Positions 1 to 64,000 of a stretch of DNA of 64,000 bases are shown here, in pieces. A program made the translations under genes and the position numbers. Origin of the DNA: Planctomycetota bacterium. Lineage in GTDB: Bacteria > Planctomycetota > PLA2. Every line of letters starts with the position of its first letter. Within the stretch, counting starts at the first letter, position 1. The notes beneath the pieces are model-generated. The model had not been told where the DNA came from and made no database searches. It was given only the letters and a program-made list of their open reading frames with translations. The stretch spans positions 994-64,993 of the forward strand of contig JAPUHK010000024.1 in the NCBI GenBank assembly GCA_027297745.1, in the 5' to 3' direction.

Positions 1-1005
1 CGCCGCCAGCAGCAGGTCCGTCGACTCGACGCCGATGCGGGAGGCGACGGAGCCCAGCTCGACCCAGGTGACGACCAACGCCTCGCCCCGCCCGAGATCC
101 AAATGCCGGCGCTCCAGGGCGTCGGGCTCGCGCACGCGGATGCCGAGGCCGGCGATGCGCACCTCCTGTAGCTCGTCGCCGTACAGCGCGTCTCCGAAGG
201 AGAACGAGCTTCGATCTTCGTCTTGCGGCGCCGCAACCGCGACGATCTCATCGGTAGGCCAGGGCTCGCGCGCAACCCGGTCGCGTTCACGCAACACGGC
301 CGCCACGTCGATGTCGAGCGGACGGCCGCGCCGCACGACGCGCAGTACGACGTCGTCGTCCCGCAACTCGTCCTCGAGACCGTTCAGCCTGTCGATCGTG
401 TCCCTCAGCGGTCCGGCGGGCTGCAGCAGGAGGTCGCCGGGCTCGAGGCCGATCCTGCGCGCCAGTGTGGATCCCGCGTCCAATTCCGTGACGAGCAGCG
501 CGGTCTGCTTCAGCCGCAGTTGCTTGATCAGCACGGGACTCACCTCACGCGTGACGATCCCGAGCCCTTCGATCTCCCAGGACCCTGGGTGGCGCCTCTC
601 CTTTTGCGCCAGCTTGTTGCGCCTGTTCTCGGCCCAACGCAGGATGCCGAACCGCCGCCGCGCGTCCATGGACCGGTAGCGTTCCGGAGGCTCGGACACG
701 GCCTGTGCGCCGTCCGCCAGCAGCACGTGGCGTTGTGCGGCGGCCACGAGCCTGTACACGCGCCGGCGCACCTCGACGTCCTCGTGGCCGGCCGCGTGTT
801 TCAGGCGCGGCAGCGCGCTCTTGCCGAGGCGCTGGAGCGCCTGCTCGGCTGCGCTGCGTTGCGCGGGTTCCGCATGTCCCAGGCGCTCGATGAGGGCGTC
901 GATGCGCGCCCCTCCGGACTCCTGGGCGCTTGCGACGGTAGCCGCCGGCAGCAGCAGCAGCGCGGCCACGAGCGGCCGCAGGAAGGTCTGGCTGCAGGGG
1001 CGCAT
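1..1005 (-). CDS. Secreted HEAT-like + PDZ-domain protein, paralog 3. The 3' end runs off the window, so it is absent from the ORF track.
   Basis: My own minus-strand translation from ATG 1003-1005 gives MRPCSQTFLRPLVAALLLLPAATVASAQ (signal peptide). It continues with the HEAT-like stretch ERLGHAEPAQRSAAEQALQRLGKSALPRLKHAAGHEDVEVRRRV and PDZ-like GLEPGDLLL...VVLRVVRRGRPLDIDVAAVL. The frame stays open to base 1. The architecture matches 1048-2109 and 2162-3109. Confidence 0.75.
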   Translation of the reverse strand, partial: MRPCSQTFLRPLVAALLLLPAATVASAQESGGARIDALIERLGHAEPAQRSAAEQALQRLGKSALPRLKHAAGHEDVEVRRRVYRLVAAAQRHVLLADGAQAVSEPPERYRSMDARRRFGILRWAENRRNKLAQKERRHPGSWEIEGLGIVTREVSPVLIKQLRLKQTALLVTELDAGSTLARRIGLEPGDLLLQPAGPLRDTIDRLNGLEDELRDDDVVLRVVRRGRPLDIDVAAVLRERDRVAREPWPTDEIVAVAAPQDEDRSSFSFGDALYGDELQEVRIAGLGIRVREPDALERRHLDLGRGEALVVTWVELGSVASRIGVESTDLLLAA

Positions 1006-1047
1006 CCGTCGCTTTCACGCGGACGCGGATCGCGCCCGCAACGCCCC

Positions 1048-2109
1048 CTAGTTTCCCTGCTTTTGCCGGTCCCGCAAGACCGCACCCACATCGATGCGCA
1101 CGGGCGCCCCGTCGCGCTGCAGGACGAGCATCACGTCCTCCGTCTCGGCCAGCAGCAGCAGTTCGTCGAGGTCGGCCGCGTTTCGGAGGGGCTTGCCGTT
1201 CAAGCGGCGCAGCAGGTCCCCCTTGCGCAGGCCGATGCGCTCGCCGAACGACCCCGGCTCGAGCTTGTCGACGACCCACCCGTGTCCGCCGAGGATGCCG
1301 ACGGGCGTCGACGGGCTGCGCAGCCAGACGCCCACGGCGGGCGCCCGCACGGTGGCGGCCGGGTCGTTCGCACCGACGAGGACCCACTTGATCGCGGCCT
1401 TGCCGCCCGCTTGCCGCATCACGATGCGGAATTGCTGCGGTGCGGGTTGCGCCGGGAACTTCACATCCTTCAGGAACGGGTACTGCGTCTTGAGCTGCGC
1501 TTCGGTGCCTCGCGCCTTCAGGCGACGGTTCGCTTGCGGGCCGGCGCCGGCGGGCGTGCGCGTGCCTGTGAGCGCGAACTGACCCCCGCCCACGCTGCGC
1601 AGCGCGTACTTCGTACGGGCGCCGTTCTCGTCTTTGTGCACGCCGCGCACGTTCCCCGCCAGAACCCCAAGCGCAAGCGCAGCTGCACCCCGCACGCCTA
1701 CCTGCTGGACGATTTCCAGGCGGACGCGCGCCTGATTGATCTTGTTCGGCACGCCCTGCACGATCTGCGGCCGGATGACGAGGACCATGCCGTTCCCGCC
1801 CACCTGCAGGACGGTGTCGGGGTCCCGTTGCGGCTGCGGCCGGGGGTAAGGAGGCTCACCGTCGATGAGCGTGATCAGGCGTTGCACGCGGCGGCGCACT
1901 TCGGCGTCCCTGTGGTGCAGCGCTTTGCGCAGGGCGGGCAGCGCTTCCTCGCCGCGCGCCAGCAGCCGGTCCTCGGCCGCGCCGCGTTCGGCGGGATCGG
2001 GGTGGCCCAGGGCCGCGATCAGATCTTCGGGGGGGGCGTCCTTGCCTGCCGCGTCCGCGACGCCGGTTGCGAGCAGAAGCGCCGGCGCCAACGCGAACAG
2101 GAAACGCAT
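1048..2109 (-). CDS. Secreted HEAT-like + PDZ-domain protein, paralog 1
   Basis: Internal ATG of ORF 1048-2196 gives MRFLFALAPALLLATGVADA (signal peptide). It has HEAT-like LGHPDPAERGAAEDRLLARGEEALPALRKALHHRDAEVRRRV and a C-terminal PDZ-like GLRKGDLLRRLNGKPL. Confidence 0.8.
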   Translation of the reverse strand: MRFLFALAPALLLATGVADAAGKDAPPEDLIAALGHPDPAERGAAEDRLLARGEEALPALRKALHHRDAEVRRRVQRLITLIDGEPPYPRPQPQRDPDTVLQVGGNGMVLVIRPQIVQGVPNKINQARVRLEIVQQVGVRGAAALALGVLAGNVRGVHKDENGARTKYALRSVGGGQFALTGTRTPAGAGPQANRRLKARGTEAQLKTQYPFLKDVKFPAQPAPQQFRIVMRQAGGKAAIKWVLVGANDPAATVRAPAVGVWLRSPSTPVGILGGHGWVVDKLEPGSFGERIGLRKGDLLRRLNGKPLRNAADLDELLLLAETEDVMLVLQRDGAPVRIDVGAVLRDRQKQGN

Positions 2110-2161
2110 GCCATCTACCTCCCGGCCTGCCGAGAGGCCTGGGCCGAAGGCTCTAGTTTCC

Positions 2162-3109
2162 CTAGTCTTGCGACTTCCGCAAGGCTGCGGCCACATCGAT
2201 CTTGCGAGGCCTTGCGCGGCGTACGATTTCGAGCTCGAGGCCCTTGCGCATGATGCGCTCGTCGTTGAGGTCGAGCGCCCTGGAGTCGTCCAGCGTCTCG
2301 CCGTTGAGCCTGACGATCACGTCGTGGCGGCGCAGGCCCGCGCGCGCGGCCGGAGAGCCGCGCAGGACCTCCGTGACGATGTAGCCGGCGCCTTCCGGGA
2401 GCTCCAGGTGGTAGGCCAGCTCCCGGGAGGGCCGTTGCAGCCGCACGCCGAAGTGTCCCAGCGCGAGCCCCCTCGGCAGTCGGCCCGTGATGCGGATCAG
2501 CCCCTCGCCCTCGAAGCGCTTACCCCCATCCGCCACGCGGGCGGGCCGTTCCAGGCCGATGCCCAGAAAGCTGAAGCGCTTCAGGAACGGGTGCTTTTTC
2601 TGCAGCGCTGCCAGCGTGCCCGAGTCGGTGATGCGGCGCGTCTTACCGTCACGGCCGGCCACGCCGGCGTCGAGCTTGTAGACGCCGCCGCCGTCGCTGA
2701 TCAGGCGGTAGTCGATGCGCTCGCCGGACTCGGGGTCGCGGAAGCTGCCTTCCATGGTCTCCGCCGTGACGCCCGGCTTGTTCCCGATCACGATGCGCAC
2801 GCCACCGCTGAAGACGTGCGTGCCTACGGGGCGGAAGCCGCGCAGGATGCGTTCGATCTGGGTGCGCTCCTCCGGGCTCGCCTCGCGCAACGCCGCGCGC
2901 AGCGGTTTCAGCGCAGGGCGGCCGATGGCGGCCAGCCTGCGTTCGGCTTCCGTGCGCTTGAGCGCATCGCGGTGCCGAAGCTGCTCGATCAGCGTGCGGA
3001 TCTCCTCGGTCTTTGCAGCCGCGGGGTCCGGCGCGGGTTGCGGTTCGTCCTGGGCCAGCGCGGCGTGCGCGGTCCAGAGGATCAGGAGCAGAAGAATGGG
3101 ATAGCGCAT
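2162..3109 (-). CDS. Secreted HEAT-like + PDZ-domain protein, paralog 2
   Basis: MRYPILLLLILWTAHAALA signal peptide. HEAT-like LRHRDALKRTEAERRLAAIGRPALKPLRAAL and PDZ-like GSPAARAGLRRHDVIVRLNGETL are present. Confidence 0.8.
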   Translation of the reverse strand: MRYPILLLLILWTAHAALAQDEPQPAPDPAAAKTEEIRTLIEQLRHRDALKRTEAERRLAAIGRPALKPLRAALREASPEERTQIERILRGFRPVGTHVFSGGVRIVIGNKPGVTAETMEGSFRDPESGERIDYRLISDGGGVYKLDAGVAGRDGKTRRITDSGTLAALQKKHPFLKRFSFLGIGLERPARVADGGKRFEGEGLIRITGRLPRGLALGHFGVRLQRPSRELAYHLELPEGAGYIVTEVLRGSPAARAGLRRHDVIVRLNGETLDDSRALDLNDERIMRKGLELEIVRRARPRKIDVAAALRKSQD

Positions 3110-3110
3110 G

Positions 3111-3917
3111 TCAATCGTTCCTGATGAAGGTGATGCCCTCGTGCTTTTTCCGGAGCTCTTCCAACGTACCCTCGTCCTCCCGGATCACGGGAGGGCCTCC
3201 CTCCAGGTTGACGAGCACGAGCTTGAAGCGGCCGTTGCCGAGCCTGAACGTGCTGGCGTAAAAGCGGGTGCCCGCGGGAAGCGCGCGCGGGAAGCTGCCG
3301 TCCTCCAGGTTTCCGCGCGCGATCGAGGAAACCACCACGCTCAGAAAGCCCGGGTCGCGTACGTTCTCAAAGGCCAACTCGAGCTGCGCGATTGTGTCGC
3401 GCACCCGGTTCAGCTGCCGGCGCTCGGAGTCCGTCAGGCGAAGGTGCTGCAGGTCGTCGAGGCGCCGTGCGAGGTCGGTCCGGTGGATGCCCGAACGCAG
3501 ATCGATCAGCTGCCCGTTGAGCTTCTCATACGGTATGGCCGGCCCGAGCTCCGCCGCCCGGCGCAAGAGCGCCTCCGTCTCTGCGAGAGTGATGGCGACT
3601 TCCGTCGGCGGAGTGTCGCCGCGTCCGAACCAGAACGCGGCAGCGTGGGTCAGCAGCAGGATCGCCGCCGCAGCCGCCAGGCCACGTACCGACCAACCGC
3701 GCAGGTTCACCGGCGGGCGTGCGCGCACCTGATCCGCCGTAAACGCCGCCTGCGTCGTCGGGAGCGCTGCGCTGAGCCGCTGCAATGCTTGCAGCTGCTC
3801 CAGCCGCTGCTGCAGCGAGGGTTCCTTGCGCAGGCGTTCCTCGAGCCGCGCGCGATCGGCGCCGGCCAGGCGTCCGTCCAGATGCAGGGAGAGCAACAGA
3901 TGATCGTTCACAGCCAC
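3111..3917 (-). CDS. Membrane-spanning anti-sigma factor (putative)
   Basis: GTG start overlaps the sigma-gene stop. The sequence runs VAVNDHLLLSLHLDGRLAGADRARLEERL, then one TM helix (GLAAAAAILLLTHAAAFWF) and a periplasmic C-terminal domain. The position directly after an ECF sigma gene fits this role. The upstream 100 aa of the 369-aa ORF overlap the sigma gene in another frame. Confidence 0.65.
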   Translation of the reverse strand: MAVNDHLLLSLHLDGRLAGADRARLEERLRKEPSLQQRLEQLQALQRLSAALPTTQAAFTADQVRARPPVNLRGWSVRGLAAAAAILLLTHAAAFWFGRGDTPPTEVAITLAETEALLRRAAELGPAIPYEKLNGQLIDLRSGIHRTDLARRLDDLQHLRLTDSERRQLNRVRDTIAQLELAFENVRDPGFLSVVVSSIARGNLEDGSFPRALPAGTRFYASTFRLGNGRFKLVLVNLEGGPPVIREDEGTLEELRKKHEGITFIRND

Positions 3918-4513
3918 TTCCTCATGCGTTCGAGCACCTTGCGCCGCGCGCGGGCCAGCCGCGTGCTCACGGTCTTCGAGCCGCAGCCGCAAACCACCGA
4001 GGCCTGCTCGTAGCTCAGGCCCTGCACGGCGCACAGCACGTAGACCTCGCGGAACTTGCGCGGCAGCGCGGCCACGGTGGCGCGCAGCGCCTCCTGCGCT
4101 TCCGACAGCACGGCCTGCTCGGCCGGACTCGGCAGCGGCGCGGGGCCGAACTGGTGCTGTTGCGCAGCGCGCTTCTGGTACTTGTCGCGCGCCGCGCGGC
4201 GCCGATAGCCGTCGAGGCACAGGTTGCGCGTGACGGCCCGGATCCAGGCGCGGAAGGGCCGCGTGGGATCGTAGGCCTCAGGCTTACGCAGCAGGCGGAA
4301 GAAGACTTCCTGCCCGATGTCCTCGGCCTGGTCGCGGTCACCCGTCATGAGCCGGGCGAGATCTACGACGCGGTCCCGCCAGCGTTCCACGAGCTCGTCG
4401 AAGGCGGAGCCGTCCCCCTGTGCCACGCGGGCGGCCAGGAACTCGTCCGGGACCGCCGGGGTGGCGTCCGACTCGCGCGCAGCCTGCATCCAGGGACTTA
4501 CGCGCCCCGGCAC
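3908..4513 (-). CDS. ECF-type RNA polymerase sigma-70 family factor
   Basis: Region 2 (DRDQAEDIGQEVFFRLL...FRAWIRAVTRNLCLD) and region 4 (LPRKFREVYVLCAVQGLSYEQASVVCGCGSKTVSTRLARARRKV) are present. The GTG start is preceded by GGGAG. Confidence 0.9.
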   Translation of the reverse strand: MPGRVSPWMQAARESDATPAVPDEFLAARVAQGDGSAFDELVERWRDRVVDLARLMTGDRDQAEDIGQEVFFRLLRKPEAYDPTRPFRAWIRAVTRNLCLDGYRRRAARDKYQKRAAQQHQFGPAPLPSPAEQAVLSEAQEALRATVAALPRKFREVYVLCAVQGLSYEQASVVCGCGSKTVSTRLARARRKVLERMRKWL

Positions 4514-4526
4514 GGTACTGCTCCCG

Positions 4527-5369
4527 TTACTTTTGGGCCGCCTCGAGGCGCTCCAGGAGCTGCTCGAAGCGCTTCTCGAGCCGGTCCAGGCGCTTCGTCA
4601 ACTCGCGCTCGCGCTCGGTCACCACGGCCGCCGGCTCGAGGAGGACCACCTCCCACCTGCTTGGCTTCAGCTCCCGGAACTTCCAGTGCTGCGGGCGCGA
4701 CGGTTCGCGGTCGCCCGCCTTGCGCATCTCCTTCAGCAACTCCAGGCGGTGTTCGCTGCGCAGCACGGCGGGCTCGTCGCCGGCCTTGCGCGCCTCGACC
4801 AGCGCCGCTTCTTCGCGCGCGATCCAACGCTGCAAGGGCTGGCCCCCAAAGCCGCTGTGCAGCCTGAGGCGCATGCGCGTCACCTGCTCCTGGGCCTTCT
4901 CGAGCCGGCGGCCGATGTCGTCGTAGTCGCGCCGGGGGCGCACGGGTCGCGGCGGAGCGCCCGGCTCCACCTCGACCAGCTCCATATCGACGCGCTCCTC
5001 ACGCCGCCCGCCGAGCTTGATCTCGTCCGAGATCTCCCGGGAGCCGCGGATCAGCTTGTAGCGCACGACGTCGCCCTCGTGGAAGCGGCGCACCGCCTCC
5101 ACCAGCCCCTCCGGACCCTCGATGCGGGTGCCGCCGAACTCCACCAGCACGTCGCCGGTCTTGAAGCCGGCGGCGGCTGCGGCCGATCCCTCGACCACCT
5201 CCTGGATCACTGCGCCGGACTTGACCTTCTCAGGCAGTCCGTACAGTTGCCGCAGCTCGTCGCTGGCAGGCGCGACGCTCACGCCCAAGAAGCCGGTCCG
5301 CTGCTCCTTGGCCGCCGCGGGGGCGATGGCCAGGGCCAGGATGAATAGGGGCAGGGCTCTTCCGATCAT
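4527..5369 (-). CDS. Secreted PDZ-domain protein with C-terminal coiled-coil region
   Basis: Signal peptide MIGRALPLFILALAIAPAAA. PDZ region FLGVSVAPASDELRQLYGLPEKVKSGAVIQEVVEGSAAAAAGFKTGDVLVEFGG. Confidence 0.8.
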   Translation of the reverse strand: MIGRALPLFILALAIAPAAAKEQRTGFLGVSVAPASDELRQLYGLPEKVKSGAVIQEVVEGSAAAAAGFKTGDVLVEFGGTRIEGPEGLVEAVRRFHEGDVVRYKLIRGSREISDEIKLGGRREERVDMELVEVEPGAPPRPVRPRRDYDDIGRRLEKAQEQVTRMRLRLHSGFGGQPLQRWIAREEAALVEARKAGDEPAVLRSEHRLELLKEMRKAGDREPSRPQHWKFRELKPSRWEVVLLEPAAVVTERERELTKRLDRLEKRFEQLLERLEAAQK

Positions 5370-5523
5370 GACGCTCTCCTTCTGACCTCTCTACGACGGA
5401 AGGCCGGGGCGGAGCTAGTGATTCCCGGGGGGCAATCGCCCGCGCCCGGCGCCTCACAACGAGAGGGCCGGCCGCGGGTAAGCCATAGGGAGGTTGGAAG
5501 CGGGTTGTTAGACTCCTAGCCCC

Positions 5524-7149
5524 GTGAGCATGACGATCCACGTTCGCAGCCCCGATCAGGACGACCGGCGCCTCGAGTTCCACAAGGCGAAGATCACGGT
5601 CGGGAGCAGCCCCATGTGCGACATCACCATCGCCGGGGACGCCGTGGCCGACGAGCAGGCGGTCCTGGTTCAGCGCGGCGACCACTTCGAGATCTTCGAT
5701 ATCGGGCGCGACGGGGCGGTGCTGGTGGGGGGCCGCCCGTGCCGGCACGGCGACGTCCTGGCGGGGCAGGAGATCTGGATCGGCGACGCGGTCTTGATGC
5801 CGCAGGCGCCCACGAAGGGAGTAGCGTTCGTGGACCGGGGAGAGGGACGCGTGACGGCCACCGTCTCGTCGACCCTCTCGAGCGTCGGCGGGACGTCCGG
5901 CGCGCCCGCCGAGCCGCGCCTGCGCCCGCTGCTCAACGAGGTCGTACGCCTGATCCACTCCATCGGCCGCAGCGAGAACATCTTCGAATCGATCCTCGAC
6001 TCCGTGTTCAGCAGCGCGCCGGTGCTGCGCGCCTTCCTCGCGCTGCGCGATCCCGAAGGCGAGCTGGTGGTCAAGGCGCACCGCAACCGGGAGCACGACG
6101 CGGACGACCAGCCGATCCAGGTCAGCCAGACGCTGGTGGGCAAGGTGCTCGACAGTGGAGAGGCGCTGCTCACCTCGGACGCGGAGGGGGACCCCAACCT
6201 GAACCTGGCGCAGTCGATCCAGAGCCTGCGCATCAAGGCCGCCATCTGCGTACCGCTGGTGGTCGACGGCAAGGTGATCGGGCTTCTGTACGGCGACAAC
6301 CGCGAGCAGCCGGGGATCCTCAACCGCGAGAACCTCGCTTTCCTGAGCGCCCTGGCCGGAGTGGCGGCCGTCGCCGTCGAGAAGTTCCGCTTGCTCGAGG
6401 AATACGACCAAAAGCTGCAGATCGAGCAGGCGCTGGCCATCGCGCGCTCCATTCACCGCAACTTCCTGCCCGCGGGACCGCCGCAGATAGAGGGCTTCGA
6501 CGTCTACGGCGACAGCGAGTCGTGCGACGCGACGGGCGGCGACTATTACGACTTCTTCCCGCTGAGCGAGGACCGCCTGGGCGTCGTGATCGCGGACGTG
6601 GCCGGGCACGGGATCGGCCCCGCCCTGCTGATGGCCAGCGTGCGCGCCACGCTGCGGGCGCTGCTGGTGGACGGGGCGTCGCTGAACGACCTCATGTTCC
6701 GCCTGAACGAGCTGATCAGCGCCGACGTCCGGGACGGCCGCTTCATCACGCTGTTCTTCGGCCTCTTCGACCGCAAGGAGGGGCGGCTGCAGCACATCGG
6801 CGCGGGCCACACGCCCACGATCTGGGTTCGCGGCGGCGGCGGCGCGCCGCGGCAGATCCGCAGCGGGGGCCCCCCGCTGGGCGTTATGAGCGGCGTGCGC
6901 TACGAGGTGGGCGAGGAGATCGCCTTCGAGCCCGGCGACGTCTTCCTGTTCTCCACGGACGGCATCCACGAGGCCATCGATCCGGCCGGCAAGCATTTCG
7001 GCCTGGAGCGGCTGGAGCAGAACCTCAAGGATCACGCGTCAGAGAGCGCTCAGGAGATGGTGGCCGCGGTCCACACGGAGCTGAACGTCCACGTAGACGG
7101 CGAGCCCCTGCGCGACGACACGACATTGGTGGTCGTGAAGATCGTCTGA
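5524..7149 (+). CDS. FHA-GAF-PP2C (SpoIIE/RsbU-type) serine phosphatase
   Basis: N-terminal FHA (ITVGSSPMCDITIAGDAVADEQAVLVQRGDHFEIFDIG), a central GAF and a C-terminal PP2C (GGDYYDFF...VIADVAGHGIGPALLMA...FLFSTDGIHEA...DDTTLVVVKI). ATG 5530 is an alternative start. Confidence 0.9.
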   Translation: MSMTIHVRSPDQDDRRLEFHKAKITVGSSPMCDITIAGDAVADEQAVLVQRGDHFEIFDIGRDGAVLVGGRPCRHGDVLAGQEIWIGDAVLMPQAPTKGVAFVDRGEGRVTATVSSTLSSVGGTSGAPAEPRLRPLLNEVVRLIHSIGRSENIFESILDSVFSSAPVLRAFLALRDPEGELVVKAHRNREHDADDQPIQVSQTLVGKVLDSGEALLTSDAEGDPNLNLAQSIQSLRIKAAICVPLVVDGKVIGLLYGDNREQPGILNRENLAFLSALAGVAAVAVEKFRLLEEYDQKLQIEQALAIARSIHRNFLPAGPPQIEGFDVYGDSESCDATGGDYYDFFPLSEDRLGVVIADVAGHGIGPALLMASVRATLRALLVDGASLNDLMFRLNELISADVRDGRFITLFFGLFDRKEGRLQHIGAGHTPTIWVRGGGGAPRQIRSGGPPLGVMSGVRYEVGEEIAFEPGDVFLFSTDGIHEAIDPAGKHFGLERLEQNLKDHASESAQEMVAAVHTELNVHVDGEPLRDDTTLVVVKIV

Positions 7150-7329
7150 CCGCGTCGCAGGCTCGCGACGGGAGTGGGAGCGGGATCGGGAGAGGAAGCG
7201 AGCGATGGTTCGGGCAGACGTGCGGCCCTGCCGGCGCCCGACGAGGCGTGGAGACGAACGGGCCCGGCTGGGTCTACGCTCCCGTTCCCCCTCCTGCTCC
7301 CGGGCCAAGCCCTCTTCAGAGGCGCGGCC

Positions 7330-7560
7330 CTACTTCTTCGCCTTGGTCTTGGGAGCCTGCTTGGTGGGGGCCGGCTCCTGCTTTTCGGGGCACTCGCACC
7401 AGCCCACGAGGTACCCGCAGTCCAGGCAGAGATCGAAGAGCTCGTGGTCGCAGACGACGCAGCGATAGACGGAGCCCGGGTCCTCATACGCGGTGGCGCC
7501 GCAGTCCTCGCACCGCATCTTCGGGCGGGCAGTCAAACGACGGTAATTGATTTCGTCCAT
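7330..7560 (-). CDS. Small Cys-rich (zinc-ribbon-like) protein with Lys-rich tail
   Basis: 76 aa with CEDC...CVVC...CLDC...CEC and a KTKAKK tail. It lies downstream of, and co-directional with, the peptidase gene. Confidence 0.55.
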   Translation of the reverse strand: MDEINYRRLTARPKMRCEDCGATAYEDPGSVYRCVVCDHELFDLCLDCGYLVGWCECPEKQEPAPTKQAPKTKAKK

Positions 7561-7621
7561 AGGAGTTAGGGCGACGCGGCCCAGCCGCGGCGAAACATTC
7601 TATTCTACCGCCTGGGGGCGT

Positions 7622-8479
7622 TCAGTGCGAGGCCTTCCGGGTCGCCGCGGCGGCCCGGTCGACCAACCTCGCGTCCTTTTCCAGCCCCTGGCCGCGCAGG
7701 TAGCGGGCCCATGCCCCGTAGCGCTCGTGTGTGTCCAACTGCAGGGCCCACAAGAGCTTGGAGCGACAAACCGGGCACAGCAACAGGGGCCGCCGATGCT
7801 CCTCGTCACGGGTCGCCACCCCGTTCATGAGGCAGCGGTAGAAGGTGCAATGTTTCATCGCCAGAACGTGCCCGGCTTCATGGACCGCCATGGCCAAGAG
7901 CCGGCGGCGGGAGCCCGCGGGATCTGCGCTCTGCCAGACCCGGGCCGTGCTGACGATGGCCACCCCCAAGCGCTCCGACCCCCAGCCTTGGACGTAGTTC
8001 AGTCCCTTGGAGTAGAGGTCCCGGTCAGTCACGGCCACCGTGATCAGGGCGTCCTTGGGTCGGCGGGCGGCCACCGCGCGGGCCAGGCCGGTGATGTGCA
8101 CCTGGCGGCGCCGGCGGTTGTACGCGCGCAGCGGGATCGCCCGTGGCTCGAGCAGCTTGGCGGGCCGGCCGTAGAAGGCCGCCAGGCTCGCGCGCACTCG
8201 TTCAGGTAAGCCGGGATCTGTGGCCGGGCGGGTCAGCATGGGCACGACATAGAGCGTCGTGCGGGCGGCGGGCGGCCGGGCCGCGGACGCCTTGTATTCG
8301 GCAAAGGTCTGGCCCTCCTCGCGGTACTGGTCGAGCCACTCGCCGTCCTTCGGCTGGCCGAGGTGCTTCCAGACGCCCGGCGGCACAGGCACGTCCGCGC
8401 GCTTCCCGCCGTACGGGACGAGGAGCAGGAGGCACACTGCGACCGCCTTCATGAGCTGCCCGCGCGCGCGGGCGCTCAT
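7622..8479 (-). CDS. Archaemetzincin-like (peptidase M54-type) zinc metallopeptidase, secreted
   Basis: HEAGHVLAMKHCTFYRCLMNGVATRDEEHRRPLLLCPVCRS fits HExxHxx(G/A)xxxCx4CxM...CxxC. The N-terminal hydrophobic leader is MKAVAVCLLLLVPYGG. Only the last ~285 aa of the 956-aa ORF are credible. Confidence 0.8.
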   Translation of the reverse strand: MSARARGQLMKAVAVCLLLLVPYGGKRADVPVPPGVWKHLGQPKDGEWLDQYREEGQTFAEYKASAARPPAARTTLYVVPMLTRPATDPGLPERVRASLAAFYGRPAKLLEPRAIPLRAYNRRRRQVHITGLARAVAARRPKDALITVAVTDRDLYSKGLNYVQGWGSERLGVAIVSTARVWQSADPAGSRRRLLAMAVHEAGHVLAMKHCTFYRCLMNGVATRDEEHRRPLLLCPVCRSKLLWALQLDTHERYGAWARYLRGQGLEKDARLVDRAAAATRKASH

Positions 8480-8512
8480 GGTACCCGGCGTACCCGTCCG
8501 GGGGCCCTCCGT

Positions 8513-9658
8513 ATGATCGGTGGCTTGGCCAAGTTGCAAGCGTGTCCCCGCTGCCGCGCGCTGTTGGAGGCGGGCACCAAGAAGTGCCCGTACTGCAGCA
8601 CGCAGGTACAGAAGGCGGCCGTTCTCACGGCCCACGTCCCCGGCGACCTGGGCGACGCCGGCGCCGCGTATCCGCGCGCCGGCCGTGTGCTGATCGGCGT
8701 GTTCGTGGCGCTGTACCTGCTCATGCTCTACTTCGACCCCAACCGGGATGCGGGGATCCAGGGATGGACCACGCGGCCGTCGCATGCGGCCACATACGCC
8801 TTCGGAACGAGCAACCTGTTCGGCATCCGCGCATGCGGCCAGTCCTGGCGCCTCGTGTCGGCTCTGTTCATGCACCTGAGCTTGCTGCACCTGGCCATGA
8901 ACTCGGTCGCCGTGCTGATCCTGGCGCCGCTCGTGGTAGCGGTGCTCGGGCTCAAACGTGCGGGGGTGTTGTTCCTGTTGACCGGCCTGGCGGGCGCGGC
9001 GGCAAGCCATCTGGCGGGCTACGGCGGCGCGGGCGCATCCGGGGCGGTGTGCGGCGCCATAGGAGCGCTGTTGGCCTTCGGCAAACGGGAGGCGGGCCTG
9101 CGCGGCGCGGTCCTGATGCGCGCGATGAAGCAGTGGGTCATGATCCTGGTGCTGTGGACGGTGGTGGCGCTGGCCGCCAACATGAACATCGACCACATCG
9201 CCCACTGGGTCGGATTCGCCGCCGGGCTGGCGCTGGGTTGGTGGGGTGAAGGCGGCAGGGCCGGGCGGCTCAGCGGCGCGCCGCTCTGGAACGCGCTTTT
9301 CTACGCGGGCGCCGCGGCCGTCGTGGCCACGGCGTTCTTCGTGGGCGTGCAGGTGCAGCGCAGCTTTCACGCCCGGGACGTGGCGTTCTACAACCGGGGC
9401 TCCTTCCAGGCCTTGCAGAGGATCCAGCTCAGGCTTCACGGTGGGGGGGAACCTCTCGCGGCGAAGCTGGATCTGCCCGACCCGCCTCCGGGTTCGGAAG
9501 AGCTCGACCAGGCCTTGCGCGAGGCGTGGCAGGCCGTCCGCGAGAGTCCTTCGGCCGCCGCGGCGGTCTCCTCCTTCGACGCCGCCGAGCTGCTCTGGCA
9601 AGCTTGGAGAATCGAGAGCATGTGCCGGTACGGCCCGTGCGCCAACCCGGCGTCGTAA
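8513..9658 (+). CDS. Rhomboid-family intramembrane serine protease with N-terminal zinc ribbon
   Basis: Internal ATG gives MIGGLAKLQACPRCRALLEAGTKKCPYC. It has multiple TM helices, the catalytic-type GASGAVCGAIGA motif and a later IAHWVGFAAG His. Confidence 0.85.
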   Translation: MIGGLAKLQACPRCRALLEAGTKKCPYCSTQVQKAAVLTAHVPGDLGDAGAAYPRAGRVLIGVFVALYLLMLYFDPNRDAGIQGWTTRPSHAATYAFGTSNLFGIRACGQSWRLVSALFMHLSLLHLAMNSVAVLILAPLVVAVLGLKRAGVLFLLTGLAGAAASHLAGYGGAGASGAVCGAIGALLAFGKREAGLRGAVLMRAMKQWVMILVLWTVVALAANMNIDHIAHWVGFAAGLALGWWGEGGRAGRLSGAPLWNALFYAGAAAVVATAFFVGVQVQRSFHARDVAFYNRGSFQALQRIQLRLHGGGEPLAAKLDLPDPPPGSEELDQALREAWQAVRESPSAAAAVSSFDAAELLWQAWRIESMCRYGPCANPAS

Positions 9659-9680
9659 CGCCTCCGGCCGCTGAGGGGCG

Positions 9681-9709
9681 TTCATCCGCACCACACAGAG
9701 GCGTATACT
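9681..9709 (+). promoter_or_regulatory. Candidate sigma70-type promoter for the rhodanese gene
   Basis: TTCATC, 17 nt, TATACT. A GGGAGGG Shine-Dalgarno follows before ATG 9755. Confidence 0.3.
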
Positions 9710-9754
9710 GGCGCGCGGCGTCCGAGAGCCGCGTTGCCGGCAAGGGAGGGAAGC

Positions 9755-10612
9755 ATGAGTGAGTATGCACACCCCGGGATGATCGTCTCTACGCAGTGGT
9801 TGGCGGATCATCTCGACGACCCGGGCCTGCGCGTGATCGAGTCGGACGAGGACATCACGCTCTACCACTCCGGGCACATTCCCGGCGCGGTCATGGTCGA
9901 TTGGCAGAGCGAGCTGCAGGACCCCGTCGTGCGCGACTACGTCAACAAGGAGAACTTCGAGAAGTTGATGCGTGCGAAGGGGATCGGGCGCAACGACACG
10001 CTCGTGTTCTACGGCGACAACAGCAACTGGTGGGCCTGCTACGCGCTGTGGGCCTTCAAGATGTTCGGCCACGAGAACATGAAGATCCTCAACGGCGGGC
10101 GCCGGAAGTGGATCGACGAAGGGCGGCCGACATCGACGGACGAACCCGCCTATCCCGCCACGGACTACGAGGCGACGGGTCCGGACTACACGTGGCGCGC
10201 CTTCGCCGATGAGGTTCGCGAGTACGTCGAGGCGGACGGGCAGCTCGTGGACGTGCGCTCGCCCGGCGAATACACGGGCGAGCTGTTGCACATGCCCAAG
10301 TACCCGCAGGAGGGCGCGTTGCGCGCCGGACACATCCCCGGCGGCCGCAGCTGCCCGTGGTCGCGCGCCTGCAACGAGGACGGGACCTTCAAGTCCGCCG
10401 AGGAGCTGAAAGCTCTCTACGAGGGTGAGCTCGGGTTCGACGGCAAGCAAGAAGTGATCGCCTACTGCCGCATCGGCGAGCGCTCCAGCCACACGTGGTT
10501 CGTGCTGAGCTACCTGCTCGGCTACGGCAACGTGCGTAACTACGACGGTTCGTGGACCGAGTGGGGTAACCGCGTCGGCGCTCCCATCGTCAAAGGCGAT
10601 CAGATCCGCTAG
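9755..10612 (+). CDS. Thiosulfate/3-mercaptopyruvate sulfurtransferase (tandem rhodanese domains)
   Basis: Two rhodanese domains. The active-site loop is [12 protein letters not shown]. Confidence 0.9.
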
Positions 10613-10623
10613 GCCAGCGGGTC

Positions 10624-11028
10624 ATGGACCGCAAGGCGATCATCGAGCGCATCCTGGACCATGCGGAGAGGCCGCGCGGAAAGGCCAAGCTGGATGACCC
10701 GGACCTGGTGCAGGCGGGCGGCAACCCCGGCTGCGGCGACGTGATCATCTGGATGGCGCACCTTGACGCGGAGGGGCGTATCCGCGACGTGGGTTGGGTA
10801 GGCCAGGGTTGCAACCTGAGCCAGGCGGGCGCATCGATGCTCAGCTCCCGGCTCGAGGGGCTCAGCCTGGACGAGATCCTGGAGCTGCCCGCCGACCTGC
10901 TGATCGAGGAGATCGGACCGCAGATGGCGTTGACCCGTCCGGCCTGCAGCAGCCTCGCGCTGAACACGATCAAGACGGCCGTCTACCGCTACAAGCAGGA
11001 GCGGGAGAAGGCCGCGCGGGAGACGTAG
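10624..11028 (+). CDS. SufU/IscU-like Fe-S scaffold (NifU N-terminal family), second copy
   Basis: Three conserved Cys contexts: NPGCGDVI, GQGCNLSQA and RPACSSLAL. Confidence 0.8.
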   Translation: MDRKAIIERILDHAERPRGKAKLDDPDLVQAGGNPGCGDVIIWMAHLDAEGRIRDVGWVGQGCNLSQAGASMLSSRLEGLSLDEILELPADLLIEEIGPQMALTRPACSSLALNTIKTAVYRYKQEREKAARET

Positions 11029-11055
11029 GGGGGGCGTTGTCAGAACGAGAACCAA

Positions 11056-11143
11056 CCTACCCCTACCTCTACCCCTGCCTCCGACACTTGCCCCTCCCCT
11101 CGCCCAGGGGAGACGGGCTAGGGGGCAAAGGTAGGGTAGGGGC
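11056..11143. repeat. Long imperfect palindrome between convergent genes
   Basis: Nested arms: CCTACCCCTACC.../...GGTAGGGTAGGGG and TGCCCC/GGGGCA. The inner hairpin is TCCCCT-cgccc-AGGGGA at 11095-11111. Confidence 0.5.
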
Positions 11144-11150
11144 GGAACAC

Positions 11151-11465
11151 CTACATCAACCCGAGCTGCAGCTTCGCGCCCTCGGACATGCGAGTCATGT
11201 CCCAGGGCGGGTCCCACACCAGCTCGACGGTCGACTTGGTGACGCCTTCGACCCCTTTCACCTTCGTCTCGACCTCGGGCGGCAGCGTGCCGGCCACCGG
11301 GCAGGCGGGCGACGTGAGCGTCATCTTGATCGTGACCTCGTTGTCGTCGTTGATGGCGATGTCGTAGATCAACCCGAGCTGATAGATGTCGACGGGGATC
11401 TCGGGGTCGTAGCAGGTCTTCAGGGCGTCGACCACGCGGTCGTGGAGCGTCGTTTCTTCTGCCAT
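11151..11465 (-). CDS. sufT: SufT / DUF59 (MIP18-family) Fe-S assembly protein
   Basis: DPEIPVDIYQLGLIY...TLTSPACPV motif. It is the last gene of the suf operon. Confidence 0.85.
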   Translation of the reverse strand: MAEETTLHDRVVDALKTCYDPEIPVDIYQLGLIYDIAINDDNEVTIKMTLTSPACPVAGTLPPEVETKVKGVEGVTKSTVELVWDPPWDMTRMSEGAKLQLGLM

Positions 11466-11469
11466 CGTC

Positions 11470-11919
11470 TCACTCCGTGGTAACGGGAGTCTTCTTCTCG
11501 TTGAGCGCCGCCTGGAGGGTGTGCCAGGGCAAAGTAGCGCACTTCACACGCACCGGGAAGGCGCGCACGCCGAGCAGCACCACGAGCTTGCCGACCTTGT
11601 TGCGGGACTCCTCGTCGTCCTTCCGGCCCGTGACCAGGTCGTGGAAGGTCTGAAACAGCTCCGTCGCCTCCGTCACGGTCTTGCCCTTCAGCATCTGCGT
11701 CATGAGCGAGGCCGACGCGGTGGAGATGGCGCAGCCTTGGCCCTGGAAGCTGACATCCTCGACGACGTTCCCGTCCAGCTTCACGAACACGTGCACCTCA
11801 TCGCCGCACAGGGGGTTGTAGCCGTCGGCGCTGCGCGCGTCCGGGAGCGCGCGGTAGTTGCGCGGCTTGCGGCCGTGATCCAGGATCAGCTCCTGGTAGA
11901 GCTCGCGCAGGTCGCTCAT
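11470..11919 (-). CDS. sufU: SufU sulfur-acceptor/scaffold protein
   Basis: MSDLRELYQELILDHGRKPRN...NPLCGDEV...GQGCAISTASAS...RVKCATLPW. The ATG overlaps the sufS stop (ATGA). The rest of the 428-aa ORF is an alternate frame of sufS. Confidence 0.9.
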   Translation of the reverse strand: MSDLRELYQELILDHGRKPRNYRALPDARSADGYNPLCGDEVHVFVKLDGNVVEDVSFQGQGCAISTASASLMTQMLKGKTVTEATELFQTFHDLVTGRKDDEESRNKVGKLVVLLGVRAFPVRVKCATLPWHTLQAALNEKKTPVTTE

Positions 11920-13181
11920 GCGCCGAAGAACTCTCGGGAGGCTTCCAGCGCCCGCACGAACGTGTCGACCTCCTCGAGCGAGTTGTAGAAGGCGAAGGAG
12001 GCGCGCGTCGTGGCCGGCACGCCGAACCGCTTCATCAGGGGCTGCGTGCAGTGGTGCCCCGTGCGCACGGCGATGCCTTCCTGGTCGAGGAAGGTGCCGA
12101 GGTCGTGCGGGTGCGCCCAGTCGGTGACGAAGGAGAGCACCGCCGCCTTGCATGTGGACGTGCCGAACAGCCGCACGCCGCCGATCTGCTGCAGGCCGTG
12201 CGTCGCGCGCGCCAACAGGCTCGTCTCGTGGGCGATGATGCCGTCGAAGCCGCCGAATCCCTCCAGATACTCGAGCGCCGCCGCGAAGCCGACGGCGGCC
12301 GCGACCGACGGCGTGCCCGCCTCGAACTTGCCCGGCGGCTCCCGGAACGTGGACTTGTCGAGCTGCACCGAGAGGATCATCTCGCCGCCGCCCTGGTAGG
12401 GGGGCATGCTCTCCAGCCACTTGTGCTTGCCGTACAGCACCCCCGTTCCCATCGGGCCGAACGCCTTGTGGCTGCTGAGCGCGTAGAAGTCGCAGTCGAG
12501 CTCCTGCAGGTCGACCTTCATGTGCGGCACCGCCTGCGCGCCGTCGAGCAGCACCGGGATGTCGCGCTCGTGGGCCAGCGCGACCATGCCCTTGACCGGG
12601 TTGACGGTGCCGAGCGTGTTCGACACGTGTACGAGCGCCACCAGCTTGGTGCGCTCCGTCAGCAGGTTGCCGTACGCCTCCAGGTCGAGCTGGCCGGAAT
12701 CGGTCACCGGCACGACCGTCAAGTGCGCCCCCACTGACTCGCACAGGAGCTGCCACGGCACGATGTTGGAGTGGTGCTCCATGGTCGTGATCAGCACCTC
12801 GTCGCCCGCGCCCACGTGCTGGCGGCCGAAGCTGGACGCGACCAGGTTGATGGCTTCCGTAGCGCCGCGCACGAAGACGATCTCGCTCACGTCGCCGGCG
12901 TTCAGGAAGCGCCGCACGGTCTCGCGCGCGCCCTCGTAGGCCTCGGTCGCCGCCTGGCTGAGCGCGTGCACGCCGCGATGCACGTTCGAGTTGATCTCCG
13001 TGTAGAAGCGCTGCAGGCGCTCGAGCACCACGCGCGGCTTCTGCGCGCTGGCGGCGTTGTCGAGGTAGACCAGCGGCTTCCCGTGCACGCTGCGTTCGAG
13101 CAGCGGGAAGTCGGCGCGCACGCGCTCGACGTCGATCGGCGCCACGGGCGAGCTGGCCCGGACTTCCTCGAGCGTGCTCAT
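11916..13181 (-). CDS. sufS: SufS cysteine desulfurase (class II)
   Basis: YLDNAASAQKP...ALSSHKAFGPMGTGVLYG...RTGHHCTQPL, carrying the PLP Lys and the active-site Cys. Confidence 0.95.
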   Translation of the reverse strand: MSTLEEVRASSPVAPIDVERVRADFPLLERSVHGKPLVYLDNAASAQKPRVVLERLQRFYTEINSNVHRGVHALSQAATEAYEGARETVRRFLNAGDVSEIVFVRGATEAINLVASSFGRQHVGAGDEVLITTMEHHSNIVPWQLLCESVGAHLTVVPVTDSGQLDLEAYGNLLTERTKLVALVHVSNTLGTVNPVKGMVALAHERDIPVLLDGAQAVPHMKVDLQELDCDFYALSSHKAFGPMGTGVLYGKHKWLESMPPYQGGGEMILSVQLDKSTFREPPGKFEAGTPSVAAAVGFAAALEYLEGFGGFDGIIAHETSLLARATHGLQQIGGVRLFGTSTCKAAVLSFVTDWAHPHDLGTFLDQEGIAVRTGHHCTQPLMKRFGVPATTRASFAFYNSLEEVDTFVRALEASREFFGA

Positions 13182-13188
13182 CTCGCGC

Positions 13189-14429
13189 CTAGCCCTCCTC
13201 GTTCCCCGGCAGGCGGCTGTCTAACAGCCGGTCCGCCCGTTCGCGCACCGCAGCAACGTCGAGCCGCTTCGTGATCTCGCCCGCGAAGGCCCGGATCAGC
13301 AGGTTGCGCGCGCGGTCCTTCGTCAGCCCGCGGCTGCGCAGGTAGAACAGCGCCTGCTCGTCGAGCTGTCCGATCGTGGCGCCGTGCGAGCACTTCACGT
13401 CGTCGGCGTAGATCTCGAGCTGCGGCTGGGTGTCCATGACCGCGGTGTCGGTCAGGAGCAGGTTGGCGTTCGACTGGAACGCGTCCGTCTTCTGCGCATC
13501 CTCGTAGACGTGGATGCGCCCCGTGAAGACGCCGGACGACGCGTCGTCCAGAATGCCCTTGTACAGCTCGTGGCTTTCGCAGTGCGGCACCCGGTGCTCG
13601 ATGAGCGTGTGGTTGTCGACGTGCTGCGAGCCGCGCGTCATGAACAGGCCGTTGAGGGTGCCGAGGCTGCCCTCGCCACGTAGCGCGGCGGTGATGTCGT
13701 TGCGCGTGAGCCGGCCGCCGAGCGTCACGACGTTCGACGTGTAGCGGCTGTCGCGCGCCTGGCTCACCCAGACGTTCGACGTGTGGAAGGCGGACTCGTT
13801 CTCGAGCTGCAGGCGCGTGTGCTTCAGCGCGGCGTTTTCCGAGACCAGGACGACACCGACCGCGTTCGTCCAGTGCTCGCCGGTGCCCAGCGAGACGTAG
13901 GTCTCGACGATCTCGGCGCGCCCGTTGCGCTTGACGTGGTAGACGTTGCGCGGATGGCAGGCCTTGCCGTCCGTCCCGATGAACAGGACGTGCAGCGGCT
14001 CCGCAAGCTCGCCCTCCACCTCGACCACGGCCCCGTCCTCGAGGAACGCGGTGTTGAGCGCGACGAACGCCGGGGCGTCGTCCTTCAGCTCGAAGTCGAT
14101 CGTGTCCCGGATGCTGGCCAAGCTGACGCCGACCTGCGCGTCCGAGAGGTCGGCGCGGTAGTGGCCGTCCACGAAGACGAGACTGCCGCCGAAGCCGAGG
14201 CGGGCGACGTCGTCCGGAGTGACGCCGTTCGTGGACGGCCGCCCGAGCGTCAGGTCGCTCTTGGCGATCGGCGCCACGTTGGTGAAGCGCCAGTCCTCCA
14301 GATGCGTGTCGGGGAACCCGAGCTCCTTGAAGCGCGCGATGCCCTCGGTGCGCAGCGCGTGCAGCGCATCGGCCCCGCGCTCCTGCACGAGCGCCTCGTG
14401 GTCCCGAAGGATGCGTTCCATGGTGTCGG

Positions 14430-14433
<4 letters not shown>
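13189..14433 (-). CDS. sufD: SufD Fe-S assembly protein
   Basis: The C-terminal region HGATIGQLDEQALFYLRSRGLTKDRARNLLIRAF is typical of SufD. It sits between sufC and sufS. Confidence 0.9.
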
Positions 14434-15185
<752 letters not shown>

Positions 15186-15236
15186 GTCTTTCGTTCTTCC
15201 TCTTCGCGCTTTCGCGTTCGTTGTCTCAGGGTTTCT

Positions 15237-16700
<1,464 letters not shown>

Positions 16701-16702
16701 GC

Positions 16703-17140
16703 CTATTGCACCTTTTCGAGGGGGGGAAACGTGACCGTGGTGGCCATATCGCTGAGCGGGATGTTGCGCAGCGCGTCGCGCACGGCCTGGTTGATGCGCT
16801 GCCAGTTCGTGCGCACGGGGCAGCAGAACTCGATGCCGCACTCGTCGGTGGCGGTGTCGAGGCACTCGGTCAGCGCGATGGGGCCCTCGGTAGCTTCGAT
16901 GATCTCCGCCACCGTGATCTCCTCGGCGGGGCGCGGGAGGCTGTAGCCGCCCTTCACGCCGCGGTACGAGACCAGCAGCCCCGCGCGGCCGAGCGCCTTC
17001 AGCGTCTTGCTGACGGTGGGCAGCGGCAGGCCCGCGCACTTGGCCAGGTCGCGGGCGTTCTGGACCTTCTTCTCGGGCGCGCCCGCGAAGTGGGTCATCA
17101 GAACGATGGCGTAGTCGGCCTGTCGGGTGAGTCTCAGCAT
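16703..17140 (-). CDS. Rrf2-family transcriptional regulator (IscR/SufR-like) heading the suf operon
   Basis: [19 protein letters not shown]...[32 protein letters not shown] Cys cluster (C-x8-C-x4-CC: [15 protein letters not shown]) fits an Fe-S sensor. Confidence 0.85.
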
Positions 17141-17154
17141 GGGGCCCTCTCAAA

Positions 17155-17217
17155 ACAGGACTCTCGCGGTCCTGTATGAAGAAAGAGTACTCTACAGACC
17201 CTATTTAGCTCGGTCAA
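17155..17217 (-). promoter_or_regulatory. Candidate suf promoter with palindromic operator-like sites
   Basis: Read on the minus strand: TTGACC (17212-17217), 17 nt, TAGAGT (17189-17194). The perfect palindrome AGAGTACTCT (17184-17193) overlaps the -10. The inverted repeat ACAGGAC-n7-GTCCTGT (17155-17175) lies in the leader. The patch is locally AT-richer. Confidence 0.45.
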
Positions 17218-17370
17218 TCTTTCGCGCCCGCTCCCCGTCGGTTGCTCCGATCCCCTGCAAATCGTTGATCGGTAGGGCGTTGCGCGCCTCGGGGCGCGGC
17301 GCGTCTGCCACGCCTCCAGGGGTCTACATGGTTGCTCTGCCGCCGGTCGCGGACTGGGGGTGCCCCATCG

Positions 17371-18525
17371 CTACCGGCCGGTGCGGAGGGCCTGGACGGC
17401 CTCAACGACCCGGTCGGCGGCACGGTCGACCTCGGCCTCAGTCGTCGGGCGGCCGATGCCGAAGCGAAGGGCTGCCAGGGCCAGCTGCCGCGAGATCCCC
17501 ATGGCCTGCAGCACGTGGGAGGGGTCGACCTTGTCGGAGTGGCAGGCGGAGCCCGTGGAGAGCGCCAGGTCGGGCAGCGCCAGCAGCAGCGACTCGCCGT
17601 CCACGCCGTCGAAGCAGACGTTGAGGTTGCCGGGCAGCCTGGCCTCGCGGCAGCCGTTCACGTGCACGCCGTCGAGCCGCTCGAGCAGCGCGCCTTCGAG
17701 CCGGTCGCGCAACCGCGCCGTGCGTTCCGCCTCCTGCCCGGGCTCCTGCCGGCACAGCTCGCAGGCCATGCCGAGACCGACGATGCCGGGCACGTTCGAG
17801 GTGCCGGAGCGCATGCCGCGTTCGTGTCCTCCGCCGTGCATCTGGATCGTGATCTTCACCTCGGGGTCACGGCGCCGCACGTATAGCGCGCCGCAGCCCT
17901 TCGGCCCGTAGAACTTGTGCGCCGTCAACGAAGCCAGGTGTACGTGGTCCTTGCGCACGTCGAAAGGCACGCGGCCGACGGCCTGCGCCGCGTCCGTGTG
18001 GAACAGGATGCCGCGCGCCTCGGCCAGCTGGCCGATCTTGCGGACGCGATGTAGCGTGCCGACCTCGTTGTTGGCGGCCATCAGCGTGATCAGGACCGTC
18101 TGCTCCGTGAGCGCCGCCTCCACGTCCTCGATCCGCACGCGCCCGTCGGGCCCGACGGGGACCCATGTCACCTGCGCGCCGCGCGCCTCGACCTCGGCGA
18201 GCGAATCGAGCACCGCCGAGTGCTCCGTGCGGGCGGAGACGATGTGCGTGCCCGCGCCGCCGCATGCCTCGAAAACGCCCTTGATGGCCAGGTTGTCCGA
18301 TTCCGTGGCACCGGAAGTGAAGACGATCTCACGGGCCTCCGCCCCGATCAGCGCCGCAACGCGCTTGCGGGCCACCTGGACCGCCTCCTCGGCGCGCCAG
18401 CCGTAGGCGTGCCGGCTGGCGGCGTTCCCGAAATCGGCCTCGAAGAAGGGCAGCATCTCCTTCAGCACGCGGGGGTCCACCGGCGTGGTCGCGTGGTAGT
18501 CGAGGTAGATAGGGGGCTCAGCCAC
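17371..18525 (-). CDS. Class I cysteine desulfurase (NifS/IscS-like)
   Basis: IYLDYHATTP...SLTAHKFYGPKGCGALY...STGSACHS. Confidence 0.9.
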   Translation of the reverse strand: MAEPPIYLDYHATTPVDPRVLKEMLPFFEADFGNAASRHAYGWRAEEAVQVARKRVAALIGAEAREIVFTSGATESDNLAIKGVFEACGGAGTHIVSARTEHSAVLDSLAEVEARGAQVTWVPVGPDGRVRIEDVEAALTEQTVLITLMAANNEVGTLHRVRKIGQLAEARGILFHTDAAQAVGRVPFDVRKDHVHLASLTAHKFYGPKGCGALYVRRRDPEVKITIQMHGGGHERGMRSGTSNVPGIVGLGMACELCRQEPGQEAERTARLRDRLEGALLERLDGVHVNGCREARLPGNLNVCFDGVDGESLLLALPDLALSTGSACHSDKVDPSHVLQAMGISRQLALAALRFGIGRPTTEAEVDRAADRVVEAVQALRTGR

Positions 18526-18596
18526 GGGGCCTTATCCTAGCTTTCCAGCTCTGAGTACTGCTCGGACAGCAGATATGGGGGATATACTGACTAGCA

Positions 18597-18932
18597 ATGT
18601 CCAAGCTGGCCATGACCGACAAGGCGGCGGAGAAGATCCTCGAGTTCGTCGCCAAAGACTCCAAGAAACTCCAGGAACCCGGCCTGCGCGTGCGCCTGAC
18701 CGGCGGCGGCTGCTCCGGCTACATGTATCAGTACTCGCTGGACGACGGCCCCGCCGAGGGCGACGAGGTTATCGAGCACAACGGCGCCAGGCTGTTCGTG
18801 GACAAGAAGTCGCTCTTCTTCTTGGCGAACTCGGTCGTGGACTACGCAGAGTCGCTCATGAACTCCGGGTTCCGCGTTCAGAACCCGAACGCCAAGGGCG
18901 CCTGCGGCTGCGGCGAGAGCGTCTCTTTCTAG
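18597..18932 (+). CDS. iscA: A-type Fe-S carrier (IscA/ErpA/HesB family)
   Basis: GLRVRLTGGGCSGYMY...NPNAKGACGCGESVSF, carrying the C-x(n)-C-x-C signature. Confidence 0.9.
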   Translation: MSKLAMTDKAAEKILEFVAKDSKKLQEPGLRVRLTGGGCSGYMYQYSLDDGPAEGDEVIEHNGARLFVDKKSLFFLANSVVDYAESLMNSGFRVQNPNAKGACGCGESVSF

Positions 18933-18948
18933 CTCTCAGCTGAGAGCT
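18931..18948. repeat. Perfect 18-bp palindrome between convergent iscA and nuoB-2
   Basis: AGCTCTCAGCTGAGAGCT. No clear U-tract follows on either strand. Confidence 0.6.
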
Positions 18949-18955
18949 GACAGCT

Positions 18956-19489
18956 CTAGATGAGCGTGTCCTTGACCTGCGCGACGAGCTCCGCGGCGGG
19001 CTGCTCCTCGGAGATCTTGTCTTGCAGCTCCATGAGGCCCTTGAGCACGGCCTCAGGGCGCGGCGGACAGCCCGAGATGTACAGGTCGACGGGTATCACC
19101 TCGTCGATGCCCTGGACCACGGGGTAGGAGCGGAACATGCCGCCCGAGGAGGCGCAGGCCCCCATGGCGATGCACCACTTGGGCTCCGACATCTGGTCCC
19201 ATACCCGCTTGACGACGTCGGCCATCTTGTAGGTCAAGGTGCCGGCTACGACCATCACGTCCGCCTGGCGCGGGCTGAAACGGGCCACCTCGGCCCCGAA
19301 GCGGGCCAGGTCGTAGCGCGAGCAGGCAACGGCCATGAACTCGATGGCGCAGCAGCTCAAGCCCATCGGGAGGGGCCAGAGGGAGTTCTTCCGGCTCCAG
19401 TTGATGAGCGCGTCGAGCCGTGAGAGGAAGAAACCGCCTTCCTGCTCGTGCTCGGTGACCTGGAGGTCCAGCGTGGTCGGGTTGGTCAT
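18956..19489 (-). CDS. nuoB: NADH-quinone oxidoreductase subunit B paralog (orphan copy)
   Basis: MTNPTTLDL...[14 protein letters not shown]...GACASSGG...[10 protein letters not shown]. All four N2-cluster Cys contexts are retained. Only the last 177 aa of the 223-aa ORF are used. Confidence 0.85.
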
Positions 19490-19650
19490 GGCCACGGAAA
19501 GTGTACCCCGCGACTCGTGCGGGGGCACCCTCGGGGGGCCGGGGCCGTCCGCGAATCTGGAAAGCCCTTGGTGCCACTGGAATAATCCCCTCTTTCGCGC
19601 CCAGGTATACGCACCCGATCGTGACACTCCAACTGCTCTTGGCCTCGACG

Positions 19651-20124
19651 ATGTTCCACAACTTGGGGAACGTGCTGATCTTCGCCCTGTTCGGCGGGGT
19701 CTTCGTCTGGGTGAACCTGTTCGTGATCGGCAAGCTCCTGCTGCGCCGGCCGCACAAGCCCAAGTTCGGCGAAAAGGAAGAGACCTACGAGTGCGGCGAG
19801 CCCACGATCGGCGACGCCTGGATCCGCTTCGACATCCGCTTCTACACGCTGGCGCTCATCTTTCTGATCTTCGACATCGAAGTGGCGCTGCTCTTCCCGT
19901 GGGCCGTGGCGTACGACGAGTTCATCGCCGCCGGCTTCGGGGCCGGCGCCTTTTTCGAAGTGCTGATCTTCCTGGTCGTGCTGGGCGTGGGCCTGGCCTA
20001 CGTCTGGTTGCGCAAGGACCTGAATTGGACCAGCACGCTGCCCGGACCGGCGGTGCCCGAGGAGGCGCTCGCAGGGGACGCAGTGGAAGAGAGCAAGCCC
20101 GCACAGGAGGAGGTCTCGGCATGA
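19651..20124 (+). CDS. nuoA: NADH-quinone oxidoreductase subunit A
   Basis: [43 protein letters not shown] 19621 is an alternative start. Confidence 0.9.
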
Positions 20125-21065
20125 CGCAGCAAGCACCCTCACGCCCGGGCCGCCCGGCGCACATGGCGCCGCCGGAGCGCTTCGACCCCGAGCTCGAGCG
20201 CACGATCCTCGTGACCAAAGCGGAGTGGCTGATCGACTGGAGCCGCAAGTCCGCCCTCTGGCCGCTCGGCTTCGGTCTCGCCTGCTGCGCGATCGAGATG
20301 ATCTCGACCGCTATGACGCGCTTCGACATCTCGCGTTTCGGCGCCGAGGTGTTCCGCGCCACGCCGCGTCAGGCCGACGTGATGATCGTGGCCGGCACGG
20401 TCACCCACAAGATGGCGCCCCGCGTGCGCCGGCTCTACGACCAGATGTCGGAGCCCAAGTGGGTGATCGCGATGGGCGCCTGCACCGTGGGCGGCGGGCC
20501 CTACTTCGTCTACGGCTACCACGTCGTGAAGGGCGTGGACAAGATCGTCCCCGTCGACATCTACCTGCCCGGCTGCCCGCCGCGCCCGGAAGCCCTGCTC
20601 GAGGCCATCATGCGCCTGCAGGAGCTGGTGCTCTCGCGCAGCAAGCGCATCCAGGGCAAGGATCCGCAGTACACGCCCCCCGAGCCCGGCTCGCGGCAGG
20701 CGGTAGCGGACAACGTCTCGCCCGCCGAGCCGTGGGAGACCGAGAAGGCGCACAAGTTCGACGACCCGAAGCGCGAGCGCGAGGCCCAGGTGCAGGCCGC
20801 GAAGGCGGAAGTCGCCAAGAAGCGCGCCGAGGCTGCTAAGAAGAAGGCCGAGGCCGAGGCCGCCGAGACCGAAGGGGCGCCGAAGCCGGAGGCAAAGGCG
20901 GCCGAAGAGCCCGCAGCGCCCCCGGCGCAACCGGCACCCGCCGAAGAGGGGCCTGCCGCCGAAGCGCCTCCCGCGGCAGAGCCGCAAGGGGAGCGCGAAG
21001 GCGACGCTCCCGAGCAGCCTGATGTGGGGGCCGGCGGCGACGAAGGAAAGGGCGCAGGCGAATGA
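20121..21065 (+). CDS. nuoB: NADH-quinone oxidoreductase subunit B with ~140-aa low-complexity C-terminal extension
   Basis: The ATG overlaps the nuoA stop. Core motifs are [14 protein letters not shown]...[10 protein letters not shown]...[10 protein letters not shown]. An A/E/K/P-rich tail then runs to the stop, which overlaps the nuoC ATG. Confidence 0.9.
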
Positions 21066-21547
21066 CCGTGGCCGAGGCTCTGAAGCAAGCGCTGGGCGAG
21101 GCCGTCGAGGAAGTCGTCGACGAGGGGCCGAACCCCTTCGTGCGCGTCAAGGCTCAGAGCATCGTCGAAGCCTCGCGCGTGCTCAAGGACCAGTGCGGCG
21201 TCGAGATGCTGCACCTGATCAGCGGCGTCGACTACGCCGACCGCATGGAGGTCGTCTACCACTTCGCGACGCTGGGCGCCGCGGGCTCGTCGGATTCCGG
21301 CGTCCCCGCGTCGTTCCCCTGCGTGAAGGTGACGCTGCCGCGCGACAACCCGGTCGTGCCCACGCTGAGCGGCGAGTGGCGCTCCGCCAACTGGATGGAG
21401 CGCGAGACCTGGGACCTGCTCGGCATCCGCTTCGAAGGCCACCCGCATCACTACCGCATCCTTTGCCCCGAGGACTGGGTGGGGCACCCGCTGCGCAAGG
21501 ACTACGTGTTCCCCACCGAGTACCACGGGATCGACTGCACGGAATGA
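21062..21547 (+). CDS. nuoC: NADH-quinone oxidoreductase subunit C
   Basis: [29 protein letters not shown]...HPLRKDY. Confidence 0.9.
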
Positions 21548-22716
21548 CCCCTGACATCAAGATCGACCACGACGAGCGGGCGGCTCCGGCGATCCCGCGC
21601 GACGTCCAGACCGAGGAGATGATCTTCAACCTCGGTCCCCAGCACCCGGCTACGCACGGCGTGCTGCGCGTGGTCGTGCGTACCGACGGCGAGATCGTGC
21701 TCGGTTGCCAGCCGCTGATCGGCAACCTGCACCGCTGCGCCGAGAAGATCATCGAGTCGCTCAGCTACGTGCAGGGCCTGCCCTACGTGGACCGCATGGA
21801 CTACCTGGGCTCGCTCAACAACGAGCTGGGCATCGCGCTGGTGGTGGAGAAGGCGGCGGGCATCGAGGTGCCCAAGCGCGGCCAGTACCTGCGCGTGATC
21901 ACCTGCGAGATCAACCGCGTCATCAGCCACCTGTTCAGCGCCGGGCAGTTCGGCCTCGACATGGGCGCTTTCACGCCCTTCCTGTACATGTTTCGCGAGC
22001 GGGAGGAGGGCATCCTGCTGCTCAACGAGATCACGGGCGGCCGGCTCCTGTACCACTACATCCGCTACGGGGGCGTCACGCGCGACGCGCCGGAGGGCTG
22101 GCTCGGGCGGGTCGTGAAGTGGTGCGACGTGGTCGACGGGCACCTCGACGAATACAACAACCTGCTCACGTACAACCGCATTTTCCTGAACCGCACCTGC
22201 GGCGTGGCCCTGTTGCAGAAGGATGTTTGTCTGAAATACGCCGCCACGGGGCCGATCCTGCGCGGCGCGGGCATAAAGCGCGATCTGCGCAAGGACATGC
22301 CCTACTCGAGCTACGAGGACTTCGACTTCGAGATCCCCGTGGGGCCCTTCGAGCACGGCGTGGCCGGCGACAGCTGGAACCGGCACCGCCAGCGGCTGTA
22401 CGAGATCGAGGAGAGCCTGAAGATCATCCGCCAGGCGTGCGCGAACCTCCCCGACGGCGACGTCGGCAACCGCAAGGTGACGCGCGCCTGGAAGGCGCCC
22501 CCGGGTGAGGCCTACGTGGCCACGGAAGCGCCGCGCGGCGAGCTGTCGTTCTATTTCATCTCCGACGGCGGCCGGAAACCGTACCGCATGAAGGCGCGCG
22601 GGCCGTCCTTCAACAACATCGCCGTTCTGGAGACGGAGGCGCGCGGCCTGATGCTGGCCGACCTGATCGCGCTGATCGGATCGGTCGACATCACGCTGGG
22701 GGAGGTGGACCGGTGA
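21544..22716 (+). CDS. nuoD: NADH-quinone oxidoreductase subunit D
   Basis: [20 protein letters not shown]...[15 protein letters not shown]...[12 protein letters not shown]. Confidence 0.95.
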
Positions 22717-23813
22717 TCGCCGCGGCGCAGCCGGTCAGCACCGCCATCGCGGACTTCCTCGCGGAACTGGTCGGCATGCCGCCCAACTGGTTCTTCAGCG
22801 CGATCGCCATGCTGCTCGTGGCGACGGGGGTGCTGATGCTGGTGGTCACGCCCGTGGGGCTTGGCGGCGTGTACATCGAGCGCAAGTTCGCCGGGCGCAT
22901 GCAGAACCGCCGCGGCCCGAACCGTGTCGGTCCTTACGGGCTGCTGCAGACGCTGGCCGACGGCGTGAAGCTGCTGGCCAAAGAGGACATCATCGCGCCG
23001 AGCACGGATGCGCCGCTGTTCCGGCTGGCGCCCTACGTGGTGTTCATCGGCGCCTTCACCGGGTTCGTGGTGCTGCCGTACGCGCCGGGCATCGTGGCCG
23101 GGCCGCTGGACGTCGGCGTGCTCCTCTTCCTGGCGTTGATCGCCTTCGAGACGATCGGCATCGTCATGGCGGGCTGGTCCAGCAACAACAAGTGGAGCCT
23201 GCTCGGCGGCATGCGCGAGGTGGCGCAGGTCGTCAGTTACGAGTTGCCGCTCGGCATCGCCGCCATGTGCCCCGTGATCGCGGCCGGCACGATGTCCTTG
23301 AACGGCATCACGGATTACCAGGGCGGCGGCGGCATCTTCGGCTGGCTGATCCTGCGTAACGGGTACTGGGCTGTGGTGATGGTCCCGGCCTTCCTGATCT
23401 TCTATGTCTCCGGCCTGGCCGCCGCCAAGCGCGCGCCCTTCGACCTTCCGGAGGCGGAGTCGGAGCTGGTCGCCGGCTTCCACACCGAGTACTCGGGCAT
23501 GCGCTTCGGCATGTTCTTCCTGCCCGAGTACGCGCTGATGCTGTCCATATCGGGTGTGACCAGCGTGCTGTTCCTCGGCGGCTATCACGATCCCTTCGGG
23601 CTGAGCGGCCCCGGCGGCACGTTCCACGACGTGTGGTGGTGGGGCCTTCTGTGGTTCTTCCTGAAGACCACGTTCCTGTTCCTGAGTCAGATCTGCCTGC
23701 GTTGGACGCTGCCGCGCATGCGCATCGACCAGGTTATGTACCTCTGCTACAAGGTGCTGCTTCCCGCAAGCCTGGCGTGCCTGGTCGGGACCGCAGCGCT
23801 GAGGTTGCTGTAG
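22713..23813 (+). CDS. nuoH: NADH-quinone oxidoreductase subunit H
   Basis: ERKFAGRMQNRRGPNRVGPYGLLQTLADGVKLL...APFDLPEAESELVAGFHTEYSGMRF. It starts 4 nt inside the nuoD stop, which leaves no room for nuoEFG. Confidence 0.95.
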   Translation: MIAAAQPVSTAIADFLAELVGMPPNWFFSAIAMLLVATGVLMLVVTPVGLGGVYIERKFAGRMQNRRGPNRVGPYGLLQTLADGVKLLAKEDIIAPSTDAPLFRLAPYVVFIGAFTGFVVLPYAPGIVAGPLDVGVLLFLALIAFETIGIVMAGWSSNNKWSLLGGMREVAQVVSYELPLGIAAMCPVIAAGTMSLNGITDYQGGGGIFGWLILRNGYWAVVMVPAFLIFYVSGLAAAKRAPFDLPEAESELVAGFHTEYSGMRFGMFFLPEYALMLSISGVTSVLFLGGYHDPFGLSGPGGTFHDVWWWGLLWFFLKTTFLFLSQICLRWTLPRMRIDQVMYLCYKVLLPASLACLVGTAALRLL

Positions 23814-23815
23814 TC

Positions 23816-24283
23816 ATGAAAAACTGGTTCGCACGCATCTGGCACGGTCTCAAGACGACGCTGATCGGGCTGAGCATCACGGTGCCCTACCTGTTCCGCA
23901 AGCCCTACACGCTGCAGTACCCCGAAGAGGTGCCCGACATCCCGGAGACGGAGCGCGGGCTGCACAACTTCGAGATCGACAAGTGCATCGCGTGCTACCA
24001 GTGCGCCAAGATCTGCCCCGTCGACTGCATCGCGATCGAGGACGAGATCAAGGGCAAGAACGCGGTACTGCTCAAGTTCGAGATCGACTACACGAAGTGC
24101 CTGTTCTGCGCGCTGTGCTGCGAGCCCTGCCCGACGGAGTGCATCCTCATGGGGCCCACGTTCGACCTCGTCGGCTACACGCGGGACGAGGTGATCATCG
24201 ACTACGCGGATCGCGAGAATCCGCGCACCTGGAGCGCGGGGGAGCAGATCCCCTATCCGATCGCGTCGTTCGCGAGGAAGTGA
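23816..24283 (+). CDS. nuoI: NADH-quinone oxidoreductase subunit I (2x[4Fe-4S])
   Basis: CIACYQCAKICP and CLFCALCCEPCP. Confidence 0.95.
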   Translation: MKNWFARIWHGLKTTLIGLSITVPYLFRKPYTLQYPEEVPDIPETERGLHNFEIDKCIACYQCAKICPVDCIAIEDEIKGKNAVLLKFEIDYTKCLFCALCCEPCPTECILMGPTFDLVGYTRDEVIIDYADRENPRTWSAGEQIPYPIASFARK

Positions 24284-24287
24284 TCCG

Positions 24288-24785
24288 ATGAGCCCGGAGC
24301 CGCTTCTCTTCTGGATCTTCGCCTCCGTGTGCGTCGTCGGCGGCCTCATGGCCGTGCTGCTGCCGCGCATCGTGCACGCCGTCTTCAGCCTGTTCCTGTG
24401 CTTCTGTGGCGTGGCCGCGATCTACGCGGTGGCGGGCGCCGACTTCCTGGCCGTCGCGCAGCTCGTGATCTACGTCGGCGGCGTGATCATCCTGTTCAGC
24501 TTCGGCATCCTGCTCACGGGCCGCACGGCGACCTCGCTGGGCCCGAAGGAGGTGCGCAACCGCCCGTTCGGCGTGGCGCTGGGCGCGGCGCTGTTCCTCG
24601 GGCTCATGTCCGCCATCTCCGCCGGCGGCTTCAAGGTGGGCACAGCGGACGTCGGCGAGCCCACGACCGAGAGCATCGGCAAGCTGTTGCTCGGCGACTA
24701 CATCATCGCCTTCGAGTTCGCCTCGGTGTTGCTGCTCGTGGCGCTGGTGGGGGCCGCCTTCCTGGTGCGGAGGACGCAGACGTGA
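24288..24785 (+). CDS. nuoJ: NADH-quinone oxidoreductase subunit J
   Basis: FLAVAQLVIYVGGVIILFSFGILL and a C-terminal FEFASVLLLVALVGA. Confidence 0.9.
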   Translation: MSPEPLLFWIFASVCVVGGLMAVLLPRIVHAVFSLFLCFCGVAAIYAVAGADFLAVAQLVIYVGGVIILFSFGILLTGRTATSLGPKEVRNRPFGVALGAALFLGLMSAISAGGFKVGTADVGEPTTESIGKLLLGDYIIAFEFASVLLLVALVGAAFLVRRTQT

Positions 24786-25087
24786 GCATCAGTCTCTACC
24801 ACTACCTCGGCCTCGGCGCAGCGCTGTTCGCGATCGGCGTGATCGGCGTGGTCACGCGCCGCAACGCGATCGGCCTGCTGATCGGCGTCGAGCTGATCCT
24901 CAACGCCGCCAACATCAACCTGGTCGGCTTCAGCCGTTTCAGCGGAAAGCTGGAGCCCCAGGTCTTCGCCCTGTTCGTCATCGTCCTGGCCGCCGCGGAG
25001 GCGGCTGTGGCCCTGGCCATCGTTCTGCAGCTGTTCGACAAGCGCAAGGACGTGGACGTGGACCGCGCCAGCGCGCTCAAGGGGTGA
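24782..25087 (+). CDS. nuoK: NADH-quinone oxidoreductase subunit K
   Basis: GTG start overlaps the nuoJ stop. GLLIGVELILNAANINLV...VLAAAEAAVALAIVL. Confidence 0.9.
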   Translation: MSISLYHYLGLGAALFAIGVIGVVTRRNAIGLLIGVELILNAANINLVGFSRFSGKLEPQVFALFVIVLAAAEAAVALAIVLQLFDKRKDVDVDRASALKG

Positions 25088-25097
25088 CGCCGAAGTC

Positions 25098-27056
25098 ATG
25101 ATGCACGCCCTTCCCTCCTACGCCGTCTGGATCGTGCTGGCGCCCGCGCTGGCCGCGCTCTTGCAGAACTTTTGCGGCAAGCTGCTGCCGCGCAAGGGCG
25201 ACTGGCTCGTCGTGGGCGGCATGGGCGTCTCGCTCGCGCTGTCGCTGATGGTGCTGATGGAGTGGAGGGCCCTCGATCCGGGCCACTACTTCGAAGGCAG
25301 CGTCACCTGGTTCCAGTTGACGGGCGGCATCTCGTTCTCCGTCGGCATCGTGATCGACGGCCTGACCGCGGCCATGCTGATCGTGGTCACGCTGGTCTCG
25401 CTGCTCGTGTTCGTGTTCTCGATGGGCTACATGAAGGGCGACCGGCACTACGACCGCTTCTTCTTCTGGCTCTCGTTCTTCAGCACCTCGATGCTGATCC
25501 TGGTGGTGGCCGACAACCTGCTGCTGCTGTTCGTCGGCTGGGAGCTGGTGGGGCTTTGCAGCTACAAGCTGATCGGCTTCTGGGGCCAGGACCTGGCCAA
25601 CGCGGAGGCGGCCAAGAAGGCCTTCATCACCACCCGCGTGGGCGACGTCGGGATGCTGATCGGCATCCTCATGATGTACAAGGCCTGCGGCACGCTCTCG
25701 TTGCAGGGCGTGTTCGCGCAGGTGCAGGCCGGAGCGATCCAGGGCAGCGCGCTGACCTGGGCCGGCATCGCGCTGTTCCTCGGCGCGGTCGGCAAGTCGG
25801 CGCAGTTCCCGCTGCACGTCTGGCTGCCGGACGCCATGGCGGGCCCGACGCCTGTCAGCGCGCTGATCCACGCGGCCACGATGGTGGCGGCGGGGGTCTA
25901 CTTCGCGGCGCGCATGTTCCCGATCTTCACGCCGCAGGCGCTGTACTTCATCGCCTGGACGGGCGGTGTGACCGCGCTGCTGGCGGCGCTCATCGCGGTC
26001 ACGCAGACGGACATAAAGAAGGTGCTGGCCTACTCCACGATCAGCCAGCTCGGCTACATGATCCTCGGCGTCGGCGTGGGCGCTCCGTGGGCGGCCATGT
26101 TCCACCTGTGCACGCACGCCATGTTCAAGGCCTGCCTGTTCCTCGGCTCCGGCTCCGTGATCCACGCCATGCATCACACCCAGGAGCTCGAGGACATGGG
26201 CGGCCTGCGCAAGAAGATGCCGGTCACCTTCTGGACCTTCGTGGTCAGCACGCTCGCGCTGGCCGGCATCCCCTTGTTCAGCGGCTTCATGTCGAAGGAC
26301 GCAATCCTGTTCGAGGCGTTGCACAGCGGGCAGACGGCGCTGTTCGCGATCGGGCTCGGTGCCGCCTTCCTGACCGCTTTCTACATGACGCGCATGCTGT
26401 GGCTGTGCTTCATGGGCGAGCCGCGCAACCGGGAGAAGCACGACCACGCGCACGAGTCGCCCGTGAGCATGACGCTGCCGCTGGTCGTGCTGGCACTGCT
26501 CTCGATCGGGATCTTCTGGGGCGGGTTCGCGGACGACTATTTCACGACGCCCGCCTACCACGCGGACTACCCGCAGACGGCGGAGGTGGCGGCGGCTTAT
26601 GCGCCAGCGGGAGAGGTGCGCGCTCATCCACACCACCCGGTGTGGTTCCTGCTGCTGGCGAGCGCGATGGGTCTCGGCGGCATCGCGCTGGGCATCGCGC
26701 TGTTCCGCTCCGGCAAGCGGGACCAGGACACGGTGCTCTTGCCCGAAGGGCTGCACCGCACGGCGAAGAACAAGTACTACCTCGACGACCTCTACCTGGG
26801 CTGGGGCTTCGTCGGGCTCGGTGACACGCTCAGCCGTTGGAGCCGCGTGGCCGACGACCGCGCGGTCGACGGCGCGGTCAACGGTGTCGGCAGCGCGGGC
26901 GTGACCGTCGCCGAGATCAGCGGGGACGCGGACCAGGTCATCGTGGACGGCGCTGTCAACCTGGTCGCGGACGCCACGGACGCGGTAGGCGGCGTGGCCA
27001 GTAGCGCGCAGACGGGGCGCATTCGGAACTACCTGGGAGCAGCACGACGGTCGTGA
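25098..27056 (+). CDS. nuoL: NADH-quinone oxidoreductase subunit L
   Basis: FVGWELVGLCSY...GKSAQFPLHVWLPDAMAGPTPVSALIHAATMVAAG. Confidence 0.95.
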   Translation: MMHALPSYAVWIVLAPALAALLQNFCGKLLPRKGDWLVVGGMGVSLALSLMVLMEWRALDPGHYFEGSVTWFQLTGGISFSVGIVIDGLTAAMLIVVTLVSLLVFVFSMGYMKGDRHYDRFFFWLSFFSTSMLILVVADNLLLLFVGWELVGLCSYKLIGFWGQDLANAEAAKKAFITTRVGDVGMLIGILMMYKACGTLSLQGVFAQVQAGAIQGSALTWAGIALFLGAVGKSAQFPLHVWLPDAMAGPTPVSALIHAATMVAAGVYFAARMFPIFTPQALYFIAWTGGVTALLAALIAVTQTDIKKVLAYSTISQLGYMILGVGVGAPWAAMFHLCTHAMFKACLFLGSGSVIHAMHHTQELEDMGGLRKKMPVTFWTFVVSTLALAGIPLFSGFMSKDAILFEALHSGQTALFAIGLGAAFLTAFYMTRMLWLCFMGEPRNREKHDHAHESPVSMTLPLVVLALLSIGIFWGGFADDYFTTPAYHADYPQTAEVAAAYAPAGEVRAHPHHPVWFLLLASAMGLGGIALGIALFRSGKRDQDTVLLPEGLHRTAKNKYYLDDLYLGWGFVGLGDTLSRWSRVADDRAVDGAVNGVGSAGVTVAEISGDADQVIVDGAVNLVADATDAVGGVASSAQTGRIRNYLGAARRS

Positions 27057-27073
27057 TTCTGCTTTAGGAAACG

Positions 27074-28624
27074 ATGAACGAACTCACGTATGCGATCTTC
27101 CTCCCGCTGGTCGGGATGCTGGCGGTGCTCTTGACCAACAAGGAGAAGCCGCAGCAGGCGCGCGTGGTCGGCTTCCTGTTCACGCTCGTCACCTTCGGGC
27201 TGTGCACCCTGGTGGCGCTGCAGTGCTTCAACGCGGGCGACGTGGACGGCTACCACTACCGCGTCCAGGCAGTGTGGATCGACCTCGGCGGCAGCTTCCA
27301 GGTGCACTACTCGATCGGCGTGGACGGCCTCAGCGGCATGCTGATCTTCCTGACGGGGCTGCTGGGCGTGTGCGCCGCGCTGGCGTCGTGGAACATCAAG
27401 CAGGGCACGCGCGGCTACTGGGCCATGTTCCTGCTCTTGCACACGGGCGTGATCGGCACCTTCGCCTCGCTGGACCTGTTCCTGTTCTACGTCTTCTGGG
27501 AGATCGTGCTCCTGCCGATGTACTTCCTGATCGGCGTGTGGGGCGGCCCGCGGCGCAGGTACGCGGCGATCAAGTTCTTCCTGTACACGCTGTTCGGCTC
27601 GGTCTTCCTGCTGGCCGGCATCCTGGTCACCTACTTCGCGCTGACGGCCACGGGGTCCGGCTTCGCCGGCAACCCATTCAGCATTCCAGAGATCACGGCC
27701 TACGCGAGGGTGACGGACAACATCATGGCGCCCTTCGGCGAGAGCGCGCACACGATCGCGACGCTCGTGTTCTGGGGCCTGTTCGTCGCCTTCGCGATCA
27801 AGGTGCCAGTCTTCCCGTTCCACACGTGGTTGCCGGACGCCCACGTCGAGGCGCCGACGCCCATCTCCGTGATCCTGGCGGGCATCCTGCTGAAGCTCGG
27901 CGCGTACGGCATGCTGCGCATCGGGTTCCCGTTCTTCCCAAAGATCTTGCACGAGATGGCCTTCTATCTCGGCGTGCTGGGAATGATCAACATCATCTAC
28001 GGCGCGCTGGTGGCCATGGCGCAGACCGACTTCAAGCGGCTCGTGGCCTACTCGTCGGTCTCGCACATGGGCTTCGTCATCCTCGGCTTCGCCGCGATGA
28101 CGCCGGAATCGCTGAACGGCGCGATCCTGATGATGTTCAACCACGGCACGATCAGCGGCCTGTTGTTCCTGGTGGTGGGCGTCGTGTACGACCGCGCGCA
28201 TCACCGCGACCTGGGACGTTTCGGCGGGCTGATGTGGAACATGCCGATCTACGCCGCAATCAGCGGCGTGGCAATCTTCGCCTCGCTCGGCCTGCCCGGC
28301 TTGAGCGGTTTCATCGGCGAGATACTGACCCTCCTCGGGTCCTTCAAGACGACCTTCTACGAGCACGCCGGCCTGATCACGGTCGTGTGCACGATCGGCC
28401 TGGTGTTGACCGCGGCCTACTACCTGCGGGCGCTGCAGCGCGTCTTTTTGGGCGAGACCAACCCTGAGTGCGAGTCGTTCCCCGACGTCGACACGCGCGA
28501 GATCGGCTCGATGGTGCCGCTCCTGGTGCCGACGATCGTCTTCGGCATCTATCCCGCGCCGCTGATCGACCTGATCCAGGGTCCCGTGAGTAGCCTCGTG
28601 CTGATGGTGAAGAGTCTGGGCTGA
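27074..28624 (+). CDS. nuoM: NADH-quinone oxidoreductase subunit M
   Basis: FVFWEIVLLPMYFLIGVWGG...FPFHTWLPDAHVEAPTPISVILAGILLKLG. Confidence 0.95.
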   Translation: MNELTYAIFLPLVGMLAVLLTNKEKPQQARVVGFLFTLVTFGLCTLVALQCFNAGDVDGYHYRVQAVWIDLGGSFQVHYSIGVDGLSGMLIFLTGLLGVCAALASWNIKQGTRGYWAMFLLLHTGVIGTFASLDLFLFYVFWEIVLLPMYFLIGVWGGPRRRYAAIKFFLYTLFGSVFLLAGILVTYFALTATGSGFAGNPFSIPEITAYARVTDNIMAPFGESAHTIATLVFWGLFVAFAIKVPVFPFHTWLPDAHVEAPTPISVILAGILLKLGAYGMLRIGFPFFPKILHEMAFYLGVLGMINIIYGALVAMAQTDFKRLVAYSSVSHMGFVILGFAAMTPESLNGAILMMFNHGTISGLLFLVVGVVYDRAHHRDLGRFGGLMWNMPIYAAISGVAIFASLGLPGLSGFIGEILTLLGSFKTTFYEHAGLITVVCTIGLVLTAAYYLRALQRVFLGETNPECESFPDVDTREIGSMVPLLVPTIVFGIYPAPLIDLIQGPVSSLVLMVKSLG

Positions 28625-30183
28625 TGCTGCTGGGTGCGGAAGCCTTTATCCCCGACGTCTCGGCGTTGTTCAGCCACTTCGGCGCGGAAGTCGTGCTGGC
28701 GTTGGGGATCCCCTTGCTCCTCGTGGCGGACCTGTTCACCCGCCGCAACAAGGAGTCGGTCACCGGCGCTCTCTCGCTGGTGCTGTTGACCGTCGCCCTC
28801 GTGCTCGGGCTCTGGCAGGACTCCTCCAGCAGCGTCGGTCTGACGAGCCTCTTGCGCGCGGACGGGCTGGCCAAGGGCTTCCGCGTGATCGCGCTGGCCA
28901 GCGGCGTGATCACCGCGGTGGCAGCACTGCGCGGCGGTGACGCGGTGCGCCACCGGACGGAGTTCTTCGTGCTCCTGATGGGGGCCGTACTCGGCGCCTG
29001 CCTCACGGCGGCCGCGAACGAGATGGCCATGCTGTACCTCGCGATCGAGACGCTGTCGATCGCCGGGTACCTGCTGGCCGGCTTCAAGCGGCGCGATCCG
29101 CAGGGCTCGGAGGCCGCGCTGAAGTACATCATCTTCGGCGCCATCTCCTCCGGCATGATGCTGTACGGCCTGACCTTGCTGTACGGCTTCGGCGGGACGA
29201 GCCTCTTGACCACGCCGCCGGGCGCCCCTGAAGGCACCGTTTCGCTGCAGTCCTATCTGCAAGAGAACGCCTCGGCGCTCGCCATGAAGCCCGCCTTCAT
29301 CGCCGCCGTGGTGCTGGTGTTCGCGGGCCTGGCCTACAAGATCGCCGCGGCGCCGTTCCATTTCTGGTGCCCCGACGTCTACCAGGGCGCGCCCACCTCG
29401 GTGGCGGGTTTCCTGGCCGTTGCCGGAAAGGGCGCCGGGCTGGCCGCCTTCATCCGCATCGTGCAGGCCGTCACCGGCGGCGCCGGCGACCACATCACGG
29501 ACCTCTTGGCCAGGCACAACGACGTGATCCGCACGGTGCTGATCGGCATGTCGATCGCGACCATGACGATCGGGAACGTAGCCGCGCTGCGCCAGCGCAA
29601 CGCCAAGCGGATTCTGGCCTACAGCGCCATCGCGCACGCGGGCTACATCCTGATGGGTCTCACGGTCACCAGCCGCGCGGGCGCGACGGCCATGCTCTTC
29701 TACATGGGCGTCTACGTGTTCATGACGTTCGGCGCCTTCTTCATGGTGGCGCTCGTGGAGCGCGAAAAGGGTAGCTGCGACCTGTCGGCCTTCGAGGGGC
29801 TCGGGTTCCGTGCGCCCTTCTTCGCCGTGTCCTTCGCGATCGTGCTGATCAGCCTGACGGGCCTGCCGCCGACCGGCGGCTTTTGGGCCAAGGTGTTCCT
29901 GTTCGAGGGCGTGTTCAGCTACGGCGGCGCGCACTCCTCGAGCCTGTACCTGTGGTTCGGCGTGATCGGCCTGCTCAACGGGGTCATCTCGCTGGTCTAC
30001 TACGCCCGCTTCCTGAAGGCCATGTACCTGGCCGACCCGGAGCACAACACCGGCTCCGGGCTGGAGCTCGGCCTGGCGGACAAGAGCATGGTGTTCGCCA
30101 TGACGCTGCCGCAGCTGGTGCTCGGCGTGATGTTCGCTGGGCTCTACGAGACGGCGCAGCTTCTGGTCGTGGATCTCTTCTGA
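28624..30183 (+). CDS. nuoN: NADH-quinone oxidoreductase subunit N
   Basis: YLAIETLSIAGYLL...AAAPFHFWCPDVYQGAPTSVAGFLAV. Confidence 0.95.
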   Translation: MLLGAEAFIPDVSALFSHFGAEVVLALGIPLLLVADLFTRRNKESVTGALSLVLLTVALVLGLWQDSSSSVGLTSLLRADGLAKGFRVIALASGVITAVAALRGGDAVRHRTEFFVLLMGAVLGACLTAAANEMAMLYLAIETLSIAGYLLAGFKRRDPQGSEAALKYIIFGAISSGMMLYGLTLLYGFGGTSLLTTPPGAPEGTVSLQSYLQENASALAMKPAFIAAVVLVFAGLAYKIAAAPFHFWCPDVYQGAPTSVAGFLAVAGKGAGLAAFIRIVQAVTGGAGDHITDLLARHNDVIRTVLIGMSIATMTIGNVAALRQRNAKRILAYSAIAHAGYILMGLTVTSRAGATAMLFYMGVYVFMTFGAFFMVALVEREKGSCDLSAFEGLGFRAPFFAVSFAIVLISLTGLPPTGGFWAKVFLFEGVFSYGGAHSSSLYLWFGVIGLLNGVISLVYYARFLKAMYLADPEHNTGSGLELGLADKSMVFAMTLPQLVLGVMFAGLYETAQLLVVDLF

Positions 30184-30674
30184 TGAATCGCGAGGCACGC
30201 ATCACCTACTTGAACCGCGTACTGGCGGCGACGTCGAACTCGCTCTTGCAGTACATCTCTGTGGCCACGCCGTACGTGCCGCCCGAGTGCGAGGACCAGA
30301 TGGAAGAGGTCACGCGCCTGATCGACGAGGAAGCGCAGCAGGTCGCGCGCATCGTGGATCTGATCGAGGAGCGCGACGGCGTGCCGTCGGCGGGCATCTT
30401 CCCGTTCTGGAACGTCGACCTGAACTACCTCGACTTCCGCTTCCTGGCGCGCTTCGCCGCACAGAAGCAGGGCGAGATCGTGGACGGGCTCGAGCGCGAC
30501 CTCGACAACCTGCGCGGCGACCCCGACGCCTTCACCGCGGTGGGGGAGATCCTGAAAGAGAAGCGCGCGCACCTCGACGTGCTGCGCTCGTTCGCCGGCA
30601 TGGATCAGCCGGAACCCGAAGCCGCCGCGGAAGAAGCTCCCGCCGAAGCGCCCGCCGAACCCGCAGGCGAGTAG
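30183..30674 (+). CDS. Uncharacterised 163-aa helical protein translationally coupled to nuoN
   Basis: The ATG shares one base with the nuoN TGA (TGATG). MNREARITYLNRVLAATSNSLLQYISVATPYV... is followed by an acidic A/E/P tail. No TM helix or signal peptide is visible. Confidence 0.7.
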   Translation: MNREARITYLNRVLAATSNSLLQYISVATPYVPPECEDQMEEVTRLIDEEAQQVARIVDLIEERDGVPSAGIFPFWNVDLNYLDFRFLARFAAQKQGEIVDGLERDLDNLRGDPDAFTAVGEILKEKRAHLDVLRSFAGMDQPEPEAAAEEAPAEAPAEPAGE

Positions 30675-30682
30675 CCGAGCTC

Positions 30683-32320
30683 CTAGCCTGACCCTGGCGG
30701 CTTGATGCCGGCCCACCGCTCCAGGTAGGGCAGCACGACCTCACTCACCTCTTCCCGCGGGCGGCTGCCGAGGTAGCGTGCCGCCTCGCGCGAGCCCGCC
30801 TCGGGGTCGATCTGCACGAGCGCGCCGATGGCGAAGAACTGATCCCCGGCCCTCGGATGGGCGAGGAAGTCGAGCAGGATCCGTTCCGCCCTTGGGCCGC
30901 CCATCTTGCCCAGCGCGCCCAGAAGATACGGCCGCACGCCGTCCCACCCGGGGCGCAGCAGCTTGTCCTCGAAGTGAGGCGCGCCCGCGGGCTCCCGCAG
31001 TTCCCCAAGCGCGCCGGCGGCGCTATAGAAGAGACCGGCGTCCTCCGACTCCGCGACGAGGTCGAGCAGGTAGCGGCGCGTCTCCGGCGTGTCCGCAGCG
31101 CCCATGGCGCGCAGGATCGTGTAGCGCGCGGAGCGGGGGAATGCCGGATCACCGGCCGCCGTGATGAGGTGCGCCTCGTACCCGGGCGACCAGGCCTCGC
31201 GCAGGAGGCGCTCGAACCACGCGCCTTGCCTGCCTCCGCGCAGCAAGGCCAGCAGCGCGAGCAAGCCCTGCTCGCCGTGGCCGTTCAGCTTCTCGATGGC
31301 TTCGAGCGCCTCCTCGTCCAGCTTGTCTTGCTGATGCTGGTTGCGCACGGCCTCCTCTGCCTCGAGCGCTGCCTGGAGCGCCGGCGCGGGGACCTTCAAG
31401 GCCGCCGCGGCGCGCTGAAGCTTCGAGTCCCGCGTGCGCGGGCGGCCGCGCTGCTTGGCCGCTTGCTGTTTTGCAACCGGCCTCTCAGCCGAGGCGGCAC
31501 GCGCGGCGGCGAGCTGCTCGACTAGAACACGTTCGCGCTCCCGCGCCGCCTCCAGTTCCCGGTGCAGGTCAGGGCCGTGCGGCGCGCGCGCGACCCGCTG
31601 CGCCGGCTCCGCGTCCGACCTTCCGGGCAACGCGGCGCCAATGCCCACGCCGACGATTCCCGTGGCGGCGACGGCGGCGGTAACGATGGCGGCGGTCTTG
31701 TACTTCATGACTTCTCCAAGGATGAGCTGGGACGACGCGTGCGCGCAGTCGGCCAGGAACCAGGGCACCGCGAGCAGGGGAAGGGCGAGCCAGGGTGCGA
31801 GCGAGCCGAGCAGGAGCGTGCGCGCACGCTGGAGCCGCTTCTTGACGGCGGACTGCGTAATGCCGAGCAGCCCGGCTACCTCGTTTGTCGTGAGCCCTTC
31901 GAAGTAGTGCAGCACGACCGGGTCGCGGTAGCCTGCCGCAAGCCGGTCCACGCCGTCGCGCAGGCGACGGAACTCCTCGGCGCGCATGGCCGCCGCCGCG
32001 GGCGTCGGCGCCTGCGGCAAGTGTGCGAGCCGCCGGGAAAGCTCGTGTTGCCGCCGGTGTTGCGCCTTGTGCCGGTACGCGATGCGCACGACCGCCGTGA
32101 CGAGCCAGGGCATGACCGGGGCGTCGAGCGGCCCCCCGCGTTTGTGCAGTAGCGAGAGGTAGGCGGTGTGGACCGCGTCCTCAGCCTCGTCCGGCGAGCC
32201 GATGCGGCGCGCCACCGCGAGCAGCTTCGGCCGCGTCCGGCGCACGACCTCCTCGGCCGCCTCCTCGTCCGCGTCCCGCAGGTAGCGGTCGACGAGATCT
32301 TCCAGCGTCTCCCTGGCCAT
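30683..32320 (-). CDS. ECF sigma factor fused in-frame to hydrophobic segments, a coiled-coil and a HEAT-like repeat region
   Basis: Sigma region 2 (DEAEDAVHTAYLSLLHKR...WLVTAVVRIAYRH) and region 4 (YFEGLTTNEVAGLLGITQSAVKKRLQRARTLL) are present. Next come APWLALPLLAVPWFLA and TAAIVTAAVAATGIVGVGIGAAL, then ~300 aa with HEAT-like repeats. No stop codon occurs anywhere in between. Confidence 0.75.
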   Translation of the reverse strand: MARETLEDLVDRYLRDADEEAAEEVVRRTRPKLLAVARRIGSPDEAEDAVHTAYLSLLHKRGGPLDAPVMPWLVTAVVRIAYRHKAQHRRQHELSRRLAHLPQAPTPAAAAMRAEEFRRLRDGVDRLAAGYRDPVVLHYFEGLTTNEVAGLLGITQSAVKKRLQRARTLLLGSLAPWLALPLLAVPWFLADCAHASSQLILGEVMKYKTAAIVTAAVAATGIVGVGIGAALPGRSDAEPAQRVARAPHGPDLHRELEAARERERVLVEQLAAARAASAERPVAKQQAAKQRGRPRTRDSKLQRAAAALKVPAPALQAALEAEEAVRNQHQQDKLDEEALEAIEKLNGHGEQGLLALLALLRGGRQGAWFERLLREAWSPGYEAHLITAAGDPAFPRSARYTILRAMGAADTPETRRYLLDLVAESEDAGLFYSAAGALGELREPAGAPHFEDKLLRPGWDGVRPYLLGALGKMGGPRAERILLDFLAHPRAGDQFFAIGALVQIDPEAGSREAARYLGSRPREEVSEVVLPYLERWAGIKPPGSG

Positions 32321-32418
32321 GGCACCCCCATAGTGCCTGCCGCGGGCGCGCGGTGACACACGTTAAGGGTCGCCTCCCCGGGCCGGACGCCGCGAGGCGA
32401 AGTCCAAGGGGCTAGGAG

Positions 32419-33474
32419 CTACGCGTCCCAGGTCAGGTTGACGGTGCCGGCGGATGCGGAGGCGAGCTCGTCGAGGCGCGCCATCATCTTGTCCGCGCAG
32501 GCGGCGAAGGCCTTGGCTGGGGCGCCGTCGGGCTGCGAGAACACGATCGGCGTGCCCTCGTCGCCGCTGGGCGTGATCGACGTGTCGATCGGAAAGCTGC
32601 CGAGCAGCGGCAAGTTGAACTTCTTGGCTGCCTTCTCCCCCGCGCCCTGCAGGAAGATGTGCGTCTCGTGGCCGCACTCGGGGCAGACGAAGCCGGCCAT
32701 GTTCTCGATCACGCCCGTCACCGGCACGCGCACCGACTGGAACATCTCGACCGCCTTCTCGACGTCGAGCAGCGCCACGTCCTGCGGCGTCGTGACCACC
32801 AACGCGCCCGACAGCGGCACGGTCTGCGCCAGGCTCAAGACCGCGTCACCGGTGCCCGGCGGCAGGTCGACCACAAGCAGGTCGAGCTCGCCCCACGCGA
32901 CGTTGGTCAACAGTTGCGTGACCATGCGCCCGACCAGTGGGCCGCGCCAGACGACGGCTTGCTGGCCCGGAGGCGTCAGGAAGGCGATCGAGATCACCTT
33001 CAGGCCGTGCGCGTTGGCGGGGATCACGCGCCGCTGCTCGTCGGCGGCCGCGCGGTGGTTGCGCGTGCCCGTCATGATGGCCGCGCTCGGCCCGTGGATG
33101 TCCGCGTCCAAGAGGCCGATCTTGAGCCCCTTGCGCACGAGCGCCGCGGCCAGGTTGACGGCGACGGTGGACTTGCCCACGCCGCCCTTGCCGCTGCCCA
33201 CGGCCAGAATGCGCTTCACGCCCTCGAGCGGCGCCGGTCCCTGCGGAGCGTCGGCCTGCGCCGGCGCCTGGAACGCTACGAACACTTCTTTCACACCGTC
33301 CAGCGTGCCGACGCGCCGCTTCACCTCTTCGGCGAAGCCCGGCTTCTGTCCCATGGGGACGTCGGTCACGACGCTGACCGTGATCCGGCCCTCCGATTCC
33401 TTGATCTCGGGGACCTGCTCGGGCTTGAGGATGTCCGCCAGCGTGGAGCGGACCTGCTCGATGCGCGTCTTCAT
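32419..33474 (-). CDS. apbC: Mrp/ApbC/NBP35-family ATP-binding Fe-S cluster carrier
   Basis: Internal ATG gives MKTRIEQV. It has an N-terminal DUF59-like part, the deviant Walker A GSGKGGVGKST and CPECGHE. Confidence 0.9.
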   Translation of the reverse strand: MKTRIEQVRSTLADILKPEQVPEIKESEGRITVSVVTDVPMGQKPGFAEEVKRRVGTLDGVKEVFVAFQAPAQADAPQGPAPLEGVKRILAVGSGKGGVGKSTVAVNLAAALVRKGLKIGLLDADIHGPSAAIMTGTRNHRAAADEQRRVIPANAHGLKVISIAFLTPPGQQAVVWRGPLVGRMVTQLLTNVAWGELDLLVVDLPPGTGDAVLSLAQTVPLSGALVVTTPQDVALLDVEKAVEMFQSVRVPVTGVIENMAGFVCPECGHETHIFLQGAGEKAAKKFNLPLLGSFPIDTSITPSGDEGTPIVFSQPDGAPAKAFAACADKMMARLDELASASAGTVNLTWDA

Positions 33475-34298
33475 CAGATGGTGACCTCCTCGCCCTTGCC
33501 GAACCCGCCCTCCTCGACGACGCGGCAGGCCGTGCAATTCACGTCGTGCTCGAAGAAGAGCGTCCAGCCCTCACGCGCGGCCTGCGACAGGATGCGCTGC
33601 TTCTCCTCCAGCGTCGACAGAGGGTTGTTGTCGTAGGCCATCACATACGGCAGCCGCAGGTGCGTCGTCGTCGGCACCAGGTCGGCCGTGTAGAGCAGCG
33701 TCTGTTCCCCGTCGCTCAGCTTCGGCAGCTGCATGCCGGGCGTGTGCCCGTCGACGACCACGACTTCGAGCCCGTCGTCCAACTTCCCGGGGCCGTCCAT
33801 CAGCCGAAAGCGGCCTTCGCGGTACAGCGGCAGGAAGTCGTCGGGGCGGAAGCTCCCGCGGTCCTTGGCCGTGGGGTCGCGCGCCCATTCCAGCTGCGAG
33901 CGCTGCACGTGGTAGCGCGCGCGCGGGAAGGTGGGGGAGCCGTCGGTGCGCGTGGCGCCGCCGGCGTGGTCGAAGTGCAGGTGCGTCAGCAGCACGTCCG
34001 TGATGCCGTCCGGATCGACGTCGGCCGCGCGCAGCGCCTCGTCGGGCATCATCCCGTCGTAGGCGTAGATGGCGTTCTTCTTGGCGTCGAACTTGTCACC
34101 GAGGCCCGTATCCACGAGCCACGTGCGCTCCGGTCCGCGCAAGACCAGCAGGCGCGCGCACATGGCGATGCGGTTGTGGTCGTCGGGCGGGTTGGTGCCC
34201 GCCCACAGCACCCGCGGCACGACTCCGAACATGGCGCCCCCGTCCAGGCCGAACGTCCCGGCTTGCACTGCGATCACTTCGTACGCGCCGATTCTCAT
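33474..34298 (-). CDS. MBL-fold metallo-hydrolase
   Basis: THLHFDHAGG and later VDGHTPG. The stop shares a base with the mrp ATG. Confidence 0.85.
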   Translation of the reverse strand: MRIGAYEVIAVQAGTFGLDGGAMFGVVPRVLWAGTNPPDDHNRIAMCARLLVLRGPERTWLVDTGLGDKFDAKKNAIYAYDGMMPDEALRAADVDPDGITDVLLTHLHFDHAGGATRTDGSPTFPRARYHVQRSQLEWARDPTAKDRGSFRPDDFLPLYREGRFRLMDGPGKLDDGLEVVVVDGHTPGMQLPKLSDGEQTLLYTADLVPTTTHLRLPYVMAYDNNPLSTLEEKQRILSQAAREGWTLFFEHDVNCTACRVVEEGGFGKGEEVTI

Positions 34299-34398
34299 GG
34301 GGGACACATTCTCTCAGCATGCTCAAACTCTCCCCCGTGCGCGTCGGGCTCGGGCACGTGTGGCGGACTCGGACTCGGGCTCGGGTTGGGCGGGGAGG

Positions 34399-35853
34399 TC
34401 AGTCCACCAGGATCCGCACCACCCGGCGGGAGTGCGGACCGCCCGCCTCGCCGACGCCGCCCATGAGCAGGATCGAGCCGTCCAGCGGCTTCTCGGAGAC
34501 GTGCCCCGCGAACGGCACGGGCAGGCGCGGGCTGAAGATGTAGTGCACGCGCGCGTCGGGAATGGGACCCGGCAGATACTCGACGATCTCGCACGAATCC
34601 AGCGCGGGGTCGCCCGGCAACGCGACATTGAAGCCGCCCACGGCCAGGAACAGGTTCGGGCCGATGGACGAGAACGTGTGCTCCCCGCGGCGCTCGAAGA
34701 ACAGCTCCGTCGCGAAGTAGGTGAAGCCCACCCGCGAGTCGACGATGGAGACCGTGCGCTGGTCGCCCGACGCCACGAGCAGCCGGTCGCTGCTGAGCTG
34801 GACGGCCGCGGCGCGCCAGCGGAAGGCGCCCTCGTTGTGGGACGCGAGATGCACTCCATCGTAGAAGGCCCCGATGCCTTGCAGGTTGCCCACGCCGATG
34901 TAGGTGATGTCGAAGTTCATCTGCACCTGTACGTGCTGCGCGGTGGGCACGGTGAGCTGGCCCACGGGAATCCACGTCGCGCCGATGAGCCGCTCCACGC
35001 TCGCAATGGGCGCGCCTCCCGCGCCGAAGCCGCCCGAGACCAACACGTGCTCGGCGCCGAACAGCGGGCTGGCGGCGTGCCAGCGCCGGGCTTCGAGCAT
35101 GGGGGGCGCGGGCGTGAAGGTCTCCGTCGCGGGATCGTAGTACTCGGTGGTTGCCAGCGGCGGCCCGCCCACCGTGCTGATTCCGCCGGCGATCAGCACG
35201 CGGCCGTCGCGCAGCACCGTGACCGTGTGTTCGGCGCGCGGCTCCAGCATGGTCGAGTTGGCGAAGCGGAACGTGCTCGTCGCCTCGTCGTAGATCTCGA
35301 CCGTGTCGGTCGCCGTCTGCGCGTCGCTGTAGCCGCCGAAGACCATGATCACGCCGTTGATCGACAGCGAGCGCGCCCGGAAGCGGCCCACAAGCAGCCT
35401 CTCGCCCAGGTCGACGATCTGATCCGGCCGCAGCGTCGGGGTGGGGTTGTCGGTGATGAAGGTGAAGACGTAGTCCGCGCCGAGCGCTTCGCCGCTCGCG
35501 CTCTGCACGCTCCCGCTCAAGACCACGCGGTAGACCGTGTTCTGGATGAGAGGAACGCTGGGCACGAAGCGCACCAGGACGTTGTTGCCGGCGCTCTTCT
35601 GCACGACGCCCGGCACGGGCACGCCCGCGGCCGTCTCCACGCGGAACGTATTGCCGTTCACGGACGCGAGGTTGGCGGGGATGTTGAAGATGATCGAGAT
35701 CGGCGCGCCGACGGCGACGTCTATGCCGCCCGGCGCAGGCAGGCTGCCGGTAACCGCGAAGCCGGTCCCGACGGCCGCACCGCCGTCCCCGCCTCCGCCG
35801 CCGCAAGCCGCGAGGCAGGCAACCACCACCAACCACAACACACGCACGCCCAT
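34399..35853 (-). CDS. Lipoprotein with N-terminal Ig-like domain and Kelch-type beta-propeller
   Basis: MGVRVLWLVVVACLAACGGGGG carries a lipobox. Repeats end in GG motifs (VMVFGGY, RVLIAGG, HVLVSGGFG, LFLAVGGF, SILLMGGVG). Confidence 0.75.
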   Translation of the reverse strand: MGVRVLWLVVVACLAACGGGGGDGGAAVGTGFAVTGSLPAPGGIDVAVGAPISIIFNIPANLASVNGNTFRVETAAGVPVPGVVQKSAGNNVLVRFVPSVPLIQNTVYRVVLSGSVQSASGEALGADYVFTFITDNPTPTLRPDQIVDLGERLLVGRFRARSLSINGVIMVFGGYSDAQTATDTVEIYDEATSTFRFANSTMLEPRAEHTVTVLRDGRVLIAGGISTVGGPPLATTEYYDPATETFTPAPPMLEARRWHAASPLFGAEHVLVSGGFGAGGAPIASVERLIGATWIPVGQLTVPTAQHVQVQMNFDITYIGVGNLQGIGAFYDGVHLASHNEGAFRWRAAAVQLSSDRLLVASGDQRTVSIVDSRVGFTYFATELFFERRGEHTFSSIGPNLFLAVGGFNVALPGDPALDSCEIVEYLPGPIPDARVHYIFSPRLPVPFAGHVSEKPLDGSILLMGGVGEAGGPHSRRVVRILVD

Positions 35854-35920
35854 ACGTGCTCCAGTCTTCAGGCCCAACCGGCAGCCATCCTACCCCGAGG
35901 CGAAGAGGGCGGGGGCGCAG

Positions 35921-36202
35921 CTATTCGTCGGCCTGCGCGGCCTCGTCTTCGGGGCGCAAGCCGGTCTCGTGGAACTCCTTGCGGGCGGCGGCGTAGGCGT
36001 CCGGGTCCAGCTCCTCCAGCACGAAGGCGTCGGGGTCCCTGGCGATGCGCTCCAGGTAGGGGATGCACCAGCCGCAGCCGGTGCCCGCGTCCAGGCAGTT
36101 GCTCATTTGCGACACCCGCTGCGGCCTCTCACGGCGCGCGAAGTTCACCAGCTTACGCAGCGAGACCTTGAAGCAGTAACAGACCTTGTCGTCGAGTTGC
36201 AC
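35921..36202 (-). CDS. BFD-like [2Fe-2S]-binding domain protein
   Basis: A GTG start gives VQLDDKVCYCFKVSLRKL...GTGCGWCIP (C-x-C...C-x2-C). The remainder of the 324-aa ORF has non-coding-like composition. Confidence 0.7.
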   Translation of the reverse strand: MQLDDKVCYCFKVSLRKLVNFARRERPQRVSQMSNCLDAGTGCGWCIPYLERIARDPDAFVLEELDPDAYAAARKEFHETGLRPEDEAAQADE

Positions 36203-36338
36203 GGGCCGGGCGGCGAGTCTACCACCGTACGACCGTGCGGGAGCAGGCGCAGGACTCCAGGGCGCCTCGCGGGGCGCCGATAGTGGAATAGAATTACGGC
36301 GTCCGTTTTCGGACGGGACGGCGTTAAGCAAGGCAAGC

Positions 36339-37379
36339 ATGCGGTTCTGGCTCCCTCTTCTGTGCCTGCTCTTGGCAACGCACCCCGCCCAGGCCGGCAA
36401 GGCCGATCGCCTCGCGGGTGAAGCGCGCAAGCTGGCCGAGTCCGTCGACGAGATCTGGCAGGCATTGCTGGATGACCACGAGGAGGTCTCGGACGAGGAT
36501 CTGCAGAAGCTGATCGATGTGTCCGGCAAGGCCGCCGACTTGTACGGCGAGGTGCTGGAGCTCGAGGACCGCGCCGGCATCGACGAGCGCATCGTGCGCC
36601 TGAGCAGGCGCATCCAGGCCGCCCTGCAGCTGCGTGCGCAGCGCGCGGCCGCCGCGGGGGGCGAGGTCGACCCGACGGCGCCGCCGGAGCAGGCCGGCCC
36701 CACGGCTGCAGGGACGGCCCCGAAGCCGCCCGGCTCCGGGGTCAGCGAGCGGGACCGCCAGCGGCAGGAACGCGGCACGCGCACGCAGAAGCTGCCGCCG
36801 ACGACGGCGGAGGCCTTCGCCAAGGTGCCGGTGCCGGAGGAGACCAGGCGGCAACAGCTGCGCCACGAGTCCGACCTGCGCAAGTTCATTCTCAACTACG
36901 CCGCCGCCCGCAGGTTAGGCACGCTCGTCACGCGTTGCACCAACTGCAACGGCTCGGGCCGCATTGGGCTCGGCAAGCGCGGCAGGGACGGCAAGGCCAT
37001 CTACCTGGCCTGCCGGCAGTGTTACGGCGAGGGCGCGCACCTGAACTCCCACGCCGCCCGCAAGGCCTTCTGGCTCTCGAAATCGCCCTACTACCGCGCC
37101 AAGGAGATCAATCGCGCCCGGTTCGAGGAGAAGCTCAAGAAGTGGGGGCGCAAGCCCACGAGCATCCGCGAGTTCCTGCGCAAGGTGAAGCTGGAGTCGG
37201 TCGAGTACCACGGCCTGTGGGCCATGGCGAGCTACACCGAGTACGTGCGCAAGGTCCATCCGCGCAAGAAGAAGCTCACGCGCGAGGTGAACGCGTACTT
37301 CATCCGCATCGGCCGGCGCTGGTTCTTCTTCGACGCGCGCGCGGATCGCGAGTTCCTGGAAGCGCACACGCCGCACTAG
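36339..37379 (+). CDS. Secreted protein with DnaJ-type CxxCxGxG zinc-finger pair
   Basis: MRFWLPLLCLLLATHPAQA signal peptide and a coiled-coil/low-complexity middle. It then has CTNCNGSGRIG...CRQCYGEG. Confidence 0.7.
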   Translation: MRFWLPLLCLLLATHPAQAGKADRLAGEARKLAESVDEIWQALLDDHEEVSDEDLQKLIDVSGKAADLYGEVLELEDRAGIDERIVRLSRRIQAALQLRAQRAAAAGGEVDPTAPPEQAGPTAAGTAPKPPGSGVSERDRQRQERGTRTQKLPPTTAEAFAKVPVPEETRRQQLRHESDLRKFILNYAAARRLGTLVTRCTNCNGSGRIGLGKRGRDGKAIYLACRQCYGEGAHLNSHAARKAFWLSKSPYYRAKEINRARFEEKLKKWGRKPTSIREFLRKVKLESVEYHGLWAMASYTEYVRKVHPRKKKLTREVNAYFIRIGRRWFFFDARADREFLEAHTPH

Positions 37380-37417
37380 GCGCTCGGGCCTCGGCGGCCC
37401 TGGTTATCGGACGCTGC

Positions 37418-37447
37418 TTGCGCGGGCTCCTGCGATCCTTGTAGAAT
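37418..37447 (+). promoter_or_regulatory. Candidate sigma70-type promoter in the convergent spacer
   Basis: TTGCGC (37418-37423), 18 nt, TAGAAT (37442-37447). Confidence 0.25.
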
Positions 37448-37532
37448 CCGCGCGGCCGGACGATTCACCCCTTCTGGTGAGGGCGAACGGACTGAGAATA
37501 GGGGTGATGGTGTCAAGGGCCTGAGAACGGAA

Positions 37533-37578
37533 GGGGGAGCGCGTTCCGGCGAGGAGGCTTGCGCCGGGCTCCCCCTTT
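37533..37578 (+). terminator. Candidate plus-strand hairpin terminator
   Basis: GGGGGAGC...CCGGCG-loop-CGCCGG...GCTCCCCC, followed by TTT. Confidence 0.4.
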
Positions 37579-37580
37579 CC

Positions 37581-37614
37581 CACAAAAGAAAACGCGCCGG
37601 AAGTCCGGCGCGTT
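37581..37614 (-). terminator. Rho-independent terminator of the EEP-family gene
   Basis: Minus-strand stem AACGCGCCGG-ACTT-CCGGCGCGTT, followed by TTTTCTTTTG. It begins 23 nt after the stop at 37637. Confidence 0.75.
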
Positions 37615-37636
37615 CCTCTTTCGGTCGCGGTGAACG

Positions 37637-38665
37637 CTAGTCGTTGTCGGTCTCGGGCACGCGCAGCGTGATCCATACCGGGCGATGGTCGCTGACCGCG
37701 CGGGCCGCCGCCGCATCGTTGCCGCCGTAGATCGTCTCGTCGAACTTGCGCGTTCCGGACGTTCCGGTCCACTCCGTCGTGTGCTTCGGATGGATGAAGA
37801 TCTGATCGAAGTTGGTGCGTCCCCGCACGCCGGTGAACGTCAGGTCGTCGACGGTCGGCCTCAGGCCGGAGTTTTGGAGCAGCGCCTCGAAGGCCGGGTC
37901 GCCGCTGTCCAACTTGAAGTCGCCCATCAGGATCACGTCGCGGTCACCGGGCGTCGCCGCCTGGATACGGTCCCAGGCCGCGGCCAGCGCGCTCACCTCG
38001 GCCTTGCAGTGCGCCAGCGTGTGGCCGGGGTAGATGTGCACGGCCGCCAGCGTGAAGTCGAAGCCGCCGCCGGTCGTGAAGCCGGCGAAGACTACGTCGC
38101 GCGTCAGCTCGTTGTCCGGGTCGGCATCGACCTTCAGCCCGCCGGCCATGCGGATCGCGGAGGAATCCCACAGGAGCCCGATGCGCTGCCGGTGGCCACT
38201 GGCCTCTCCCAGCTCCGGGCTGGCCGCATGTTTCCAGGAGGAGCCGAACTCGCTCGCCAGGCGCTCCAGCGACTGCTCGCTGCGGACACCCGCCAGAACC
38301 ACGATCTGCATGCCCTCGACGGTCCGGGCGATGGCGCTGCGCGCTTCCGCGCTGCTCATGCGCTGCACGTTCCACCACATGACGCTCACGGTCGGGCCCG
38401 GAGTGGGCTGCGAGGGCAAGACCACCTTGGGGGTGGGCTGCACTTTGGCCACCGGCTCCACCCCGGCCACGGGCTCTTCCCGAGGGGGCGGGGTCATGAC
38501 CGTGGCCGGCGTCGGCTCTTCCGTGGGGACGTCCCTGATCATGGGGACAGCGCCGGGCTCGCCCGCCACGGCGGTGCCGAGGGTCGGCTCACGGTAGTCG
38601 GGGCCGGTCCCCTGGCAGGCCGCCAAAGCAGCGGCCAAGGCGGCGGCGACGAAGACTCTGGGCAT
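37637..38665 (-). CDS. Endonuclease/exonuclease/phosphatase (EEP) family lipoprotein
   Basis: MPRVFVAAALAAALAACQG carries a lipobox. Also VMWWNVQRM...ILMGDFKLD...SDHRPVWITL. Confidence 0.8.
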   Translation of the reverse strand: MPRVFVAAALAAALAACQGTGPDYREPTLGTAVAGEPGAVPMIRDVPTEEPTPATVMTPPPREEPVAGVEPVAKVQPTPKVVLPSQPTPGPTVSVMWWNVQRMSSAEARSAIARTVEGMQIVVLAGVRSEQSLERLASEFGSSWKHAASPELGEASGHRQRIGLLWDSSAIRMAGGLKVDADPDNELTRDVVFAGFTTGGGFDFTLAAVHIYPGHTLAHCKAEVSALAAAWDRIQAATPGDRDVILMGDFKLDSGDPAFEALLQNSGLRPTVDDLTFTGVRGRTNFDQIFIHPKHTTEWTGTSGTRKFDETIYGGNDAAAARAVSDHRPVWITLRVPETDND

Positions 38666-39142
38666 GTTCTCCTCCTAGCTTGGGCTAGTGTCGCCACGGC
38701 CGCTGGTGGCGTCCAGACCTTATTCGGCCCCTCGAGGGCGATTCGGGCCGCTTGTCCCAGAGCGACGCAACCGCCTGACAGATGGGGCCCCCTTTGTCGA
38801 TTTCGGTCGACGACGGGACCCGTCCCTGGCCTGAAAGCCGGCCTTCCAGAAGTTCGCTCTGTGGGTGTGCGGCGCCCCGCTGCGGCGGGTCCGGGCACGC
38901 CCGTTGCGGTCGGGACGCGGCAGTAATCGACGATTCCCGAGCCGGCGCTCCGCACACACCCGCAGTAGCCGCGGCTAGTGCATTCGGACGCCGGCCGGGG
39001 CGGGGCTTCGACACCTGGACGGCGGTGCGAGGGGCGCGGGCCGGGGCCCGACTTGGGGCCTTCATGCCCTAAATGCGCCAAGCGCTCGCTGACACCGCGG
39101 CCGAGATGCCTGAGAATGCATGACCAGAGAGAGGAGATCTTC

Positions 39143-39889
39143 ATGACGAGAGTTGGTTTGGGTGTGTTCGTGGTTGCGTTGGTGACTCTGGGGTTGGTCG
39201 GCGTCGGCTGCAAGGGCACGACCAGCGGCGACTCGGGGTGCGGCGCCTGTGGAGACGGGTGCGCTGCATGCGGTGCGTGCGGCGCCTGCGGCGCTTGCGG
39301 CGACGGTTGCGGTGCAGGTTGCGGTGCGTGCGGCGGCTGTGCAGGCTGCGGCGACGGTTGCGGCGGCTGTGGCGGTAAGAGCGGCTGTGGCACTTGCGGC
39401 GACGGTTGTGGCGGATGTGGCGGCAAGAGTGGTTGTGCCTCCGCGTGTGGTTGCGGTGGCTGTGGCTGTGGCGGTTGCGGTTGCGGCGGCGGGGCGAGCA
39501 CGTCCAGCTCCGACCAAAAGCACGCCAAGGAGTTGTTCGCCTCCTACAAGAGTTGGCGCAAGATGACCGACGCGCCCTTCAAGAGCAAGGGCCACGGCAA
39601 CATGATGGTGCACGACTGGGTCAACTCGCGTGCGCTGGCCACCTTCCGGGCCAAAAAGGGCAGCTACGTGCCCGGCGCGGCCCTGGCCAAGACGGGCTGG
39701 AAGGGCGATACGCTCAAGAAGGTGTGGCTCATGGAGAAGCGCGGCAGCGGCTACGACAAGGAGAACGGGGACTGGTGGTACGCACAGCTCAACGCCGCCG
39801 GCAAGGTGGAGAAGGCGGGCAAGGCCTCGGGCTGCATCGACTGCCACGGGGGCGCCGACAACGACTACGTCTTCGGCCTGAAGAAGTAG
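39143..39889 (+). CDS. Lipoprotein with a Cys/Gly-rich repeat region fused to a cytochrome P460-like heme domain
   Basis: GAGGAG Shine-Dalgarno. [23 protein letters not shown] has a lipobox-like end. An ~85-aa stretch contains about 25 Cys ([20 protein letters not shown]...). The C-terminal domain has [22 protein letters not shown]...[16 protein letters not shown] (CXXCH). Confidence 0.8.
39239..39493 (+). repeat. In-frame TGC/GGC-rich coding repeat (Cys-Gly array), including a 48-nt tandem duplication
   Basis: Units 39347-39394 and 39395-39442 encode [16 protein letters not shown] and [16 protein letters not shown]. Confidence 0.85.
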
Positions 39890-39920
39890 ACCGTGTTGCC
39901 CCAGCGGGGGCCCGCCCCTG

Positions 39921-40823
39921 CTAGAGCTTCCTTACGGCCCGCACCAGAGCCGCGGCGGTCGCCGCTGGGAGCGGTCGCGTGCGCCAGTCGGGTTCTCCCG
40001 CCCACGAGCCCAAGATCTTGTAGGCGCAGCCGTAGGGCTGTGTGGGGCCGAGGCCGCATGCCAGGTCGAACCAGAGCACGCCGCGGCGCTCGCCGCCGCC
40101 CATGTCCCTGAAGTGTTGGCCCGCGTCTTCGTCGTGCAGGCGCACAAGCCCGGGGCGCTCCCGCAAGAACTCCCCGATGTGCCAGCGCAAGGGACCGTAG
40201 GACACGTCGTGCTGCATCTCGAGGCTCGCCTCTACGAGACGCAGGATGCCGCCCTGCGTCTGGTAGGTCTTGCGCCACTCGAACAGATGTGCGGGCGAGT
40301 CGGCCAGGCGCCGGGCGTCCTTGCCGTCGATAAGCGGATCGCCGGCATCGTAGAAGCTGGCCTCGATGGTAAAGCAGCGTCCGGGCAACGCCGGACGCGG
40401 GTAGTGCTTGACCAGAACGCGCAGCGGCCGCGTCTCCGCGGCACCGCGGGCGGCAGCCTGCACGGTCCGCCAGCCGTCAACGATGCGACCGGTCGTGTCC
40501 TTGACGAACAGGTCGTCCGTTTGCGCCGGCAACCCGAGCGCACCCAGCGCCTCCACGAAGGCCGCCGCCTGGCCGGCCCCCGGACGCACGACCAGCTCCG
40601 GCGGGCAGCTTGCAGGCACGCGTTCGTGCTCGCGCGTGGACAGTAGGAGCGGCGTCATGCGCCGTACGGGCACGACACCCCTGCGGTAGGTGCCCAGGTA
40701 GTAGGAGTCCGGGTCCACCGGGGGCGGCTCGGGCCCCGTGGCCGGGCCGAGCGGCTGGCCTACGACGGCGCCGCTGATCCCACCGAAGAGAGCCGCGAAG
40801 GCCAGTACCGCCGCTGTGCGCAC
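39921..40823 (-). CDS. Secreted hypothetical protein
   Basis: GTG start. MRTAAVLAFAALFGGISGAVVG is a plausible signal peptide. Coding-like GC3 runs throughout. I recognise no motif. Confidence 0.6.
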   Translation of the reverse strand: MRTAAVLAFAALFGGISGAVVGQPLGPATGPEPPPVDPDSYYLGTYRRGVVPVRRMTPLLLSTREHERVPASCPPELVVRPGAGQAAAFVEALGALGLPAQTDDLFVKDTTGRIVDGWRTVQAAARGAAETRPLRVLVKHYPRPALPGRCFTIEASFYDAGDPLIDGKDARRLADSPAHLFEWRKTYQTQGGILRLVEASLEMQHDVSYGPLRWHIGEFLRERPGLVRLHDEDAGQHFRDMGGGERRGVLWFDLACGLGPTQPYGCAYKILGSWAGEPDWRTRPLPAATAAALVRAVRKL

Positions 40824-40858
40824 GCCTGGAAGACGTACGAGACGCGCCGGGAGTTCCG

Positions 40859-41434
40859 CTAGGCGCTAACCGACTCTTCGGGGGCCTCGACCACTTCGGG
40901 CTCGTCCGACGTCTTGGCAGGCTCGTCGCGCAGCAGGCGCTGCACCAGCTCGCGCGCCGCGGACACGTCCGGCTCCTGCAGGCAGCGGTCGAGATCTTGG
41001 AGCAGTTCCTGCCGGTCGCGCATGCTCTGCGCGAGGGTGTTTACTTCGGTCGCCATCGTCTTCAGGTAGTCGCGCTTGCGCAGCGAGAGCCGCTGGTCGA
41101 GGTTGCCGGTGTTGATGCCCTTGAGCGCGCGCTCGATGACGAAAGCCGGGCCCGCCACGCGGTGGCTGACCAGGATGATCACGGTGAACAGGATGCAGGC
41201 CGCCAGCACGAAGTAGATCAGGTTGGCGCGCAGCATCACCTCGCGCGTCTCCTGCGCGTTGAGCTGCTCGATGGTGCCCTGGCCCGGCAGCAGGAACAGT
41301 GCTGCGAGATACAGCCCCGCCACGCCGAGCAGCACGGCCAACATGTAGAAGGCCATCGTCAACTGCATGCGGTTGTTGACGAGGTATGAGAGCCGGCGGA
41401 AAGACCGGCGTTCCTTCGGCTTGGATTCCGACAC
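40859..41434 (-). CDS. Membrane protein with two TM helices and a HAMP domain, no output domain
   Basis: MAFYMLAVLLGVAGLYLAALFLL and LIYFVLAACILFTVIILV are followed by the HAMP-like HRVAGPAFVIERALKGINTGNLDQRLSLRKRDYL. Confidence 0.7.
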   Translation of the reverse strand: MSESKPKERRSFRRLSYLVNNRMQLTMAFYMLAVLLGVAGLYLAALFLLPGQGTIEQLNAQETREVMLRANLIYFVLAACILFTVIILVSHRVAGPAFVIERALKGINTGNLDQRLSLRKRDYLKTMATEVNTLAQSMRDRQELLQDLDRCLQEPDVSAARELVQRLLRDEPAKTSDEPEVVEAPEESVSA

Positions 41435-41629
41435 GTACGCACCTCCTGGCCCGAGCGGGGCTACCCATGGCCCATCGACCAGATGGGGCGCCCAGCCTTA
41501 GCCCGCTGCAACGCCCCGAATCTCGGGCCTGGGGCCGCTCCGGAGCGTCCCCGGCGCGCGCCGTAAACCGCTCGACGTGCCCTGCTCGTGCGGGATTTGA
41601 GGTAGATACGGAGCACCAGGAGGGTGCCC

Positions 41630-42979
41630 ATGAGCTACGACGTGATCGTTTTCGGGGCCGGCAACGCAAACGACGTGGTGCGCATGGCCGGGAAGGCGGG
41701 CCTGCGGGTGGCTGTGGTGGAGAAGGGGCCGCTCGGCGGCACCTGCGCCAACCGCGGCTGCATCCCCTCGAAGCTGATGATCGCGTACGCGGATCGCGCC
41801 GGCCAGGTGCGCTCTGCGGGCCGCTTCCACATAGAGGCGGAGCTGCGTTCGATCGACGGCGGCAAGATCATCGAGGAGACCTTCGGCTACACGCGCCGCT
41901 TCGACAAGCTGGTGGAGGACGGCTATCCGGAAGGCGTCGAAGTGCACCGCGGACACGGGACCTTCGTCGACAACCACACGGTCGCCGTCAACGGCACGGA
42001 GCTGCGCGGCGACAAGATCGTGCTGGCGACGGGCTCGCGCCCGCGCCGGCCCGACATCCCCGGGCTGCAGGGCACGCCGTACTGGACCAGCGACGAGGTG
42101 TTCGAGATGGAGCGCCTGCCGGCCTCGCTCACGATCGTCGGCGGCGGCTACATCGGCTGTGAGCTGAGCCACTTCTTCAACGGTGTGGGCGTCGAGACGA
42201 CCCTCCTGGTGCGCACCGAGCACCTCCTGGGCCGCGAGGACGAGGAGGCCTGCGCCGTCATGCAGAAGGGCTTCACAGAGCGCGTCCCGACACGCTTCAA
42301 CGTGTTCGTGGAGGCCGTGGCCCACGAAGACGGGAGCTTCCTGCTGACGCTCAGCGACGGGAGCGAGCACACCTCCGAGGCGCTGTTGTTCGCCATCGGC
42401 CGCATCCCCAACAGCGACCAGATCGCCATCGAGAACACGGACTTGAAGCCGAACGCGCATGGCTACGTCGAGTCCGACGACCACCTGCGCACATCGGTGC
42501 CGCACATCTATTCGCTGGGCGACGTGGCAGGGCGCTACTTCTTCACGCACACGTCCAGTTTCGAGGCGGCCTACCTCGGCCGGCAGATCGTCGAGGGGCT
42601 CGACGAGCCGATCGACTACGGGCCTGTAGGGCATGCAATCTTCACGTCGCCGGAGATCGCCGGCGTGGGGGCGACCGAGCAAGAGCTGAAGGAGCGCGGG
42701 GAGGACTACGTGGCGGCATCCGTGCCCTACTCGTCCTACACGAAGGGGCGCGCGCTCAAGGAAGAGCATGGGCTGTTCAAGCTCATCCTCGACCGCGAGG
42801 GCAAGATCCTCGGCTGCCACGTCGTCGGGCACGAGGCGTCGGTGCTTCTGCACGAGGTCTTGCCCGTGATGAAATGGCGCAACCACGTCAGCTCGATCAC
42901 GGACGTGATCCACGTGCACCCGTCGCTGCCGGAGATCGTGCGCGGCGCCGCGGGCAAGGCCGCGGCGCTGCTGAAGTAA
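41630..42979 (+). CDS. Class I pyridine nucleotide-disulfide oxidoreductase (dihydrolipoyl dehydrogenase / glutathione-mycothione reductase-like)
   Basis: VIVFGAGNA...GGTCANRGCIPSK (redox CxxxxC), IVGGGYIGCE and C-terminal HVHPSLPE. Confidence 0.9.
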   Translation: MSYDVIVFGAGNANDVVRMAGKAGLRVAVVEKGPLGGTCANRGCIPSKLMIAYADRAGQVRSAGRFHIEAELRSIDGGKIIEETFGYTRRFDKLVEDGYPEGVEVHRGHGTFVDNHTVAVNGTELRGDKIVLATGSRPRRPDIPGLQGTPYWTSDEVFEMERLPASLTIVGGGYIGCELSHFFNGVGVETTLLVRTEHLLGREDEEACAVMQKGFTERVPTRFNVFVEAVAHEDGSFLLTLSDGSEHTSEALLFAIGRIPNSDQIAIENTDLKPNAHGYVESDDHLRTSVPHIYSLGDVAGRYFFTHTSSFEAAYLGRQIVEGLDEPIDYGPVGHAIFTSPEIAGVGATEQELKERGEDYVAASVPYSSYTKGRALKEEHGLFKLILDREGKILGCHVVGHEASVLLHEVLPVMKWRNHVSSITDVIHVHPSLPEIVRGAAGKAAALLK

Positions 42980-43164
42980 CTGTTACCCGATGTAACGGCC
43001 GCAACACGTTTAGCAGAACGGACTTGGGGATCGAGGCTTGCGGCATGCGTGCCGCATCGCTGACAACGCTACGAACAAGGATCTGCGGCAGCCGTGCCGC
43101 ATGCTGGTAGTCGTAATCTCTACGTGTGAAGGACATTGCGACTGTTAGAAGCGGTAACTGTTAC
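42976..43164. promoter_or_regulatory. Palindrome-rich, AT-richer spacer (operator or structured-RNA candidates)
   Basis: GTAACTGTTAC at 42976-42986 and 43154-43164. TGCGGCA-n4-TGCCGCA at 43039-43056 and 43084-43101. Confidence 0.5.
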
Positions 43165-43167
43165 TTC

Positions 43168-43473
43168 ATGGACGGTGACTTCATGGACGGTGCTCAGGCC
43201 AGGCTCGCCGCGTTGCGCGTGATGCAGGACGTGCTGGACGGGAGCGTACGGCGGGTGGGGGAGCTGCGCCGGGCGTGGCCGCCGGCCGAAGCTGATTTCC
43301 TGCTGAAGCGGGCGCGCCAGGAGGCGGAGCACTACCTGGTCACGGGCGGGGAGCTCGAGCGCCGTTTCGTGGCCATGCTGCGCTCGTTTCTGGAACGCGG
43401 CGGCACGGCCGGGGAGCTCGAGCAGGCCTACGATGAGGTGATCCGAGTCCACAACGAGGAGACGGGTGACTAG
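43168..43473 (+). CDS. Small helical hypothetical protein
   Basis: MDGDFMDGAQARLAALRVMQDVL.... GTG 43126 is an alternative start. The stop overlaps the GTG start of the DUF488 gene. Confidence 0.55.
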   Translation: MDGDFMDGAQARLAALRVMQDVLDGSVRRVGELRRAWPPAEADFLLKRARQEAEHYLVTGGELERRFVAMLRSFLERGGTAGELEQAYDEVIRVHNEETGD

Positions 43474-44011
43474 CCCGAAGCTCTTCACCGTCGGCCACAG
43501 CAACCGCACGGCGCCGGATCTCGTGCGGCTGCTGCTTGCGCACGGCATCCGCACCGTGTGCGACGTGCGCGCCTTTCCGAAGTCGAGCCGCTGGCCGCAT
43601 TTCGACCGCGAGGCGCTGGAGCCTGTGTTGCAGGACGCCGGGATCGAGTACGTCTGGCTCGGCGAGCCGCTCGGCGGCTACCGCAAGGGCAAACGCACGG
43701 ACTCGGTGCACACGGCGCTGGACAGCTTCCGCAGCTACGCGGATCACATGGAGAGCGACGAGTTCCGTGCAGGGATCGCGCGCTTGCTAGCGCTCGCGTG
43801 CGAGACGCCGACGGCCTACCTGTGCGCCGAGAAGGACTGGCGCCGCTGCCACCGGCGCCTGATCTCAGACCACCTCGTGGAGCTCGAGGGCGCCGCAGTG
43901 GTCCACCTGCTGGCAGCGGACGCCTGTGAGGCCCACGCGCTGGACCCGCGTGCCCGCGTCGTGGCGGGGCGCCTGGTGTACGACCGGGGCGCGCAGGCCG
44001 AGCTCTTCTGA
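43466..44011 (+). CDS. DUF488-family protein
   Basis: LFTVGHSNRT...VCDVRAFPKSSRWPHF...LCAEKDWRRCHRRLISDHL. Confidence 0.85.
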   Translation: MTSPKLFTVGHSNRTAPDLVRLLLAHGIRTVCDVRAFPKSSRWPHFDREALEPVLQDAGIEYVWLGEPLGGYRKGKRTDSVHTALDSFRSYADHMESDEFRAGIARLLALACETPTAYLCAEKDWRRCHRRLISDHLVELEGAAVVHLLAADACEAHALDPRARVVAGRLVYDRGAQAELF

Positions 44012-44051
44012 CGCCGCGCTGTCCCGGGCTTCTGTTAGGCTTTTGTTAGGT

Positions 44052-45077
44052 ATGCTGACAAGGGTCGAGAACCCGCCGAACCCGTGGCACTCCCAGCACC
44101 AGGAGTGGGTTGGACCGCCGCCGCCTGCACGCCTGCAGGTCTACGAAGAGAGGGCCAGGTCGATCGTGGTTGAGAACCGGAGCCCAGACGTGGGCTTCGG
44201 TTTCTCCATCAACCCCTACAGGGGGTGTTTTCACGGGTGCTCCTACTGCTACGCGAGGCCCACGCACCAGTACCTCGACTTCGGCGCGGGCACGGACTTC
44301 GAGCGCAAGATCGTCGTGAAGGTCAACGCGCCGGAGCTTCTGCGCGAGCGCTTTCTCAAGCCTTCGTGGCGGGGCGATCTGATCGCACTTTCGGGCAACA
44401 CCGATTGCTATCAGCCGCTCGAAGCCACCTACGGGATCACCCGCCGCATCCTCGAGGTCTGCGCGGAGTTCCGCAATCCAGTGGCCGTGATCACGAAGGC
44501 GGCGCTGATCCGGCGCGACGTCGACGTGCTTTGCGAGCTGGCGCGCCGGGCGCAGCTGTCGGTCTCTTTCAGCATCCCGTTCGTCGACGAATGGATGGCG
44601 CGGCAGATCGAGCCTTACGCGCCGTCCCCGGACATGCGCTTTGGGGCCATGCGCGTGCTGGCCGAGGCCGGGATTCCGGTCGGCGTGGCCGTGGCTCCGC
44701 TGATCCCCGGACTGAACGACAGCCAGGTGACCGCGATCCTGGAGCGGGCGCGCGATTGCGGCGCGCGCAGCGCGTTCAAGATCCTGCTGCGCCTCCCCGC
44801 GGAGGTGAAGGACGTGTTCATCCCCCGCCTGCGGCGCTCCTACCCGGGGCGTTCGAAGCGTGTGCTGAACGCGCTCAAGGAGATGCGCGGCGGCGCCCTG
44901 TACACCGCGCAGTTCGGCAGCCGCATGCGCGGCCGCGGACACCGCTGGAAGGCGCTCGAGGACCTGTTCGAGGTCACCTGCCGACGGCTCGGGCTCAACG
45001 CGCGCCGCACGGAGGAAGAGCCGACGACCTTCCGCCGGCCGTGCACGCAGCTCTCGTTGCTCGACCCTACGCCGTGA
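44052..45077 (+). CDS. Radical SAM protein (SplB/PA0069-like, COG1533-type)
   Basis: INPYRGCFHGCSYCYARP contains the CxxxCxxC motif. Internal ATG of ORF 43926-45077. Confidence 0.85.
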   Translation: MLTRVENPPNPWHSQHQEWVGPPPPARLQVYEERARSIVVENRSPDVGFGFSINPYRGCFHGCSYCYARPTHQYLDFGAGTDFERKIVVKVNAPELLRERFLKPSWRGDLIALSGNTDCYQPLEATYGITRRILEVCAEFRNPVAVITKAALIRRDVDVLCELARRAQLSVSFSIPFVDEWMARQIEPYAPSPDMRFGAMRVLAEAGIPVGVAVAPLIPGLNDSQVTAILERARDCGARSAFKILLRLPAEVKDVFIPRLRRSYPGRSKRVLNALKEMRGGALYTAQFGSRMRGRGHRWKALEDLFEVTCRRLGLNARRTEEEPTTFRRPCTQLSLLDPTP

Positions 45078-45635
45078 AGATGCCCGGCGGGGCGTCCAGG
45101 TGTCCGCCGCTCGCGCCCGTGGCGACCACCTCCGCCGACAACTGGCCGCAGCCCATACCCTCCCGCTTGCCGGCGCTGTAGCGGGTCTTGACGGGGCAGC
45201 GCAACGCGCGCAGCCGTGTCGTGAACCGCTTCACCTCGTCCCACGACGGGGGCCGGAAGGCGCTGTCCGTGTCGTTGTAGGGGATCACGTTGAGGATGTA
45301 GCGCGAAGGCGCAGCCGAACGCGCAGCCCGCCTGCGACGACAGGCAGAGCGTGACCGCCCGCGCGTTCCGGATCAGGACGGTCTCGACGATCTCGCCGGG
45401 AGCGGTGCGGAAGAGCAGCTTGCGCGTGCCGTCCTCGGCCCGGCGTACGGCAACGGTCTCGAGCAGCGGTCCGAAACGCGCGCGGTCCCGCAGCCGCAGC
45501 CCGCGGTCGAGCCCGTCCCAATCTAGCGCCCCTCTTGTGCACGGCGAGCGCGATGCGGCGTGCGACTTCGTCGGCCACGCCGAGCGTCTCCGCGAGTGCG
45601 GGGATGGGGACGTCACGCAGGTGCGGCCTGTGCAC
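45067..45635 (-). pseudogene. rlmN: Decayed rlmN-like (23S rRNA/tRNA m2A radical SAM methyltransferase) remnant
   Basis: The pieces sit in three different frames. They read ...IPALAETLGVADEVARRIALAVHKRGA / LDWDGL...EDGTRKLLFRTAPGEIVETVLIRNARAVTLCLSSQAGCAFGCAF / YILNVIPYNDTDSAFRPPSWDEVKRFTTRLRALRCPVKTRYSAGKREGMGCGQLSAEV. The whole radical-SAM core between them is missing. Confidence 0.7.
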
Positions 45636-45673
45636 GGGGGCACGAGCCTACCAGTCTCATCCCGCCTTGGACG

Positions 45674-46318
45674 CTACGCGCGCACGGTGCGCACCGCGCG
45701 CTTCGCTCCCCACGGCTGCGGCACCCAGCCCGAAGCCGTGATCCAGCAGAACGTGAGCGCAGCGGAGATGCCTACCGTGTAGACGGCCGCCGTGGCCAGG
45801 AGGCGGCTCTGCAGCGCCGCAGCCAACAGGCCGACGGTGCTGAGCAGCGTCACCGCGTACATGGCGAGCATGACCAGCGACGCGAAGATGCCGCCGAGCA
45901 CCGCCGTCACGCAGCGCCTCTGCTGAGGGGAGAAGTCGAGCGGGCCCGTGAGCGTGATGGTCACGACGCAGGCAAGCGCCAGGCCCATCAGCAGAGCCGC
46001 GTAGCCGATCAGGTGCGGCACGGCGAAGCCGGCCAGCAGCGTCACGCCCGCCATGCGCCAGGCCACCCAGCCGACGCGGGCACAGCTCTCCGCCAGTTGG
46101 GGCCGGGGACAGACGCCTGAGCTCAGGGGCCTGAGCGGCATGTGCTGCGCGATGCCGTTGATCAGCTCGCGGAAGCAGGCCGCCTCGATGCGGATGCGGG
46201 AAAGGCCCTGCTCCCGCAAGGCGCGCCGTGTCTCCAGCAGGTCCTCCCGGAACTGGGGCCGGATATCGCCCGGCACCGCGCACGAGAGGAGCTTCACCCA
46301 TACCTGTGCGTGCGACAT
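45674..46318 (-). CDS. Membrane protein: cytoplasmic helical N-domain plus about 4 TM helices
   Basis: The ATG gives MSHAQVWVKLLSCAVPGDIRPQFREDLLETRRALREQG.... Hydrophobic helices follow. Confidence 0.6.
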   Translation of the reverse strand: MSHAQVWVKLLSCAVPGDIRPQFREDLLETRRALREQGLSRIRIEAACFRELINGIAQHMPLRPLSSGVCPRPQLAESCARVGWVAWRMAGVTLLAGFAVPHLIGYAALLMGLALACVVTITLTGPLDFSPQQRRCVTAVLGGIFASLVMLAMYAVTLLSTVGLLAAALQSRLLATAAVYTVGISAALTFCWITASGWVPQPWGAKRAVRTVRA

Positions 46319-46528
46319 TGGTGGTTGAACCTCCGTGTTGCACCTTGGCACGAAACCGTGCAGGGGCAAACCGGTTTACAGGGATGAAGCCTCTCTGTGG
46401 CCCGGATGTCCTCCAACGACACAGCTCCGGCCCGATTCGATACAGAAGGGACCTGGACCGATACACCGGAGCGGGACCCGGGCCTGGTCTACAATCACAG
46501 CGCCCGAAAACCCCGATCGGAGCCCGCC

Positions 46529-48169
46529 ATGTACCAAAACCGCATCCGCCCCCGGCACGGCGTAGGCCTCACGCTGCTGTGCCTCGCGCTCCTCGCCGCG
46601 CCCGTCTGGGCAACCTGTGGCGGCGGCGGCGGCGGCGGCCGCGGCGGCGCCGGGCAGGCCTACAAGACGAACTGGATGACCAGCTGGAAAAAGACGCTGT
46701 CGGACGCGGAGCTCAAGGAACAGGGCGTCCTGTTGTACTTCCAGCCCCGCAGCTCGTCGGAGCACCGCTTCTTCAAGACGAAGTGGCCCAACGACGTCTC
46801 CAAGGAGCGTTTCTTCTACAAGGTCCGCGGCACGAGCGAAGAGGCCGAGAAGATGCGCGCACAATACCGCGTGGAAGGGAAGAAGCACCACGTCTTCATC
46901 TGCGACTGGCACGGCAACGTGTTCAAGTCCTTCGCGACCACCGACCGCGCCAAGTTCCGGAGCGGCGCCCTGAAGGGTCCCCTGTACGGCATACAGCGCT
47001 CGGTCAAGCGCTTGCGCAAGAAGATCGCGCAGAACACCGCGAAGGCTGAAAAGGCCCTCGAAAGGAAATCGTACCCCACGGCCATCAAGGCGCTGAAGTC
47101 CGCGCAGGAGTACACGGGCTATCCCGAGGTCGAGCAGTCCAAGAAGCTGTGGCAGCAGTTGGAGAAGGAGGGCCTGAGCCAGTTGGAAGCCGCCCTGCAA
47201 CTCGAGAATCCCGAGCGCCGCAAGAAGCTCAACGCGCTCAAGCGGACCTTCAAGCGGACGGGCGTCGAGAAGGCGGCGGCCAAGGCGCTGGCCAAGGAGA
47301 ACGGCAAGCGCGAAGCCTCCGTGCCGGCGGAGCGCGCGCATGACGACGCCACGATGAAGGCGCCGTCGCTGGCGGAGCGCATCTGCGCCGAGCTGTTTGT
47401 GGACGACGGCTCCACCACGATCGCGGAGCTCGTCGACGCGGCCGTCCAGGAGGGCCTGCGGCACGAGAACGCGGCTCGCTACGAGGACGCGCTGCGCGCC
47501 TACGAGCGTGCCGTGCGGCTCGATCCCAAGGACCCCGTCCCGCTCGTCTACCTCGGTGAGCTGCACCGGCATCACATGGGGCGCTGGGATGACGCCGAGC
47601 GGGCCTTCCGCCGCGTGCTGGAGCTCGACGGTCAGGACCACGCGGTCGCCGTCGCGCTGCACGGCATCGGCAAGATGACCATCTGGCGCGGCGACAACGA
47701 AGCCGGCCTGAAGCTGCTAGCGGGCTCCATCGAGCGTTCGCCGACGGCGTTGTGCTACCGCAACCTGGCCGTCTACTGGAACACCGAGGGCGACGCCGGG
47801 AAGGCCTTCGCCTACGCCACCAAGGCCTACGAGCTCGAGCCGCGTGACTCCTACAACCAGGTCTTCTACTCCGTGTACCTGCTCCTGAACGGGCGTGGGG
47901 AGCAGGCGCAGCGCCTCATGGCCGCCGCCGAGTTCGATCCGTCCATGTCGTACAACTACGCCTGCTATCACGCTGTGCGCGGGGATCGCGACCAGGTGTT
48001 GGCGTACCTGAAGCGCCACTTCTACGAGTACGAGAAGTACGCCGCGGTACGTTCCTTCGAGATGGCGGAGGCGCGCATGGACAGCTTCTTCGCGCGCTGG
48101 TTGGAGGATCCGGAGTTCAAGCAGGTCACGAAGCTTGCCGGCAAGACGCCCTGGCTGCGCGAGGGCTAG
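46529..48169 (+). CDS. Secreted (possibly lipo-) protein with TPR repeats
   Basis: MYQNRIRPRHGVGLTLLCLALLAAPVWATCGGGGGGG. The C-terminal half is TPR-like (YEDALRAYERAVRLDPKDPVPLVYLGELH...). Confidence 0.8.
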   Translation: MYQNRIRPRHGVGLTLLCLALLAAPVWATCGGGGGGGRGGAGQAYKTNWMTSWKKTLSDAELKEQGVLLYFQPRSSSEHRFFKTKWPNDVSKERFFYKVRGTSEEAEKMRAQYRVEGKKHHVFICDWHGNVFKSFATTDRAKFRSGALKGPLYGIQRSVKRLRKKIAQNTAKAEKALERKSYPTAIKALKSAQEYTGYPEVEQSKKLWQQLEKEGLSQLEAALQLENPERRKKLNALKRTFKRTGVEKAAAKALAKENGKREASVPAERAHDDATMKAPSLAERICAELFVDDGSTTIAELVDAAVQEGLRHENAARYEDALRAYERAVRLDPKDPVPLVYLGELHRHHMGRWDDAERAFRRVLELDGQDHAVAVALHGIGKMTIWRGDNEAGLKLLAGSIERSPTALCYRNLAVYWNTEGDAGKAFAYATKAYELEPRDSYNQVFYSVYLLLNGRGEQAQRLMAAAEFDPSMSYNYACYHAVRGDRDQVLAYLKRHFYEYEKYAAVRSFEMAEARMDSFFARWLEDPEFKQVTKLAGKTPWLREG

Positions 48170-48185
48170 CGTTTTCAGATAGACC

Positions 48186-48725
48186 CTAAGCGCCCGGCCG
48201 TGCGCGCATCGACGCGTTGAACGCCTTGCTGCCGCCGGGCGGGATGCTGAGGAAGCGCCAAGCGGGTCCCGCGAACGTGCGCGCGATGAGCAGGATCTGT
48301 CCCGTGTGGTAGCCGTAGTGGCCGACCTGGCGCACGAGCGCGCGCGAGACGGTCACCGGCTGCGTGCGGATCGTCACCGTGGCCTCCAGGTCGGCCTCGC
48401 GCAGGCCGCGCAGCGTCTCGAACAGCGTCTCCCAGGCCTCCTCCCAACGCCCCATGAGCTCGTCGCGGCCGGCGAGGTCGTTGATGAACTCCTGCTCCCG
48501 GTTGCGCCAGGGCTTCTCGCCGTCGCTGGTGAGGAAGTCGGTCCAGCGCGAGCGCAGATTACCGGCCATGTGCTTCATGATCACGGCGATGGAGTTCAGG
48601 CCGCCTGCGGGCGCCTCCTGCATGTGCTGCCAGCTGATCTGGCCGATCGCGTCTTCGGCGATCTTCTTGTAGTAGCGGAACTCGGCTTCCACGGCGTCGA
48701 GGAGCTTGTCTTTCAACGGGTTCAC
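48186..48725 (-). CDS. DinB/DUF1572-family protein
   Basis: GTG start. The His-containing helices IMKHMAGNL and GHYGYHTGQILLIAR fit the four-helix-bundle family pattern. Confidence 0.75.
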   Translation of the reverse strand: MNPLKDKLLDAVEAEFRYYKKIAEDAIGQISWQHMQEAPAGGLNSIAVIMKHMAGNLRSRWTDFLTSDGEKPWRNREQEFINDLAGRDELMGRWEEAWETLFETLRGLREADLEATVTIRTQPVTVSRALVRQVGHYGYHTGQILLIARTFAGPAWRFLSIPPGGSKAFNASMRARPGA

Positions 48726-49066
48726 GGACCCACCTTATCCTCCGCGGCGGCGGCGTGGCTCAACACAGGGTCTTGGTCTTGGGTACCTTGGCCCGCACGA
48801 GGTCGTCGAGCCGCGCGCGCTGCTCGCCGACGCCCGCACCGGTACTGTTGCGGCGTAAGGAACAGCAGTACGCCCTCAGGCGCGATGACTGCCTTGCAGA
48901 ATGCGTTCCAGCCCATCTCCGAGCTGGCCATGCCGACCGTCGCGGCCTTCAGGCCGTCTTCGCGCATGACCATTTCGACTTCGTGCCGCGCGTCGCCCTT
49001 GTGGGCGCGGACGAACTCCTCCGTGGTCCACTGGTAGCGGATGTGGATGGGCGCCTCGTCGTTCAT
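48722..49066 (-). CDS. Hypothetical protein, 3' end probably frameshifted
   Basis: The N-terminal 75 aa look coding (MNDEAPIHIRYQWTTEEFVRAH...). The last ~38 aa are Arg/Ala-rich with poor GC3, while another frame reads GEQRARLDDLVRAKVPKTKTLC* with high GC3. Confidence 0.5.
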   Translation of the reverse strand: MNDEAPIHIRYQWTTEEFVRAHKGDARHEVEMVMREDGLKAATVGMASSEMGWNAFCKAVIAPEGVLLFLTPQQYRCGRRRAARAARRPRAGQGTQDQDPVLSHAAAAEDKVGP

Positions 49067-49078
49067 GGCGCGGGCACC

Positions 49079-49450
49079 TTACCCGCCCGGGCTGCGCTCT
49101 TCGAGCGCGACGCGCCGCCCGTCCGGGTCCTGCAGCTCGGCCACGCGGATCCCCGGACCCGGTTCGTGCGGGGTGCCGACGCACACGCCGTTGCGCTCCA
49201 GCGCCGCAACGGCGGCGGCCAGGTCGTCGACGCGGAACAGGAGCTCGTCGGGTGAGCGGCCGAAGTCCTCCGGCGCGTACTCCATGCCCTCCCAAGGCCC
49301 ACGCAGGCAGAGCAGCGCTTCGCCCGTGTCGAAGACCGCCCAGCCGGGGTGCACGGCCTGCGCCGTCAAACCCAACGTGTCGCGATAAAACTCTACGGCG
49401 CGCTCAAAGTCGCGCACCAGCAGCACGATGCGGCCGACGTGCATTCCCAT
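49079..49450 (-). CDS. VOC-family (glyoxalase/bleomycin-resistance fold) protein
   Basis: MGMHVGRIVLLVRDFERAVEFYRDTLGL...AELQDPDGRRVAL. Confidence 0.8.
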   Translation of the reverse strand: MGMHVGRIVLLVRDFERAVEFYRDTLGLTAQAVHPGWAVFDTGEALLCLRGPWEGMEYAPEDFGRSPDELLFRVDDLAAAVAALERNGVCVGTPHEPGPGIRVAELQDPDGRRVALEERSPGG

Positions 49451-49455
49451 GCGGC

Positions 49456-50649
49456 CTAGTCTCCCGCGAGGATCTCCTCGAGCTGTTCCACGCTGCGGAA
49501 GGCCGTCGTCCTGACGTCGCGCAGGGTCTCGGTCAGAAGCCCCCGGTGGACCTGCGCGGGGCCGCACAGCACGGCCACCCGCGGCCCGGCGCGGGCGCTC
49601 TTCGTGCTGCCGAGCAGCTTGCGGAAGCGCACGGCGGACGCCTCGTCGTCCCACACCGTCCACACGACGACCAAGAACCGCTCGCCGTCCTGGTAGACCT
49701 GCGCCTGGTCGCCGCCCCAGCGCAGGTCGTCGGGCAGGCCGCCGCCGATCTGCTCCACAGACAACGGCTTCGGCGCGGTGTCCGGACGTAGCGCCCAGAC
49801 CCAGTCCGCGATCGTCCACTCCCCGAGCACCGTGCGCGCGGCGAGCTTCCAGCCCGCGCCGAGGCGGTCGGACAAATCCGGCACGATCACGGCCAGCGGC
49901 GGATCGTTGCGCTCCGGATGCAGGACCTGCTCGGTGCTGACGGGAGGGTTGAGGTACAGCGCGTCGCAGGCGTCGCGCAAGCCGCCCTTCGCGTGCGCGA
50001 GCAGGTAGCGCGCTCCCGCGACGTAGGGATGGTAGGTCCAGCGCACGGCGTACGGCTCGCAGCCCTCGATGTCCAGCCGCTCCGGCAGCGCCTCGATCTT
50101 GTCCCGCATGCCGTCGAGCGATCCCGTGGGCCAGGACAGCTCATGCAACACGGCCTCGCCCTCCTTGGCCGCGGCGCGCGCCCAATTCACGTCGTCGAAG
50201 TAGCCGTCTATGGCGGGCGGTGCGTTGAAGAGGCGGCTGTGGCGCGCTTGCACGGCGTGCATCAGCGCGTGCGCCAGCTGCGGCTCGCGCAGCTCCGCCG
50301 GCGTGTCCGTGAAGTAGACCAGCCGGTCATCGCTCAGGTGGTAGTAGCCGCGGTAGCGCCTGCGAACCTCGTCGTACGCTTCGTCCGCATCTTGTCCGGC
50401 CGGAACAATGCCGAGCGTGCGCCACAGCACCGCGTAGGGCTCGTTCGTCTTCGTGGGTTGTGCGGCGACGCGCTTGTGCCACTCGGTGCGGGGGATCACT
50501 TCGAGTTGCAGGCGGTCGTCGAGCTTCAGGCCGCGCAACTCCTGCAGCCGCGTCGCTACCTTGCGAAAGCCCTCTTGCGGCGTCCACGAGTCCGCGCGGG
50601 CGCTGAAGGCGAGTGCACAGAGCAGTGCCGTGGGTAGGCGGACGCTCAT
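49456..50649 (-). CDS. Secreted hypothetical protein
   Basis: MSVRLPTALLCALAFSARA signal peptide and 397 aa with coding-like composition. There is an HALMH motif but no Glu, so I make no peptidase call. Confidence 0.65.
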   Translation of the reverse strand: MSVRLPTALLCALAFSARADSWTPQEGFRKVATRLQELRGLKLDDRLQLEVIPRTEWHKRVAAQPTKTNEPYAVLWRTLGIVPAGQDADEAYDEVRRRYRGYYHLSDDRLVYFTDTPAELREPQLAHALMHAVQARHSRLFNAPPAIDGYFDDVNWARAAAKEGEAVLHELSWPTGSLDGMRDKIEALPERLDIEGCEPYAVRWTYHPYVAGARYLLAHAKGGLRDACDALYLNPPVSTEQVLHPERNDPPLAVIVPDLSDRLGAGWKLAARTVLGEWTIADWVWALRPDTAPKPLSVEQIGGGLPDDLRWGGDQAQVYQDGERFLVVVWTVWDDEASAVRFRKLLGSTKSARAGPRVAVLCGPAQVHRGLLTETLRDVRTTAFRSVEQLEEILAGD

Positions 50650-50801
50650 CGGCGTCCAGCCTACCCGGCGCGTTACCGCAGCGCATGGGCCCGCAGGCGA
50701 CCCTCGCGTACGACGAACGCACGCCCGCGCCCCGCCGCCCGGTTGGCGGCCCGGTCGTACGGAACGGCAGAGCATCGGGCGCCGTGATACCGCGGCGCGG
50801 C

Positions 50802-51329
50802 CTACGGGTCGTAGAAGACCTGGGTCCACCAGGGGCCGCCCGAGGCGTTGTGCACACCCACGCCGAGCCGCGTGAAGGACGCGCTGAGGATGTTGGCGCG
50901 GTGGCCGGCGGAGTTCATCCAGGCGATCATGACCGACACCGGGTCCGGCTGGCCGCGCGCGATGTTCTCGCCCGCCGCGCTCCAGGTGATGCCGGCCAGC
51001 GAGAGCCGGTCCCACGGCATCTGGCCGTCCGGGTTCTGGTGATCGAAGAAGGCGCGCAGGTCCATGTCGACGCTGTGGTCGTAGGCCACCTGGGACGTGG
51101 GGTCGTGCCAGGTCAGGGGCGCGACTCCCGCATTGACCCGCTCGACGTTCGTGAGGTCGAAGACCTGCATCGCCCAAGCGAGTTCCTGAACGGACATCTG
51201 CCCGCCGCCGCCGCCGCCGGTGCCGATCGAGGTGGTCCCGGAATCGCTGCTGCCGGTGCAGGCGGGAACCAGCAGCAACAGCGCGGTCAGTGCGGCGGTG
51301 AGGAAGGGAGTCCGTTTCAGCATGGACAT
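50802..51329 (-). CDS. CAP/SCP (YkwD-like) domain lipoprotein
   Basis: LLLLVPACTGSS lipobox. Also NVERVNAGVAPLTW...HSVDM...GENIARG...WMNSAGHRANIL. Confidence 0.8.
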   Translation of the reverse strand: MSMLKRTPFLTAALTALLLLVPACTGSSDSGTTSIGTGGGGGGQMSVQELAWAMQVFDLTNVERVNAGVAPLTWHDPTSQVAYDHSVDMDLRAFFDHQNPDGQMPWDRLSLAGITWSAAGENIARGQPDPVSVMIAWMNSAGHRANILSASFTRLGVGVHNASGGPWWTQVFYDP

Positions 51330-51401
51330 TACGCTGCCTAATCTTCGTCGCCCCCGGCCGGGGCTTGAGGCGGCGCCCAAAGGCCCCATTCTGGAGGGCT
51401 T

Positions 51402-52745
51402 TCAGGGCTGCCGCGGAGCGCGCATCGCGCGCCCGTGCTGGTGCAGCGTCAGGGCCACGACCCTGCCGTCCTGCTTGTGGAAGGTGATGCGCGCGTCGAC
51501 CACTTTGTAGAAGAAGCTCGTCTCCGACTCGGGAAAGACCTGCAGCTTGGCCTGGCCTGTGGCCTGCACCATGAGCTTGTCGCCCTCGCGGGTGACCGTC
51601 AGCACAAACTGCGGCGTGAGCGCGTACGCGCCCGCGTAGGCGTCGTAGATCTTCGGGTCGACCTGCGCCTCCCGGGGCGGCTGCTCTCCACGCAGCAGCT
51701 TCATGATCCGCCGGCCGACGCTGTCGATCACGCCGTCGGCCGTGTTGCTGAGAATGACGAGAGCGTGCCCGCGCTGCGTGTCCACCGCTGCGAAGGAGTG
51801 GTAGCCGCCGGTCTGGCCGTTGTGCCTACGGTAGCCGAGCGGGTCGATGTGCCAGCCGAGCCCGAGCTTTTGCGCCTGGGGCGCGCCGGGCTTGTGGTGT
51901 ACCTTGCGCGCCAGCGCCAGGGCCGCGTGCATGCCGCCGTCCTTCTCTGCCAGATTCGCCTGCAGGAACGCCAGCATGTCGCGCACGGAGGAGCGAATGC
52001 CGCCCGCTCCGGCCAGCGTGGGGATGTCCCAGGTGGAGGACGGCACCCCGTTGGCCCGGTAGGGGGGTGCGAGCCGCTTGCGCATGTCCTGCGTGTACAC
52101 GATGCGCGTGCTCGGCATACCGAGCGGCTCCGTGATGCGCTCGACGAGCAGCGCCTCGTAGCTCTTGCCCGCCTTGCGCGCCAGCGCATGCCCTAGCAGG
52201 CCTGCGCCGAGGTTGCTATACGCGCTCTTCAGCCCTGGAGCGCGCTTCAAGGTGCAGCCGGACAAGAAGGCGTACATCAGCGCCGGCGTGTAGTCCGCGT
52301 AGGGATTGTTGGGATCCTTCGGGGCGAAGTTGCTCGGCATGCGCGGCAAGGCCGAGGTGTGCGTGGAGAGATCGACCAACGTGATCTTGCGCCCCCCGTG
52401 CGCCGGCACCTGCACCGTGTCGGGCAAGAGCTGCTCGAGCGGCTGGTCGAGGCGGACGCTGCCGTCCTGCACGAGCGCCGCCAACAGCACGCCCGTAAAG
52501 ACCTTGCTGATCGATCCGATCTCGTAGACGGTGTCCTGATCGGGCACGTCTTTCTCGCCCACTGTGACCTTGCCGTACCCGCGCACCCACGGCTGCTTGT
52601 CGCGCGCCTCGATCACGCCGATCGTCATCCCCACGACGCTGCCGCTCCCGATTACCGGCTGCGCGAGGGCGTCGACCTCCCGCGCGAGGTCTTTGGCGGC
52701 CGCGCACGGCAGGGCCACGAGCAAGATGAGCAGAACGCCTCTCAT
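51402..52745 (-). CDS. Serine hydrolase of the class C beta-lactamase / PBP4* family
   Basis: Signal peptide MRGVLLILLVALPCAAA. Motifs SISK (SxxK) and YSN are present, with a C-terminal extra domain. Confidence 0.85.
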   Translation of the reverse strand: MRGVLLILLVALPCAAAKDLAREVDALAQPVIGSGSVVGMTIGVIEARDKQPWVRGYGKVTVGEKDVPDQDTVYEIGSISKVFTGVLLAALVQDGSVRLDQPLEQLLPDTVQVPAHGGRKITLVDLSTHTSALPRMPSNFAPKDPNNPYADYTPALMYAFLSGCTLKRAPGLKSAYSNLGAGLLGHALARKAGKSYEALLVERITEPLGMPSTRIVYTQDMRKRLAPPYRANGVPSSTWDIPTLAGAGGIRSSVRDMLAFLQANLAEKDGGMHAALALARKVHHKPGAPQAQKLGLGWHIDPLGYRRHNGQTGGYHSFAAVDTQRGHALVILSNTADGVIDSVGRRIMKLLRGEQPPREAQVDPKIYDAYAGAYALTPQFVLTVTREGDKLMVQATGQAKLQVFPESETSFFYKVVDARITFHKQDGRVVALTLHQHGRAMRAPRQP

Positions 52746-52990
52746 GACCACCCTCCAAGGGTAATCGACGGCGCGCCCACGCACGACGCTGCCGTCTGCG
52801 CACGCGCGCAAGCGCGTAGGCGCACGGTGGCGATTGGACGAATGCGTGCAGTCGTTCCAACCACGCCGCCCGTGCGCCGGATCCCCGTTGGAGCGCTCGA
52901 ACCTTATCGTGCACCGCGAGCGGCACCCGTGTTGCGTATGCGGAGGCGGGCTAAGGGACGAGCGGAGCCTCAACCGAGAGAGGAGAGCTC

Positions 52991-53557
52991 ATGCGTAAGG
53001 GAACGATCGCCCTGTGTCTACTCGTCTGTGCTGCAGGCACCTACGCGGCAGTCGAGTGGACCGTCGGCAACGGAGACGCAGGCGGGGCCAATCTGCATCA
53101 GATGGGCAAGTCCGGCATCAAGGCTCGCATCCGTATCGTGGATCACGGTGACCCGGCCGCGGGTCTCGAGGTGACGGGCACGGCCACGGGCCTCGACCCG
53201 GGCCAAGCCTATTTCTCGCTGTTTTACGACAGCAGGGCCAAGCCCTCCGGTCCTTCGGCCTGCGCGCCCAACGTGCCGGGCGCCCTGACCCCGCCTCAGA
53301 TGTTCATCTCCTTCTGGCAGGTGGACGGCAACGGCAACGGCACGCTGCACGTGACCAAGACCGGCCCCTCCTACGCCGCTCTGGGCGCCCTGGGGGGGCC
53401 ATGTCGATCCGTCTGGGCGCCACCGGCGCGCTGCAGGCCTGCGGTAAGGTCACTCCCGCCGACGAGTCCGCGCGCACCTGCCGCCTCCAGCGTTGACCCA
53501 CGATCCCAACGAAAAGCGGGGCGCCCGTTTCAGGGCGCCCCGCGCTGTTGGCTGTGA
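52991..53557 (+). CDS. Secreted hypothetical protein, frameshifted at a G7 tract (probable true stop at 53494-53496)
   Basis: MRKGTIALCLLVCAAGTYA signal peptide. After GGGGGGG (53392-53398) the annotated frame turns Arg/Pro-rich and reads through a terminator hairpin. The other frame gives AMSIRLGATGALQACGKVTPADESARTCRLQR* with high GC3. Confidence 0.65.
   Translation: MRKGTIALCLLVCAAGTYAAVEWTVGNGDAGGANLHQMGKSGIKARIRIVDHGDPAAGLEVTGTATGLDPGQAYFSLFYDSRAKPSGPSACAPNVPGALTPPQMFISFWQVDGNGNGTLHVTKTGPSYAALGALGGPCRSVWAPPARCRPAVRSLPPTSPRAPAASSVDPRSQRKAGRPFQGAPRCWL
53516..53543 (-). terminator. Rho-independent terminator after the 11-heme cytochrome gene
   Basis: GCGGGGCGCCC-n6-GGGCGCCCCGC. On the minus strand it is followed by TTTTCGTTGGG. 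Confidence 0.65.
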
Positions 53558-53566
53558 GTCCGTGGA

Positions 53567-56395
53567 CTAGGGTCCGCTGACGTAGTTGCCGGCGTTGCCC
53601 CCGATGTTGCCGTTGGCGTCCAGCCAGGAGTCCAGGTGGATTCCGATGGCCGGGTCGGGGTTGGTCAGCCTGTCGATCAGCGTGCCCGTCAGCGGTCCCG
53701 CCATGGTCGGGTTGGGCGTGCCCGTGCGCAAGCTCGGGCCCGTCCCCGGCATGAGCGGGTGGTTGCTGGAGCTCGTCGGAGTTCCGTCCGCGAGCACGAT
53801 GCTGTCCAGGTTGTAAGCGATGCGGGTCATGAACGTGGCCGGGTCGAAGGCCGTCGCCGGCGCGACCGTCACGTTCTGGATGCCCGGATCGGCGAAGATG
53901 CCGTACCGGTTCGGGTTCTGGTCCAGCGGGTTGATAGCGCCGCCGTTCCCGTCGAACAGGAACAGCCCCGTACCCAGGCCGGCCACCATGTGCACCCAGA
54001 AGGGTGAGTTCATCTGGTTGCCGGAGTTCTGGCCGAAGTGCTGCCTCAGCTCCGTGAAGTCCAGTTGATCGTAGCTTCCGCTCGCCATGGCGGAACGGAA
54101 GGCCACGTACTCGGTCCCGTACTGCTGCATACCCGCCTCGGTGATGTGGCACGCGACGCAGTAGCGCGGGCCCTCCATGGTGGAGGTGACGCGGCCGCGG
54201 ATCGAGTGGGCCATCATCGCGTTGTGACCGAGCGAGGGCGTTTGGTTGGGGTCGCTCCCCTGCGCCTTGCGGTCGGAGAACGTGAAGATGCTGGACAGCT
54301 GGTTGTTGCGGTCCTCCCACTGGAAGAACATCTTCGTGTTCGAGCTGACCTGCGTGATCTCGTTGTGCGGGCTGATGCCCAGCGCCATGAACACGGGCGA
54401 CTGGTACACGAACTCGGCCTCGTCCTCCTCGAAGACGATGCGCTCGCCCGTGATGTTGCTGAAGTCATTCGAGTACTCGCCCTTCAGGTGACAGCCCATG
54501 CACGTGTTCGTCCACGAAGCGTGGCAGGACGCGCAGTCCAGGTCGTCCGTGTGGCTGAAGTTGCTCGGGACCGCGTTGTTCGCCTGGATCGGACCTATGC
54601 CGGTCGTGCCCAGGCCGTCGTCACGGCCCATCGCATAGGAGGCCTTGTCGCTGTACAGGGGCGCCCCGCTGAACGGGTGCGTCCGGCCCGTGTTCACGGT
54701 GACGTCCAGCGTCTGCGGGACGAAGTGACGCGCGCCCGTGAGACGGCTGTACAGGTAGAAGTGGCCGTCGCTCTCCAGCACGACGTGCGCCAGGGTGTTC
54801 CCCTCGCCGTCCACCGCCAGCTCCTGGGTGGTGTTGTCGTAGGCCGTGCCTTGAGCCGTCTGGGCATAGGCCGCGACGCCGCCGTGGCAGCTCTCGCAAC
54901 GGATCCCCACGGCGTGCTCCATGCGGCTCACGATCTTGCCGCCGCTCGGGGAGGTCACGTCGCCGCCGTGCAGGTCGAAGCTGCCGTGGCAGTCGATGCA
55001 GCCCATGCCGGCCTCGTAGTGCACGTCGGGCGGGGTGTCGTCGCGGCCGTCGTCGTCGTAGTCCTCCTCGAGGAGGTACTGGTTGCGGTTGCGCCCGTTG
55101 AACTCGCGGTTCCCCAACCGGATCAGGACGCCGTTCTGGTCGTAGATCGGCAGGTTGGGGTCGAACAGGCGCGTGTCGCCGGAGGTCGTCCGGTAACTTC
55201 CCGGCTGCGACGGGTACTGGAAGCCGCGCCGCACGTCCTGGTTCTGGTCGAGGCGGATGCCCCAGTACTGCATGACCGTGCGGTTCGAGCCCTGGTGGCA
55301 GCCGGCGCAGGCGTAGTCGTCGATGCCCTGGACGAACTCGCCGCTGGACAACGTCTTGGCCACGGTGCGGATCAGGTGGCGGGCGACGTGCGGCAGCTCG
55401 GGCTCGTCGATGTCGTCCGGATCGTACGGCTCCATGCGGTTGAGGTTCGGATCGTTGCTGGTGGAGCGCCCGCTCAGGCTGTGGCGCATGTGGCACGCCG
55501 AGCAACCCGAGCCGCGGTAGTCGCCGTAGCGGTTGTTCGCGCCGGCGCTGCCGAGGTGGCAGTCTCCGCAGGTGTAGGCGATCTGCTCGTGATAGAGCTT
55601 CGCCAGCGGGGAGTCCGTGATCGCCTGGCCCGTCAGCGGATCGATGTCGTCATCGAGCTCGGCGGCGTCGAAATCCGGGTTGTTGCGGATGTCGTTCGGG
55701 CCGTTGTTGAAGCGCCGGCTGTAGACCGGGAACTCCATCAGGTTTTGCACCGAACCGAAGGTCGTCGGGTCGAAGCTCTGGTCCGTGACGGCGCGAATGC
55801 CCAGGTCGGCGGCCGTGTCCTCGTAGCCCGTGTACCCCATCTGGTTGTCCACGCCGGCCGCGAACATCGCGCCGGAGAAGATGCCCATCTCGGTGGCGAT
55901 CGGGCTCTGGGACACGATCTGCGCGTGGTTCGCGTGGCACTGGCCGCAGCTGCGGTTCTGCGTGACCACGCGGATGTCGGCCGGGCTGACGAACTGCAGC
56001 CAGTCCAGCGCGCTGTAGGTCTGCCCGTTCGCGGCCGTGTAGTCCGGGAACTTGTCCGGACCGGCCAGGGTCAGCCGGTTGAAGTAGGCGTGGTCGTTGT
56101 TGATCCAGTTCTGCCGGTCGCCGATCTCGGGCGGCGCCGGGACGTGGCTCGAGGCCCTGTCCGTCCCGTTCGGGTTTCCGCCGTGGCAGGTGGTGCACAG
56201 CAGGTTGCTGGCGCCCGTGAAGGGGTGTGGGTTCTCGAGGCCCGGGCCCCCGTAGTTGTTGTCCACGGAGCCGTTGTGGCAGGTCATGCACGACTGGGCC
56301 GACGCTGTGATCGCGCGGCCGCTGGAGTCGACGCAGCCCGTCACGACGAACGCCAGTAGGAAGATGACTGAGAGGAGACCTCTGTGATGAGTCAT
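53567..56395 (-). CDS. Large multiheme c-type cytochrome lipoprotein (11 CXXCH)
   Basis: MTHHRGLLSVIFLLAFVVTGC carries a lipobox. The motifs are CMTCH, CTTCH, CGQCH, CGDCH, CSACH, CAGCH, CIDCH, CESCH, CASCH, CMGCH and CVACH. Confidence 0.9.
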   Translation of the reverse strand: MTHHRGLLSVIFLLAFVVTGCVDSSGRAITASAQSCMTCHNGSVDNNYGGPGLENPHPFTGASNLLCTTCHGGNPNGTDRASSHVPAPPEIGDRQNWINNDHAYFNRLTLAGPDKFPDYTAANGQTYSALDWLQFVSPADIRVVTQNRSCGQCHANHAQIVSQSPIATEMGIFSGAMFAAGVDNQMGYTGYEDTAADLGIRAVTDQSFDPTTFGSVQNLMEFPVYSRRFNNGPNDIRNNPDFDAAELDDDIDPLTGQAITDSPLAKLYHEQIAYTCGDCHLGSAGANNRYGDYRGSGCSACHMRHSLSGRSTSNDPNLNRMEPYDPDDIDEPELPHVARHLIRTVAKTLSSGEFVQGIDDYACAGCHQGSNRTVMQYWGIRLDQNQDVRRGFQYPSQPGSYRTTSGDTRLFDPNLPIYDQNGVLIRLGNREFNGRNRNQYLLEEDYDDDGRDDTPPDVHYEAGMGCIDCHGSFDLHGGDVTSPSGGKIVSRMEHAVGIRCESCHGGVAAYAQTAQGTAYDNTTQELAVDGEGNTLAHVVLESDGHFYLYSRLTGARHFVPQTLDVTVNTGRTHPFSGAPLYSDKASYAMGRDDGLGTTGIGPIQANNAVPSNFSHTDDLDCASCHASWTNTCMGCHLKGEYSNDFSNITGERIVFEEDEAEFVYQSPVFMALGISPHNEITQVSSNTKMFFQWEDRNNQLSSIFTFSDRKAQGSDPNQTPSLGHNAMMAHSIRGRVTSTMEGPRYCVACHITEAGMQQYGTEYVAFRSAMASGSYDQLDFTELRQHFGQNSGNQMNSPFWVHMVAGLGTGLFLFDGNGGAINPLDQNPNRYGIFADPGIQNVTVAPATAFDPATFMTRIAYNLDSIVLADGTPTSSSNHPLMPGTGPSLRTGTPNPTMAGPLTGTLIDRLTNPDPAIGIHLDSWLDANGNIGGNAGNYVSGP

Positions 56396-56419
56396 TTCTG
56401 ATCTCACTTTGCCCGACCC

Positions 56420-56440
56420 CTCCGGCGGCGACCGCCGGAG
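56420..56440 (-). promoter_or_regulatory. GC hairpin in the leader of the 11-heme cytochrome gene
   Basis: CTCCGGCGG-cga-CCGCCGGAG, a perfect 9-bp stem, lies about 25 nt upstream of ATG 56395. Confidence 0.4.
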
Positions 56441-56630
56441 TCCGAGCGAGAGGGCGTGAGAGCCGGCCCCACGAGGGAGAGACCAACACGCGGTAGTCCG
56501 ATGCTAGGAACGGGTATCACTTGGAGGGGGGCCTGAGAGACGCAACTTGAGACTTCAGCCGGAGCGTCTCGTTGTGAGGCGGCTCGATCGGAAACGCCGG
56601 CGGTCTGCCCCACAAACCGTGCGGGGCCGC

Positions 56631-57278
56631 TCAATTGACGGCCGGCACCCATGCCGTGGGCACGTGGCACTCGTGGCAGTTGTCGACGAAGCCCAGCGGG
56701 ATGTGGGGGGGATTGGTGGTGTTGTTCCGGTCGTCCACGTGGCACGTGACGCACTCGGTGTCCACGGGGATGAAGTTGCCGACCCGCGCGCCCGGGTGGC
56801 AGCGGTAGCAGGCCACCAACGTGTGGGCGCCGAGCAGCGGGAAGCGCGTCCGGTCGTGGAGCGCGATCTGGCCCACGGGGCGCCAGGTCTGCTCGGTGTG
56901 GCAGCGGGTGCAGTCCTTGTCCAGGTCGCCGTAGTGGTAGTCCTCGTGGCAGCCCGTGCAGCCCTGCGAGTGGAAGATCGCCACAGGCCCGCGGTCGTTG
57001 TGGCAACGCAGACATTGCGCCTGCTCATGAGCCCCGTTGAGAGCGAAGCCGGTGTTGGCCAGGTGGTTGAACTTGAAGTCGCTCTTGAGCTTGTTCCAGT
57101 CACCGCCCACGTGGCACAGCTGACAGTCGGCCGGGAACGAGTCGTGCGGCAGGACCGGTCCGAAACCCGCCCACCAACGGTGCTGCTTGCCGGTCAGCGG
57201 GCGCGCGGCGGCGCAGGCCAACAGGATCGCGCTCAGGAGCGCGATCGCGATCGGGCGTCTACGGAATCGGAATCGCAT
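56631..57278 (-). CDS. Periplasmic multiheme c-type cytochrome (7 CXXCH)
   Basis: MRFRFRRRPIAIALLSAILLACAAA is a signal peptide and LLAC could be a lipobox. The motifs are CQLCH, CLRCH, CTGCH, CTRCH, CYRCH, CVTCH and CHECH. Confidence 0.9.
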   Translation of the reverse strand: MRFRFRRRPIAIALLSAILLACAAARPLTGKQHRWWAGFGPVLPHDSFPADCQLCHVGGDWNKLKSDFKFNHLANTGFALNGAHEQAQCLRCHNDRGPVAIFHSQGCTGCHEDYHYGDLDKDCTRCHTEQTWRPVGQIALHDRTRFPLLGAHTLVACYRCHPGARVGNFIPVDTECVTCHVDDRNNTTNPPHIPLGFVDNCHECHVPTAWVPAVN

Positions 57279-57290
57279 GGGTATCAACTC

Positions 57291-59081
57291 TCAAAAGCCC
57301 TTCTGCCAGGTGAACCCAGCGGACCACGAGATCTCCTTGTCGTAGGCGACGACCTCCCCGAACACGTAGACGTCCCAGTTTCCGACGCGATAGACGCTCA
57401 AGCTGCCGCGCAGACGTTGCTGCACCAGGTCGTCCCGGTTCGCGTTCAGGCCGTGGATGTGGTGGAAGGCAAGCTCGTACATCAGGTCCCACCTGCCCTT
57501 GGCCGTCGTGCGGCCGTAGAGGAGACGCACGCCCGCCACGCTCTCGTACTGGCCGATGTTGCCGTAGCCGACGAGGTCCAGGTGCGCCTGGCGCCGCAGC
57601 GTCTGTTCGACGCCGATGTCGAACGCGCCGCCGCTGCCGTCCTCGTCGACCCAGCCGCTGACGTGCCCGTGCAGGCGCCTGTCGGCGCCCAGCATCTTCC
57701 AGAGGTTCAGCGCCAGCCGGTCGAACTCGTTGTTCGCCAGGTCGGCGGCGAAGACGATGGGACGGTATTCGCCCTCCCGCAAGAGCTCTGCGAACGCCCA
57801 GTGCTGATAGAGGAACTGGATGCCGCCCCGGGCGAAGGTGCGGTTCAGGGAGGCGATGGCCTGCGTGATCTCTATGCCTGAGCCCTTGATCGGGTCGCTG
57901 GCGGAGTAGAAGTCGACCCAGATCGTGGCGTGGAAGGCCCAGCCGTCCACCGGCAGAACGTGCATGCGGGCCACCAGGAGGTCGCGGTCCGGGTTGCCGT
58001 TGTTCCAGGTCTTCTGGAAGCCGCCGGCGATCAGGAAACGCTCGTTCGGGTCCTGCACCCACTCGTACCAGCCCGCCAGCTGGAAGTCCTCGAAGGTGTC
58101 GAAGTCGTCGTTCAGCTCCGGCATGTAGCCCATGCTCACGCCGTAGCGGTGCCCGTTGTCGCCCCTATGCGCCCACTGCAGGCCGTCCAGCACGCCGAAC
58201 TCGGGCATGCCGTGCTGCAGGAAGCGGCCGACCTCCCAGCGGTTGCTGTTGAAGCGATTTCCGCCGCGGAAATAGGAGAGGCGGCGCAGCAGGAAGTCCC
58301 CCGTGAGGTCGCTGTTGTACTTGTAGTTCGCCAGGTAGGCCGCCTCCGCGTTGAGGCGGAAGCCGCCGCCCTTGCCGAAGGGATTCGAGTAGGTCAGGTC
58401 CGTGCCGACTCGCAAGTAGGAGCTGGTGAAGTCGCTGTCGGGGTTGTCCGTCACCGCGGCGCTCACATAGGTGAAGCCGGCGAGCCCCTTCCGGCGGTTC
58501 TTGGGGCGCACGGCTCCGGTCTCGGCCAGCAGCGACTTGCTCGTGGACCACTCCTCGTCCTTGTTCTTCCAGGGCGGGTGTTCCGGAGTCTCGCCCTCGG
58601 TGCCCGCGGCAGCAGCGCCTCCGGCTGCCGCTGCACCTGCGGCGACTCCGGCGCCGTCTTTGTCCTTGTCTTCCGGCTCGCCTTCGCCTTCCGGCTTGGT
58701 GCCTTCCCCTTCAGGCTGTCCGCCTTCGGGTTCCGGTTGCAGTTCGGGCTCCGGCTCAGGATCGGGTTGCGTGAAGCGCGAAGCCGGGATCAGCACTTCG
58801 CCGCGCGTGCCCGCTTCGGGAACGAACTTGGCGTCGCGCATCTCGACCACCGCGCTGCGCGCGCGGACCGAGAGCACGGTTCCGGAATAGGTGCCGCCCT
58901 GGCGCGGGAAGAAGGACACGACGTCGCCGATGGCGAGGCCGTCCCGCTTGCCGCGGTCGATGGTGACCGAGGCTCCGGGTCCCGCGGAGCTCACGCGCAG
59001 GGACACACGTTCCAGCTCTTCCTGCGCCCATGCGGACACGCAGGTCCACAGGACCATGGAGAGCAGAATTACAAGCCTCAC
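57291..59081 (-). CDS. Putative outer-membrane beta-barrel protein with periplasmic N-domain and acidic linker
   Basis: The GTG start overlaps the upstream stop (GTGA). The signal peptide is (M)RLVILLSMVLWTCVSAWA. A PE-rich linker (PDPEPEPELQPEPEGGQPEGEG) follows. About 400 aa show alternating amphipathic strands, ending ...SWSAGFTWQKGF with a terminal Phe. Confidence 0.6.
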   Translation of the reverse strand: MRLVILLSMVLWTCVSAWAQEELERVSLRVSSAGPGASVTIDRGKRDGLAIGDVVSFFPRQGGTYSGTVLSVRARSAVVEMRDAKFVPEAGTRGEVLIPASRFTQPDPEPEPELQPEPEGGQPEGEGTKPEGEGEPEDKDKDGAGVAAGAAAAGGAAAAGTEGETPEHPPWKNKDEEWSTSKSLLAETGAVRPKNRRKGLAGFTYVSAAVTDNPDSDFTSSYLRVGTDLTYSNPFGKGGGFRLNAEAAYLANYKYNSDLTGDFLLRRLSYFRGGNRFNSNRWEVGRFLQHGMPEFGVLDGLQWAHRGDNGHRYGVSMGYMPELNDDFDTFEDFQLAGWYEWVQDPNERFLIAGGFQKTWNNGNPDRDLLVARMHVLPVDGWAFHATIWVDFYSASDPIKGSGIEITQAIASLNRTFARGGIQFLYQHWAFAELLREGEYRPIVFAADLANNEFDRLALNLWKMLGADRRLHGHVSGWVDEDGSGGAFDIGVEQTLRRQAHLDLVGYGNIGQYESVAGVRLLYGRTTAKGRWDLMYELAFHHIHGLNANRDDLVQQRLRGSLSVYRVGNWDVYVFGEVVAYDKEISWSAGFTWQKGF

Positions 59082-61156
59082 CGCTTTTCTTCCTTCGCGC
59101 CCCGGCGGAACGGGTTCTCGTCCTCGCCGTGGCAATCGGCGCACCTGCCCCCCATCGGGCGATAGCGGATGAAGTCTTTACCGTTCTCGCGAACTGGTAA
59201 ATGGCAGGCGGAGCAGGCCAGGGGGGTGTGGGCCTCCCCGAGCTGGAAGCTCGAGTCCAGGTCGTGGCGGAAGCTCAGGTCCGTGAAGGCCGCAGCGGCA
59301 GGCCTGTGGCAGCTCCGGCAGTCGGTCAGCCCCTTCACCTCGAACTGCCCGGCATGGGAATCCTGGTGGCAATCCGAGCAGTGGCCGCCCTTGGCGCGGG
59401 CCCAGGTGCGCCCGGCCTCGTCCGGCTCCCGCAGGGGGGTGTGGCAGTCGGCGCAGTCGACTTTCTTGTGCTGGCCGACCAGGGCGAAGCCGGTCCAGCG
59501 CTTGTGGTCGAAGCCGTTCGGGAAGGTCCGGAACGAGCTCTCGCCGTGGCAGCGCTCGCAGCCGGTCTTGCCCTTGAAGGTGCGCGGCATGCCGGGCTTG
59601 TCGAAGTCGTTCTTGTGCGGATCGATGTGGCACGTGTCGCACCCCTCGTACACGCCGAAGCGATCCGAGACGCGGCCGAACGTGCGGCCGAAGCGGTCGG
59701 GTTCCGGGGTGCGCGGGTGGCAGGCCTCGCACTCCTCCTGCGCGTGGGCCGCGACTAGCGGGAACCCCGTCCACGGGCCGTGGTCGAAGGCCTCGGGCGG
59801 GATGTCCCGGAAGTCCGTGGCCAGGTGGCAGTCGGCGCAGCGGCCGTACGTGCTCGCCGATGTCTCCGGCGCGAACTGCTCGAAGAACCCCTCGTGCGGG
59901 TCCGGATGGCATCCGGCGCACTTGACGGGAGTCCCGTGGAACACGCGCGGGCTGCCCTCGATGGGCGCCGCCTCGTGGCACGCGTTGCAGTCGGTCTCGA
60001 TATGGCTGCCGATCAAAGGCAGGGACGTCTCCGCGTGCATCTCGACGCTGAAGATGTGCGGCTCGAAGTAGAGCGTCCCGTGGCAGGCGACGCACGCGCC
60101 GCTCTTGAACGAACCCTCGCCGAACTGGCCGCCGTGGGGATCCTCGTGGCACGCGGCGCAGTCGTCGGCCGCGCGGGCCGGGTAGCGGGCCTTGAAGTCC
60201 TCGTGGTTGAGATCGTGGCAGTCCGCGCAGCCCACTTCGTGATGCGGATCGGTGAGCGAGAACCCGGAGCTTTCGTGCTGCTCCACGGTCATCTCCCCGA
60301 GCTGCCTGTCGTTCCAGGTCGTGTGCTCCGCGCGATGGCACACGTCACAGGCGGCGCCGGTGGGGCGGGAGACCTGCAACGCGACGCCGTCGACGAAACC
60401 CTCGGCGTGCGAGTTCGCGTGGCAGTCCACGCACATGCGCGCGGCCGGGGCGCGATTCTCGCCTAGCGCCTCGAGCGTGTAGGGCTCGTTCGCGTGGCAG
60501 GAGCGGCACTCCATGTTGCTGTGGCCGCCGATCAGCTGCAGGTAGTCCTCGTGGCCGCGCGACTCCAGCTCCGCCCAGGCGCGTTGCCCGTGGCACTGGA
60601 CGCAGCTCAGCGCCGCGTAGCGGCCCTCGTGCACATCCCCGTGGCACGTCGTGCACTCCTGGTCGAGCCCGATGTAGCGCGTCGCGCCCTCCGGCAGGAT
60701 CTCGATGTTCACCTGCAGGTGGCACTCGTTGCAGGCCAGCTCGATGTGCCGGCCGTCCATGGGGAAGCGGATCATGTTGTGGTCGAACTCCGCCGGGTCG
60801 GGCACGCCCGCGGCCGCGAAGCTCTGCCGGTTGACGATGGCGAAGCCCGCGCCGTGGTGCTCGCTGTGGCACAACGCGCACAGCATGGCCTTGTTCCCAA
60901 TCACGCCGTGGAGTCCGTTTCCGGCGGCGATCTGCGCGTCGATCGTCTTGTGGCACTCGAGACACGCATCCGACATGCTCAGGAACAATCCGCCGTGGCA
61001 CGCGGAGCAGCTCTCGCCGCGGTTCAGGTCGCCCACGCGCGCGTGGACGGCCGTGACCTCTCCCGGTGACTTGCGCCCGAGGTGGCCGATCACGACGTAG
61101 AGCACCGCCGCAGCCGAGGCCAGGCCGATCCAGAGGCCGGGACGTCCCAGCTTCAA
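59078..61156 (-). CDS. Membrane-anchored multiheme c-type cytochrome (23 CXXCH)
   Basis: N-terminal anchor GLWIGLASAAAVLYVVIGHL. I counted 23 CXXCH motifs in 692 aa. A recurring module is F-x-H...F-x-L-x-G-x-H-x4-5-CXXCH. The putative TTG start overlaps the upstream stop (TTGA). Confidence 0.85.
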   Translation of the reverse strand: MKLGRPGLWIGLASAAAVLYVVIGHLGRKSPGEVTAVHARVGDLNRGESCSACHGGLFLSMSDACLECHKTIDAQIAAGNGLHGVIGNKAMLCALCHSEHHGAGFAIVNRQSFAAAGVPDPAEFDHNMIRFPMDGRHIELACNECHLQVNIEILPEGATRYIGLDQECTTCHGDVHEGRYAALSCVQCHGQRAWAELESRGHEDYLQLIGGHSNMECRSCHANEPYTLEALGENRAPAARMCVDCHANSHAEGFVDGVALQVSRPTGAACDVCHRAEHTTWNDRQLGEMTVEQHESSGFSLTDPHHEVGCADCHDLNHEDFKARYPARAADDCAACHEDPHGGQFGEGSFKSGACVACHGTLYFEPHIFSVEMHAETSLPLIGSHIETDCNACHEAAPIEGSPRVFHGTPVKCAGCHPDPHEGFFEQFAPETSASTYGRCADCHLATDFRDIPPEAFDHGPWTGFPLVAAHAQEECEACHPRTPEPDRFGRTFGRVSDRFGVYEGCDTCHIDPHKNDFDKPGMPRTFKGKTGCERCHGESSFRTFPNGFDHKRWTGFALVGQHKKVDCADCHTPLREPDEAGRTWARAKGGHCSDCHQDSHAGQFEVKGLTDCRSCHRPAAAAFTDLSFRHDLDSSFQLGEAHTPLACSACHLPVRENGKDFIRYRPMGGRCADCHGEDENPFRRGAKEEKR

Positions 61157-63378
61157 CTTTTGCCCCCGAAGAAGAAGGGGTAGTACGCGAGCGCGTAGAC
61201 GATGTGGATTACCACCAGCAGCACCATCAGCGCCGCCATCCAGCGGTGCAACCAGCGCCAGGTGCCGAGCACCGCGCGCAGGTCCTCATAGTGCGCCGCC
61301 ATGAGCGCCGTGCGGTGTGCCTTGCGCGCGAGCTGCATCGTTTCCTTGATCTGCTCCTCGTCGATGCCCTCTTCACGCCCTTCGTCCTCCAGGCGTGTGA
61401 GCAAGCGCTTCAAGCCGCCCCGGCCGGTCAGCATGGACAGCACGCGCCCAAGGAACCCCGAGCCCCATTGCTTCTTCTCGATCAGCTCATCCACCGCGCT
61501 GCGCGCCCGTTCGCGGTACTCCCGTTGGCCCTGGTCCCACTCCTCGGACATGCGGCCGAGGCGGGCCTTGACCTCCTGCAGCTCCAGCTCGCGTCCGTTC
61601 GCGGCGCGCGGCACGCAGGCGTAGAAGTAGCGTCCGATGGCGCCGGTGACCAACAGCACCGCCAGCGCCCAAAAGGCGTGCCCCGCGACGGTGTTGCCGG
61701 GCGCCATGGCGCCGTGCAGCGTCGCCAGCAAGAGCGCCAGGATGCCCGTGGCGACGTGGCTCGTCATCCAGATCTGCAGGGAGCCGACGTTGAGCCGGAA
61801 GCGCGGCGAACGCCGCACCAGATAAAGGAGGTTCACGAGGATCAGCGCGGTCGCGCCGATGCCCAGCCACAGGCCGAGGCCGAGGCCCGGGCGCAGCAGC
61901 GCATGCTTCGGGTGCGCGGCGCGCGCGGAGGCCGGCAGGCCGTAGTAGTCCGCGTGCACCATGACCCAGACCAACGCGGCCAGCGAGAGTGTGAAGCCGA
62001 TGCCGAGCGCGTGGACCAGGCCCGTGCCCTGCTCGCCGAGCTGGGGCGCCGCCTTGCGCAGCGACGGGTCGAAGGACACGCCCGAGCGTTCGAGCAGCTC
62101 CAGCGGCGCGCTGCCGCCCGCCATCACGAACACCTCGTCGTTCGGCAACGTGCGCGTCGCCGTGCCGTAGCCGCTCTGCACCGTGAGCTCGACCGAGTCC
62201 GGACGGATCGCCCGCACTTCGCTGTTGAACAGGACCTCGAGCTTGCCCTCGCGCAGGCATTCGTCCAGGCGCTCCTGGTTCTTGGGTCGAATGCGGAAGA
62301 AGCTCTCCTTGCGGTACGAGAGCGTCACCTGGTTCCCCGGTTGCTCCGCGAGACCCATGGCCGCCTCGACCGCGCTGTCGCCGCCGCCGACGACCAACGT
62401 GCGCCGGTGCTGGTACGAGTGGGCGTCCAGCAGGCTGTAGGCCACCTTGGACAGGTCTTCGCCTTCCACGCCGAGCTTGCGCGGCGAGCCGCGGCGGCCC
62501 ACCGCCAGACAGACGTTGCGCGCCGTGTAACTGCCGGTCTTGGTGCGCACGACGTAATTGCCGTCGTCGTCCCGGCTAAGACCCACGAACGTCTCCTGGG
62601 AGCGGATCGGCAGCTGCTGCTCCTCCGCGATGTGCGCCCACAGCTCGACCAGCTCTTCCTTCGTGTAACTGGACTTCAGGCGGCCGTAGAGCGGCAGGTC
62701 GACCGGCTGGCTCATGATCAGCTTGCGCCGCGGGTACTTCGCGACCGTGCCGCCGGGCCCGCTCTCCTGGTCCAGCGTCACGAACTTCAGGCCGTGGCGC
62801 TTGGCCTCGAGCGAACACGCCAGGCCGGCGGGGCCGGCGCCGACCACGCACAGGTCCAGCGTGCCGTTGGGGTTGGGCTCGTGCTCCAGGCGCCGCGCGA
62901 CTTCGCCCGCTACGGCCGTTCCGTGGTCGACGGCGGTCTTGATCAGCGAGTGCGCGGTCACCTCACCCGCGAGGAACAGCCCGGGCGAGCCCACGGCCTC
63001 GAGCTGTTCGGTCAGGACCGGGATGTCCCGGCGCTCGGCGATGTCGCTCAGCGTGACCTTGATCGCGCCGACGGGGCACTCGCGCTCACACAGGGCATGG
63101 CCGACGCAGCGCGCGCCGTGCACGACCATGGCCTGGCCGTGCACGAGCTTCAGCACCTGGTCCTCGGGACAGACGTCGACGCACGTGCCGCAGCCCAGGC
63201 AGCGGGACAGATCGACGACGGGTTGGGCGAGCTGGGCCTTGTCACTCCCCTGACGGACCGCCTGCTCACGGTCGCCCAGCGCGCGGCGCATGCGCCGGAG
63301 CTCCAGGCGCCGCGCGATCGCCACCATGAGGGATAGGCCTAGGGCGACTACGACTCCAATAAGGAGGGGCCAACTCAT
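61153..63378 (-). CDS. Inner-membrane fusion protein: TM anchor + ferredoxin-type FeS domain + FAD/NAD(P)-binding oxidoreductase + C-terminal 5-TM domain with two H-x13-H pairs
   Basis: GGAG Shine-Dalgarno. FeS motifs C60LGCGTCVDVCP and C91VGHALCERECP. Dinucleotide folds VVGAGPAGLA and VVGGGDSAVEAA. His541-x13-His555 and His711-x13-His725 lie in hydrophobic helices. Confidence 0.85.
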   Translation of the reverse strand: MSWPLLIGVVVALGLSLMVAIARRLELRRMRRALGDREQAVRQGSDKAQLAQPVVDLSRCLGCGTCVDVCPEDQVLKLVHGQAMVVHGARCVGHALCERECPVGAIKVTLSDIAERRDIPVLTEQLEAVGSPGLFLAGEVTAHSLIKTAVDHGTAVAGEVARRLEHEPNPNGTLDLCVVGAGPAGLACSLEAKRHGLKFVTLDQESGPGGTVAKYPRRKLIMSQPVDLPLYGRLKSSYTKEELVELWAHIAEEQQLPIRSQETFVGLSRDDDGNYVVRTKTGSYTARNVCLAVGRRGSPRKLGVEGEDLSKVAYSLLDAHSYQHRRTLVVGGGDSAVEAAMGLAEQPGNQVTLSYRKESFFRIRPKNQERLDECLREGKLEVLFNSEVRAIRPDSVELTVQSGYGTATRTLPNDEVFVMAGGSAPLELLERSGVSFDPSLRKAAPQLGEQGTGLVHALGIGFTLSLAALVWVMVHADYYGLPASARAAHPKHALLRPGLGLGLWLGIGATALILVNLLYLVRRSPRFRLNVGSLQIWMTSHVATGILALLLATLHGAMAPGNTVAGHAFWALAVLLVTGAIGRYFYACVPRAANGRELELQEVKARLGRMSEEWDQGQREYRERARSAVDELIEKKQWGSGFLGRVLSMLTGRGGLKRLLTRLEDEGREEGIDEEQIKETMQLARKAHRTALMAAHYEDLRAVLGTWRWLHRWMAALMVLLVVIHIVYALAYYPFFFGGKS

Positions 63379-63435
63379 GCCTTCACTCCGGCCTCAGTGC
63401 TATGCCCTCCTGCCCGACCTCCCAGACCCGCCCGT

Positions 63436-64000
63436 CTACTTGCCGCCGGCGCTTCGCGCCCTGAGCTCCCGGTCCCGGGAGCTGCCGCTGACGTTCATGG
63501 ACGTGGCCTTGCGTCGCGTCTCGCCCTGGCTGAAGGCCGGGGCAGGCGGGCCCTCGACGGGCTGGGCGGCGCTCACGGGCAGGGCGGCCGACTCGACATA
63601 CGCGCGAGCAGCCTTCAGGCAGGCGTCGAACTCGCCGTCGAGATCAGAGACCCGCTTGGCCAGCGCGCGCGCTTCGCCCTGGATCTCGGACACGGCCACG
63701 GGGTTGAGGTCGTTGCCCAGGAAGAGCGCGTGGTCGCGCAGGCTGTTGTTGACCGCATCATAGGACGCCAGGGCGGGCTCCGCGGCCGCGACGATGGCGT
63801 GGTAACGCTCGCGAGTCTCCACCAAGCGGTTGCGGCTGCGCTGGCGCAGCTCCACGCTGCTGATGTCCTTGAGGTCATCGGCCCACTGATCGAAGACCGG
63901 ATCGCTCGAGTCCTTCATGTTCTCGATGCTGTCCCGAAGCTTTTCGGCCTGCTCCTCGGAGTTCTCGATGGCCGTCATGAACTCCCCGTAGGCCGTAACC
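63436..64000 (-). CDS. DUF2959-like protein (5' end probably beyond the window)
   Basis: WADDLKDISSVELRQRSRNRLVETRERYHAIV...NNSLRDHALFLGNDLNPVAVSEIQGE. The frame stays open upstream of the listed Met to the window edge. Confidence 0.6.
   Translation of the reverse strand, partial: VTAYGEFMTAIENSEEQAEKLRDSIENMKDSSDPVFDQWADDLKDISSVELRQRSRNRLVETRERYHAIVAAAEPALASYDAVNNSLRDHALFLGNDLNPVAVSEIQGEARALAKRVSDLDGEFDACLKAARAYVESAALPVSAAQPVEGPPAPAFSQGETRRKATSMNVSGSSRDRELRARSAGGK

Follow-up and report, generated by a model that had tools for sequence, protein, structure and literature searches.

An undecaheme lipoprotein cytochrome of Planctomycetota related to ExtM, and its proposed place in a putative electron-export gene set

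The locus and its conserved gene set

The window analysed here, a 64,000-nucleotide stretch of a Planctomycetota contig, carries on its reverse strand (positions 53567–56395, stop codon included) a gene for an undecaheme lipoprotein cytochrome c, recognised from its open reading frame and motif count and hereafter called MHC11. Translation from the ATG start gives 942 aa; an alternative in-frame GTG start lies 4 codons upstream (at 56407), and GC3 of the open reading frame is 0.93, typical for a coding frame. Residues 1–21 (56333–56395, reverse strand) read directly as a signal peptide with a lipobox (FVVTG-C21). The heme-bearing core (residues 36–750; 54146–56290, reverse strand), delimited by invariant motifs and by a motif-for-motif alignment with ExtM-like proteins, holds 11 CXXCH motifs starting at residues 36, 67, 150, 276, 298, 363, 466, 500, 621, 632, and 746, as against 0.02 expected by chance from the protein’s own Cys and His content. 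The variants CX3CH, CX4CH, and CXXCK do not occur in the 942-aa sequence, the lipobox C21 is the only non-heme cysteine, and the protein is acidic (pI 4.8) and roughly 100 kDa in size. A first-pass annotation of this DNA had described a lipoprotein multiheme cytochrome with eleven CXXCH motifs over 942 aa, a description that stands in both respects. An intrinsic-terminator-like hairpin of 11 G-C pairs followed by a T run (53516–53543, reverse strand) is found 24 nt past the MHC11 stop.

The genes upstream lie on the same strand. After a gap of 235 nt comes the gene for MHC7 (56631–57287), a 218-aa heptaheme lipoprotein cytochrome with 7 CXXCH motifs, 7 further conserved His, and a lipobox cysteine (C25) conserved at 98%. 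The next gene (57291–59144) encodes a secreted 617-aa protein that we designate a putative outer-membrane beta-barrel on the basis of its signal peptide, beta-signal, and weak amphipathicity. Its N-terminal domain is joined by an acidic linker rich in P and E to a C-terminal region, the predicted barrel; an amphipathic period-2 pattern is modestly enriched in residues 200–617, and homologues terminate in G[FL]x[LV]Q[RK]xF, an OMP beta-signal. No match to this protein was found in Pfam, NCBIfam, or PDB sequences, and a search of the barrel profile against the PDB returned nothing meaningful. MHC23 (59078–61156), a 692-aa cytochrome with 23 CXXCH motifs by count, one N-terminal hydrophobic helix, and a weak match to the DmsE family (60.9 bits), is encoded by a gene whose first 4 nt are also the last 4 nt of the flavoprotein gene.

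That flavoprotein gene (61153–63378) encodes a 741-aa membrane FeS-flavocytochrome, identified by Pfam, NCBIfam, and transmembrane (TM) prediction, in which a first TM helix is followed by a 2x[4Fe-4S] ferredoxin domain (Fer4), a Pyr_redox_3 FAD/NAD(P)-binding domain, and then five TM helices. Two His pairs in the TM helices (H541/H555 and H711/H725), each with 14-residue spacing, are 97% conserved, and matches to Ferric_reduct (PF01794) and to DUF4405 (PF14358), which experiment has shown to be a membrane cytochrome that binds heme b (PMC11334425), are weak and below gathering thresholds. The protein resembles the NOX, FRE, MsrQ, and DUF4405 proteins in that two of its TM helices bear the two His pairs and the same polypeptide includes an FAD/NAD(P)H domain on the cytoplasmic side, but differs from them in its extra 2x[4Fe-4S] ferredoxin domain and in a flavin domain of the TrxR/YpdA type (Pyr_redox_3) rather than of the FNR type. 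The outermost gene (63436–63999), cut at its N-terminus by the window end, encodes a DUF2959 protein (Pfam, 79 bits, profile positions 63–188 of 190).

The order flavoprotein, MHC23, barrel, MHC7, MHC11 is conserved, and together with the DUF2959 gene, which comes first, these five make up a six-gene set of Saltatorellus-type planctomycetes in which MHC11 is last. The cluster combines a periplasmic-type multiheme cytochrome (MHC23) with the lipoprotein cytochromes MHC7 and MHC11. Among the 51 loci with at least 9 kb of upstream sequence, all four partners of MHC11 are present at 39, and MHC23 and MHC7 at 49; counted over 80 loci, MHC7 is syntenic with MHC11 at 70 and the DUF2959 gene at 31. 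The earlier assignment of MHC11 to a cytochrome cluster is borne out by this synteny (49/51), by its place as the last gene, and by the strong terminator behind it. Its linkage is looser in some genomes: at 8 of 49 loci more than 3 kb separates the MHC11 gene from the remaining genes of the cluster, and in Saltatorellus ferox opposite-strand genes intervene.

Family, occurrence, and relationship to ExtM

At least 352 species genomes carry the MHC11 family, and almost all of these are metagenome-assembled genomes (MAGs) of Planctomycetota, from sediments, soils, groundwater, sludge, and metal-oxide biofilms; several of these MAGs come from Fe/Mn-oxide biofilms, and 8 of the 80 loci belong to MAGs of Fe/Mn-oxidising tunnel biofilms (PMC10732223). 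Its cultured carriers are S. ferox Poly30 and Rohdeia mirabilis Pla163; cultured members of the clade have been described in terms of ordinary aerobic growth only, and metal reduction is not reported for them (10.1101/817700). All 11 CXXCH motifs are invariant across 34 homologues of 57–71% identity (full-length homologues span 56–71%). No full-length homologue lacks the lipobox cysteine, which is also found in 96% of a 47-sequence set. Every copy is annotated as hypothetical. Our literature searches for the family or its operon retrieved no description of either, only general statements on novel multiheme clusters in Planctomycetota MAGs (10.1101/2022.03.26.485925; PMC10732223). The family is, in short, widespread and unstudied, and it resembles no solved structure.

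When the MHC11 family was aligned with ExtM-like lipoprotein cytochromes in hhalign, the match had a probability of 100% (E 8.6e-98) over 615 columns covering query residues 5–893, with the heme motifs in the same order in both. By this profile comparison, MHC11 is a remote homologue of the Geobacter ExtM/GSU2935-like cytochromes, its closest named relatives, and belongs to a Planctomycetota (Saltatorellus-clade) branch of an ExtM-like multiheme cytochrome superfamily. The two groups share the N-terminal lipobox, conserved non-motif His equivalent to MHC11 positions 57, 84, 336, 340, 459, 476, 557, 615, and 730, and the C-terminal elements GLGSGxF and LDxIV..G..H. A porin-like gene also adjoins the ExtM gene of Geobacter sulfurreducens (PMC5877670).

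MHC11 is not an ExtM equivalog. Against the NCBIfam model NF040943 (‘selenite/tellurite reduction operon c-type cytochrome ExtM’), for which the curated equivalog cutoff is 800 bits, it scores 59 bits in a single stretch (residues 455–514), and although all 47 relatives match the model, none comes near the cutoff; the aligned ExtM-like lipoprotein cytochromes score 165–331 bits and cover most of it. ExtM is reported to have 12 motifs (PMC5877670), compared with 11 in MHC11, and is about 600–700 aa long (unnamed ExtM-like lipoprotein cytochromes, 600–820 aa), whereas MHC11 reaches 942 aa through 17 insertions. The neighbours and host phylum differ as well: ExtM is encoded in an extHIJKLMNOPQS cluster with Rieske/cytochrome b subunits (PMC5877670), whereas MHC11, in Planctomycetota, is accompanied by an FeS-flavocytochrome b and by 23-heme and 7-heme cytochromes, with neither ExtNOPQS (Rieske/cytochrome b) nor ExtKL/MccSep among its neighbours. 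For P0150 and P0253, both distant relatives, the surrounding genes were uninformative.

Fold, motif-free regions, and heme ligation

An AF2 model of MHC11 computed from 47 sequences, without hemes, has a pLDDT of 91 and a pTM of 0.90, with tail values of 80–98; it supersedes an earlier run on 35 close homologues (pLDDT 57) that gave Foldseek noise only. A fold search of the model against the PDB returned no structural match to any chain, those of MtrC, OmcA, and UndA included. These three Shewanella proteins are lipoproteins with 10–11 hemes and beta-rich heme-free parts, and a barrel and a barrel-inserting cytochrome are encoded alongside them. MHC11 is similar to them in its lipoprotein signal, heme number, comparable heme density, and beta-rich heme-free parts, but not in the four-domain fold of the solved MtrC, MtrF, OmcA, and UndA. 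It scores 20.8 bits on PF22113, the model for pentaheme domains II/IV, under the cutoff of 30, and does not match TIGR03507, which has weak matches in 3 of the 47 relatives.

As the first-pass annotation had noted, hemes are sparse in MHC11 (86 aa per heme) compared with the upstream cytochromes (31 aa per heme for MHC7 and 30 for MHC23), and the region after CVACH, put there at about 190 aa (the peptide quoted from it begins at residue 822), is free of heme motifs for 192 residues. The low density results from 17 scattered family-specific insertions (272 aa in total, largely acidic) rather than from one heme-free domain. The motif-free stretches of the core, at about residues 400–445, 513–559, and 631–694, are beta-rich in the AF2 secondary structure. 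The tail (residues 751–942; 53570–54145, reverse strand), delimited by alignment and by the AF2 model, is itself composite: about 83 aa align to the ExtM-like C-terminus (GLGSGxF, LDxIV..G..H), and the other 109 aa or so were added within the family (757–795, 823–860, 883–896, 914–919, and 931–942), chiefly as two insertions and a C-terminal extension. A tail-only homology search recovered same-family fragments alone and placed the tail in no other architecture, and there is therefore no sign of an independent tail module. The idea of the tail as a domain in its own right is accordingly not upheld: it is inseparable from the rest, partly ExtM-like, restricted to the family, and modelled with the whole chain as one assembly. 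We propose instead that the motif-free stretches and tail form a scaffold of ancestral beta-rich segments plus the 17 insertions, with no separate catalytic domain; the insertions and tail may shape contacts with partners or with an acceptor. Two tail features were considered and set aside: H786, H802, and H879 as universal heme ligands (invariant in the close family alone, below 85% in the wider set), and a hematite-binding-type Ser/Thr-Pro-Ser/Thr motif (TPT, 871–873), which is not conserved.

The first-pass annotation had also allowed that the heme-free parts might be catalytic. Outside the motifs, 9 His and 2 Met are conserved superfamily-wide, giving 11 candidate axial ligands for 11 hemes, and from this match in number all hemes of MHC11 are probably six-coordinate electron-transfer centres; catalysis is not indicated. 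These candidates bear directly on the reading of MHC11 as a periplasm-facing enzyme with one catalytic heme, in which the insertions and tail would form the pocket where a soluble inorganic compound (an oxyanion of nitrogen, sulfur, or selenium, or polysulfide) is reduced or oxidised. Such an enzyme would suit a heme density below that of wire-like cytochromes, a weak NrfA heme-4/5-like segment in MHC11 (E 0.09 with a single sequence, 0.006 with a profile), the connection of ExtM’s Geobacter cluster with selenite/tellurite and polysulfide reduction (PMC5877670; 10.1101/2025.11.18.688581), and a superfamily C-terminus that carries variable appendages (tails of 59 to 448 aa, with extra domains in some relatives). 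We nevertheless consider it unlikely. MHC11 has canonical CXXCH throughout and no atypical active-site motif or ligand (CXXCK, CX15CH, or distal or cross-linked Lys, Tyr, or Cys), nor any extra conserved Cys, Lys, or Tyr as a ligand candidate; sequence or fold similarity to the solved NrfA, ONR, OTR, HAO, and MccA was not encountered, and the homology and fold searches, suggested at the outset as a check, placed MHC11 in no characterised periplasmic enzyme family, so that the first-pass reading escapes the refutation it had set for itself. A catalytic role is undemonstrated for ExtM itself, and the operon's putative barrel and second lipoprotein cytochrome would be superfluous for an enzyme of this kind.

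A proposed electron-export conduit

Because the conserved operon context points there, we propose that MHC11 is the distal, acceptor-facing part of a six-gene trans-envelope electron-export module, a reading that we hold at a probability of about one half. A surface location and the terminal-reductase role suggested by the first-pass annotation are inferred from gene context; for the module as a whole, the ligation of the cofactors, the topology, the direction in which electrons flow, and the acceptor are likewise predictions. To our knowledge, the surface exposure of a lipoprotein in Planctomycetota is not predictable from sequence. In the proposed path, cytoplasmic NAD(P)H would reduce the FAD of the flavocytochrome, whose two [4Fe-4S] clusters would relay the electrons onward; the inner membrane would be crossed through two b hemes held by the His pairs of the NOX/MsrQ/DUF4405-like domain. 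Electrons would then enter MHC23, acting as a membrane-anchored 23-heme periplasmic wire, pass by way of MHC7 together with the putative outer-membrane barrel, and be handed by MHC11 to an extracellular or particulate acceptor, e.g. Fe(III)/Mn(IV) oxides or humic material. The origin of several of the MAGs in Fe/Mn-oxide biofilms (PMC10732223) speaks for such a module. Export of electrons from NAD(P)H conserves no energy, which is a point against it, as are the looser linkage of MHC11 at some loci and the description of cultured clade members in terms of aerobic growth only (10.1101/817700).

Parallel architectures are the porin-cytochrome clusters of Geobacter (PMC4282303) and, as it is cited in PMC13194489, Geobacter ExtABCD. 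The planctomycetal set differs from OmaB-OmbB-OmcB and ExtABCD in several ways: Pfam and NCBIfam link none of its components to the Geobacter proteins at family level; its proposed inner-membrane entry point, an NAD(P)H-type flavocytochrome b, is encoded in the same operon, whereas Geobacter conduits are served by quinol oxidases such as ImcH or CbcL; and its periplasmic cytochrome carries 23 hemes and a membrane anchor.

A location off the surface, with MHC11 as a membrane-tethered electron store or relay (a capacitor) in the enlarged planctomycetal periplasm, exchanging electrons with MHC23, MHC7, and other periplasmic redox enzymes, appears quite unlikely to us: the lipobox alone does not specify the surface, the linkage of MHC11 is looser than that of the other four genes (the 235-nt gap; the 8 loci with more than 3 kb), and ExtM was detected in several Geobacter fractions, the periplasm among them (PMC5877670), but the conservation of MHC11 at the operon end with a putative barrel and a lipoprotein cytochrome is the arrangement of outward-facing conduits, and a simple relay would have no evident use for insertions so large and acidic. 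An inward module resembling MtoAB/PioAB, in which MHC11 would oxidise Fe(II), Mn(II), or a reduced mineral outside the cell, is improbable, for although porin-cytochrome modules can run in either direction, as established for Mto/Pio and Mtr homologues (PMC11429942), and the tunnel-biofilm loci would suit such a lifestyle (PMC10732223), the cluster has an NAD(P)H/FAD/FeS flavocytochrome b as its inner-membrane partner rather than a quinone reductase or a link to a cytochrome oxidase, reduction of NAD(P)+ by Fe(II) is strongly uphill with no energy-coupling element seen in the cluster, and the cultured relatives are heterotrophic (10.1101/817700).

Returning to the export module, we add a more specific and tentative suggestion: that the operon is an undescribed exporter bypassing the quinone pool, in which a NOX-like FeS-flavocytochrome b would draw on cytoplasmic NAD(P)H to feed a 41-heme c-type chain (23 + 7 + 11) spanning the outer membrane and a periplasm of unusual width, with MHC11, a fold without a solved relative, at its far end, and which particle-attached, aerobically cultured Planctomycetota might use for reductive Fe/Mn-oxide dissolution (acquisition) or for electron disposal when oxygen is scarce. 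The mechanism of extracellular electron transfer is understood only in a few Proteobacteria and Desulfobacterota. If true, our proposal would involve a major planctomycetal clade, most of it uncultured, in the redox cycling of metals or humic material, would describe a conduit that receives its electrons straight from an NAD(P)H flavocytochrome instead of from quinol oxidases, and would provide the first functional context for ExtM-like cytochromes, which are conserved in all Geobacter yet unexplained. The presence of the genes in two cultured strains (S. ferox Poly30 and R. mirabilis Pla163) makes the idea directly testable, and the confident model without a PDB relative makes MHC11 a worthwhile structural target.

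The eleven-heme lipoprotein and its relation to ExtM

The target ORF (53567..56395, minus strand) starts with ATG, with an alternative in-frame GTG at 56407, and encodes 942 aa carrying eleven CXXCH motifs (residues 36, 67, 150, 276, 298, 363, 466, 500, 621, 632, and 746) and no variant heme motifs; given how much Cys and His the protein contains, chance alone predicts 0.02 CXXCH. The sole cysteine outside these motifs is C21, which belongs to a lipobox (FVVTG↓C) after a hydrophobic signal segment. The first-pass annotation described this sequence correctly: 192 residues follow the last motif (its quoted peptide begins at residue 822), and there are 86 aa per heme, versus 31 and 30 in the upstream cytochromes (218 aa with 7 hemes and 692 aa with 23 hemes, respectively). 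GC3 of the frame is 0.93 at a window GC of 68%, and a hairpin of 11 G-C pairs followed by a T run lies downstream. A 188-aa candidate ORF with a signal-peptide-like N-terminus (MRKGTIALCLLVCAAGTYA) converges on this terminator (52991-53557, plus strand); it failed the GC3 coding filter.

The expected kinship to MtrC/OmcA or HAO was not borne out, and the best named match is ExtM (NCBIfam NF040943), at 59 bits versus a cutoff of 800. Pfam returned generic c3/c7 matches only, with the MtrC/MtrF domain II/IV model at 20.8 bits, below its threshold of 30, and PDB sequence searches found solely an NrfA heme-4/5-like segment of ~65 residues (E 0.09 and 0.006). When 1.84 billion cluster representatives were searched exhaustively with a profile, 1124 relatives emerged at E <=1e-3. 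Some span the full length but are divergent (32-51% identity; lipobox; 10-11 hemes); others are lipoprotein cytochromes of a more compact build (600-820 aa, also 10-11 hemes), which score 165-331 bits against the ExtM model and cover most of it. Aligning the target family's profile with that of 13 of these ExtM-like proteins yielded a probability of 100% (E 8.6e-98, 615 aligned columns) across target residues 5-893, with identical order of heme motifs. All 47 sequences of an extended family alignment match ExtM, and just three match OmcA/MtrC, weakly. On these profile and model scores, the target is a remote homologue of ExtM that lies outside the ExtM equivalog (59 bits versus 800) and is unrelated to MtrC/OmcA. 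ExtM itself (GSU2935 of Geobacter sulfurreducens) is a predicted 12-heme, 68-kDa cytochrome without assigned function, compared with 11 CXXCH in the target, and every Geobacter species retains it in the extHIJKLMNOPQS cluster (PMC5877670). More recent work describes the neighbouring ExtKL as a selenoenzyme that reduces polysulfide (10.1101/2025.11.18.688581).

At least 1486 relatives were retrieved from a collection of 5.8 billion proteins. The best 120 of these are 880-1105 aa long, with 56-69% identity and 95-100% query coverage; where named they are called only ‘hypothetical protein’, and where the source organism is known it is a Planctomycetota metagenome-assembled genome (MAG). With each GTDB species represented by a single genome, 352 genomes encode a relative, nearly all of them Planctomycetota MAGs; also included are the cultured Saltatorellus ferox Poly30 and Rohdeia mirabilis Pla163, isolated from Baltic Sea particle biofilms and having ~70% GC (10.1101/817700), in agreement with the window's 68%. 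A literature search found no description of the family or the operon; general surveys mention unassigned multiheme clusters in Planctomycetota (10.1101/2022.03.26.485925).

The C-terminal region and candidate heme ligands

In a 35-sequence alignment all eleven motifs are invariant, every full-length member has the lipobox Cys, and the tail is conserved at ~50% identity versus 55-79% for the core. Relative to compact ExtM-like proteins, the target carries 17 insertions totalling 272 aa, dispersed along the whole chain (e.g. 230-258, 401-427, and 594-610) and many of them acidic. Its tail shares with those proteins the elements GLGSGxF (805-815) and LDxIV..G..H (862-879); the family-specific parts (757-795, which is helical, 823-860, 883-896, 914-919, and 931-942) amount to ~109 aa. 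An AlphaFold2 model built from 47 diverse sequences (mean pLDDT 91.0) has beta-rich segments at ~400-445, 513-559, and 631-694 and a tail pLDDT of 80-98; its pTM of 0.90 over 942 residues means that, in the model, the tail is packed against the core and forms no free module. A tail-only homology search returned nothing beyond same-family fragments. The proposal of a discrete, functional heme-free tail is thus not upheld, given the shared elements, the family-only occurrence, and the modelled packing; the accompanying reading of a distal lipoprotein cytochrome remains reasonable, with a lipobox, eleven CXXCH, and the last position in the operon.

Tails measure 175-225 aa in the close family, down to 120 aa in the most divergent full-length relatives (355 aa in one exception, P0090), and 59-195 aa in ExtM-like relatives, two of which reach ~446 aa with extra domains. 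With lengths from 59 to ~446 aa, the C-terminus is a variable site in the superfamily. The two long-tailed proteins, P0257 and P0258, are distant ExtM-like cytochromes with 11 hemes; of the two, P0258 was scanned and showed weak matches to models of choice-of-anchor B and methanethiol-oxidase-like proteins (beta-propeller type). These long tails and weak matches suggest that the C-terminus may serve as a docking site for add-on modules. Most homologues also have two extra tail cysteines (~819-845; consensus DENGCPVNPLD....R.GC.GVAPA), which presumably form a disulfide. Both are lost from the target (tail, 53570-54145, minus strand), which has an extra segment of ~13 residues, GIFADPGIQNVTV, at the same spot.

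Nine non-motif His (57, 84, 336, 340, 459, 476, 557, 615, and 730) and two Met (303 and 589) are conserved superfamily-wide; tail His 786, 802, and 879 are invariant in the close family only. As candidate distal ligands, the nine superfamily-wide His and two Met equal the hemes in number, from which we infer that all hemes are hexacoordinate and of the electron-transfer type. This ligand count speaks against a periplasm-facing enzyme, which the short NrfA-like match would favour; we regard that reading as unlikely.

Operon partners and synteny

The target, read here as a distal cytochrome, is the final gene of a minus-strand set. The set is preceded by a DUF2959 gene (63436-63999, minus strand, truncated by the window end), as in 31 of 80 homologous loci. 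The first partner (61153-63378, minus strand) is a 741-aa FeS-flavoprotein whose first TM helix, at the N-terminus, is followed by a 2x[4Fe-4S] ferredoxin domain, an FAD/NAD(P) domain of TrxR/YpdA-like type (Pyr_redox_3), and five more TM helices. Its membrane part contains the His pairs H541/H555 and H711/H725, 14 residues apart, each on one helix and 97% conserved, and gives sub-threshold matches to Ferric_reduct and DUF4405; DUF4405 proteins bind heme b and are proposed transmembrane electron carriers (PMC11334425). Because an arginine-rich segment follows TM1, the positive-inside rule would place the FeS and FAD domains in the cytoplasm. The fusion looks like an NAD(P)H-fed transmembrane electron exporter of the NOX/MsrQ/DUF4405 type.

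The 23-heme cytochrome (59078-61156, minus strand; 692 aa, 23 CXXCH, single N-terminal hydrophobic helix) has sufficient length for a wire that spans the periplasm, and the 4-nt overlap of its TTG start with the flavocytochrome stop suggests translational coupling. The 617-aa secreted protein (57291-59144, minus strand), without a Pfam, NCBIfam, or PDB sequence match, begins with a small domain, continues through a strongly acidic linker rich in P/E/G (~125-190), and closes with a C-terminal part that ends in an outer-membrane beta-signal, in homologues of the classical form G[FL]x[LV]Q[RK]xF; period-2 amphipathicity in homologues is modestly enriched over residues 200-617. The protein probably represents a new porin family for a cytochrome conduit. 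A 7-heme lipoprotein gene (218 aa, minus strand) lies between this gene and the target, 235 nt from the latter.

Among the 51 loci with >=9 kb upstream of the target, the complete set of four partners occurs in 39, and 49 have both the 23-heme and the 7-heme gene. The target is adjacent to the cluster (<600 nt) in 32, 0.6-3 kb away in nine, and >3 kb away in eight. In a variant locus type (e.g. L054) the flavoprotein is split from a separately encoded DUF4405-like membrane subunit, and a 592-aa protein without Pfam match separates the target from the 7-heme-like gene. The variable spacing of the target would favour a periplasmic relay or capacitor, whereas its terminal position in an operon with a putative barrel and a second lipoprotein cytochrome speaks against that role, which we regard as rather improbable. 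The gap between the 11-heme and 7-heme genes is 3-8 kb in the S. ferox locus L021 (NZ_CP036434, 5272-10000) and in loci L005, L019, L032, L042, L058, and L063. In S. ferox, asnB and two further genes intervene; these inserted genes, which encode asparagine synthase and a protein with a CarboxypepD_reg domain, run on the opposite strand, and the target must therefore have its own promoter there.

A proposed electron path

We read the operon as a putative conduit of the porin-cytochrome type, whose proposed distal cytochrome belongs to a new and expanded branch within the ExtM-like superfamily. Electrons would pass from NAD(P)H to FAD, to the two [4Fe-4S] clusters, and then to two b hemes across the inner membrane; the 23-heme periplasmic wire would relay them to the 7-heme lipoprotein, cooperating with the putative beta-barrel (the 617-aa protein), and thence via the 11-heme target to an external acceptor. 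Geobacter porin-cytochrome clusters (PMC4282303) and the ExtABCD cluster (PMC13194489) follow the same logic with different components, and an NAD(P)H-fed flavocytochrome as inner-membrane entry to a multiheme conduit is unusual. Exporting electrons from cytoplasmic NAD(P)H conserves no energy by itself, which makes redox balancing or the reductive acquisition of metals as plausible as respiration. Of the 80 loci, eight belong to MAGs from tunnel biofilms that oxidise Fe/Mn (PMC10732223), a setting rich in oxidised metal minerals; that the module instead runs inward, oxidising Fe(II)/Mn(II), is very doubtful given its NAD(P)H-type flavoprotein. Three successive Proton_antipo_M genes (NuoL/M/N-like; 24897-30183, plus strand) point to a module of the complex I or Mrp type; the organism would therefore also have a conventional NADH-linked membrane system, encoded within the same 64-kb stretch.

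Follow-up and report, generated by a model that had tools for sequence, protein, structure and literature searches.

A 23-heme cytochrome built from c7-like modules in a conserved Planctomycetota gene cluster, a candidate wire of a proposed trans-envelope electron conduit

What purpose might 23 hemes on a single polypeptide serve, and to what are they connected? The question is raised by an ORF in the window, a 64,000-nucleotide stretch of DNA from a Planctomycetota bacterium, which also encodes a membrane redox protein, a β-barrel and two lipoprotein cytochromes (Table 1). The first-pass annotation had counted 23 CXXCH motifs in 692 aa, about one per 30 residues. The count holds, with a density of 30.1 aa per heme, and is far beyond chance. 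All 46 cysteines sit inside these motifs, and the sequence contains no CX3CH, CX4CH or CXXCK. In an alignment of 40 homologues of 48–56% identity, all 23 motifs are invariant. Exactly 23 histidines outside the motifs are also invariant: H38, 83, 100, 126, 137, 176, 202, 212, 250, 294, 305, 341, 374, 385, 421, 459, 471, 514, 551, 563, 601, 631 and 643. Each module contains three motifs and three such histidines, and the final module two of each. The equal numbers imply that the protein carries 23 bis-His hemes. Bis-His ligation usually confers low potentials.

Table 1. Features of the 23-heme cytochrome and its gene neighborhood, in window coordinates.
Feature	Position	Strand	Description	Basis
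DUF2959 protein	63436..63978	-	180 aa, first gene of the cluster	Pfam DUF2959 E 6.3e-22
Inner-membrane redox protein	61153..63378	-	741 aa	Pfam Pyr_redox_3 3.4e-45, Fer4 families
23-heme c-type cytochrome	59078..61156	-	692 aa, TTG start	23 CXXCH
N-terminal hydrophobic segment	61079..61135	-	residues 8-26, LWIGLASAAAVLYVVIGHL; read as uncleaved membrane anchor	hydropathy
Head module M0	60803..61069	-	residues 30-118, hemes 1-3 with H38, H83, H100	alignment
Six tandem three-heme modules M1-M6	59282..60802	-	residues 119-625, hemes 4-21	hhalign, Cytochrome_C7
Terminal two-heme module M7	59081..59281	-	residues 626-692, hemes 22-23, H631/H643	hhalign
Outer-membrane protein	57291..59144	-		AF2 model; Foldseek
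7-heme lipoprotein cytochrome	56631..57287	-	218 aa	lipobox LLAC, Cys25
11-heme lipoprotein cytochrome	53567..56407	-	946 aa	lipobox VTGC

The hemes are distributed over eight modules. M1–M6 share the pattern H-x(9-11)-H-x4-CxxCH ... CxxCH-x3-H ... CxxCH and align pairwise in hhalign with probabilities of 97–99.9% over 61–80 columns (E 1e-11 to 9e-36). M7 aligns with them at 95–98% over 43–57 columns and ends in a basic tail modeled with low confidence (pLDDT <50, residues 667–692). M0 is a divergent three-heme head. It opens with an invariant S-P-G motif directly past the anchor, resembles the N-terminus of MtrA (6r2q_A residues 57–105), and matches Pfam Cytochrome_C7 with E 2e-4. The Cytochrome_C7 profile matches all eight modules over almost its full length, as the top or a near-top hit for each. 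It covers positions ~12–66 of 67 in each of M1–M6, and the entire protein scores 105.5 bits. The repeats thus align as heme-binding modules, as had been supposed. The four module strings quoted in the first-pass annotation are located at residues 124–146, 457–480, 549–572, and 629–652, but the repeat occurs seven times, at every third heme (hemes 4, 7, 10, 13, 16, 19, and 22), in a strict three-heme periodicity. These alignments describe the cytochrome as a polymer of c7-like three-heme modules, in which six full modules lie between the head and a two-heme end.

The length of the family is quantized in whole modules. The cytochrome has 23 hemes at 56 loci and 26 at 20 loci, and relatives P0243 and P0245 have 29. 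In the 26-heme form, the three additional hemes constitute one entire inserted module. The proposed expansion of a c7/c3-type unit is thereby borne out by the Cytochrome_C7 matches, the 23/26/29 series and the inserted module, whereas the tethered, periplasm-spanning wire named in the same claim is argued from the N-terminal segment and the gene context.

The gene order is conserved. Among 82 fetched loci, all from Planctomycetota, 79–82 encode the FeS-flavoprotein-membrane protein, the 23-heme protein, the barrel, and the 7-heme protein in this order. The four genes are joined by a TTGA overlap, a GTGA overlap, and a 3-nt gap between the barrel stop and the 7-heme gene. The two overlaps indicate that the 23-heme gene is translationally coupled within the cluster. 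A DUF2959 homolog lies upstream at 35 of the 82 loci, and also at L001, L002, and L083. The five-gene cluster has so far been found only in Planctomycetota, including the cultured Rohdeia mirabilis Pla163, and our literature search found no paper that describes it.

Three observations support the TTG start of the 23-heme gene, as annotated previously. It is the first start codon past the upstream in-frame stop, it forms a 4-nt overlap with the TGA of the upstream gene (as AGTTGA), and the resulting N-terminus lines up with those of homologs that were called independently. The start places the sole hydrophobic segment of the protein, also noted before, near the N-terminus (residues 8–26; Kyte–Doolittle 19-residue mean 1.95). 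The segment is kept in all 40 aligned homologs. No conserved signal-peptidase or A-x-A-type site follows the helix in this alignment, and the family consensus past the helix, ...AVVD-x-x-R-x-SPGP, lacks small residues at -1/-3. The earlier view that there is no obvious cleavage site therefore stands for the family, but the window's own sequence offers a weak candidate, V-I-G↓H. Inside the helix, residues S14 and V18 hardly vary, which would be unusual for a discarded signal peptide. From these features, we infer that the cytochrome is tethered to the inner membrane via an uncleaved N-terminal helix.

If the segment were instead a cleaved signal peptide, the protein would be soluble in the periplasm and would store electrons (as a capacitor) or shuttle them, buffering the flow between the two membranes instead of bridging them permanently, a role that has been suggested for Geobacter GSU1996. 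We regard this as unlikely. Of the solved structures, GSU1996 matches the sequence best (3ov0, E 1.6e-7), and the literature treats it as a nanowire or capacitor of the periplasm (PMC10138318). The distant multi-heme relatives P0362, P0368, and P0388 share the S-P-G-P head motif and have ordinary-looking signal peptides, and the V-I-G↓H site could be weakly cleaved. A soluble store is harder to reconcile with the family consensus and conserved helix residues, with the translational coupling of the gene to that of a membrane partner, and with the whole-module length steps, which fit a defined-length spacer better.

The partner encoded upstream of the cytochrome is sequentially composed of a transmembrane helix (TM1, 4–22), a ferredoxin domain with seven conserved cysteines (60–101), a thioredoxin-reductase-like FAD/NAD(P)H flavoprotein domain (~175–445), and a C-terminal five-helix domain (454–731). 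The second FeS site has three conserved cysteines, not four. The best solved relatives are YpdA/Bdr 7a7b (5.8e-22) and TrxR-type ferredoxin-NADP reductases. The five-helix domain contains two W-x3-H-x13-H motifs (W537/H541/H555 and W707/H711/H725) and a T-G-x-x-G motif at residues 578–582, and is predicted to be of di-heme-b type. Its Pfam matches are weak, with Ferric_reduct (6e-4) scoring 20.3 bits against a threshold of 28 and DUF4405 reaching 1.3e-3. Across 70 homologs, the FAD and NAD(P)H glycine motifs, the seven FeS cysteines, W537/H541/H555, and W707/H711 are conserved; W-x3-H-x13-H is present at least twice at 79 of 81 loci. The pattern of six hydrophobic segments and charged loops agrees with cofactor domains on the cytoplasmic side. 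By analogy with a proposal for PCC3, the five-helix domain could trade electrons with quinones instead of relaying them straight through.

Downstream of the cytochrome, the outer-membrane protein consists of a signal peptide, a small N-terminal β domain (~44–120), an acidic disordered linker, and a β-barrel (220–616). Its real start is probably the GTG at 59081, which overlaps the TGA stop of the cytochrome gene. The AF2 model has a mean pLDDT of 81.7, exceeding 90 over most of the barrel, and predicts a 22-strand outer-membrane barrel. Its Foldseek neighbors, with E values as low as 1.7e-9, are exclusively outer-membrane barrels, PapC/FimD ushers and porins among them. The protein ends in phenylalanine, as do 69 of 78 homologs. 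Pfam and NCBIfam searches returned no match.

The 7-heme lipoprotein has seven CXXCH motifs and one further cysteine, and at least 61 of 76 homologs have a lipobox-like site. Five in-register BLASTP alignments with the 23-heme protein (E from 3e-13 to 7e-7) confirm the earlier observation that the two share a module. We read it as the component that threads the barrel. In a distant subclade, the 7-heme core bears a C-terminal array of 8–24 additional hemes and no separate surface cytochrome was found at these loci, which fits a core passing through the barrel. The 11-heme lipoprotein, with 11 CXXCH motifs and one further cysteine, is read as the cell-surface component. A homolog lies downstream of the cluster at 37 of 82 loci, in the closer subclade; at least 29 of 37 homologs have a lipobox-like site, and all seven listed homologs have 11 hemes. 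Its profile matches, to ExtM and c7/c3, are weak. The three-heme periodicity, the all-bis-His ligand set, the translationally coupled trans-envelope cluster, and the NAD(P)H-flavoprotein partner were absent from the first-pass annotation.

With moderate confidence, we propose that the cytochrome is an inner-membrane-tethered wire within a trans-envelope conduit from NAD(P)H to the cell surface. Anchored in the cytoplasmic membrane, it would reach over the periplasm, with heme 1, ~20 residues past the helix, adjoining the periplasmic face of the 741-aa protein. That protein would oxidize NAD(P)H on its cytoplasmic flavoprotein domain and pass electrons to the fused ferredoxin domain and then through the membrane via two b-type hemes held by the paired H-x13-H motifs. 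The electrons would travel down the 23 c-hemes to the 7-heme lipoprotein inside the barrel, and from there to the 11-heme lipoprotein, which would pass them on to acceptors outside the cell, for example Fe(III)/Mn(IV) minerals or humic quinones. The quinone pool would not be required for such a route. The cultured carrier Rohdeia mirabilis is reportedly an aerobic isolate; if so, a part for the conduit in anaerobic mineral respiration is not obvious. A span across the periplasm is suggested by gene context, because the inner-membrane redox partner is encoded upstream and the barrel and lipoprotein cytochromes downstream. It is also suggested by scaling from 12-heme GSU1996, for which a reference title cited in PMC10138318 gives 12 nm. 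We infer the physical contacts, wire length, donor, and acceptors of the conduit, and outward flow is argued purely from thermodynamics.

The same hardware may work inward, for electron uptake, although this appears quite improbable. The closest described architectures, PCC3 and PCC4, are found in Fe(II) oxidizers and were modeled as uptake systems supplying the quinone pool (PMC5566968; PMC10734462), and Mtr/Mto-type conduits are discussed as reversible (PMC10734462). Record titles place carriers of the cluster in varied habitats, including activated sludge, groundwater, and lake water, which could also suit uptake. However, with FAD/NAD(P)H and ferredoxin domains fused to it, the membrane protein would rather work with a pyridine-nucleotide couple in the cytoplasm. 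Reduction of NAD(P)+ (~-320 mV) by Fe(II)-type donors, inward against the membrane potential, would be strongly uphill. All 23 hemes also appear to have the usually low-potential bis-His ligation, and the cluster lacks an oxidase or bc1-type partner.

A multiheme enzyme that reduces or oxidizes a soluble periplasmic substrate (nitrite, sulfite, hydroxylamine, selenite, or tellurite) is extremely unlikely, as single modules match the profiles of ExtN/ExtO-type selenite/tellurite operon proteins and of cytochrome c552 weakly and far under family cut-offs, each heme has a conserved histidine as its sixth ligand, and the protein lacks CXXCK, other variant motifs, and any non-heme catalytic domain.

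The architecture can be compared with several known systems. GSU1996 and GSU0592 (12 hemes) and GSU2210 (27 hemes) of Geobacter sulfurreducens are c7-type polymers regarded as periplasmic "nanowires" (PMC10138318). Like them, the 23-heme cytochrome is one polypeptide of tandem c7-like three-heme domains with similarly few residues per heme. The likeness to GSU1996 is weak, and the score for TIGR04257, the NCBIfam GSU1996-type triheme domain, is 18.1 bits against a cut-off of 40. One heme in every GSU1996 domain is His-Met ligated (PMC10138318), whereas in the planctomycete protein histidine seems to serve as the sixth ligand at all 23 hemes. The planctomycete protein also differs in its N-terminal membrane segment, its MtrA-like head module, its fixed place in a porin-cytochrome cluster, and its phylum.

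PCC3 (He et al. 2017, PMC5566968; Hoover et al. 2023, PMC10734462), a porin-cytochrome cluster proposed bioinformatically for Sideroxydans, Leptothrix, and other Proteobacteria, sets a precedent for the conduit suggested here. Its periplasmic cytochrome, called periplasm-spanning (PMC10734462), has 21, 24, or 27 hemes, repeats, and few residues per heme, and its five-helix membrane protein bears W-x3-H-x13-H on the third and fifth helices and (S/T)GxxG on the fourth (PMC5566968). An outer-membrane barrel/porin and an extracellular multiheme cytochrome of variable heme number complete the set (PMC5566968; PMC10734462). By published descriptions rather than sequence, the part list and the three-heme steps match those of the planctomycete cluster. 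The latter differs in that the five-helix part is the C-terminal domain of a ferredoxin/NAD(P)H-flavoprotein fusion, so that NAD(P)H would be its direct electron source, in the additional 7-heme lipoprotein, in the 23/26/29 heme numbers, and in its hosts. On the planctomycete side, the cytochrome has a conserved N-terminal segment read as an anchor.

The trans-outer-membrane conduits MtrCAB of Shewanella and OmaB/OmbB/OmcB Pcc of Geobacter likewise pair a surface lipoprotein cytochrome with a multiheme cytochrome that sits in a large β-barrel and faces the periplasm. The 23-heme protein resembles MtrA in its head module and in its CxxCH-x(2-3)-H arrangement of ligands (6r2q_A, E 4.5e-7). It matches the DmsE-family profile with E 1.3e-16, but all family profiles stay far under their cut-offs (TIGR03508, 60.9 vs 192.2 bits). 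The barrel here has 22 predicted strands and no detected sequence similarity to solved chains. The inner-membrane link in MtrCAB/Pcc is made by small soluble cytochromes and by quinol dehydrogenases such as CymA, ImcH, or CbcL, whereas here it would be the tethered 23-heme protein.

In the Hmc-type transmembrane complexes of Desulfovibrio, the 16-heme HmcA is associated with a cytochrome b in the membrane and with FeS subunits in the cytoplasm. Both systems couple a large modular c3/c7-type cytochrome to a membrane b-type/FeS module in a periplasm–cytoplasm redox link, and the 23-heme protein matches HmcA weakly (1h29, 1gws, E 6e-4). The subunit families differ, and Hmc has neither outer-membrane components nor an NAD(P)H flavoprotein fusion.

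The ferric-reductase-domain electron transferases NOX, FRE, and MsrQ, whose features are listed in PMC5566968, move electrons outward from a cytoplasmic flavin/NAD(P)H module through two bis-His b-hemes on paired H-x13-H helices. The 741-aa protein joins the same kinds of module, and its weak Ferric_reduct and DUF4405 matches agree with this likeness. The order of its domains is reversed, however, with a dehydrogenase that resembles thioredoxin reductase instead of FNR and a ferredoxin domain placed in between. It would hand electrons to a c-type heme wire instead of O2 or Fe(III) chelates.

The open reading frame of the 23-heme protein contains 23 CXXCH motifs and no variant motif, all 46 cysteines lie inside these motifs, and there is one heme per 30 residues. 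The only hydrophobic segment spans residues 8–26. Motif count and hydropathy thus agree with the first-pass annotation, which had described a polycytochrome with an N-terminal hydrophobic segment and a recurring module, and the four module strings quoted there are all found in the protein. The TTG codon is the earliest possible start past the upstream in-frame stop. At this codon, the gene overlaps the stop of the preceding one by four bases (AGTTGA), and the N termini of the homologs align with the TTG. The TTG start therefore holds, and a start downstream of the hydrophobic segment is rejected.

Coordinates of the cluster genes in the window and of the modules of the 23-heme protein
Feature	Position	Strand	Remark
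DUF2959 protein	63436-63978	-	cluster member
Membrane redox protein, 741 aa	61153-63378	-	cluster member
23-heme protein	59078-61156	-	692 aa, TTG start
617-aa protein	57291-59144	-	cluster member; no family match
7-heme protein	56631-57287	-	cluster member
11-heme protein	53567-56407	-	223-nt gap before
M0	residues 30-118		divergent three-heme head
M1-M6	residues 119-625		six full three-heme modules
M7	residues 626-692		two-heme end module

The sequence motif H-x(9-11)-H-x4-CxxCH is present at hemes 4, 7, 10, 13, 16, 19, and 22, i.e., at every third heme, and the family alignment was cut at this motif to define the borders of the modules M0 to M7. M1–M6 align with each other over 61–80 columns with hhalign probabilities of 97–99.9%, and M7 aligns to the other modules across 43–57 columns. 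M5 and M6 form the closest pair (45% identity, E = 9e-36); as in all hhalign comparisons of the modules, the abundance of Cys and His may make this E value look better than it is. The head module M0 is similar to the N terminus of MtrA. Each of M0–M6 contains three invariant CXXCH motifs and three invariant additional histidines, and M7 contains two of each. The Cytochrome_C7 profile (PF14522) matches the whole protein with 105.5 bits (cut-off 24.8, E = 1.3e-30). When scanned singly, all eight modules match the profile at positions ~12–66 of 67; M2 (25.6 bits) and M6 (33.1 bits) score above the cut-off and the others score 19–23 bits. The module division agrees with two independent facts, the own motif and histidine set of each module and the separate Cytochrome_C7 matches. 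The repeats can thus be aligned as heme-binding modules, as had been proposed.

A protein search with the 23-heme protein yielded more than 120 clusters at 48–56% identity, nearly all of them full-length (97–100% coverage, typically 680–700 aa). Nearly all the clusters are unnamed or labeled 'hypothetical', and their named sources are Planctomycetota. An exact-sequence look-up of the window protein gave no match; the closest cluster (P0001) is 99% identical. The ortholog contains 23 hemes in 56 of 82 homologous loci and 26 hemes in 20, and two odd counts among the 82 loci could stem from assemblies that are truncated or contain errors. In two representatives that have the same N terminus, 29 hemes are present. 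When six 26-heme proteins are aligned with the window protein, the three additional hemes all fall within a single block adjoining M5 and M6, and the block is a further copy of the M5/M6 module. The earlier suggestion of modular expansion of a c7-type unit is well supported by the 23-, 26-, and 29-heme forms and by the block insertion of one module copy, and the quantum of expansion is three hemes. The 23-heme protein is a clear and well-conserved example of a putative heme wire of quantised length.

An exhaustive search of representatives yielded 614 sequence clusters (50% identity) with E ≤ 1e-30. Among the best 150 of these matches, the named sources are Planctomycetota, apart from that of one 50-heme Chloroflexota protein. 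Distant relatives in the representative search have 39–94 hemes, with 94 in a chain of 2321 aa. The very large relatives P0315, P0368, P0362, P0369, P0306, and P0388, which contain 39, 39, 50, 59, 81, and 94 hemes, respectively, have an F-x-H...G-x-H...CxxCH motif in common. Their chains reach 2321 aa at ~24–26 residues per heme, and in several of them the same S-P-G-P-L head motif comes after an ordinary signal peptide. P0362 is from a Chloroflexota metagenome-assembled genome.

The gene of the 617-aa protein, described below as a barrel, most likely starts at GTG 59081. This codon overlaps the TGA of the 23-heme gene (GTGA) and yields a normal signal peptide ending in A-W-A, followed by Q. 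The 7-heme gene begins 3 nt past the stop of the barrel gene. Four genes are thus joined by the AGTTGA and GTGA overlaps and the 3-nt gap. At least 557 related stretches were found in a scan of species-representative genomes, and the best 80 loci are all from metagenome-assembled genomes. Most of these genomes are labeled as Planctomycetota or as a planctomycete lineage, whereas the label of a few is simply 'bacterium'. In tblastn comparisons, the order of membrane protein, 23-heme protein, 617-aa protein, and 7-heme protein is kept in 79–82 of 82 loci, an 11-heme homolog lies downstream in 37, and DUF2959 lies upstream in 35. The fusion of FeS, flavoprotein, and membrane domains is kept in 81 of the 82 loci. 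A tblastn search of plasmids with the membrane domain gave no match. The cultured Rohdeia mirabilis Pla163 (CP036290.1, ~4.318–4.340 Mb) possesses the full set, including the 23-heme ortholog; its barrel gene is Pla163_32960.

The surroundings of the cluster vary. In Pla163 (locus L083, 6830-9588), two opposite-strand genes, encoding an 832-aa SMC_N/AAA_23-type ATPase and an 86-aa protein, split the cluster between the 23-heme and barrel genes, and the same junction also contains insertions in L024 (~5 kb) and L066 (~1.8 kb). Genes for System II cytochrome c maturation (ResB, CcsA/Cytochrom_C_asm) lie directly upstream of DUF2959 in L002 (2884-6182) and L083 (1-795); the window stops short of the equivalent position. 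Some genomes contain two copies of the whole cluster (L015 and L070 in JAEUHZ01, L041 and L079 in JAWKUI01, and L028 and L081 in CAYMRG01), one from the 23-heme/11-heme subclade and the other from a more distant subclade. Downstream of the cluster, the window encodes a 188-aa ORF with a lipoprotein-like N terminus (LLVCAAG) at 52991-53557 (+) and, as judged by eye from the translation, a beta-lactamase/serine-hydrolase-like ORF at 51402-52973 (-). Neither is kept beside the cluster in the other loci looked at.

The 741-aa protein is composed of an N-terminal helix, a ferredoxin domain, a flavoprotein domain, and a membrane domain. The ferredoxin domain (residues 60–101) has seven conserved cysteines, arranged as CxxCxxCxxxCP and then C91-x5-C97-x3-C101-P. 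His94 occupies the expected position of the eighth cysteine and is conserved in fewer than 80% of the homologs. With this set of ligands, the second cluster may be a 3Fe-4S cluster or have a non-Cys ligand. Among solved structures, the flavoprotein domain is closest to YpdA/Bdr and to ferredoxin-NADP reductases of the thioredoxin-reductase type. Its glycine motifs for FAD and NAD(P)H do not vary among the homologs, and the CxxC disulfide is absent. The last 290 residues contain five helices (454–472, 503–521, 536–554, 564–582, and 713–731). Helices 3 and 5 bear the motif W-x3-H-x13-H (W537/H541/H555 and W707/H711/H725), whose H-x13-H pairs are present and conserved in the homologs, and helix 4 bears T578-G579-x-x-G582, both glycines of which are conserved. 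The membrane domain weakly matches Ferric_reduct (PF01794; 20.3 bits versus a cut-off of 28, E = 6e-4) and DUF4405. Judged by the loop charges, the cofactor domains would face the cytoplasm and the short C terminus would lie outside.

The model of the 617-aa protein displays a high-confidence 22-strand barrel that follows a small β domain and a disordered acidic linker. Its structural neighbors are outer-membrane barrels without exception, and a C-terminal Phe is present in 69 of 78 homologs. A PDB sequence search with the protein gave chance-level matches only. The linker (residues ~125–215) is a long, acidic low-complexity stretch of Pro, Glu, Gly, and Ala (PEPEPEPELQPEPEGG...GAAAAGGAAAAG) and is predicted to be disordered (pLDDT below 50). 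Two barrel homologs have the precomputed Pfam annotation MreC (PF04085) or CusF_Ec (PF11604).

The 7-heme and 11-heme proteins each contain one non-motif cysteine, located within a lipobox that is kept in most homologs. PDB sequence searches with the two proteins gave weak c7/c3 or nitrite-reductase matches only. In-register alignments link the 7-heme protein to several parts of the 23-heme protein, confirming that the two have a module in common. In a distant subclade (loci L037, L039, L042, L045, L047, L052, L055, L067, L072, L076, L077, and L082), the 7-heme homologs are ORFs of 439–795 aa with 15–31 hemes, starting near 11.5–12.4 kb of each locus. They consist of a 7-heme core and 8–24 further hemes in one ORF at ~24 residues per heme, and the C-terminal array is very regular, with 23–24 residues per heme. 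No separate 11-heme (946-aa-type) homolog was found in the distant-subclade loci. The architecture suggests a core that threads the barrel, with an extracellular heme array of varying length fused to it. Both the fused array and the missing 11-heme homolog would fit a core that runs through the barrel and leaves the rest of the protein outside.

From the conserved parts of the cluster we infer an electron path, with its contacts, tether, length, and direction. Electrons would pass from NAD(P)H through FAD and the FeS clusters to two b-hemes across the cytoplasmic membrane, all within the 741-aa protein, and then through 23 c-hemes across the periplasm. They would finally reach an external acceptor through the 7-heme lipoprotein in the barrel and the 11-heme surface lipoprotein. 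The same cluster might instead serve inward electron uptake, an alternative in which Fe(II)-type donors would have to reduce NAD(P)+ against the membrane potential. Outward flow is favored because this reaction is strongly uphill.

The tether of the outward path would be the N-terminal helix of the 23-heme protein. At the N termini of the homologs, a short basic segment precedes ~18 hydrophobic residues, after which V-V-D-x-x-R-x-S-P-G-P follows. No site resembling a small-x-small signal-peptidase site is present at the N termini of the aligned homologs, and S14 and V18 inside the helix are nearly invariant in a 40-sequence alignment. These two features favor a retained membrane anchor and argue against a soluble protein acting as a capacitor.

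In the same 40 sequences, all 23 CXXCH motifs are invariant, as are exactly 23 non-motif histidines (H38, 83, 100, 126, 137, 176, 202, 212, 250, 294, 305, 341, 374, 385, 421, 459, 471, 514, 551, 563, 601, 631, and 643). The only near-invariant methionines are M61 and M133, and the family has no per-module methionine. This conservation suggests 23 bis-His hemes without an open catalytic site. Bis-His ligation is typical of electron-transfer hemes. An enzyme is rejected, given the conserved sixth histidine for each heme and the lack of a variant motif. A quinol dehydrogenase of the NapC/NirT/CymA type is also rejected, as its profile (Pfam Cytochrom_NNT) is absent from the whole-protein scan and single modules reach just E = 0.059–0.48.

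A length of 12 nm is given for GSU1996, a Geobacter c7 polymer of 12 hemes, in a reference title quoted in PMC10138318. Scaled from this value, the 23 hemes would extend for ~20 nm. Such a length is comparable to typical Gram-negative periplasm widths.

We tentatively propose, with the odds somewhat against the proposal in its entirety, that the cluster encodes a self-contained, quinone-independent conduit from NAD(P)H to the cell surface in Planctomycetota. A NOX-like fusion of flavoprotein, ferredoxin, and di-heme-b domains would feed the tethered wire directly. The wire would be fitted to the periplasm width by its number of complete three-heme modules, which gives 23, 26, or 29 hemes, and would plug into the barrel-threaded 7-heme lipoprotein and the surface cytochrome. 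The conduit would let fermentative or microaerobic planctomycetes dump reducing power on minerals or humics. To our knowledge, no NAD(P)H-to-surface pathway has been described for non-anammox Planctomycetota, and confirmation of the NAD(P)H-linked partner would come as a surprise. If the outward reading is right, many widely distributed Planctomycetota, covering at least the 557 stretches and the 614 sequence clusters given above, possess a dedicated extracellular electron transfer route that went unnoticed, its genes being annotated as 'hypothetical' or 'cytochrome c3 family'. Views of how these bacteria contribute to the cycling of iron, manganese, and humics in sludge, groundwater, lakes, and sediments would then change. 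Two testable questions are whether a single tethered polypeptide bridges the periplasm, for which the natural 23/26/29-heme series is a built-in ruler, and whether NAD(P)H is wired to the cell exterior without the quinone pool. Pla163, as a cultured carrier, makes the system experimentally approachable.

No description of this cluster was found in the literature on multiheme proteins, porins, or extracellular electron transfer (EET) in Planctomycetota, DUF2959, Rohdeia/Saltatorellus, or ferric-reductase-domain EET; one preprint mentions multiheme cytochromes of Planctomycetota, but just as 'novel clusters' without names. The 23-heme protein reaches the cut-off of none of the Mtr/Dms, NapC/CymA, and Ext family profiles, scoring 60.9 bits against the MtrA/DmsE decaheme family TIGR03508 (cut-off 192.2). 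Among described proteins, the Geobacter c7 polymers (GSU1996, GSU0592, GSU2210) come nearest in type and also have tandem three-heme domains in one chain. The nanowire_3heme profile TIGR04257 reaches 18.1 bits (cut-off 40) over residues 38–70 only. GSU1996-type domains contain one His-Met heme per three-heme domain (PMC10138318), whereas the 23-heme family, with its 23 invariant non-motif histidines, appears to have none.

By published features, the nearest described system appears to be PCC3, a porin-cytochrome cluster of Sideroxydans and Leptothrix known from genome analysis alone (PMC5566968; PMC10734462). PCC3 comprises a periplasmic cytochrome of 21, 24, or 27 hemes, called periplasm-spanning, a porin, a variable extracellular cytochrome, and a five-helix membrane protein (PMC5566968; PMC10734462). 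The present cluster has the same list of parts, i.e., a barrel, a many-heme cytochrome, an extracellular cytochrome, and a membrane protein. The latter also has the five helices and the motifs of its PCC3 counterpart: helices 3 and 5 bear W-x3-H-x13-H, and helix 4 bears SGxxG, here with T replacing S. The kind of system is known in outline, but the present version is new in several respects. The membrane protein, which stands alone in PCC3 with ~300 aa, is here fused behind ferredoxin and NAD(P)H flavoprotein domains in a chain of 741 aa. A 7-heme lipoprotein is added, the 23-heme protein has a conserved N-terminal hydrophobic segment that we read as an anchor (a feature stated for this side of the comparison), and the hosts, unlike those of PCC3, are Planctomycetota.

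Follow-up and report, generated by a model that had tools for sequence, protein, structure and literature searches.

A ferredoxin-flavoprotein fused to a PCC3-type dihaem membrane module as a predicted entry to a multihaem cytochrome conduit in Planctomycetota

We identified a conserved cluster of redox genes in the window, the 64,000-nucleotide stretch of a Planctomycetota contig that was analyzed (Table 1). Its fusion gene encodes, in order, a transmembrane (TM) anchor, a ferredoxin-like domain, a flavoprotein with two dinucleotide-binding folds, and a PCC3-type dihaem membrane module. More than 120 full-length homologues share 60–95% identity with the 741-aa protein. The GTDB species-genome collection contains 178 confirmed matches, and among the 80 listed nearly all are Planctomycetota MAGs. 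The first-pass annotation placed the gene for the 23-haem cytochrome 4 nt downstream. The haem count and the adjoining position are correct, but the two genes overlap by 4 nt, the TTG start of the cytochrome gene sharing the sequence TTGA (61153–61156) with the TGA stop of the fusion gene.

Table 1. Positions of genes and protein features in the window
Feature	Position	Strand	Residues and details
DUF2959 gene	63436..63978	minus	directly upstream of the fusion gene; PF11172, E 6e-22
Fusion gene	61153..63378	minus	741 aa, ATG start (ORF list)
N-terminal TM helix	63313..63378	minus	1–22, from hydropathy; Arg-rich stretch next
Ferredoxin-like two-cluster domain	63049..63222	minus	53–110
Displaced C-terminal FAD-binding element	62881..63006	minus	125–166; GLFLAGE139V strand and helix
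FAD and NAD(P)H Rossmann domains	62059..62862	minus	173–440
PCC3/PCC4-type inner-membrane module	61156..62046	minus	445–741; five TM helices and cytoplasmic helical insert
Third module helix	61699..61773	minus	536–560; W537-x3-H541-x13-H555, codons checked
Fourth module helix	61612..61689	minus	564–589; T578-G579-x2-G582-R583
Cytoplasmic helical insert	61261..61611	minus	590–706
Fifth module helix	61174..61260	minus	707–735; W707-x3-H711-x13-H725
23-haem c-type cytochrome	59078..61156	minus	23 CXXCH in 692 aa; N-terminal hydrophobic anchor
617-aa haem-free protein	57291..59144	minus	signal-peptide-like N-terminus, C-terminal ...TWQKGF; start codon uncertain
7-haem cytochrome c	56631..57287	minus	lipoprotein-type leader (LLAC)
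11-haem cytochrome c	53567..56407	minus	946 aa; lipoprotein-type leader (VTGC)

All of the motifs initially claimed for the fusion protein are present in the translated ORF. The hydrophobic N-terminal helix is followed by RRLELRRMRR (residues 23–32), there are nine K+R residues between positions 23 and 52, and a Tat-type leader is absent from the N-terminus. An AF2 model of the full-length protein, of moderate quality only (pLDDT 72, pTM 0.50), has a single long helix spanning residues 2–42, and this helix is retained in the separately encoded flavoproteins of Emticicia and of the metagenomic contig L093. The charge distribution and the lack of such a leader fit the proposed cytoplasmic location of the FeS/flavin part, and the anchor would tether the FeS domain to the membrane on its cytoplasmic side. 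The ferredoxin-like domain is matched by Fer4 families (E about 1e-8) and contains C60-x2-C63-x2-C66-x3-C70-P and C91-x5-C97-x3-C101-P. The second motif has histidine at position 94, which is the second cysteine of the canonical motif; the position is variable among 41 full-length homologues (H 24, V 10, I 7). Based on the precedent of 7Fe ferredoxins, the first motif is predicted to bind one [4Fe-4S] cluster and the three-cysteine motif probably a [3Fe-4S] cluster.

The flavoprotein consists of two Rossmann folds (GAGPAG at 180–185 and GGGDSA at 331–336; Pyr_redox_3, E 3.4e-45). The displaced C-terminal FAD-binding element precedes the first GxGxxG in the sequence, which makes the domain a circular permutation of the thioredoxin reductase (TrxR) arrangement. 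Residues 120–160 match positions 403–442 of the 443-position Amino_oxidase profile, and residues 131–155 align to residues 280–304 of E. coli TrxR. The AF2 model places a strand at 134–136 and a helix at 146–166 (pLDDT 64–89 by 10-residue block, residues 121–170). F135, L136, A137, G138 and E139 are invariant in column counts of the 41 homologues. R356 is also invariant, with K or R at 357, and these positions correspond to the 2'-phosphate site (HRRD) of TrxR; NADPH is the more likely donor.

Homologues carry JGI names such as "thioredoxin reductase" and "PreT", and the nearest solved structures are YpdA/Bdr and TrxR-like FNR, which might indicate a membrane-anchored thioredoxin reductase, another disulfide reductase, or a dihydropyrimidine dehydrogenase subunit. 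However, the scores miss the family thresholds by a wide margin (TRX_reduct 71.5 versus 343 bits; YpdA 150 versus 340 bits). The cysteine list of the 741-aa protein holds no CxxC redox disulfide outside the FeS motif, neither C188 nor C290 is conserved in the Emticicia flavoprotein, and YpdA-like cysteine positions are not kept in that orthologue. Thiol chemistry would not be expected of such a protein, and all of these identities are effectively refuted.

The C-terminal 300 or so residues match the defining motifs of the PCC3/PCC4 inner-membrane protein (IMP). Five hydrophobic helices are found at about 452–476, 497–522, 536–560, 563–589 and 709–735, with 13 residues between the histidines of each pair. 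The paired helices had been put forward as a new idea, but W-x3-H-x13-H helices predicted to bind two haems b were already described for the IMP, together with its likeness to FRD/NOX domains and cytochrome b (He et al. 2017, PMC5566968). The NOX-like comparison is not novel; weak Ferric_reduct matches agree with it. The family definition also places SGxxG on TM4 (PMC5566968), to which T578-G579-x2-G582 corresponds as (S/T)GxxG. PCC3 was called functionally unverified in a 2025 preprint.

The four histidines are invariant in the 41 full-length homologues and 99–100% conserved in 111 diverse family representatives at 22–60% identity. In an alignment of 112 sequences W537, H541, H555, W707 and H725 are conserved in every member and H711 in 99%. 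Other histidines of the module are poorly kept among the 111 representatives (H456 3%, H475 10%, H567 13%), so the H-x13-H pattern is more than a chance spacing. G579 (100%), G582 (99%) and R583 (98%) are similarly conserved in the family, the consensus of stand-alone members at this site is LSGFVGRY, and the His, Trp and (S/T)GxxG motifs persist in two further alignments. From this pattern we predict that H541 and H555 are axial ligands of a cytoplasmic-side and a periplasmic-side haem b, with H711 and H725 as the respective second ligands.

Modelled alone, the module is predicted with confidence (pLDDT 90.9). Its best structural matches comprise a designed two-haem bundle, cytochrome b561, CybB, cytochrome b/b6, STEAP1, FdnI, the NOX5 TM domain and SpNOX; the resemblance to dihaem b cytochromes is only distant. 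Pfam matches of the window module to Ferric_reduct, DUF4405 and cytochrome b561 are all below the gathering score, and the Ferric_reduct/DUF4405 match falls on the fifth helix. Among 98 family members, 25 match DUF4405, 23 Ferric_reduct and 18 Ni_hydr_CYTB. Haem b binding has been demonstrated for DUF4405 (PMC11334425). The insert between the fourth and fifth helices is a charged soluble segment of 117 residues (22 K+R, 22 D+E) and forms helices at model positions 156–170, 175–191, 198–225 and 230–251 (pLDDT mostly >84). Stand-alone members have it as well, with little sequence conservation, and it sits where NOX proteins have the D-loop. It may serve as a platform on which the FeS/flavoprotein part docks.

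In several bacteria the flavoprotein and the membrane module are separate genes. On Emticicia plasmid pEMTOL02 the IMP gene adjoins a TM+Fer4+flavoprotein gene, the product of which is 39% identical to window residues 5–436 (E 2e-101), and a 23-haem cytochrome follows (28.5% identity to the window protein over 684 aa, E 1.6e-77). Two metagenomic contigs (L093 and L094) carry the two genes in fusion order, overlapping by 4 nt in L093. Since the same two proteins are encoded by neighbouring genes in all three, the window protein is, as judged from these sequences, a fusion of genes that remain separate elsewhere. In seven of seven other stand-alone loci, which were chosen from the top profile matches and may represent few clades only, the IMP adjoins a FAD_binding_6+NAD_binding_1+Fer2 gene. 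A Methylophaga plasmid has the same arrangement, and at the equivalent site of a Sphingobium plasmid lies an unannotated ORF containing Fer2. Each of these loci continues with a multihaem cytochrome gene. The FNR-like 2Fe-2S flavoprotein of the stand-alone loci is not homologous to that of the window. The joining of two unrelated NAD(P)H-type modules to one membrane module suggests convergent recruitment and is the best available evidence for NOX-like logic.

This arrangement bears on the model of He et al. 2017 (PMC5566968), in which the IMP is quinone-coupled. On this reading the module would be in redox exchange with menaquinone, like CybB, FdnI or cytochrome b, and would pass quinol-derived electrons to the cytochromes; the flavoprotein would be an NDH-2-like NAD(P)H:quinone reductase or feed the quinone site. 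A conserved loop (477–497, with Y478, Y479, R486 and H492 in the 111 representatives) could form a quinol pocket, and MsrQ was recently reported to contain ubiquinone (PMC12525009). However, a quinol dehydrogenase would have no need of its own NAD(P)H-oxidizing flavoprotein with FeS clusters in the cytoplasm, and such a flavoprotein, of two unrelated folds, adjoins the IMP in all stand-alone loci examined. One-electron FeS wires suit the feeding of haems, and no known quinone-site motif was noticed in the module. We consider quinone coupling unlikely.

The link between the fusion protein and a multihaem cytochrome is very strong, as a gene for 20–26 haems lies immediately downstream in 66 of 68 related loci. 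The core order across Planctomycetota genomes, including that of the cultured Saltatorellus ferox, is IMP-fusion, 23-haem cytochrome, putative porin, 7-haem and 11-haem cytochromes. The haem-free 617-aa protein is conserved in 69 of 80 loci. Where at least 8 kb of downstream sequence is available, the 7-haem gene is present in 47 of 50 loci and the 11-haem gene in 37. A family search with the 617-aa protein gave no match and similarity to MtrB was not found; it is a putative outer-membrane beta-barrel or porin. The 11-haem cytochrome, which has a weak ExtM match, is a predicted cell-surface terminal reductase, and the 23-haem cytochrome is the predicted periplasm-spanning acceptor of the membrane module.

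We propose, with a probability of roughly 0.6, that the fusion protein is a quinone-independent, NOX-like transmembrane gate from NAD(P)H to multihaem cytochromes and the entry to a PCC3-like conduit. The cytoplasmic TrxR-fold flavoprotein, permuted and without a redox disulfide, would oxidize NAD(P)H, and FAD would split the hydride into single electrons for the two FeS clusters. From there electrons would pass to the haem b at H541/H711 near the cytoplasmic face, across about 20 Å of membrane to that at H555/H725, and then to the first haem of the anchored 23-haem cytochrome. This protein would bridge the periplasm and hand them on to the porin candidate, the 7-haem protein and the 11-haem cytochrome at the surface; the final acceptor would be an oxidant outside the cell, for instance Fe/Mn oxides or humics. 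If correct, this suggests that outward conduits of this kind draw directly on NAD(P)H and not on quinones. The dihaem membrane module was already known; the flavoprotein fusion, its split-gene counterparts, the His conservation, the alternative flavoprotein and the synteny are added here. Any physiological benefit is speculative because no energy is conserved when electrons from NAD(P)H are exported.

The same chain might run inward, drawing electrons from a donor outside the cell or in the periplasm (Fe(II), a cathode or a partner cell) and passing them by way of the cytochromes and haems b to NAD(P)+ in the cytoplasm. PCC3 was discovered in Fe(II) oxidizers and discussed there as an oxidation pathway (PMC5566968). 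Chains of haem, FeS and flavin are also reversible in principle. However, by established bioenergetics Fe(II)-level donors could reduce NAD(P)+ (about -320 mV) only in a strongly endergonic step, the inside-negative membrane potential would oppose inward electron movement, and a coupling-ion module is absent. The hosts also include S. ferox and Emticicia oligotrophica, which are heterotrophs and not known as lithotrophs. Inward uptake is therefore very improbable.

Rather than respiration-like extracellular electron transfer, a gate of the proposed kind could protect the periplasm or cell surface by reducing toxic metals or oxidants, or serve reductive iron acquisition. In copper/heavy-metal resistance islands on plasmids of Sphingobium, Methylophaga and others, shorter relatives of the module are accompanied by an FNR-like/Fer2 protein and a 7-haem cytochrome. 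Among relatives, MsrQ and NOX proteins act in repair or defence (PMC12525009, PMC5676040), and S. ferox is an aerobic isolate. Such a role is highly doubtful for the window operon, which has the full periplasm-spanning and outer-membrane set typical of conduits reaching outside the cell and no adjacent resistance genes.

The match of the upstream DUF2959 gene begins at profile position 63, and the window probably ends before the N-terminus of its product is reached. The gene is found upstream on the same strand in 61 of 80 loci and is a possible sixth member of the conserved cluster.

Translation of the fusion gene, an open reading frame with an ATG start, places all of the motifs claimed by the first-pass annotation at the residues it had named. 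The protein begins with a hydrophobic helix (1-22) followed by RRLELRRMRR, then two iron-sulfur motifs (C60-x2-C63-x2-C66-x3-C70-P and C91-x5-C97-x3-C101-P), two dinucleotide-binding motifs (GAGPAG at 180-185 and GGGDSA at 331-336) and five C-terminal hydrophobic helices (~452-476, 497-522, 536-560, 563-589 and 709-735), with 13 residues separating H541 from H555 and H711 from H725. A 117-residue charged, soluble insert (590-706) between the last two helices had escaped that annotation. The next gene does encode the announced 23-haem cytochrome, with 23 CXXCH motifs; however, it does not lie 4 nt downstream, as its start overlaps the stop codon of the fusion gene (TTGA).

Coordinates of genes in the cytochrome operon, and lysine plus arginine (K+R) content of segments of the fusion protein
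Feature	Position	Strand	Description
DUF2959 gene	63436-63978, runs off window end	-	PF11172, E 6e-22; immediately upstream of fusion gene
Fusion gene	61153..63378	-	ORF, 741 aa
23-haem cytochrome	59078-61156	-	692 aa, hydrophobic anchor
Putative outer-membrane protein	57291-59144	-	617 aa, haem-free
Segment after first TM helix			K+R 9 per 30 residues
Loop	residues 477-496		K+R 3 per 20 residues
Loop	residues 523-535		K+R 3 per 13 residues
Loop	residues 556-563		K+R 0 per 8 residues
Insert	residues 590-706		K+R 22 per 117 residues
C-terminal tail			K+R 1 per 6 residues

The membrane module (residues 445-741, 297 aa) has five helices both by hydropathy and in the AF2 model. He et al. 2017, Front Microbiol (PMC5566968), defined the porin-cytochrome gene clusters PCC3 and PCC4, in which a conserved, unannotated inner-membrane protein (IMP) of ~300 aa spans the membrane with five helices; the fourth bears an SGxxG motif, and the third and fifth each bear W-x3-H-x13-H. 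He et al. likened the IMP to the FRE/NOX ferric-reductase domain and to cytochrome b, expected it to carry two haems b, and suggested electron exchange between it and the quinone pool, with Fe(II) oxidation in the published model; the periplasmic cytochrome of PCC3 carries 21-27 haems (PMC5566968). Later papers restate this description and term PCC3 functionally unverified.

The window module shares this length and helix number. W537/H541/H555 and W707/H711/H725 lie on its third and fifth helices and are 99-100% conserved, and T578-G-A-I-G582 occupies the position of SGxxG (G579 100%, G582 99%), for which the consensus of stand-alone relatives is LSGFVGRY. The gene layout is likewise that of PCC3, with the 23-haem gene, the 617-aa protein as the inferred porin, and 7-haem and 11-haem lipoproteins. 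Set against the published description, the module is by its motifs and gene context a predicted member of the PCC3/PCC4 IMP family, with the same multihaem and (here putative) porin neighbours and two predicted haems b. It differs from the published IMPs in being joined, as the C-terminal half of the chain, to a ferredoxin-like and FAD/NAD(P)H protein anchored by a TM helix, whereas the published model is coupled to quinone and Fe(II) and leaves an adjacent "other redox protein" untyped. The first-pass proposal of a dihaem domain built on paired H-x13-H helices is structurally right in light of this agreement, but it is not new, having appeared in 2017 (PMC5566968). In the open-access literature we found no account of the fusion, of such clusters in Planctomycetota or of an NAD(P)H-linked PCC3 beyond He et al. 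and papers repeating it, nor of NAD(P)H flavoproteins regularly paired with the IMP, as described below.

Conservation of the four histidines, which the first-pass annotation had proposed as a check on its reading, was assessed among 111 representatives of 22-60% identity: H541, H555 and H725 are present in 100% and H711 in 99%. W537, W707, G579, G582, R583, P590, Y479, Y519 and R522 are comparably conserved, and other histidines of the module, such as H456, H475 and H567, are poorly kept in the same alignment. An exhaustive HMMER scan recovered 1478 cluster representatives of the module family (E<=1e-3), and roughly half of those that cover the full query stand alone, with lengths near 290 aa (270-320).

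Matches of residues 445-741 alone to Ferric_reduct (E 6e-4) and DUF4405 (E 1e-3) are sub-threshold and confined to the last helix; for PF01794 the score is 20.3-20.6 bits against a gathering cut-off of 28. Among 98 aligned family members, DUF4405 matches 25, Ferric_reduct 23 (best 1.3e-5) and Ni_hydr_CYTB 18 at E<=0.01, three families that we take to belong to one Pfam clan of two-haem cytochromes. DUF4405 has been purified and binds haem b via four central histidines (PMC11334425). A fold search with the whole protein matched the flavoprotein part only (TrxR, YpdA and FNR), with no match for the membrane domain, and the module was remodelled alone with a deeper alignment of 98 sequences (pLDDT 90.9, pTM 0.84). 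Foldseek with this model found no PDB entry below E 0.2, and a profile built from a homologue alignment (A3), run against PDB sequences, returned only coiled-coil noise from the insert.

The K+R counts agree with the cytoplasmic placement of the FeS/flavin part proposed by the first-pass annotation, and they place both this part and the insert on the predicted cytoplasmic side. In that topology the third and fifth helices, which bear the histidine pairs, would run parallel from inside to outside, and therefore H541 and H711 would be level near the cytoplasm, with H555 and H725 ~20 A further out. H541/H711 and H555/H725 are thus the predicted pairs at two depths. The module has five helices, compared with six in the FRD/NOX definition, and a sixth might be provided by the helix at the N-terminus of the fusion.

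A genome scan with an alignment of fused members (A1) yielded 178 confirmed matches in one genome per GTDB species, a count that refers to the fused form only. Nearly all of the 80 listed loci are from Planctomycetota MAGs, and the cultured Saltatorellus ferox Poly30 is among them. A cytochrome of 20-26 haems (mostly 23) lies directly downstream in 66 of the 68 loci with enough downstream sequence. Further downstream, a 7-haem gene is found in 47 of 50 loci and an 11-haem gene in 37 of 50. By tblastn, the putative porin is kept on the same strand in 69 of the 80 loci, and a DUF2959 gene is present upstream on the same strand in 61. The latter may be a sixth member of the operon.

Searches of Pfam and NCBIfam gave no match for the 617-aa protein, and BLAST showed no similarity between it and an MtrB_PioB protein (MtrB/PioB), so that its identity as a porin could not be established by homology; should it prove to be a porin, it would represent a family not yet described. 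It consists of a small N-terminal domain followed by a low-complexity linker rich in proline, glutamate and glycine (~127-165). In the cytochromes that partner IMPs of different phyla (loci L081, L091, L093, L094 and the window) an initial hydrophobic anchor is followed by SPGPL[ST]xxHA, the window version being SPGEVTAVHA at residues ~30-39 of the 23-haem protein. We considered this as a docking motif for the IMP and set it aside, as it may be merely a distal-histidine motif of the c7 type.

In Emticicia oligotrophica (Bacteroidota), plasmid pEMTOL02 encodes the two halves as separate orthologues. Its IMP, of 281 aa, shares 24% identity with the window module (E 3e-18), and the gene after it encodes a 440-aa protein, annotated "NAD(P)-binding domain-containing protein", that shares 39% identity with window residues 5-436 (E 2e-101) and includes the TM helix, a CVGH motif, a permuted GIFIAGE element and GGGDSA. 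The next gene encodes a 23-haem cytochrome that is an end-to-end homologue of the one in the window (28.5% over 684 aa, E 1.6e-77), and a 40-haem cytochrome follows. Two metagenomic contigs (L093 and L094) carry the flavoprotein and IMP genes in the order of the fusion, then a multihaem cytochrome, with a 4-nt overlap between the flavoprotein and IMP genes in L093. By comparison with these arrangements, the window protein is a gene fusion of a flavoprotein and an IMP.

We sampled a further seven loci with a stand-alone IMP on long contigs; one of these IMPs bears a Vicinamibacterales source name. All seven show a ~450-aa upstream protein, the IMP, and a giant downstream cytochrome whose haem count ranges from 10 to at least 94. 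The FNR-like upstream protein consists of FAD_binding_6, NAD_binding_1 and a C-terminal plant-type Fer2 domain (except in the L083 gene call) and has an N-terminal membrane anchor. An MtrB_PioB porin or an unannotated gene of 370-450 aa follows the cytochrome in six of the seven loci, and in L086 the sequence ends inside the cytochrome gene. In loci L081-L089 (for example L081 5649-6998) the anchor is ~75 aa with two or three helices and carries the conserved, His-containing motifs TT[IL]H and H..WF.ACE; its helices might round out the IMP bundle or offer a site for an additional cofactor.

A membrane-tethered NAD(P)H-type FeS flavoprotein of one of two unrelated folds adjoins the IMP in every stand-alone locus examined, and in Planctomycetota it is covalently joined to it. 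We propose that PCC3-type conduits in several phyla may not be wired to quinones and that an NAD(P)H FeS flavoprotein of either fold, fused or adjacent, may feed the five-helix dihaem b module and, through it, a periplasm-spanning multihaem cytochrome. We give this proposal a probability of about 0.5.

A short form of the locus is found on plasmids of Sphingobium and Methylophaga and consists of an FNR-like/Fer2 protein, a ~240-aa IMP, a 7-haem cytochrome and DUF1622; He et al. list the same layout, with an untyped "other redox protein", in their Supplementary Table 6 (PMC5566968). The short form sits in copper and heavy-metal resistance islands on conjugative plasmids (Sphingobium fuliginis pSF1, L091; Methylophaga pinxianii, L092; and others), which suggests a periplasmic metal-redox role for this subfamily. 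These plasmid relatives also point to a protective or metal-reducing role using the same gate, a reading that we regard as unlikely.

The soluble half of the window protein contains a Fer4 dicluster domain (residues 53-107) and a two-Rossmann Pyr_redox_3 flavoprotein (residues 178-437, E 3.4e-45) by Pfam. The nearest curated families are YpdA and thioredoxin reductase, both far under cut-off (TIGR04018, 150 versus 339.9 bits; TIGR01292, 71.5 versus 343.45 bits), and the nearest solved structures to residues 173-440, by sequence and by structure, are YpdA/Bdr and TrxR-like ferredoxin-NADP+ reductases. JGI source annotations of homologues include "thioredoxin reductase" and "PreT". The redox-active cysteines of TrxR are in a CxxC motif, and YpdA has a conserved cysteine within its FAD motif. 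A check of cysteine positions in the window protein found no redox-active CxxC outside the FeS motif, and its FAD motif is GAGPAG. C188 and C290, both invariant among planctomycete homologues, were considered as catalytic thiols; they are replaced in the Emticicia orthologue and were rejected. Given the sub-cut-off scores, the lack of CxxC and the replacement of C188 and C290, the disulfide-reductase annotations are therefore functionally wrong and such a function is effectively excluded. The soluble half is instead a predicted NAD(P)H:iron-sulfur flavoprotein without thiol chemistry. R356 is invariant in the homologue alignment and is followed by K or R at 357; by eye, these residues occupy the 2'-phosphate site (HRRD) of TrxR, and NADPH is therefore the more likely donor.

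Residues 125-166 (GLFLAGE139V and a helix) are the counterpart of the FAD-binding "GD" element that TrxR has at its C-terminus, here placed ahead of the first GxGxxG, and thus the FAD domain appears to be circularly permuted. The assignment is based on pairwise BLAST, in which the element aligns to residues 280-304 of E. coli TrxR, and on the Amino_oxidase profile, whose final 40 positions it matches; a PDB search with residues 110-172 alone found no match. The predicted permutation lets the chain run from the flavoprotein directly into the membrane.

The Pfam dicluster models match even though the eight cysteines of two CxxCxxCxxxCP motifs are not all present, as the second motif lacks its second cysteine. 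Among 41 homologues, position 94 is occupied by H (24), V (10) or I (7), and His94 was accordingly rejected as a conserved fourth cluster ligand. By analogy with 7Fe ferredoxins, the three-cysteine cluster is probably [3Fe-4S]. In the Emticicia orthologue (L090 7764-9086, WP_015031197.1) both motifs, CIGSGACVAACP and CVGHGACFHACP, lack the second cysteine, leaving six cysteines for two clusters, an unusual ligand set.

In the electron path that we propose, NAD(P)H would reduce FAD on the cytoplasmic side, and electrons would pass from FAD to the [4Fe-4S] and three-cysteine clusters, then to the haem b at H541/H711 and on to that at H555/H725, with no quinone step. The outer haem b would reduce the first haem of the anchored 23-haem cytochrome, from which electrons would reach the putative porin with its 7-haem protein, the 11-haem surface cytochrome and an extracellular acceptor. 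Domain composition, conservation, the pattern of fusion and adjacency, synteny and fold class are observed; the bound cofactors, the donor, the outward direction and the bypass of quinone are predictions. Inward electron uptake by the same components is improbable: Fe(II)-level donors would have to pass electrons uphill to NAD(P)+, and an inward-moving electron opposes the membrane potential, which favours the outward direction. The outward path from NAD(P)H is strongly downhill and conserves no energy. Outward discharge would then serve as an electron sink that regenerates NAD(P)+.

The window protein is NOX/FRE-, MsrQ-Fre- and STEAP-like in its predicted logic, yet it is a member of none of these groups. 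As in NOX and ferric reductases (FRD PF01794 plus an FNR-like domain; SpNOX, CsNOX5), electrons would pass from cytoplasmic NAD(P)H through flavin and two stacked bis-His haems b to an outside acceptor. The His pairs, on the third and fifth helices of the module and on TM3 and TM5 of those enzymes, share a ~13-residue spacing, and many relatives have an FNR-like partner flavoprotein that matches even the NAD_binding_6 model. However, NOX proper has a C-terminal FAD_binding_8/NAD_binding_6 dehydrogenase, whereas that of the window protein is N-terminal, of the two-Rossmann Pyr_redox_3/TrxR fold, and would put two FeS clusters between flavin and haem. Additionally, the module has five helices rather than six, the 117-aa insert is at the position of the D-loop, Pfam scores are sub-threshold, and the acceptor would be a multihaem cytochrome rather than O2 or Fe3+. 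STEAP metalloreductases are eukaryotic, reduce metal ions directly, and have an F420-reductase-like domain with one haem and an FAD bridging the membrane, without FeS clusters.

MsrQ carries one haem b and FMN. It is described as a flavohaemoprotein in PMC12525009, and the MsrQ(YedZ)-Fre system and the DUF4405, PepSY-like and FezC cytochromes (PMC11334425) resemble the window protein in that a haem b protein of the FRD clan links a cytoplasmic flavin reductase to a periplasmic partner, with four central histidines as the most conserved residues. Their partners are the MsrP molybdoenzyme or flavinylated proteins instead of multihaem cytochromes, and these systems have neither an FeS domain nor a fusion. 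The flavoprotein shares with TrxR-like FNR and YpdA/Bdr (PDB 2zbw, 3ab1, 6gar, 7a7b) the two-dinucleotide fold, GxGxxG and GGGxxA, an arginine at the 2'-phosphate site and the lack of a TrxR-type CxxC; it differs in having the GD-motif strand and helix moved ahead of the first Rossmann motif, and in an added TM helix and ferredoxin-like domain, with fusion or coupling to a membrane cytochrome. CymA, ImcH, CbcL and CbcBA are also inner-membrane donors to periplasmic multihaem cytochromes, but they are c-type or b/c-type, oxidise menaquinol, lack an NAD(P)H flavoprotein and have no sequence relationship to the window protein.

To our knowledge, every characterised Gram-negative extracellular electron transfer pathway begins with a quinol dehydrogenase (CymA, ImcH, CbcL, CbcBA). 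If our proposal is correct, the NOX-like feed would be a quinone-independent, non-energy-conserving discharge of NAD(P)H to extracellular acceptors, a third kind of entry point apart from the quinol systems and the Listeria-type flavin system, and a redox-balancing electron sink rather than respiration. PCC3 clusters are in use as putative iron-oxidation markers in environmental genomics. The pairing with NAD(P)H flavoproteins challenges both the quinone-based and the Fe(II)-oxidation readings of PCC3; were the proposal true, the latter would be overturned and the meaning of the marker would change. Cultured hosts are available for the fused form (Saltatorellus ferox Poly30) and for the split form (the plasmid of Emticicia oligotrophica DSM 17448), and the fusion, being one polypeptide, lends itself to expression, spectroscopy and cryo-EM.

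Three further window genes, at 41624-42979 (+), 46397-48169 (+) and 51402-52973 (-), encode a lipoamide-dehydrogenase-like flavoprotein (Pyr_redox_2/Pyr_redox_dim), a TPR-repeat protein and a beta-lactamase-fold protein with DUF3471. The last of these directly follows the cytochrome operon, and the three have no obvious tie to the fusion.
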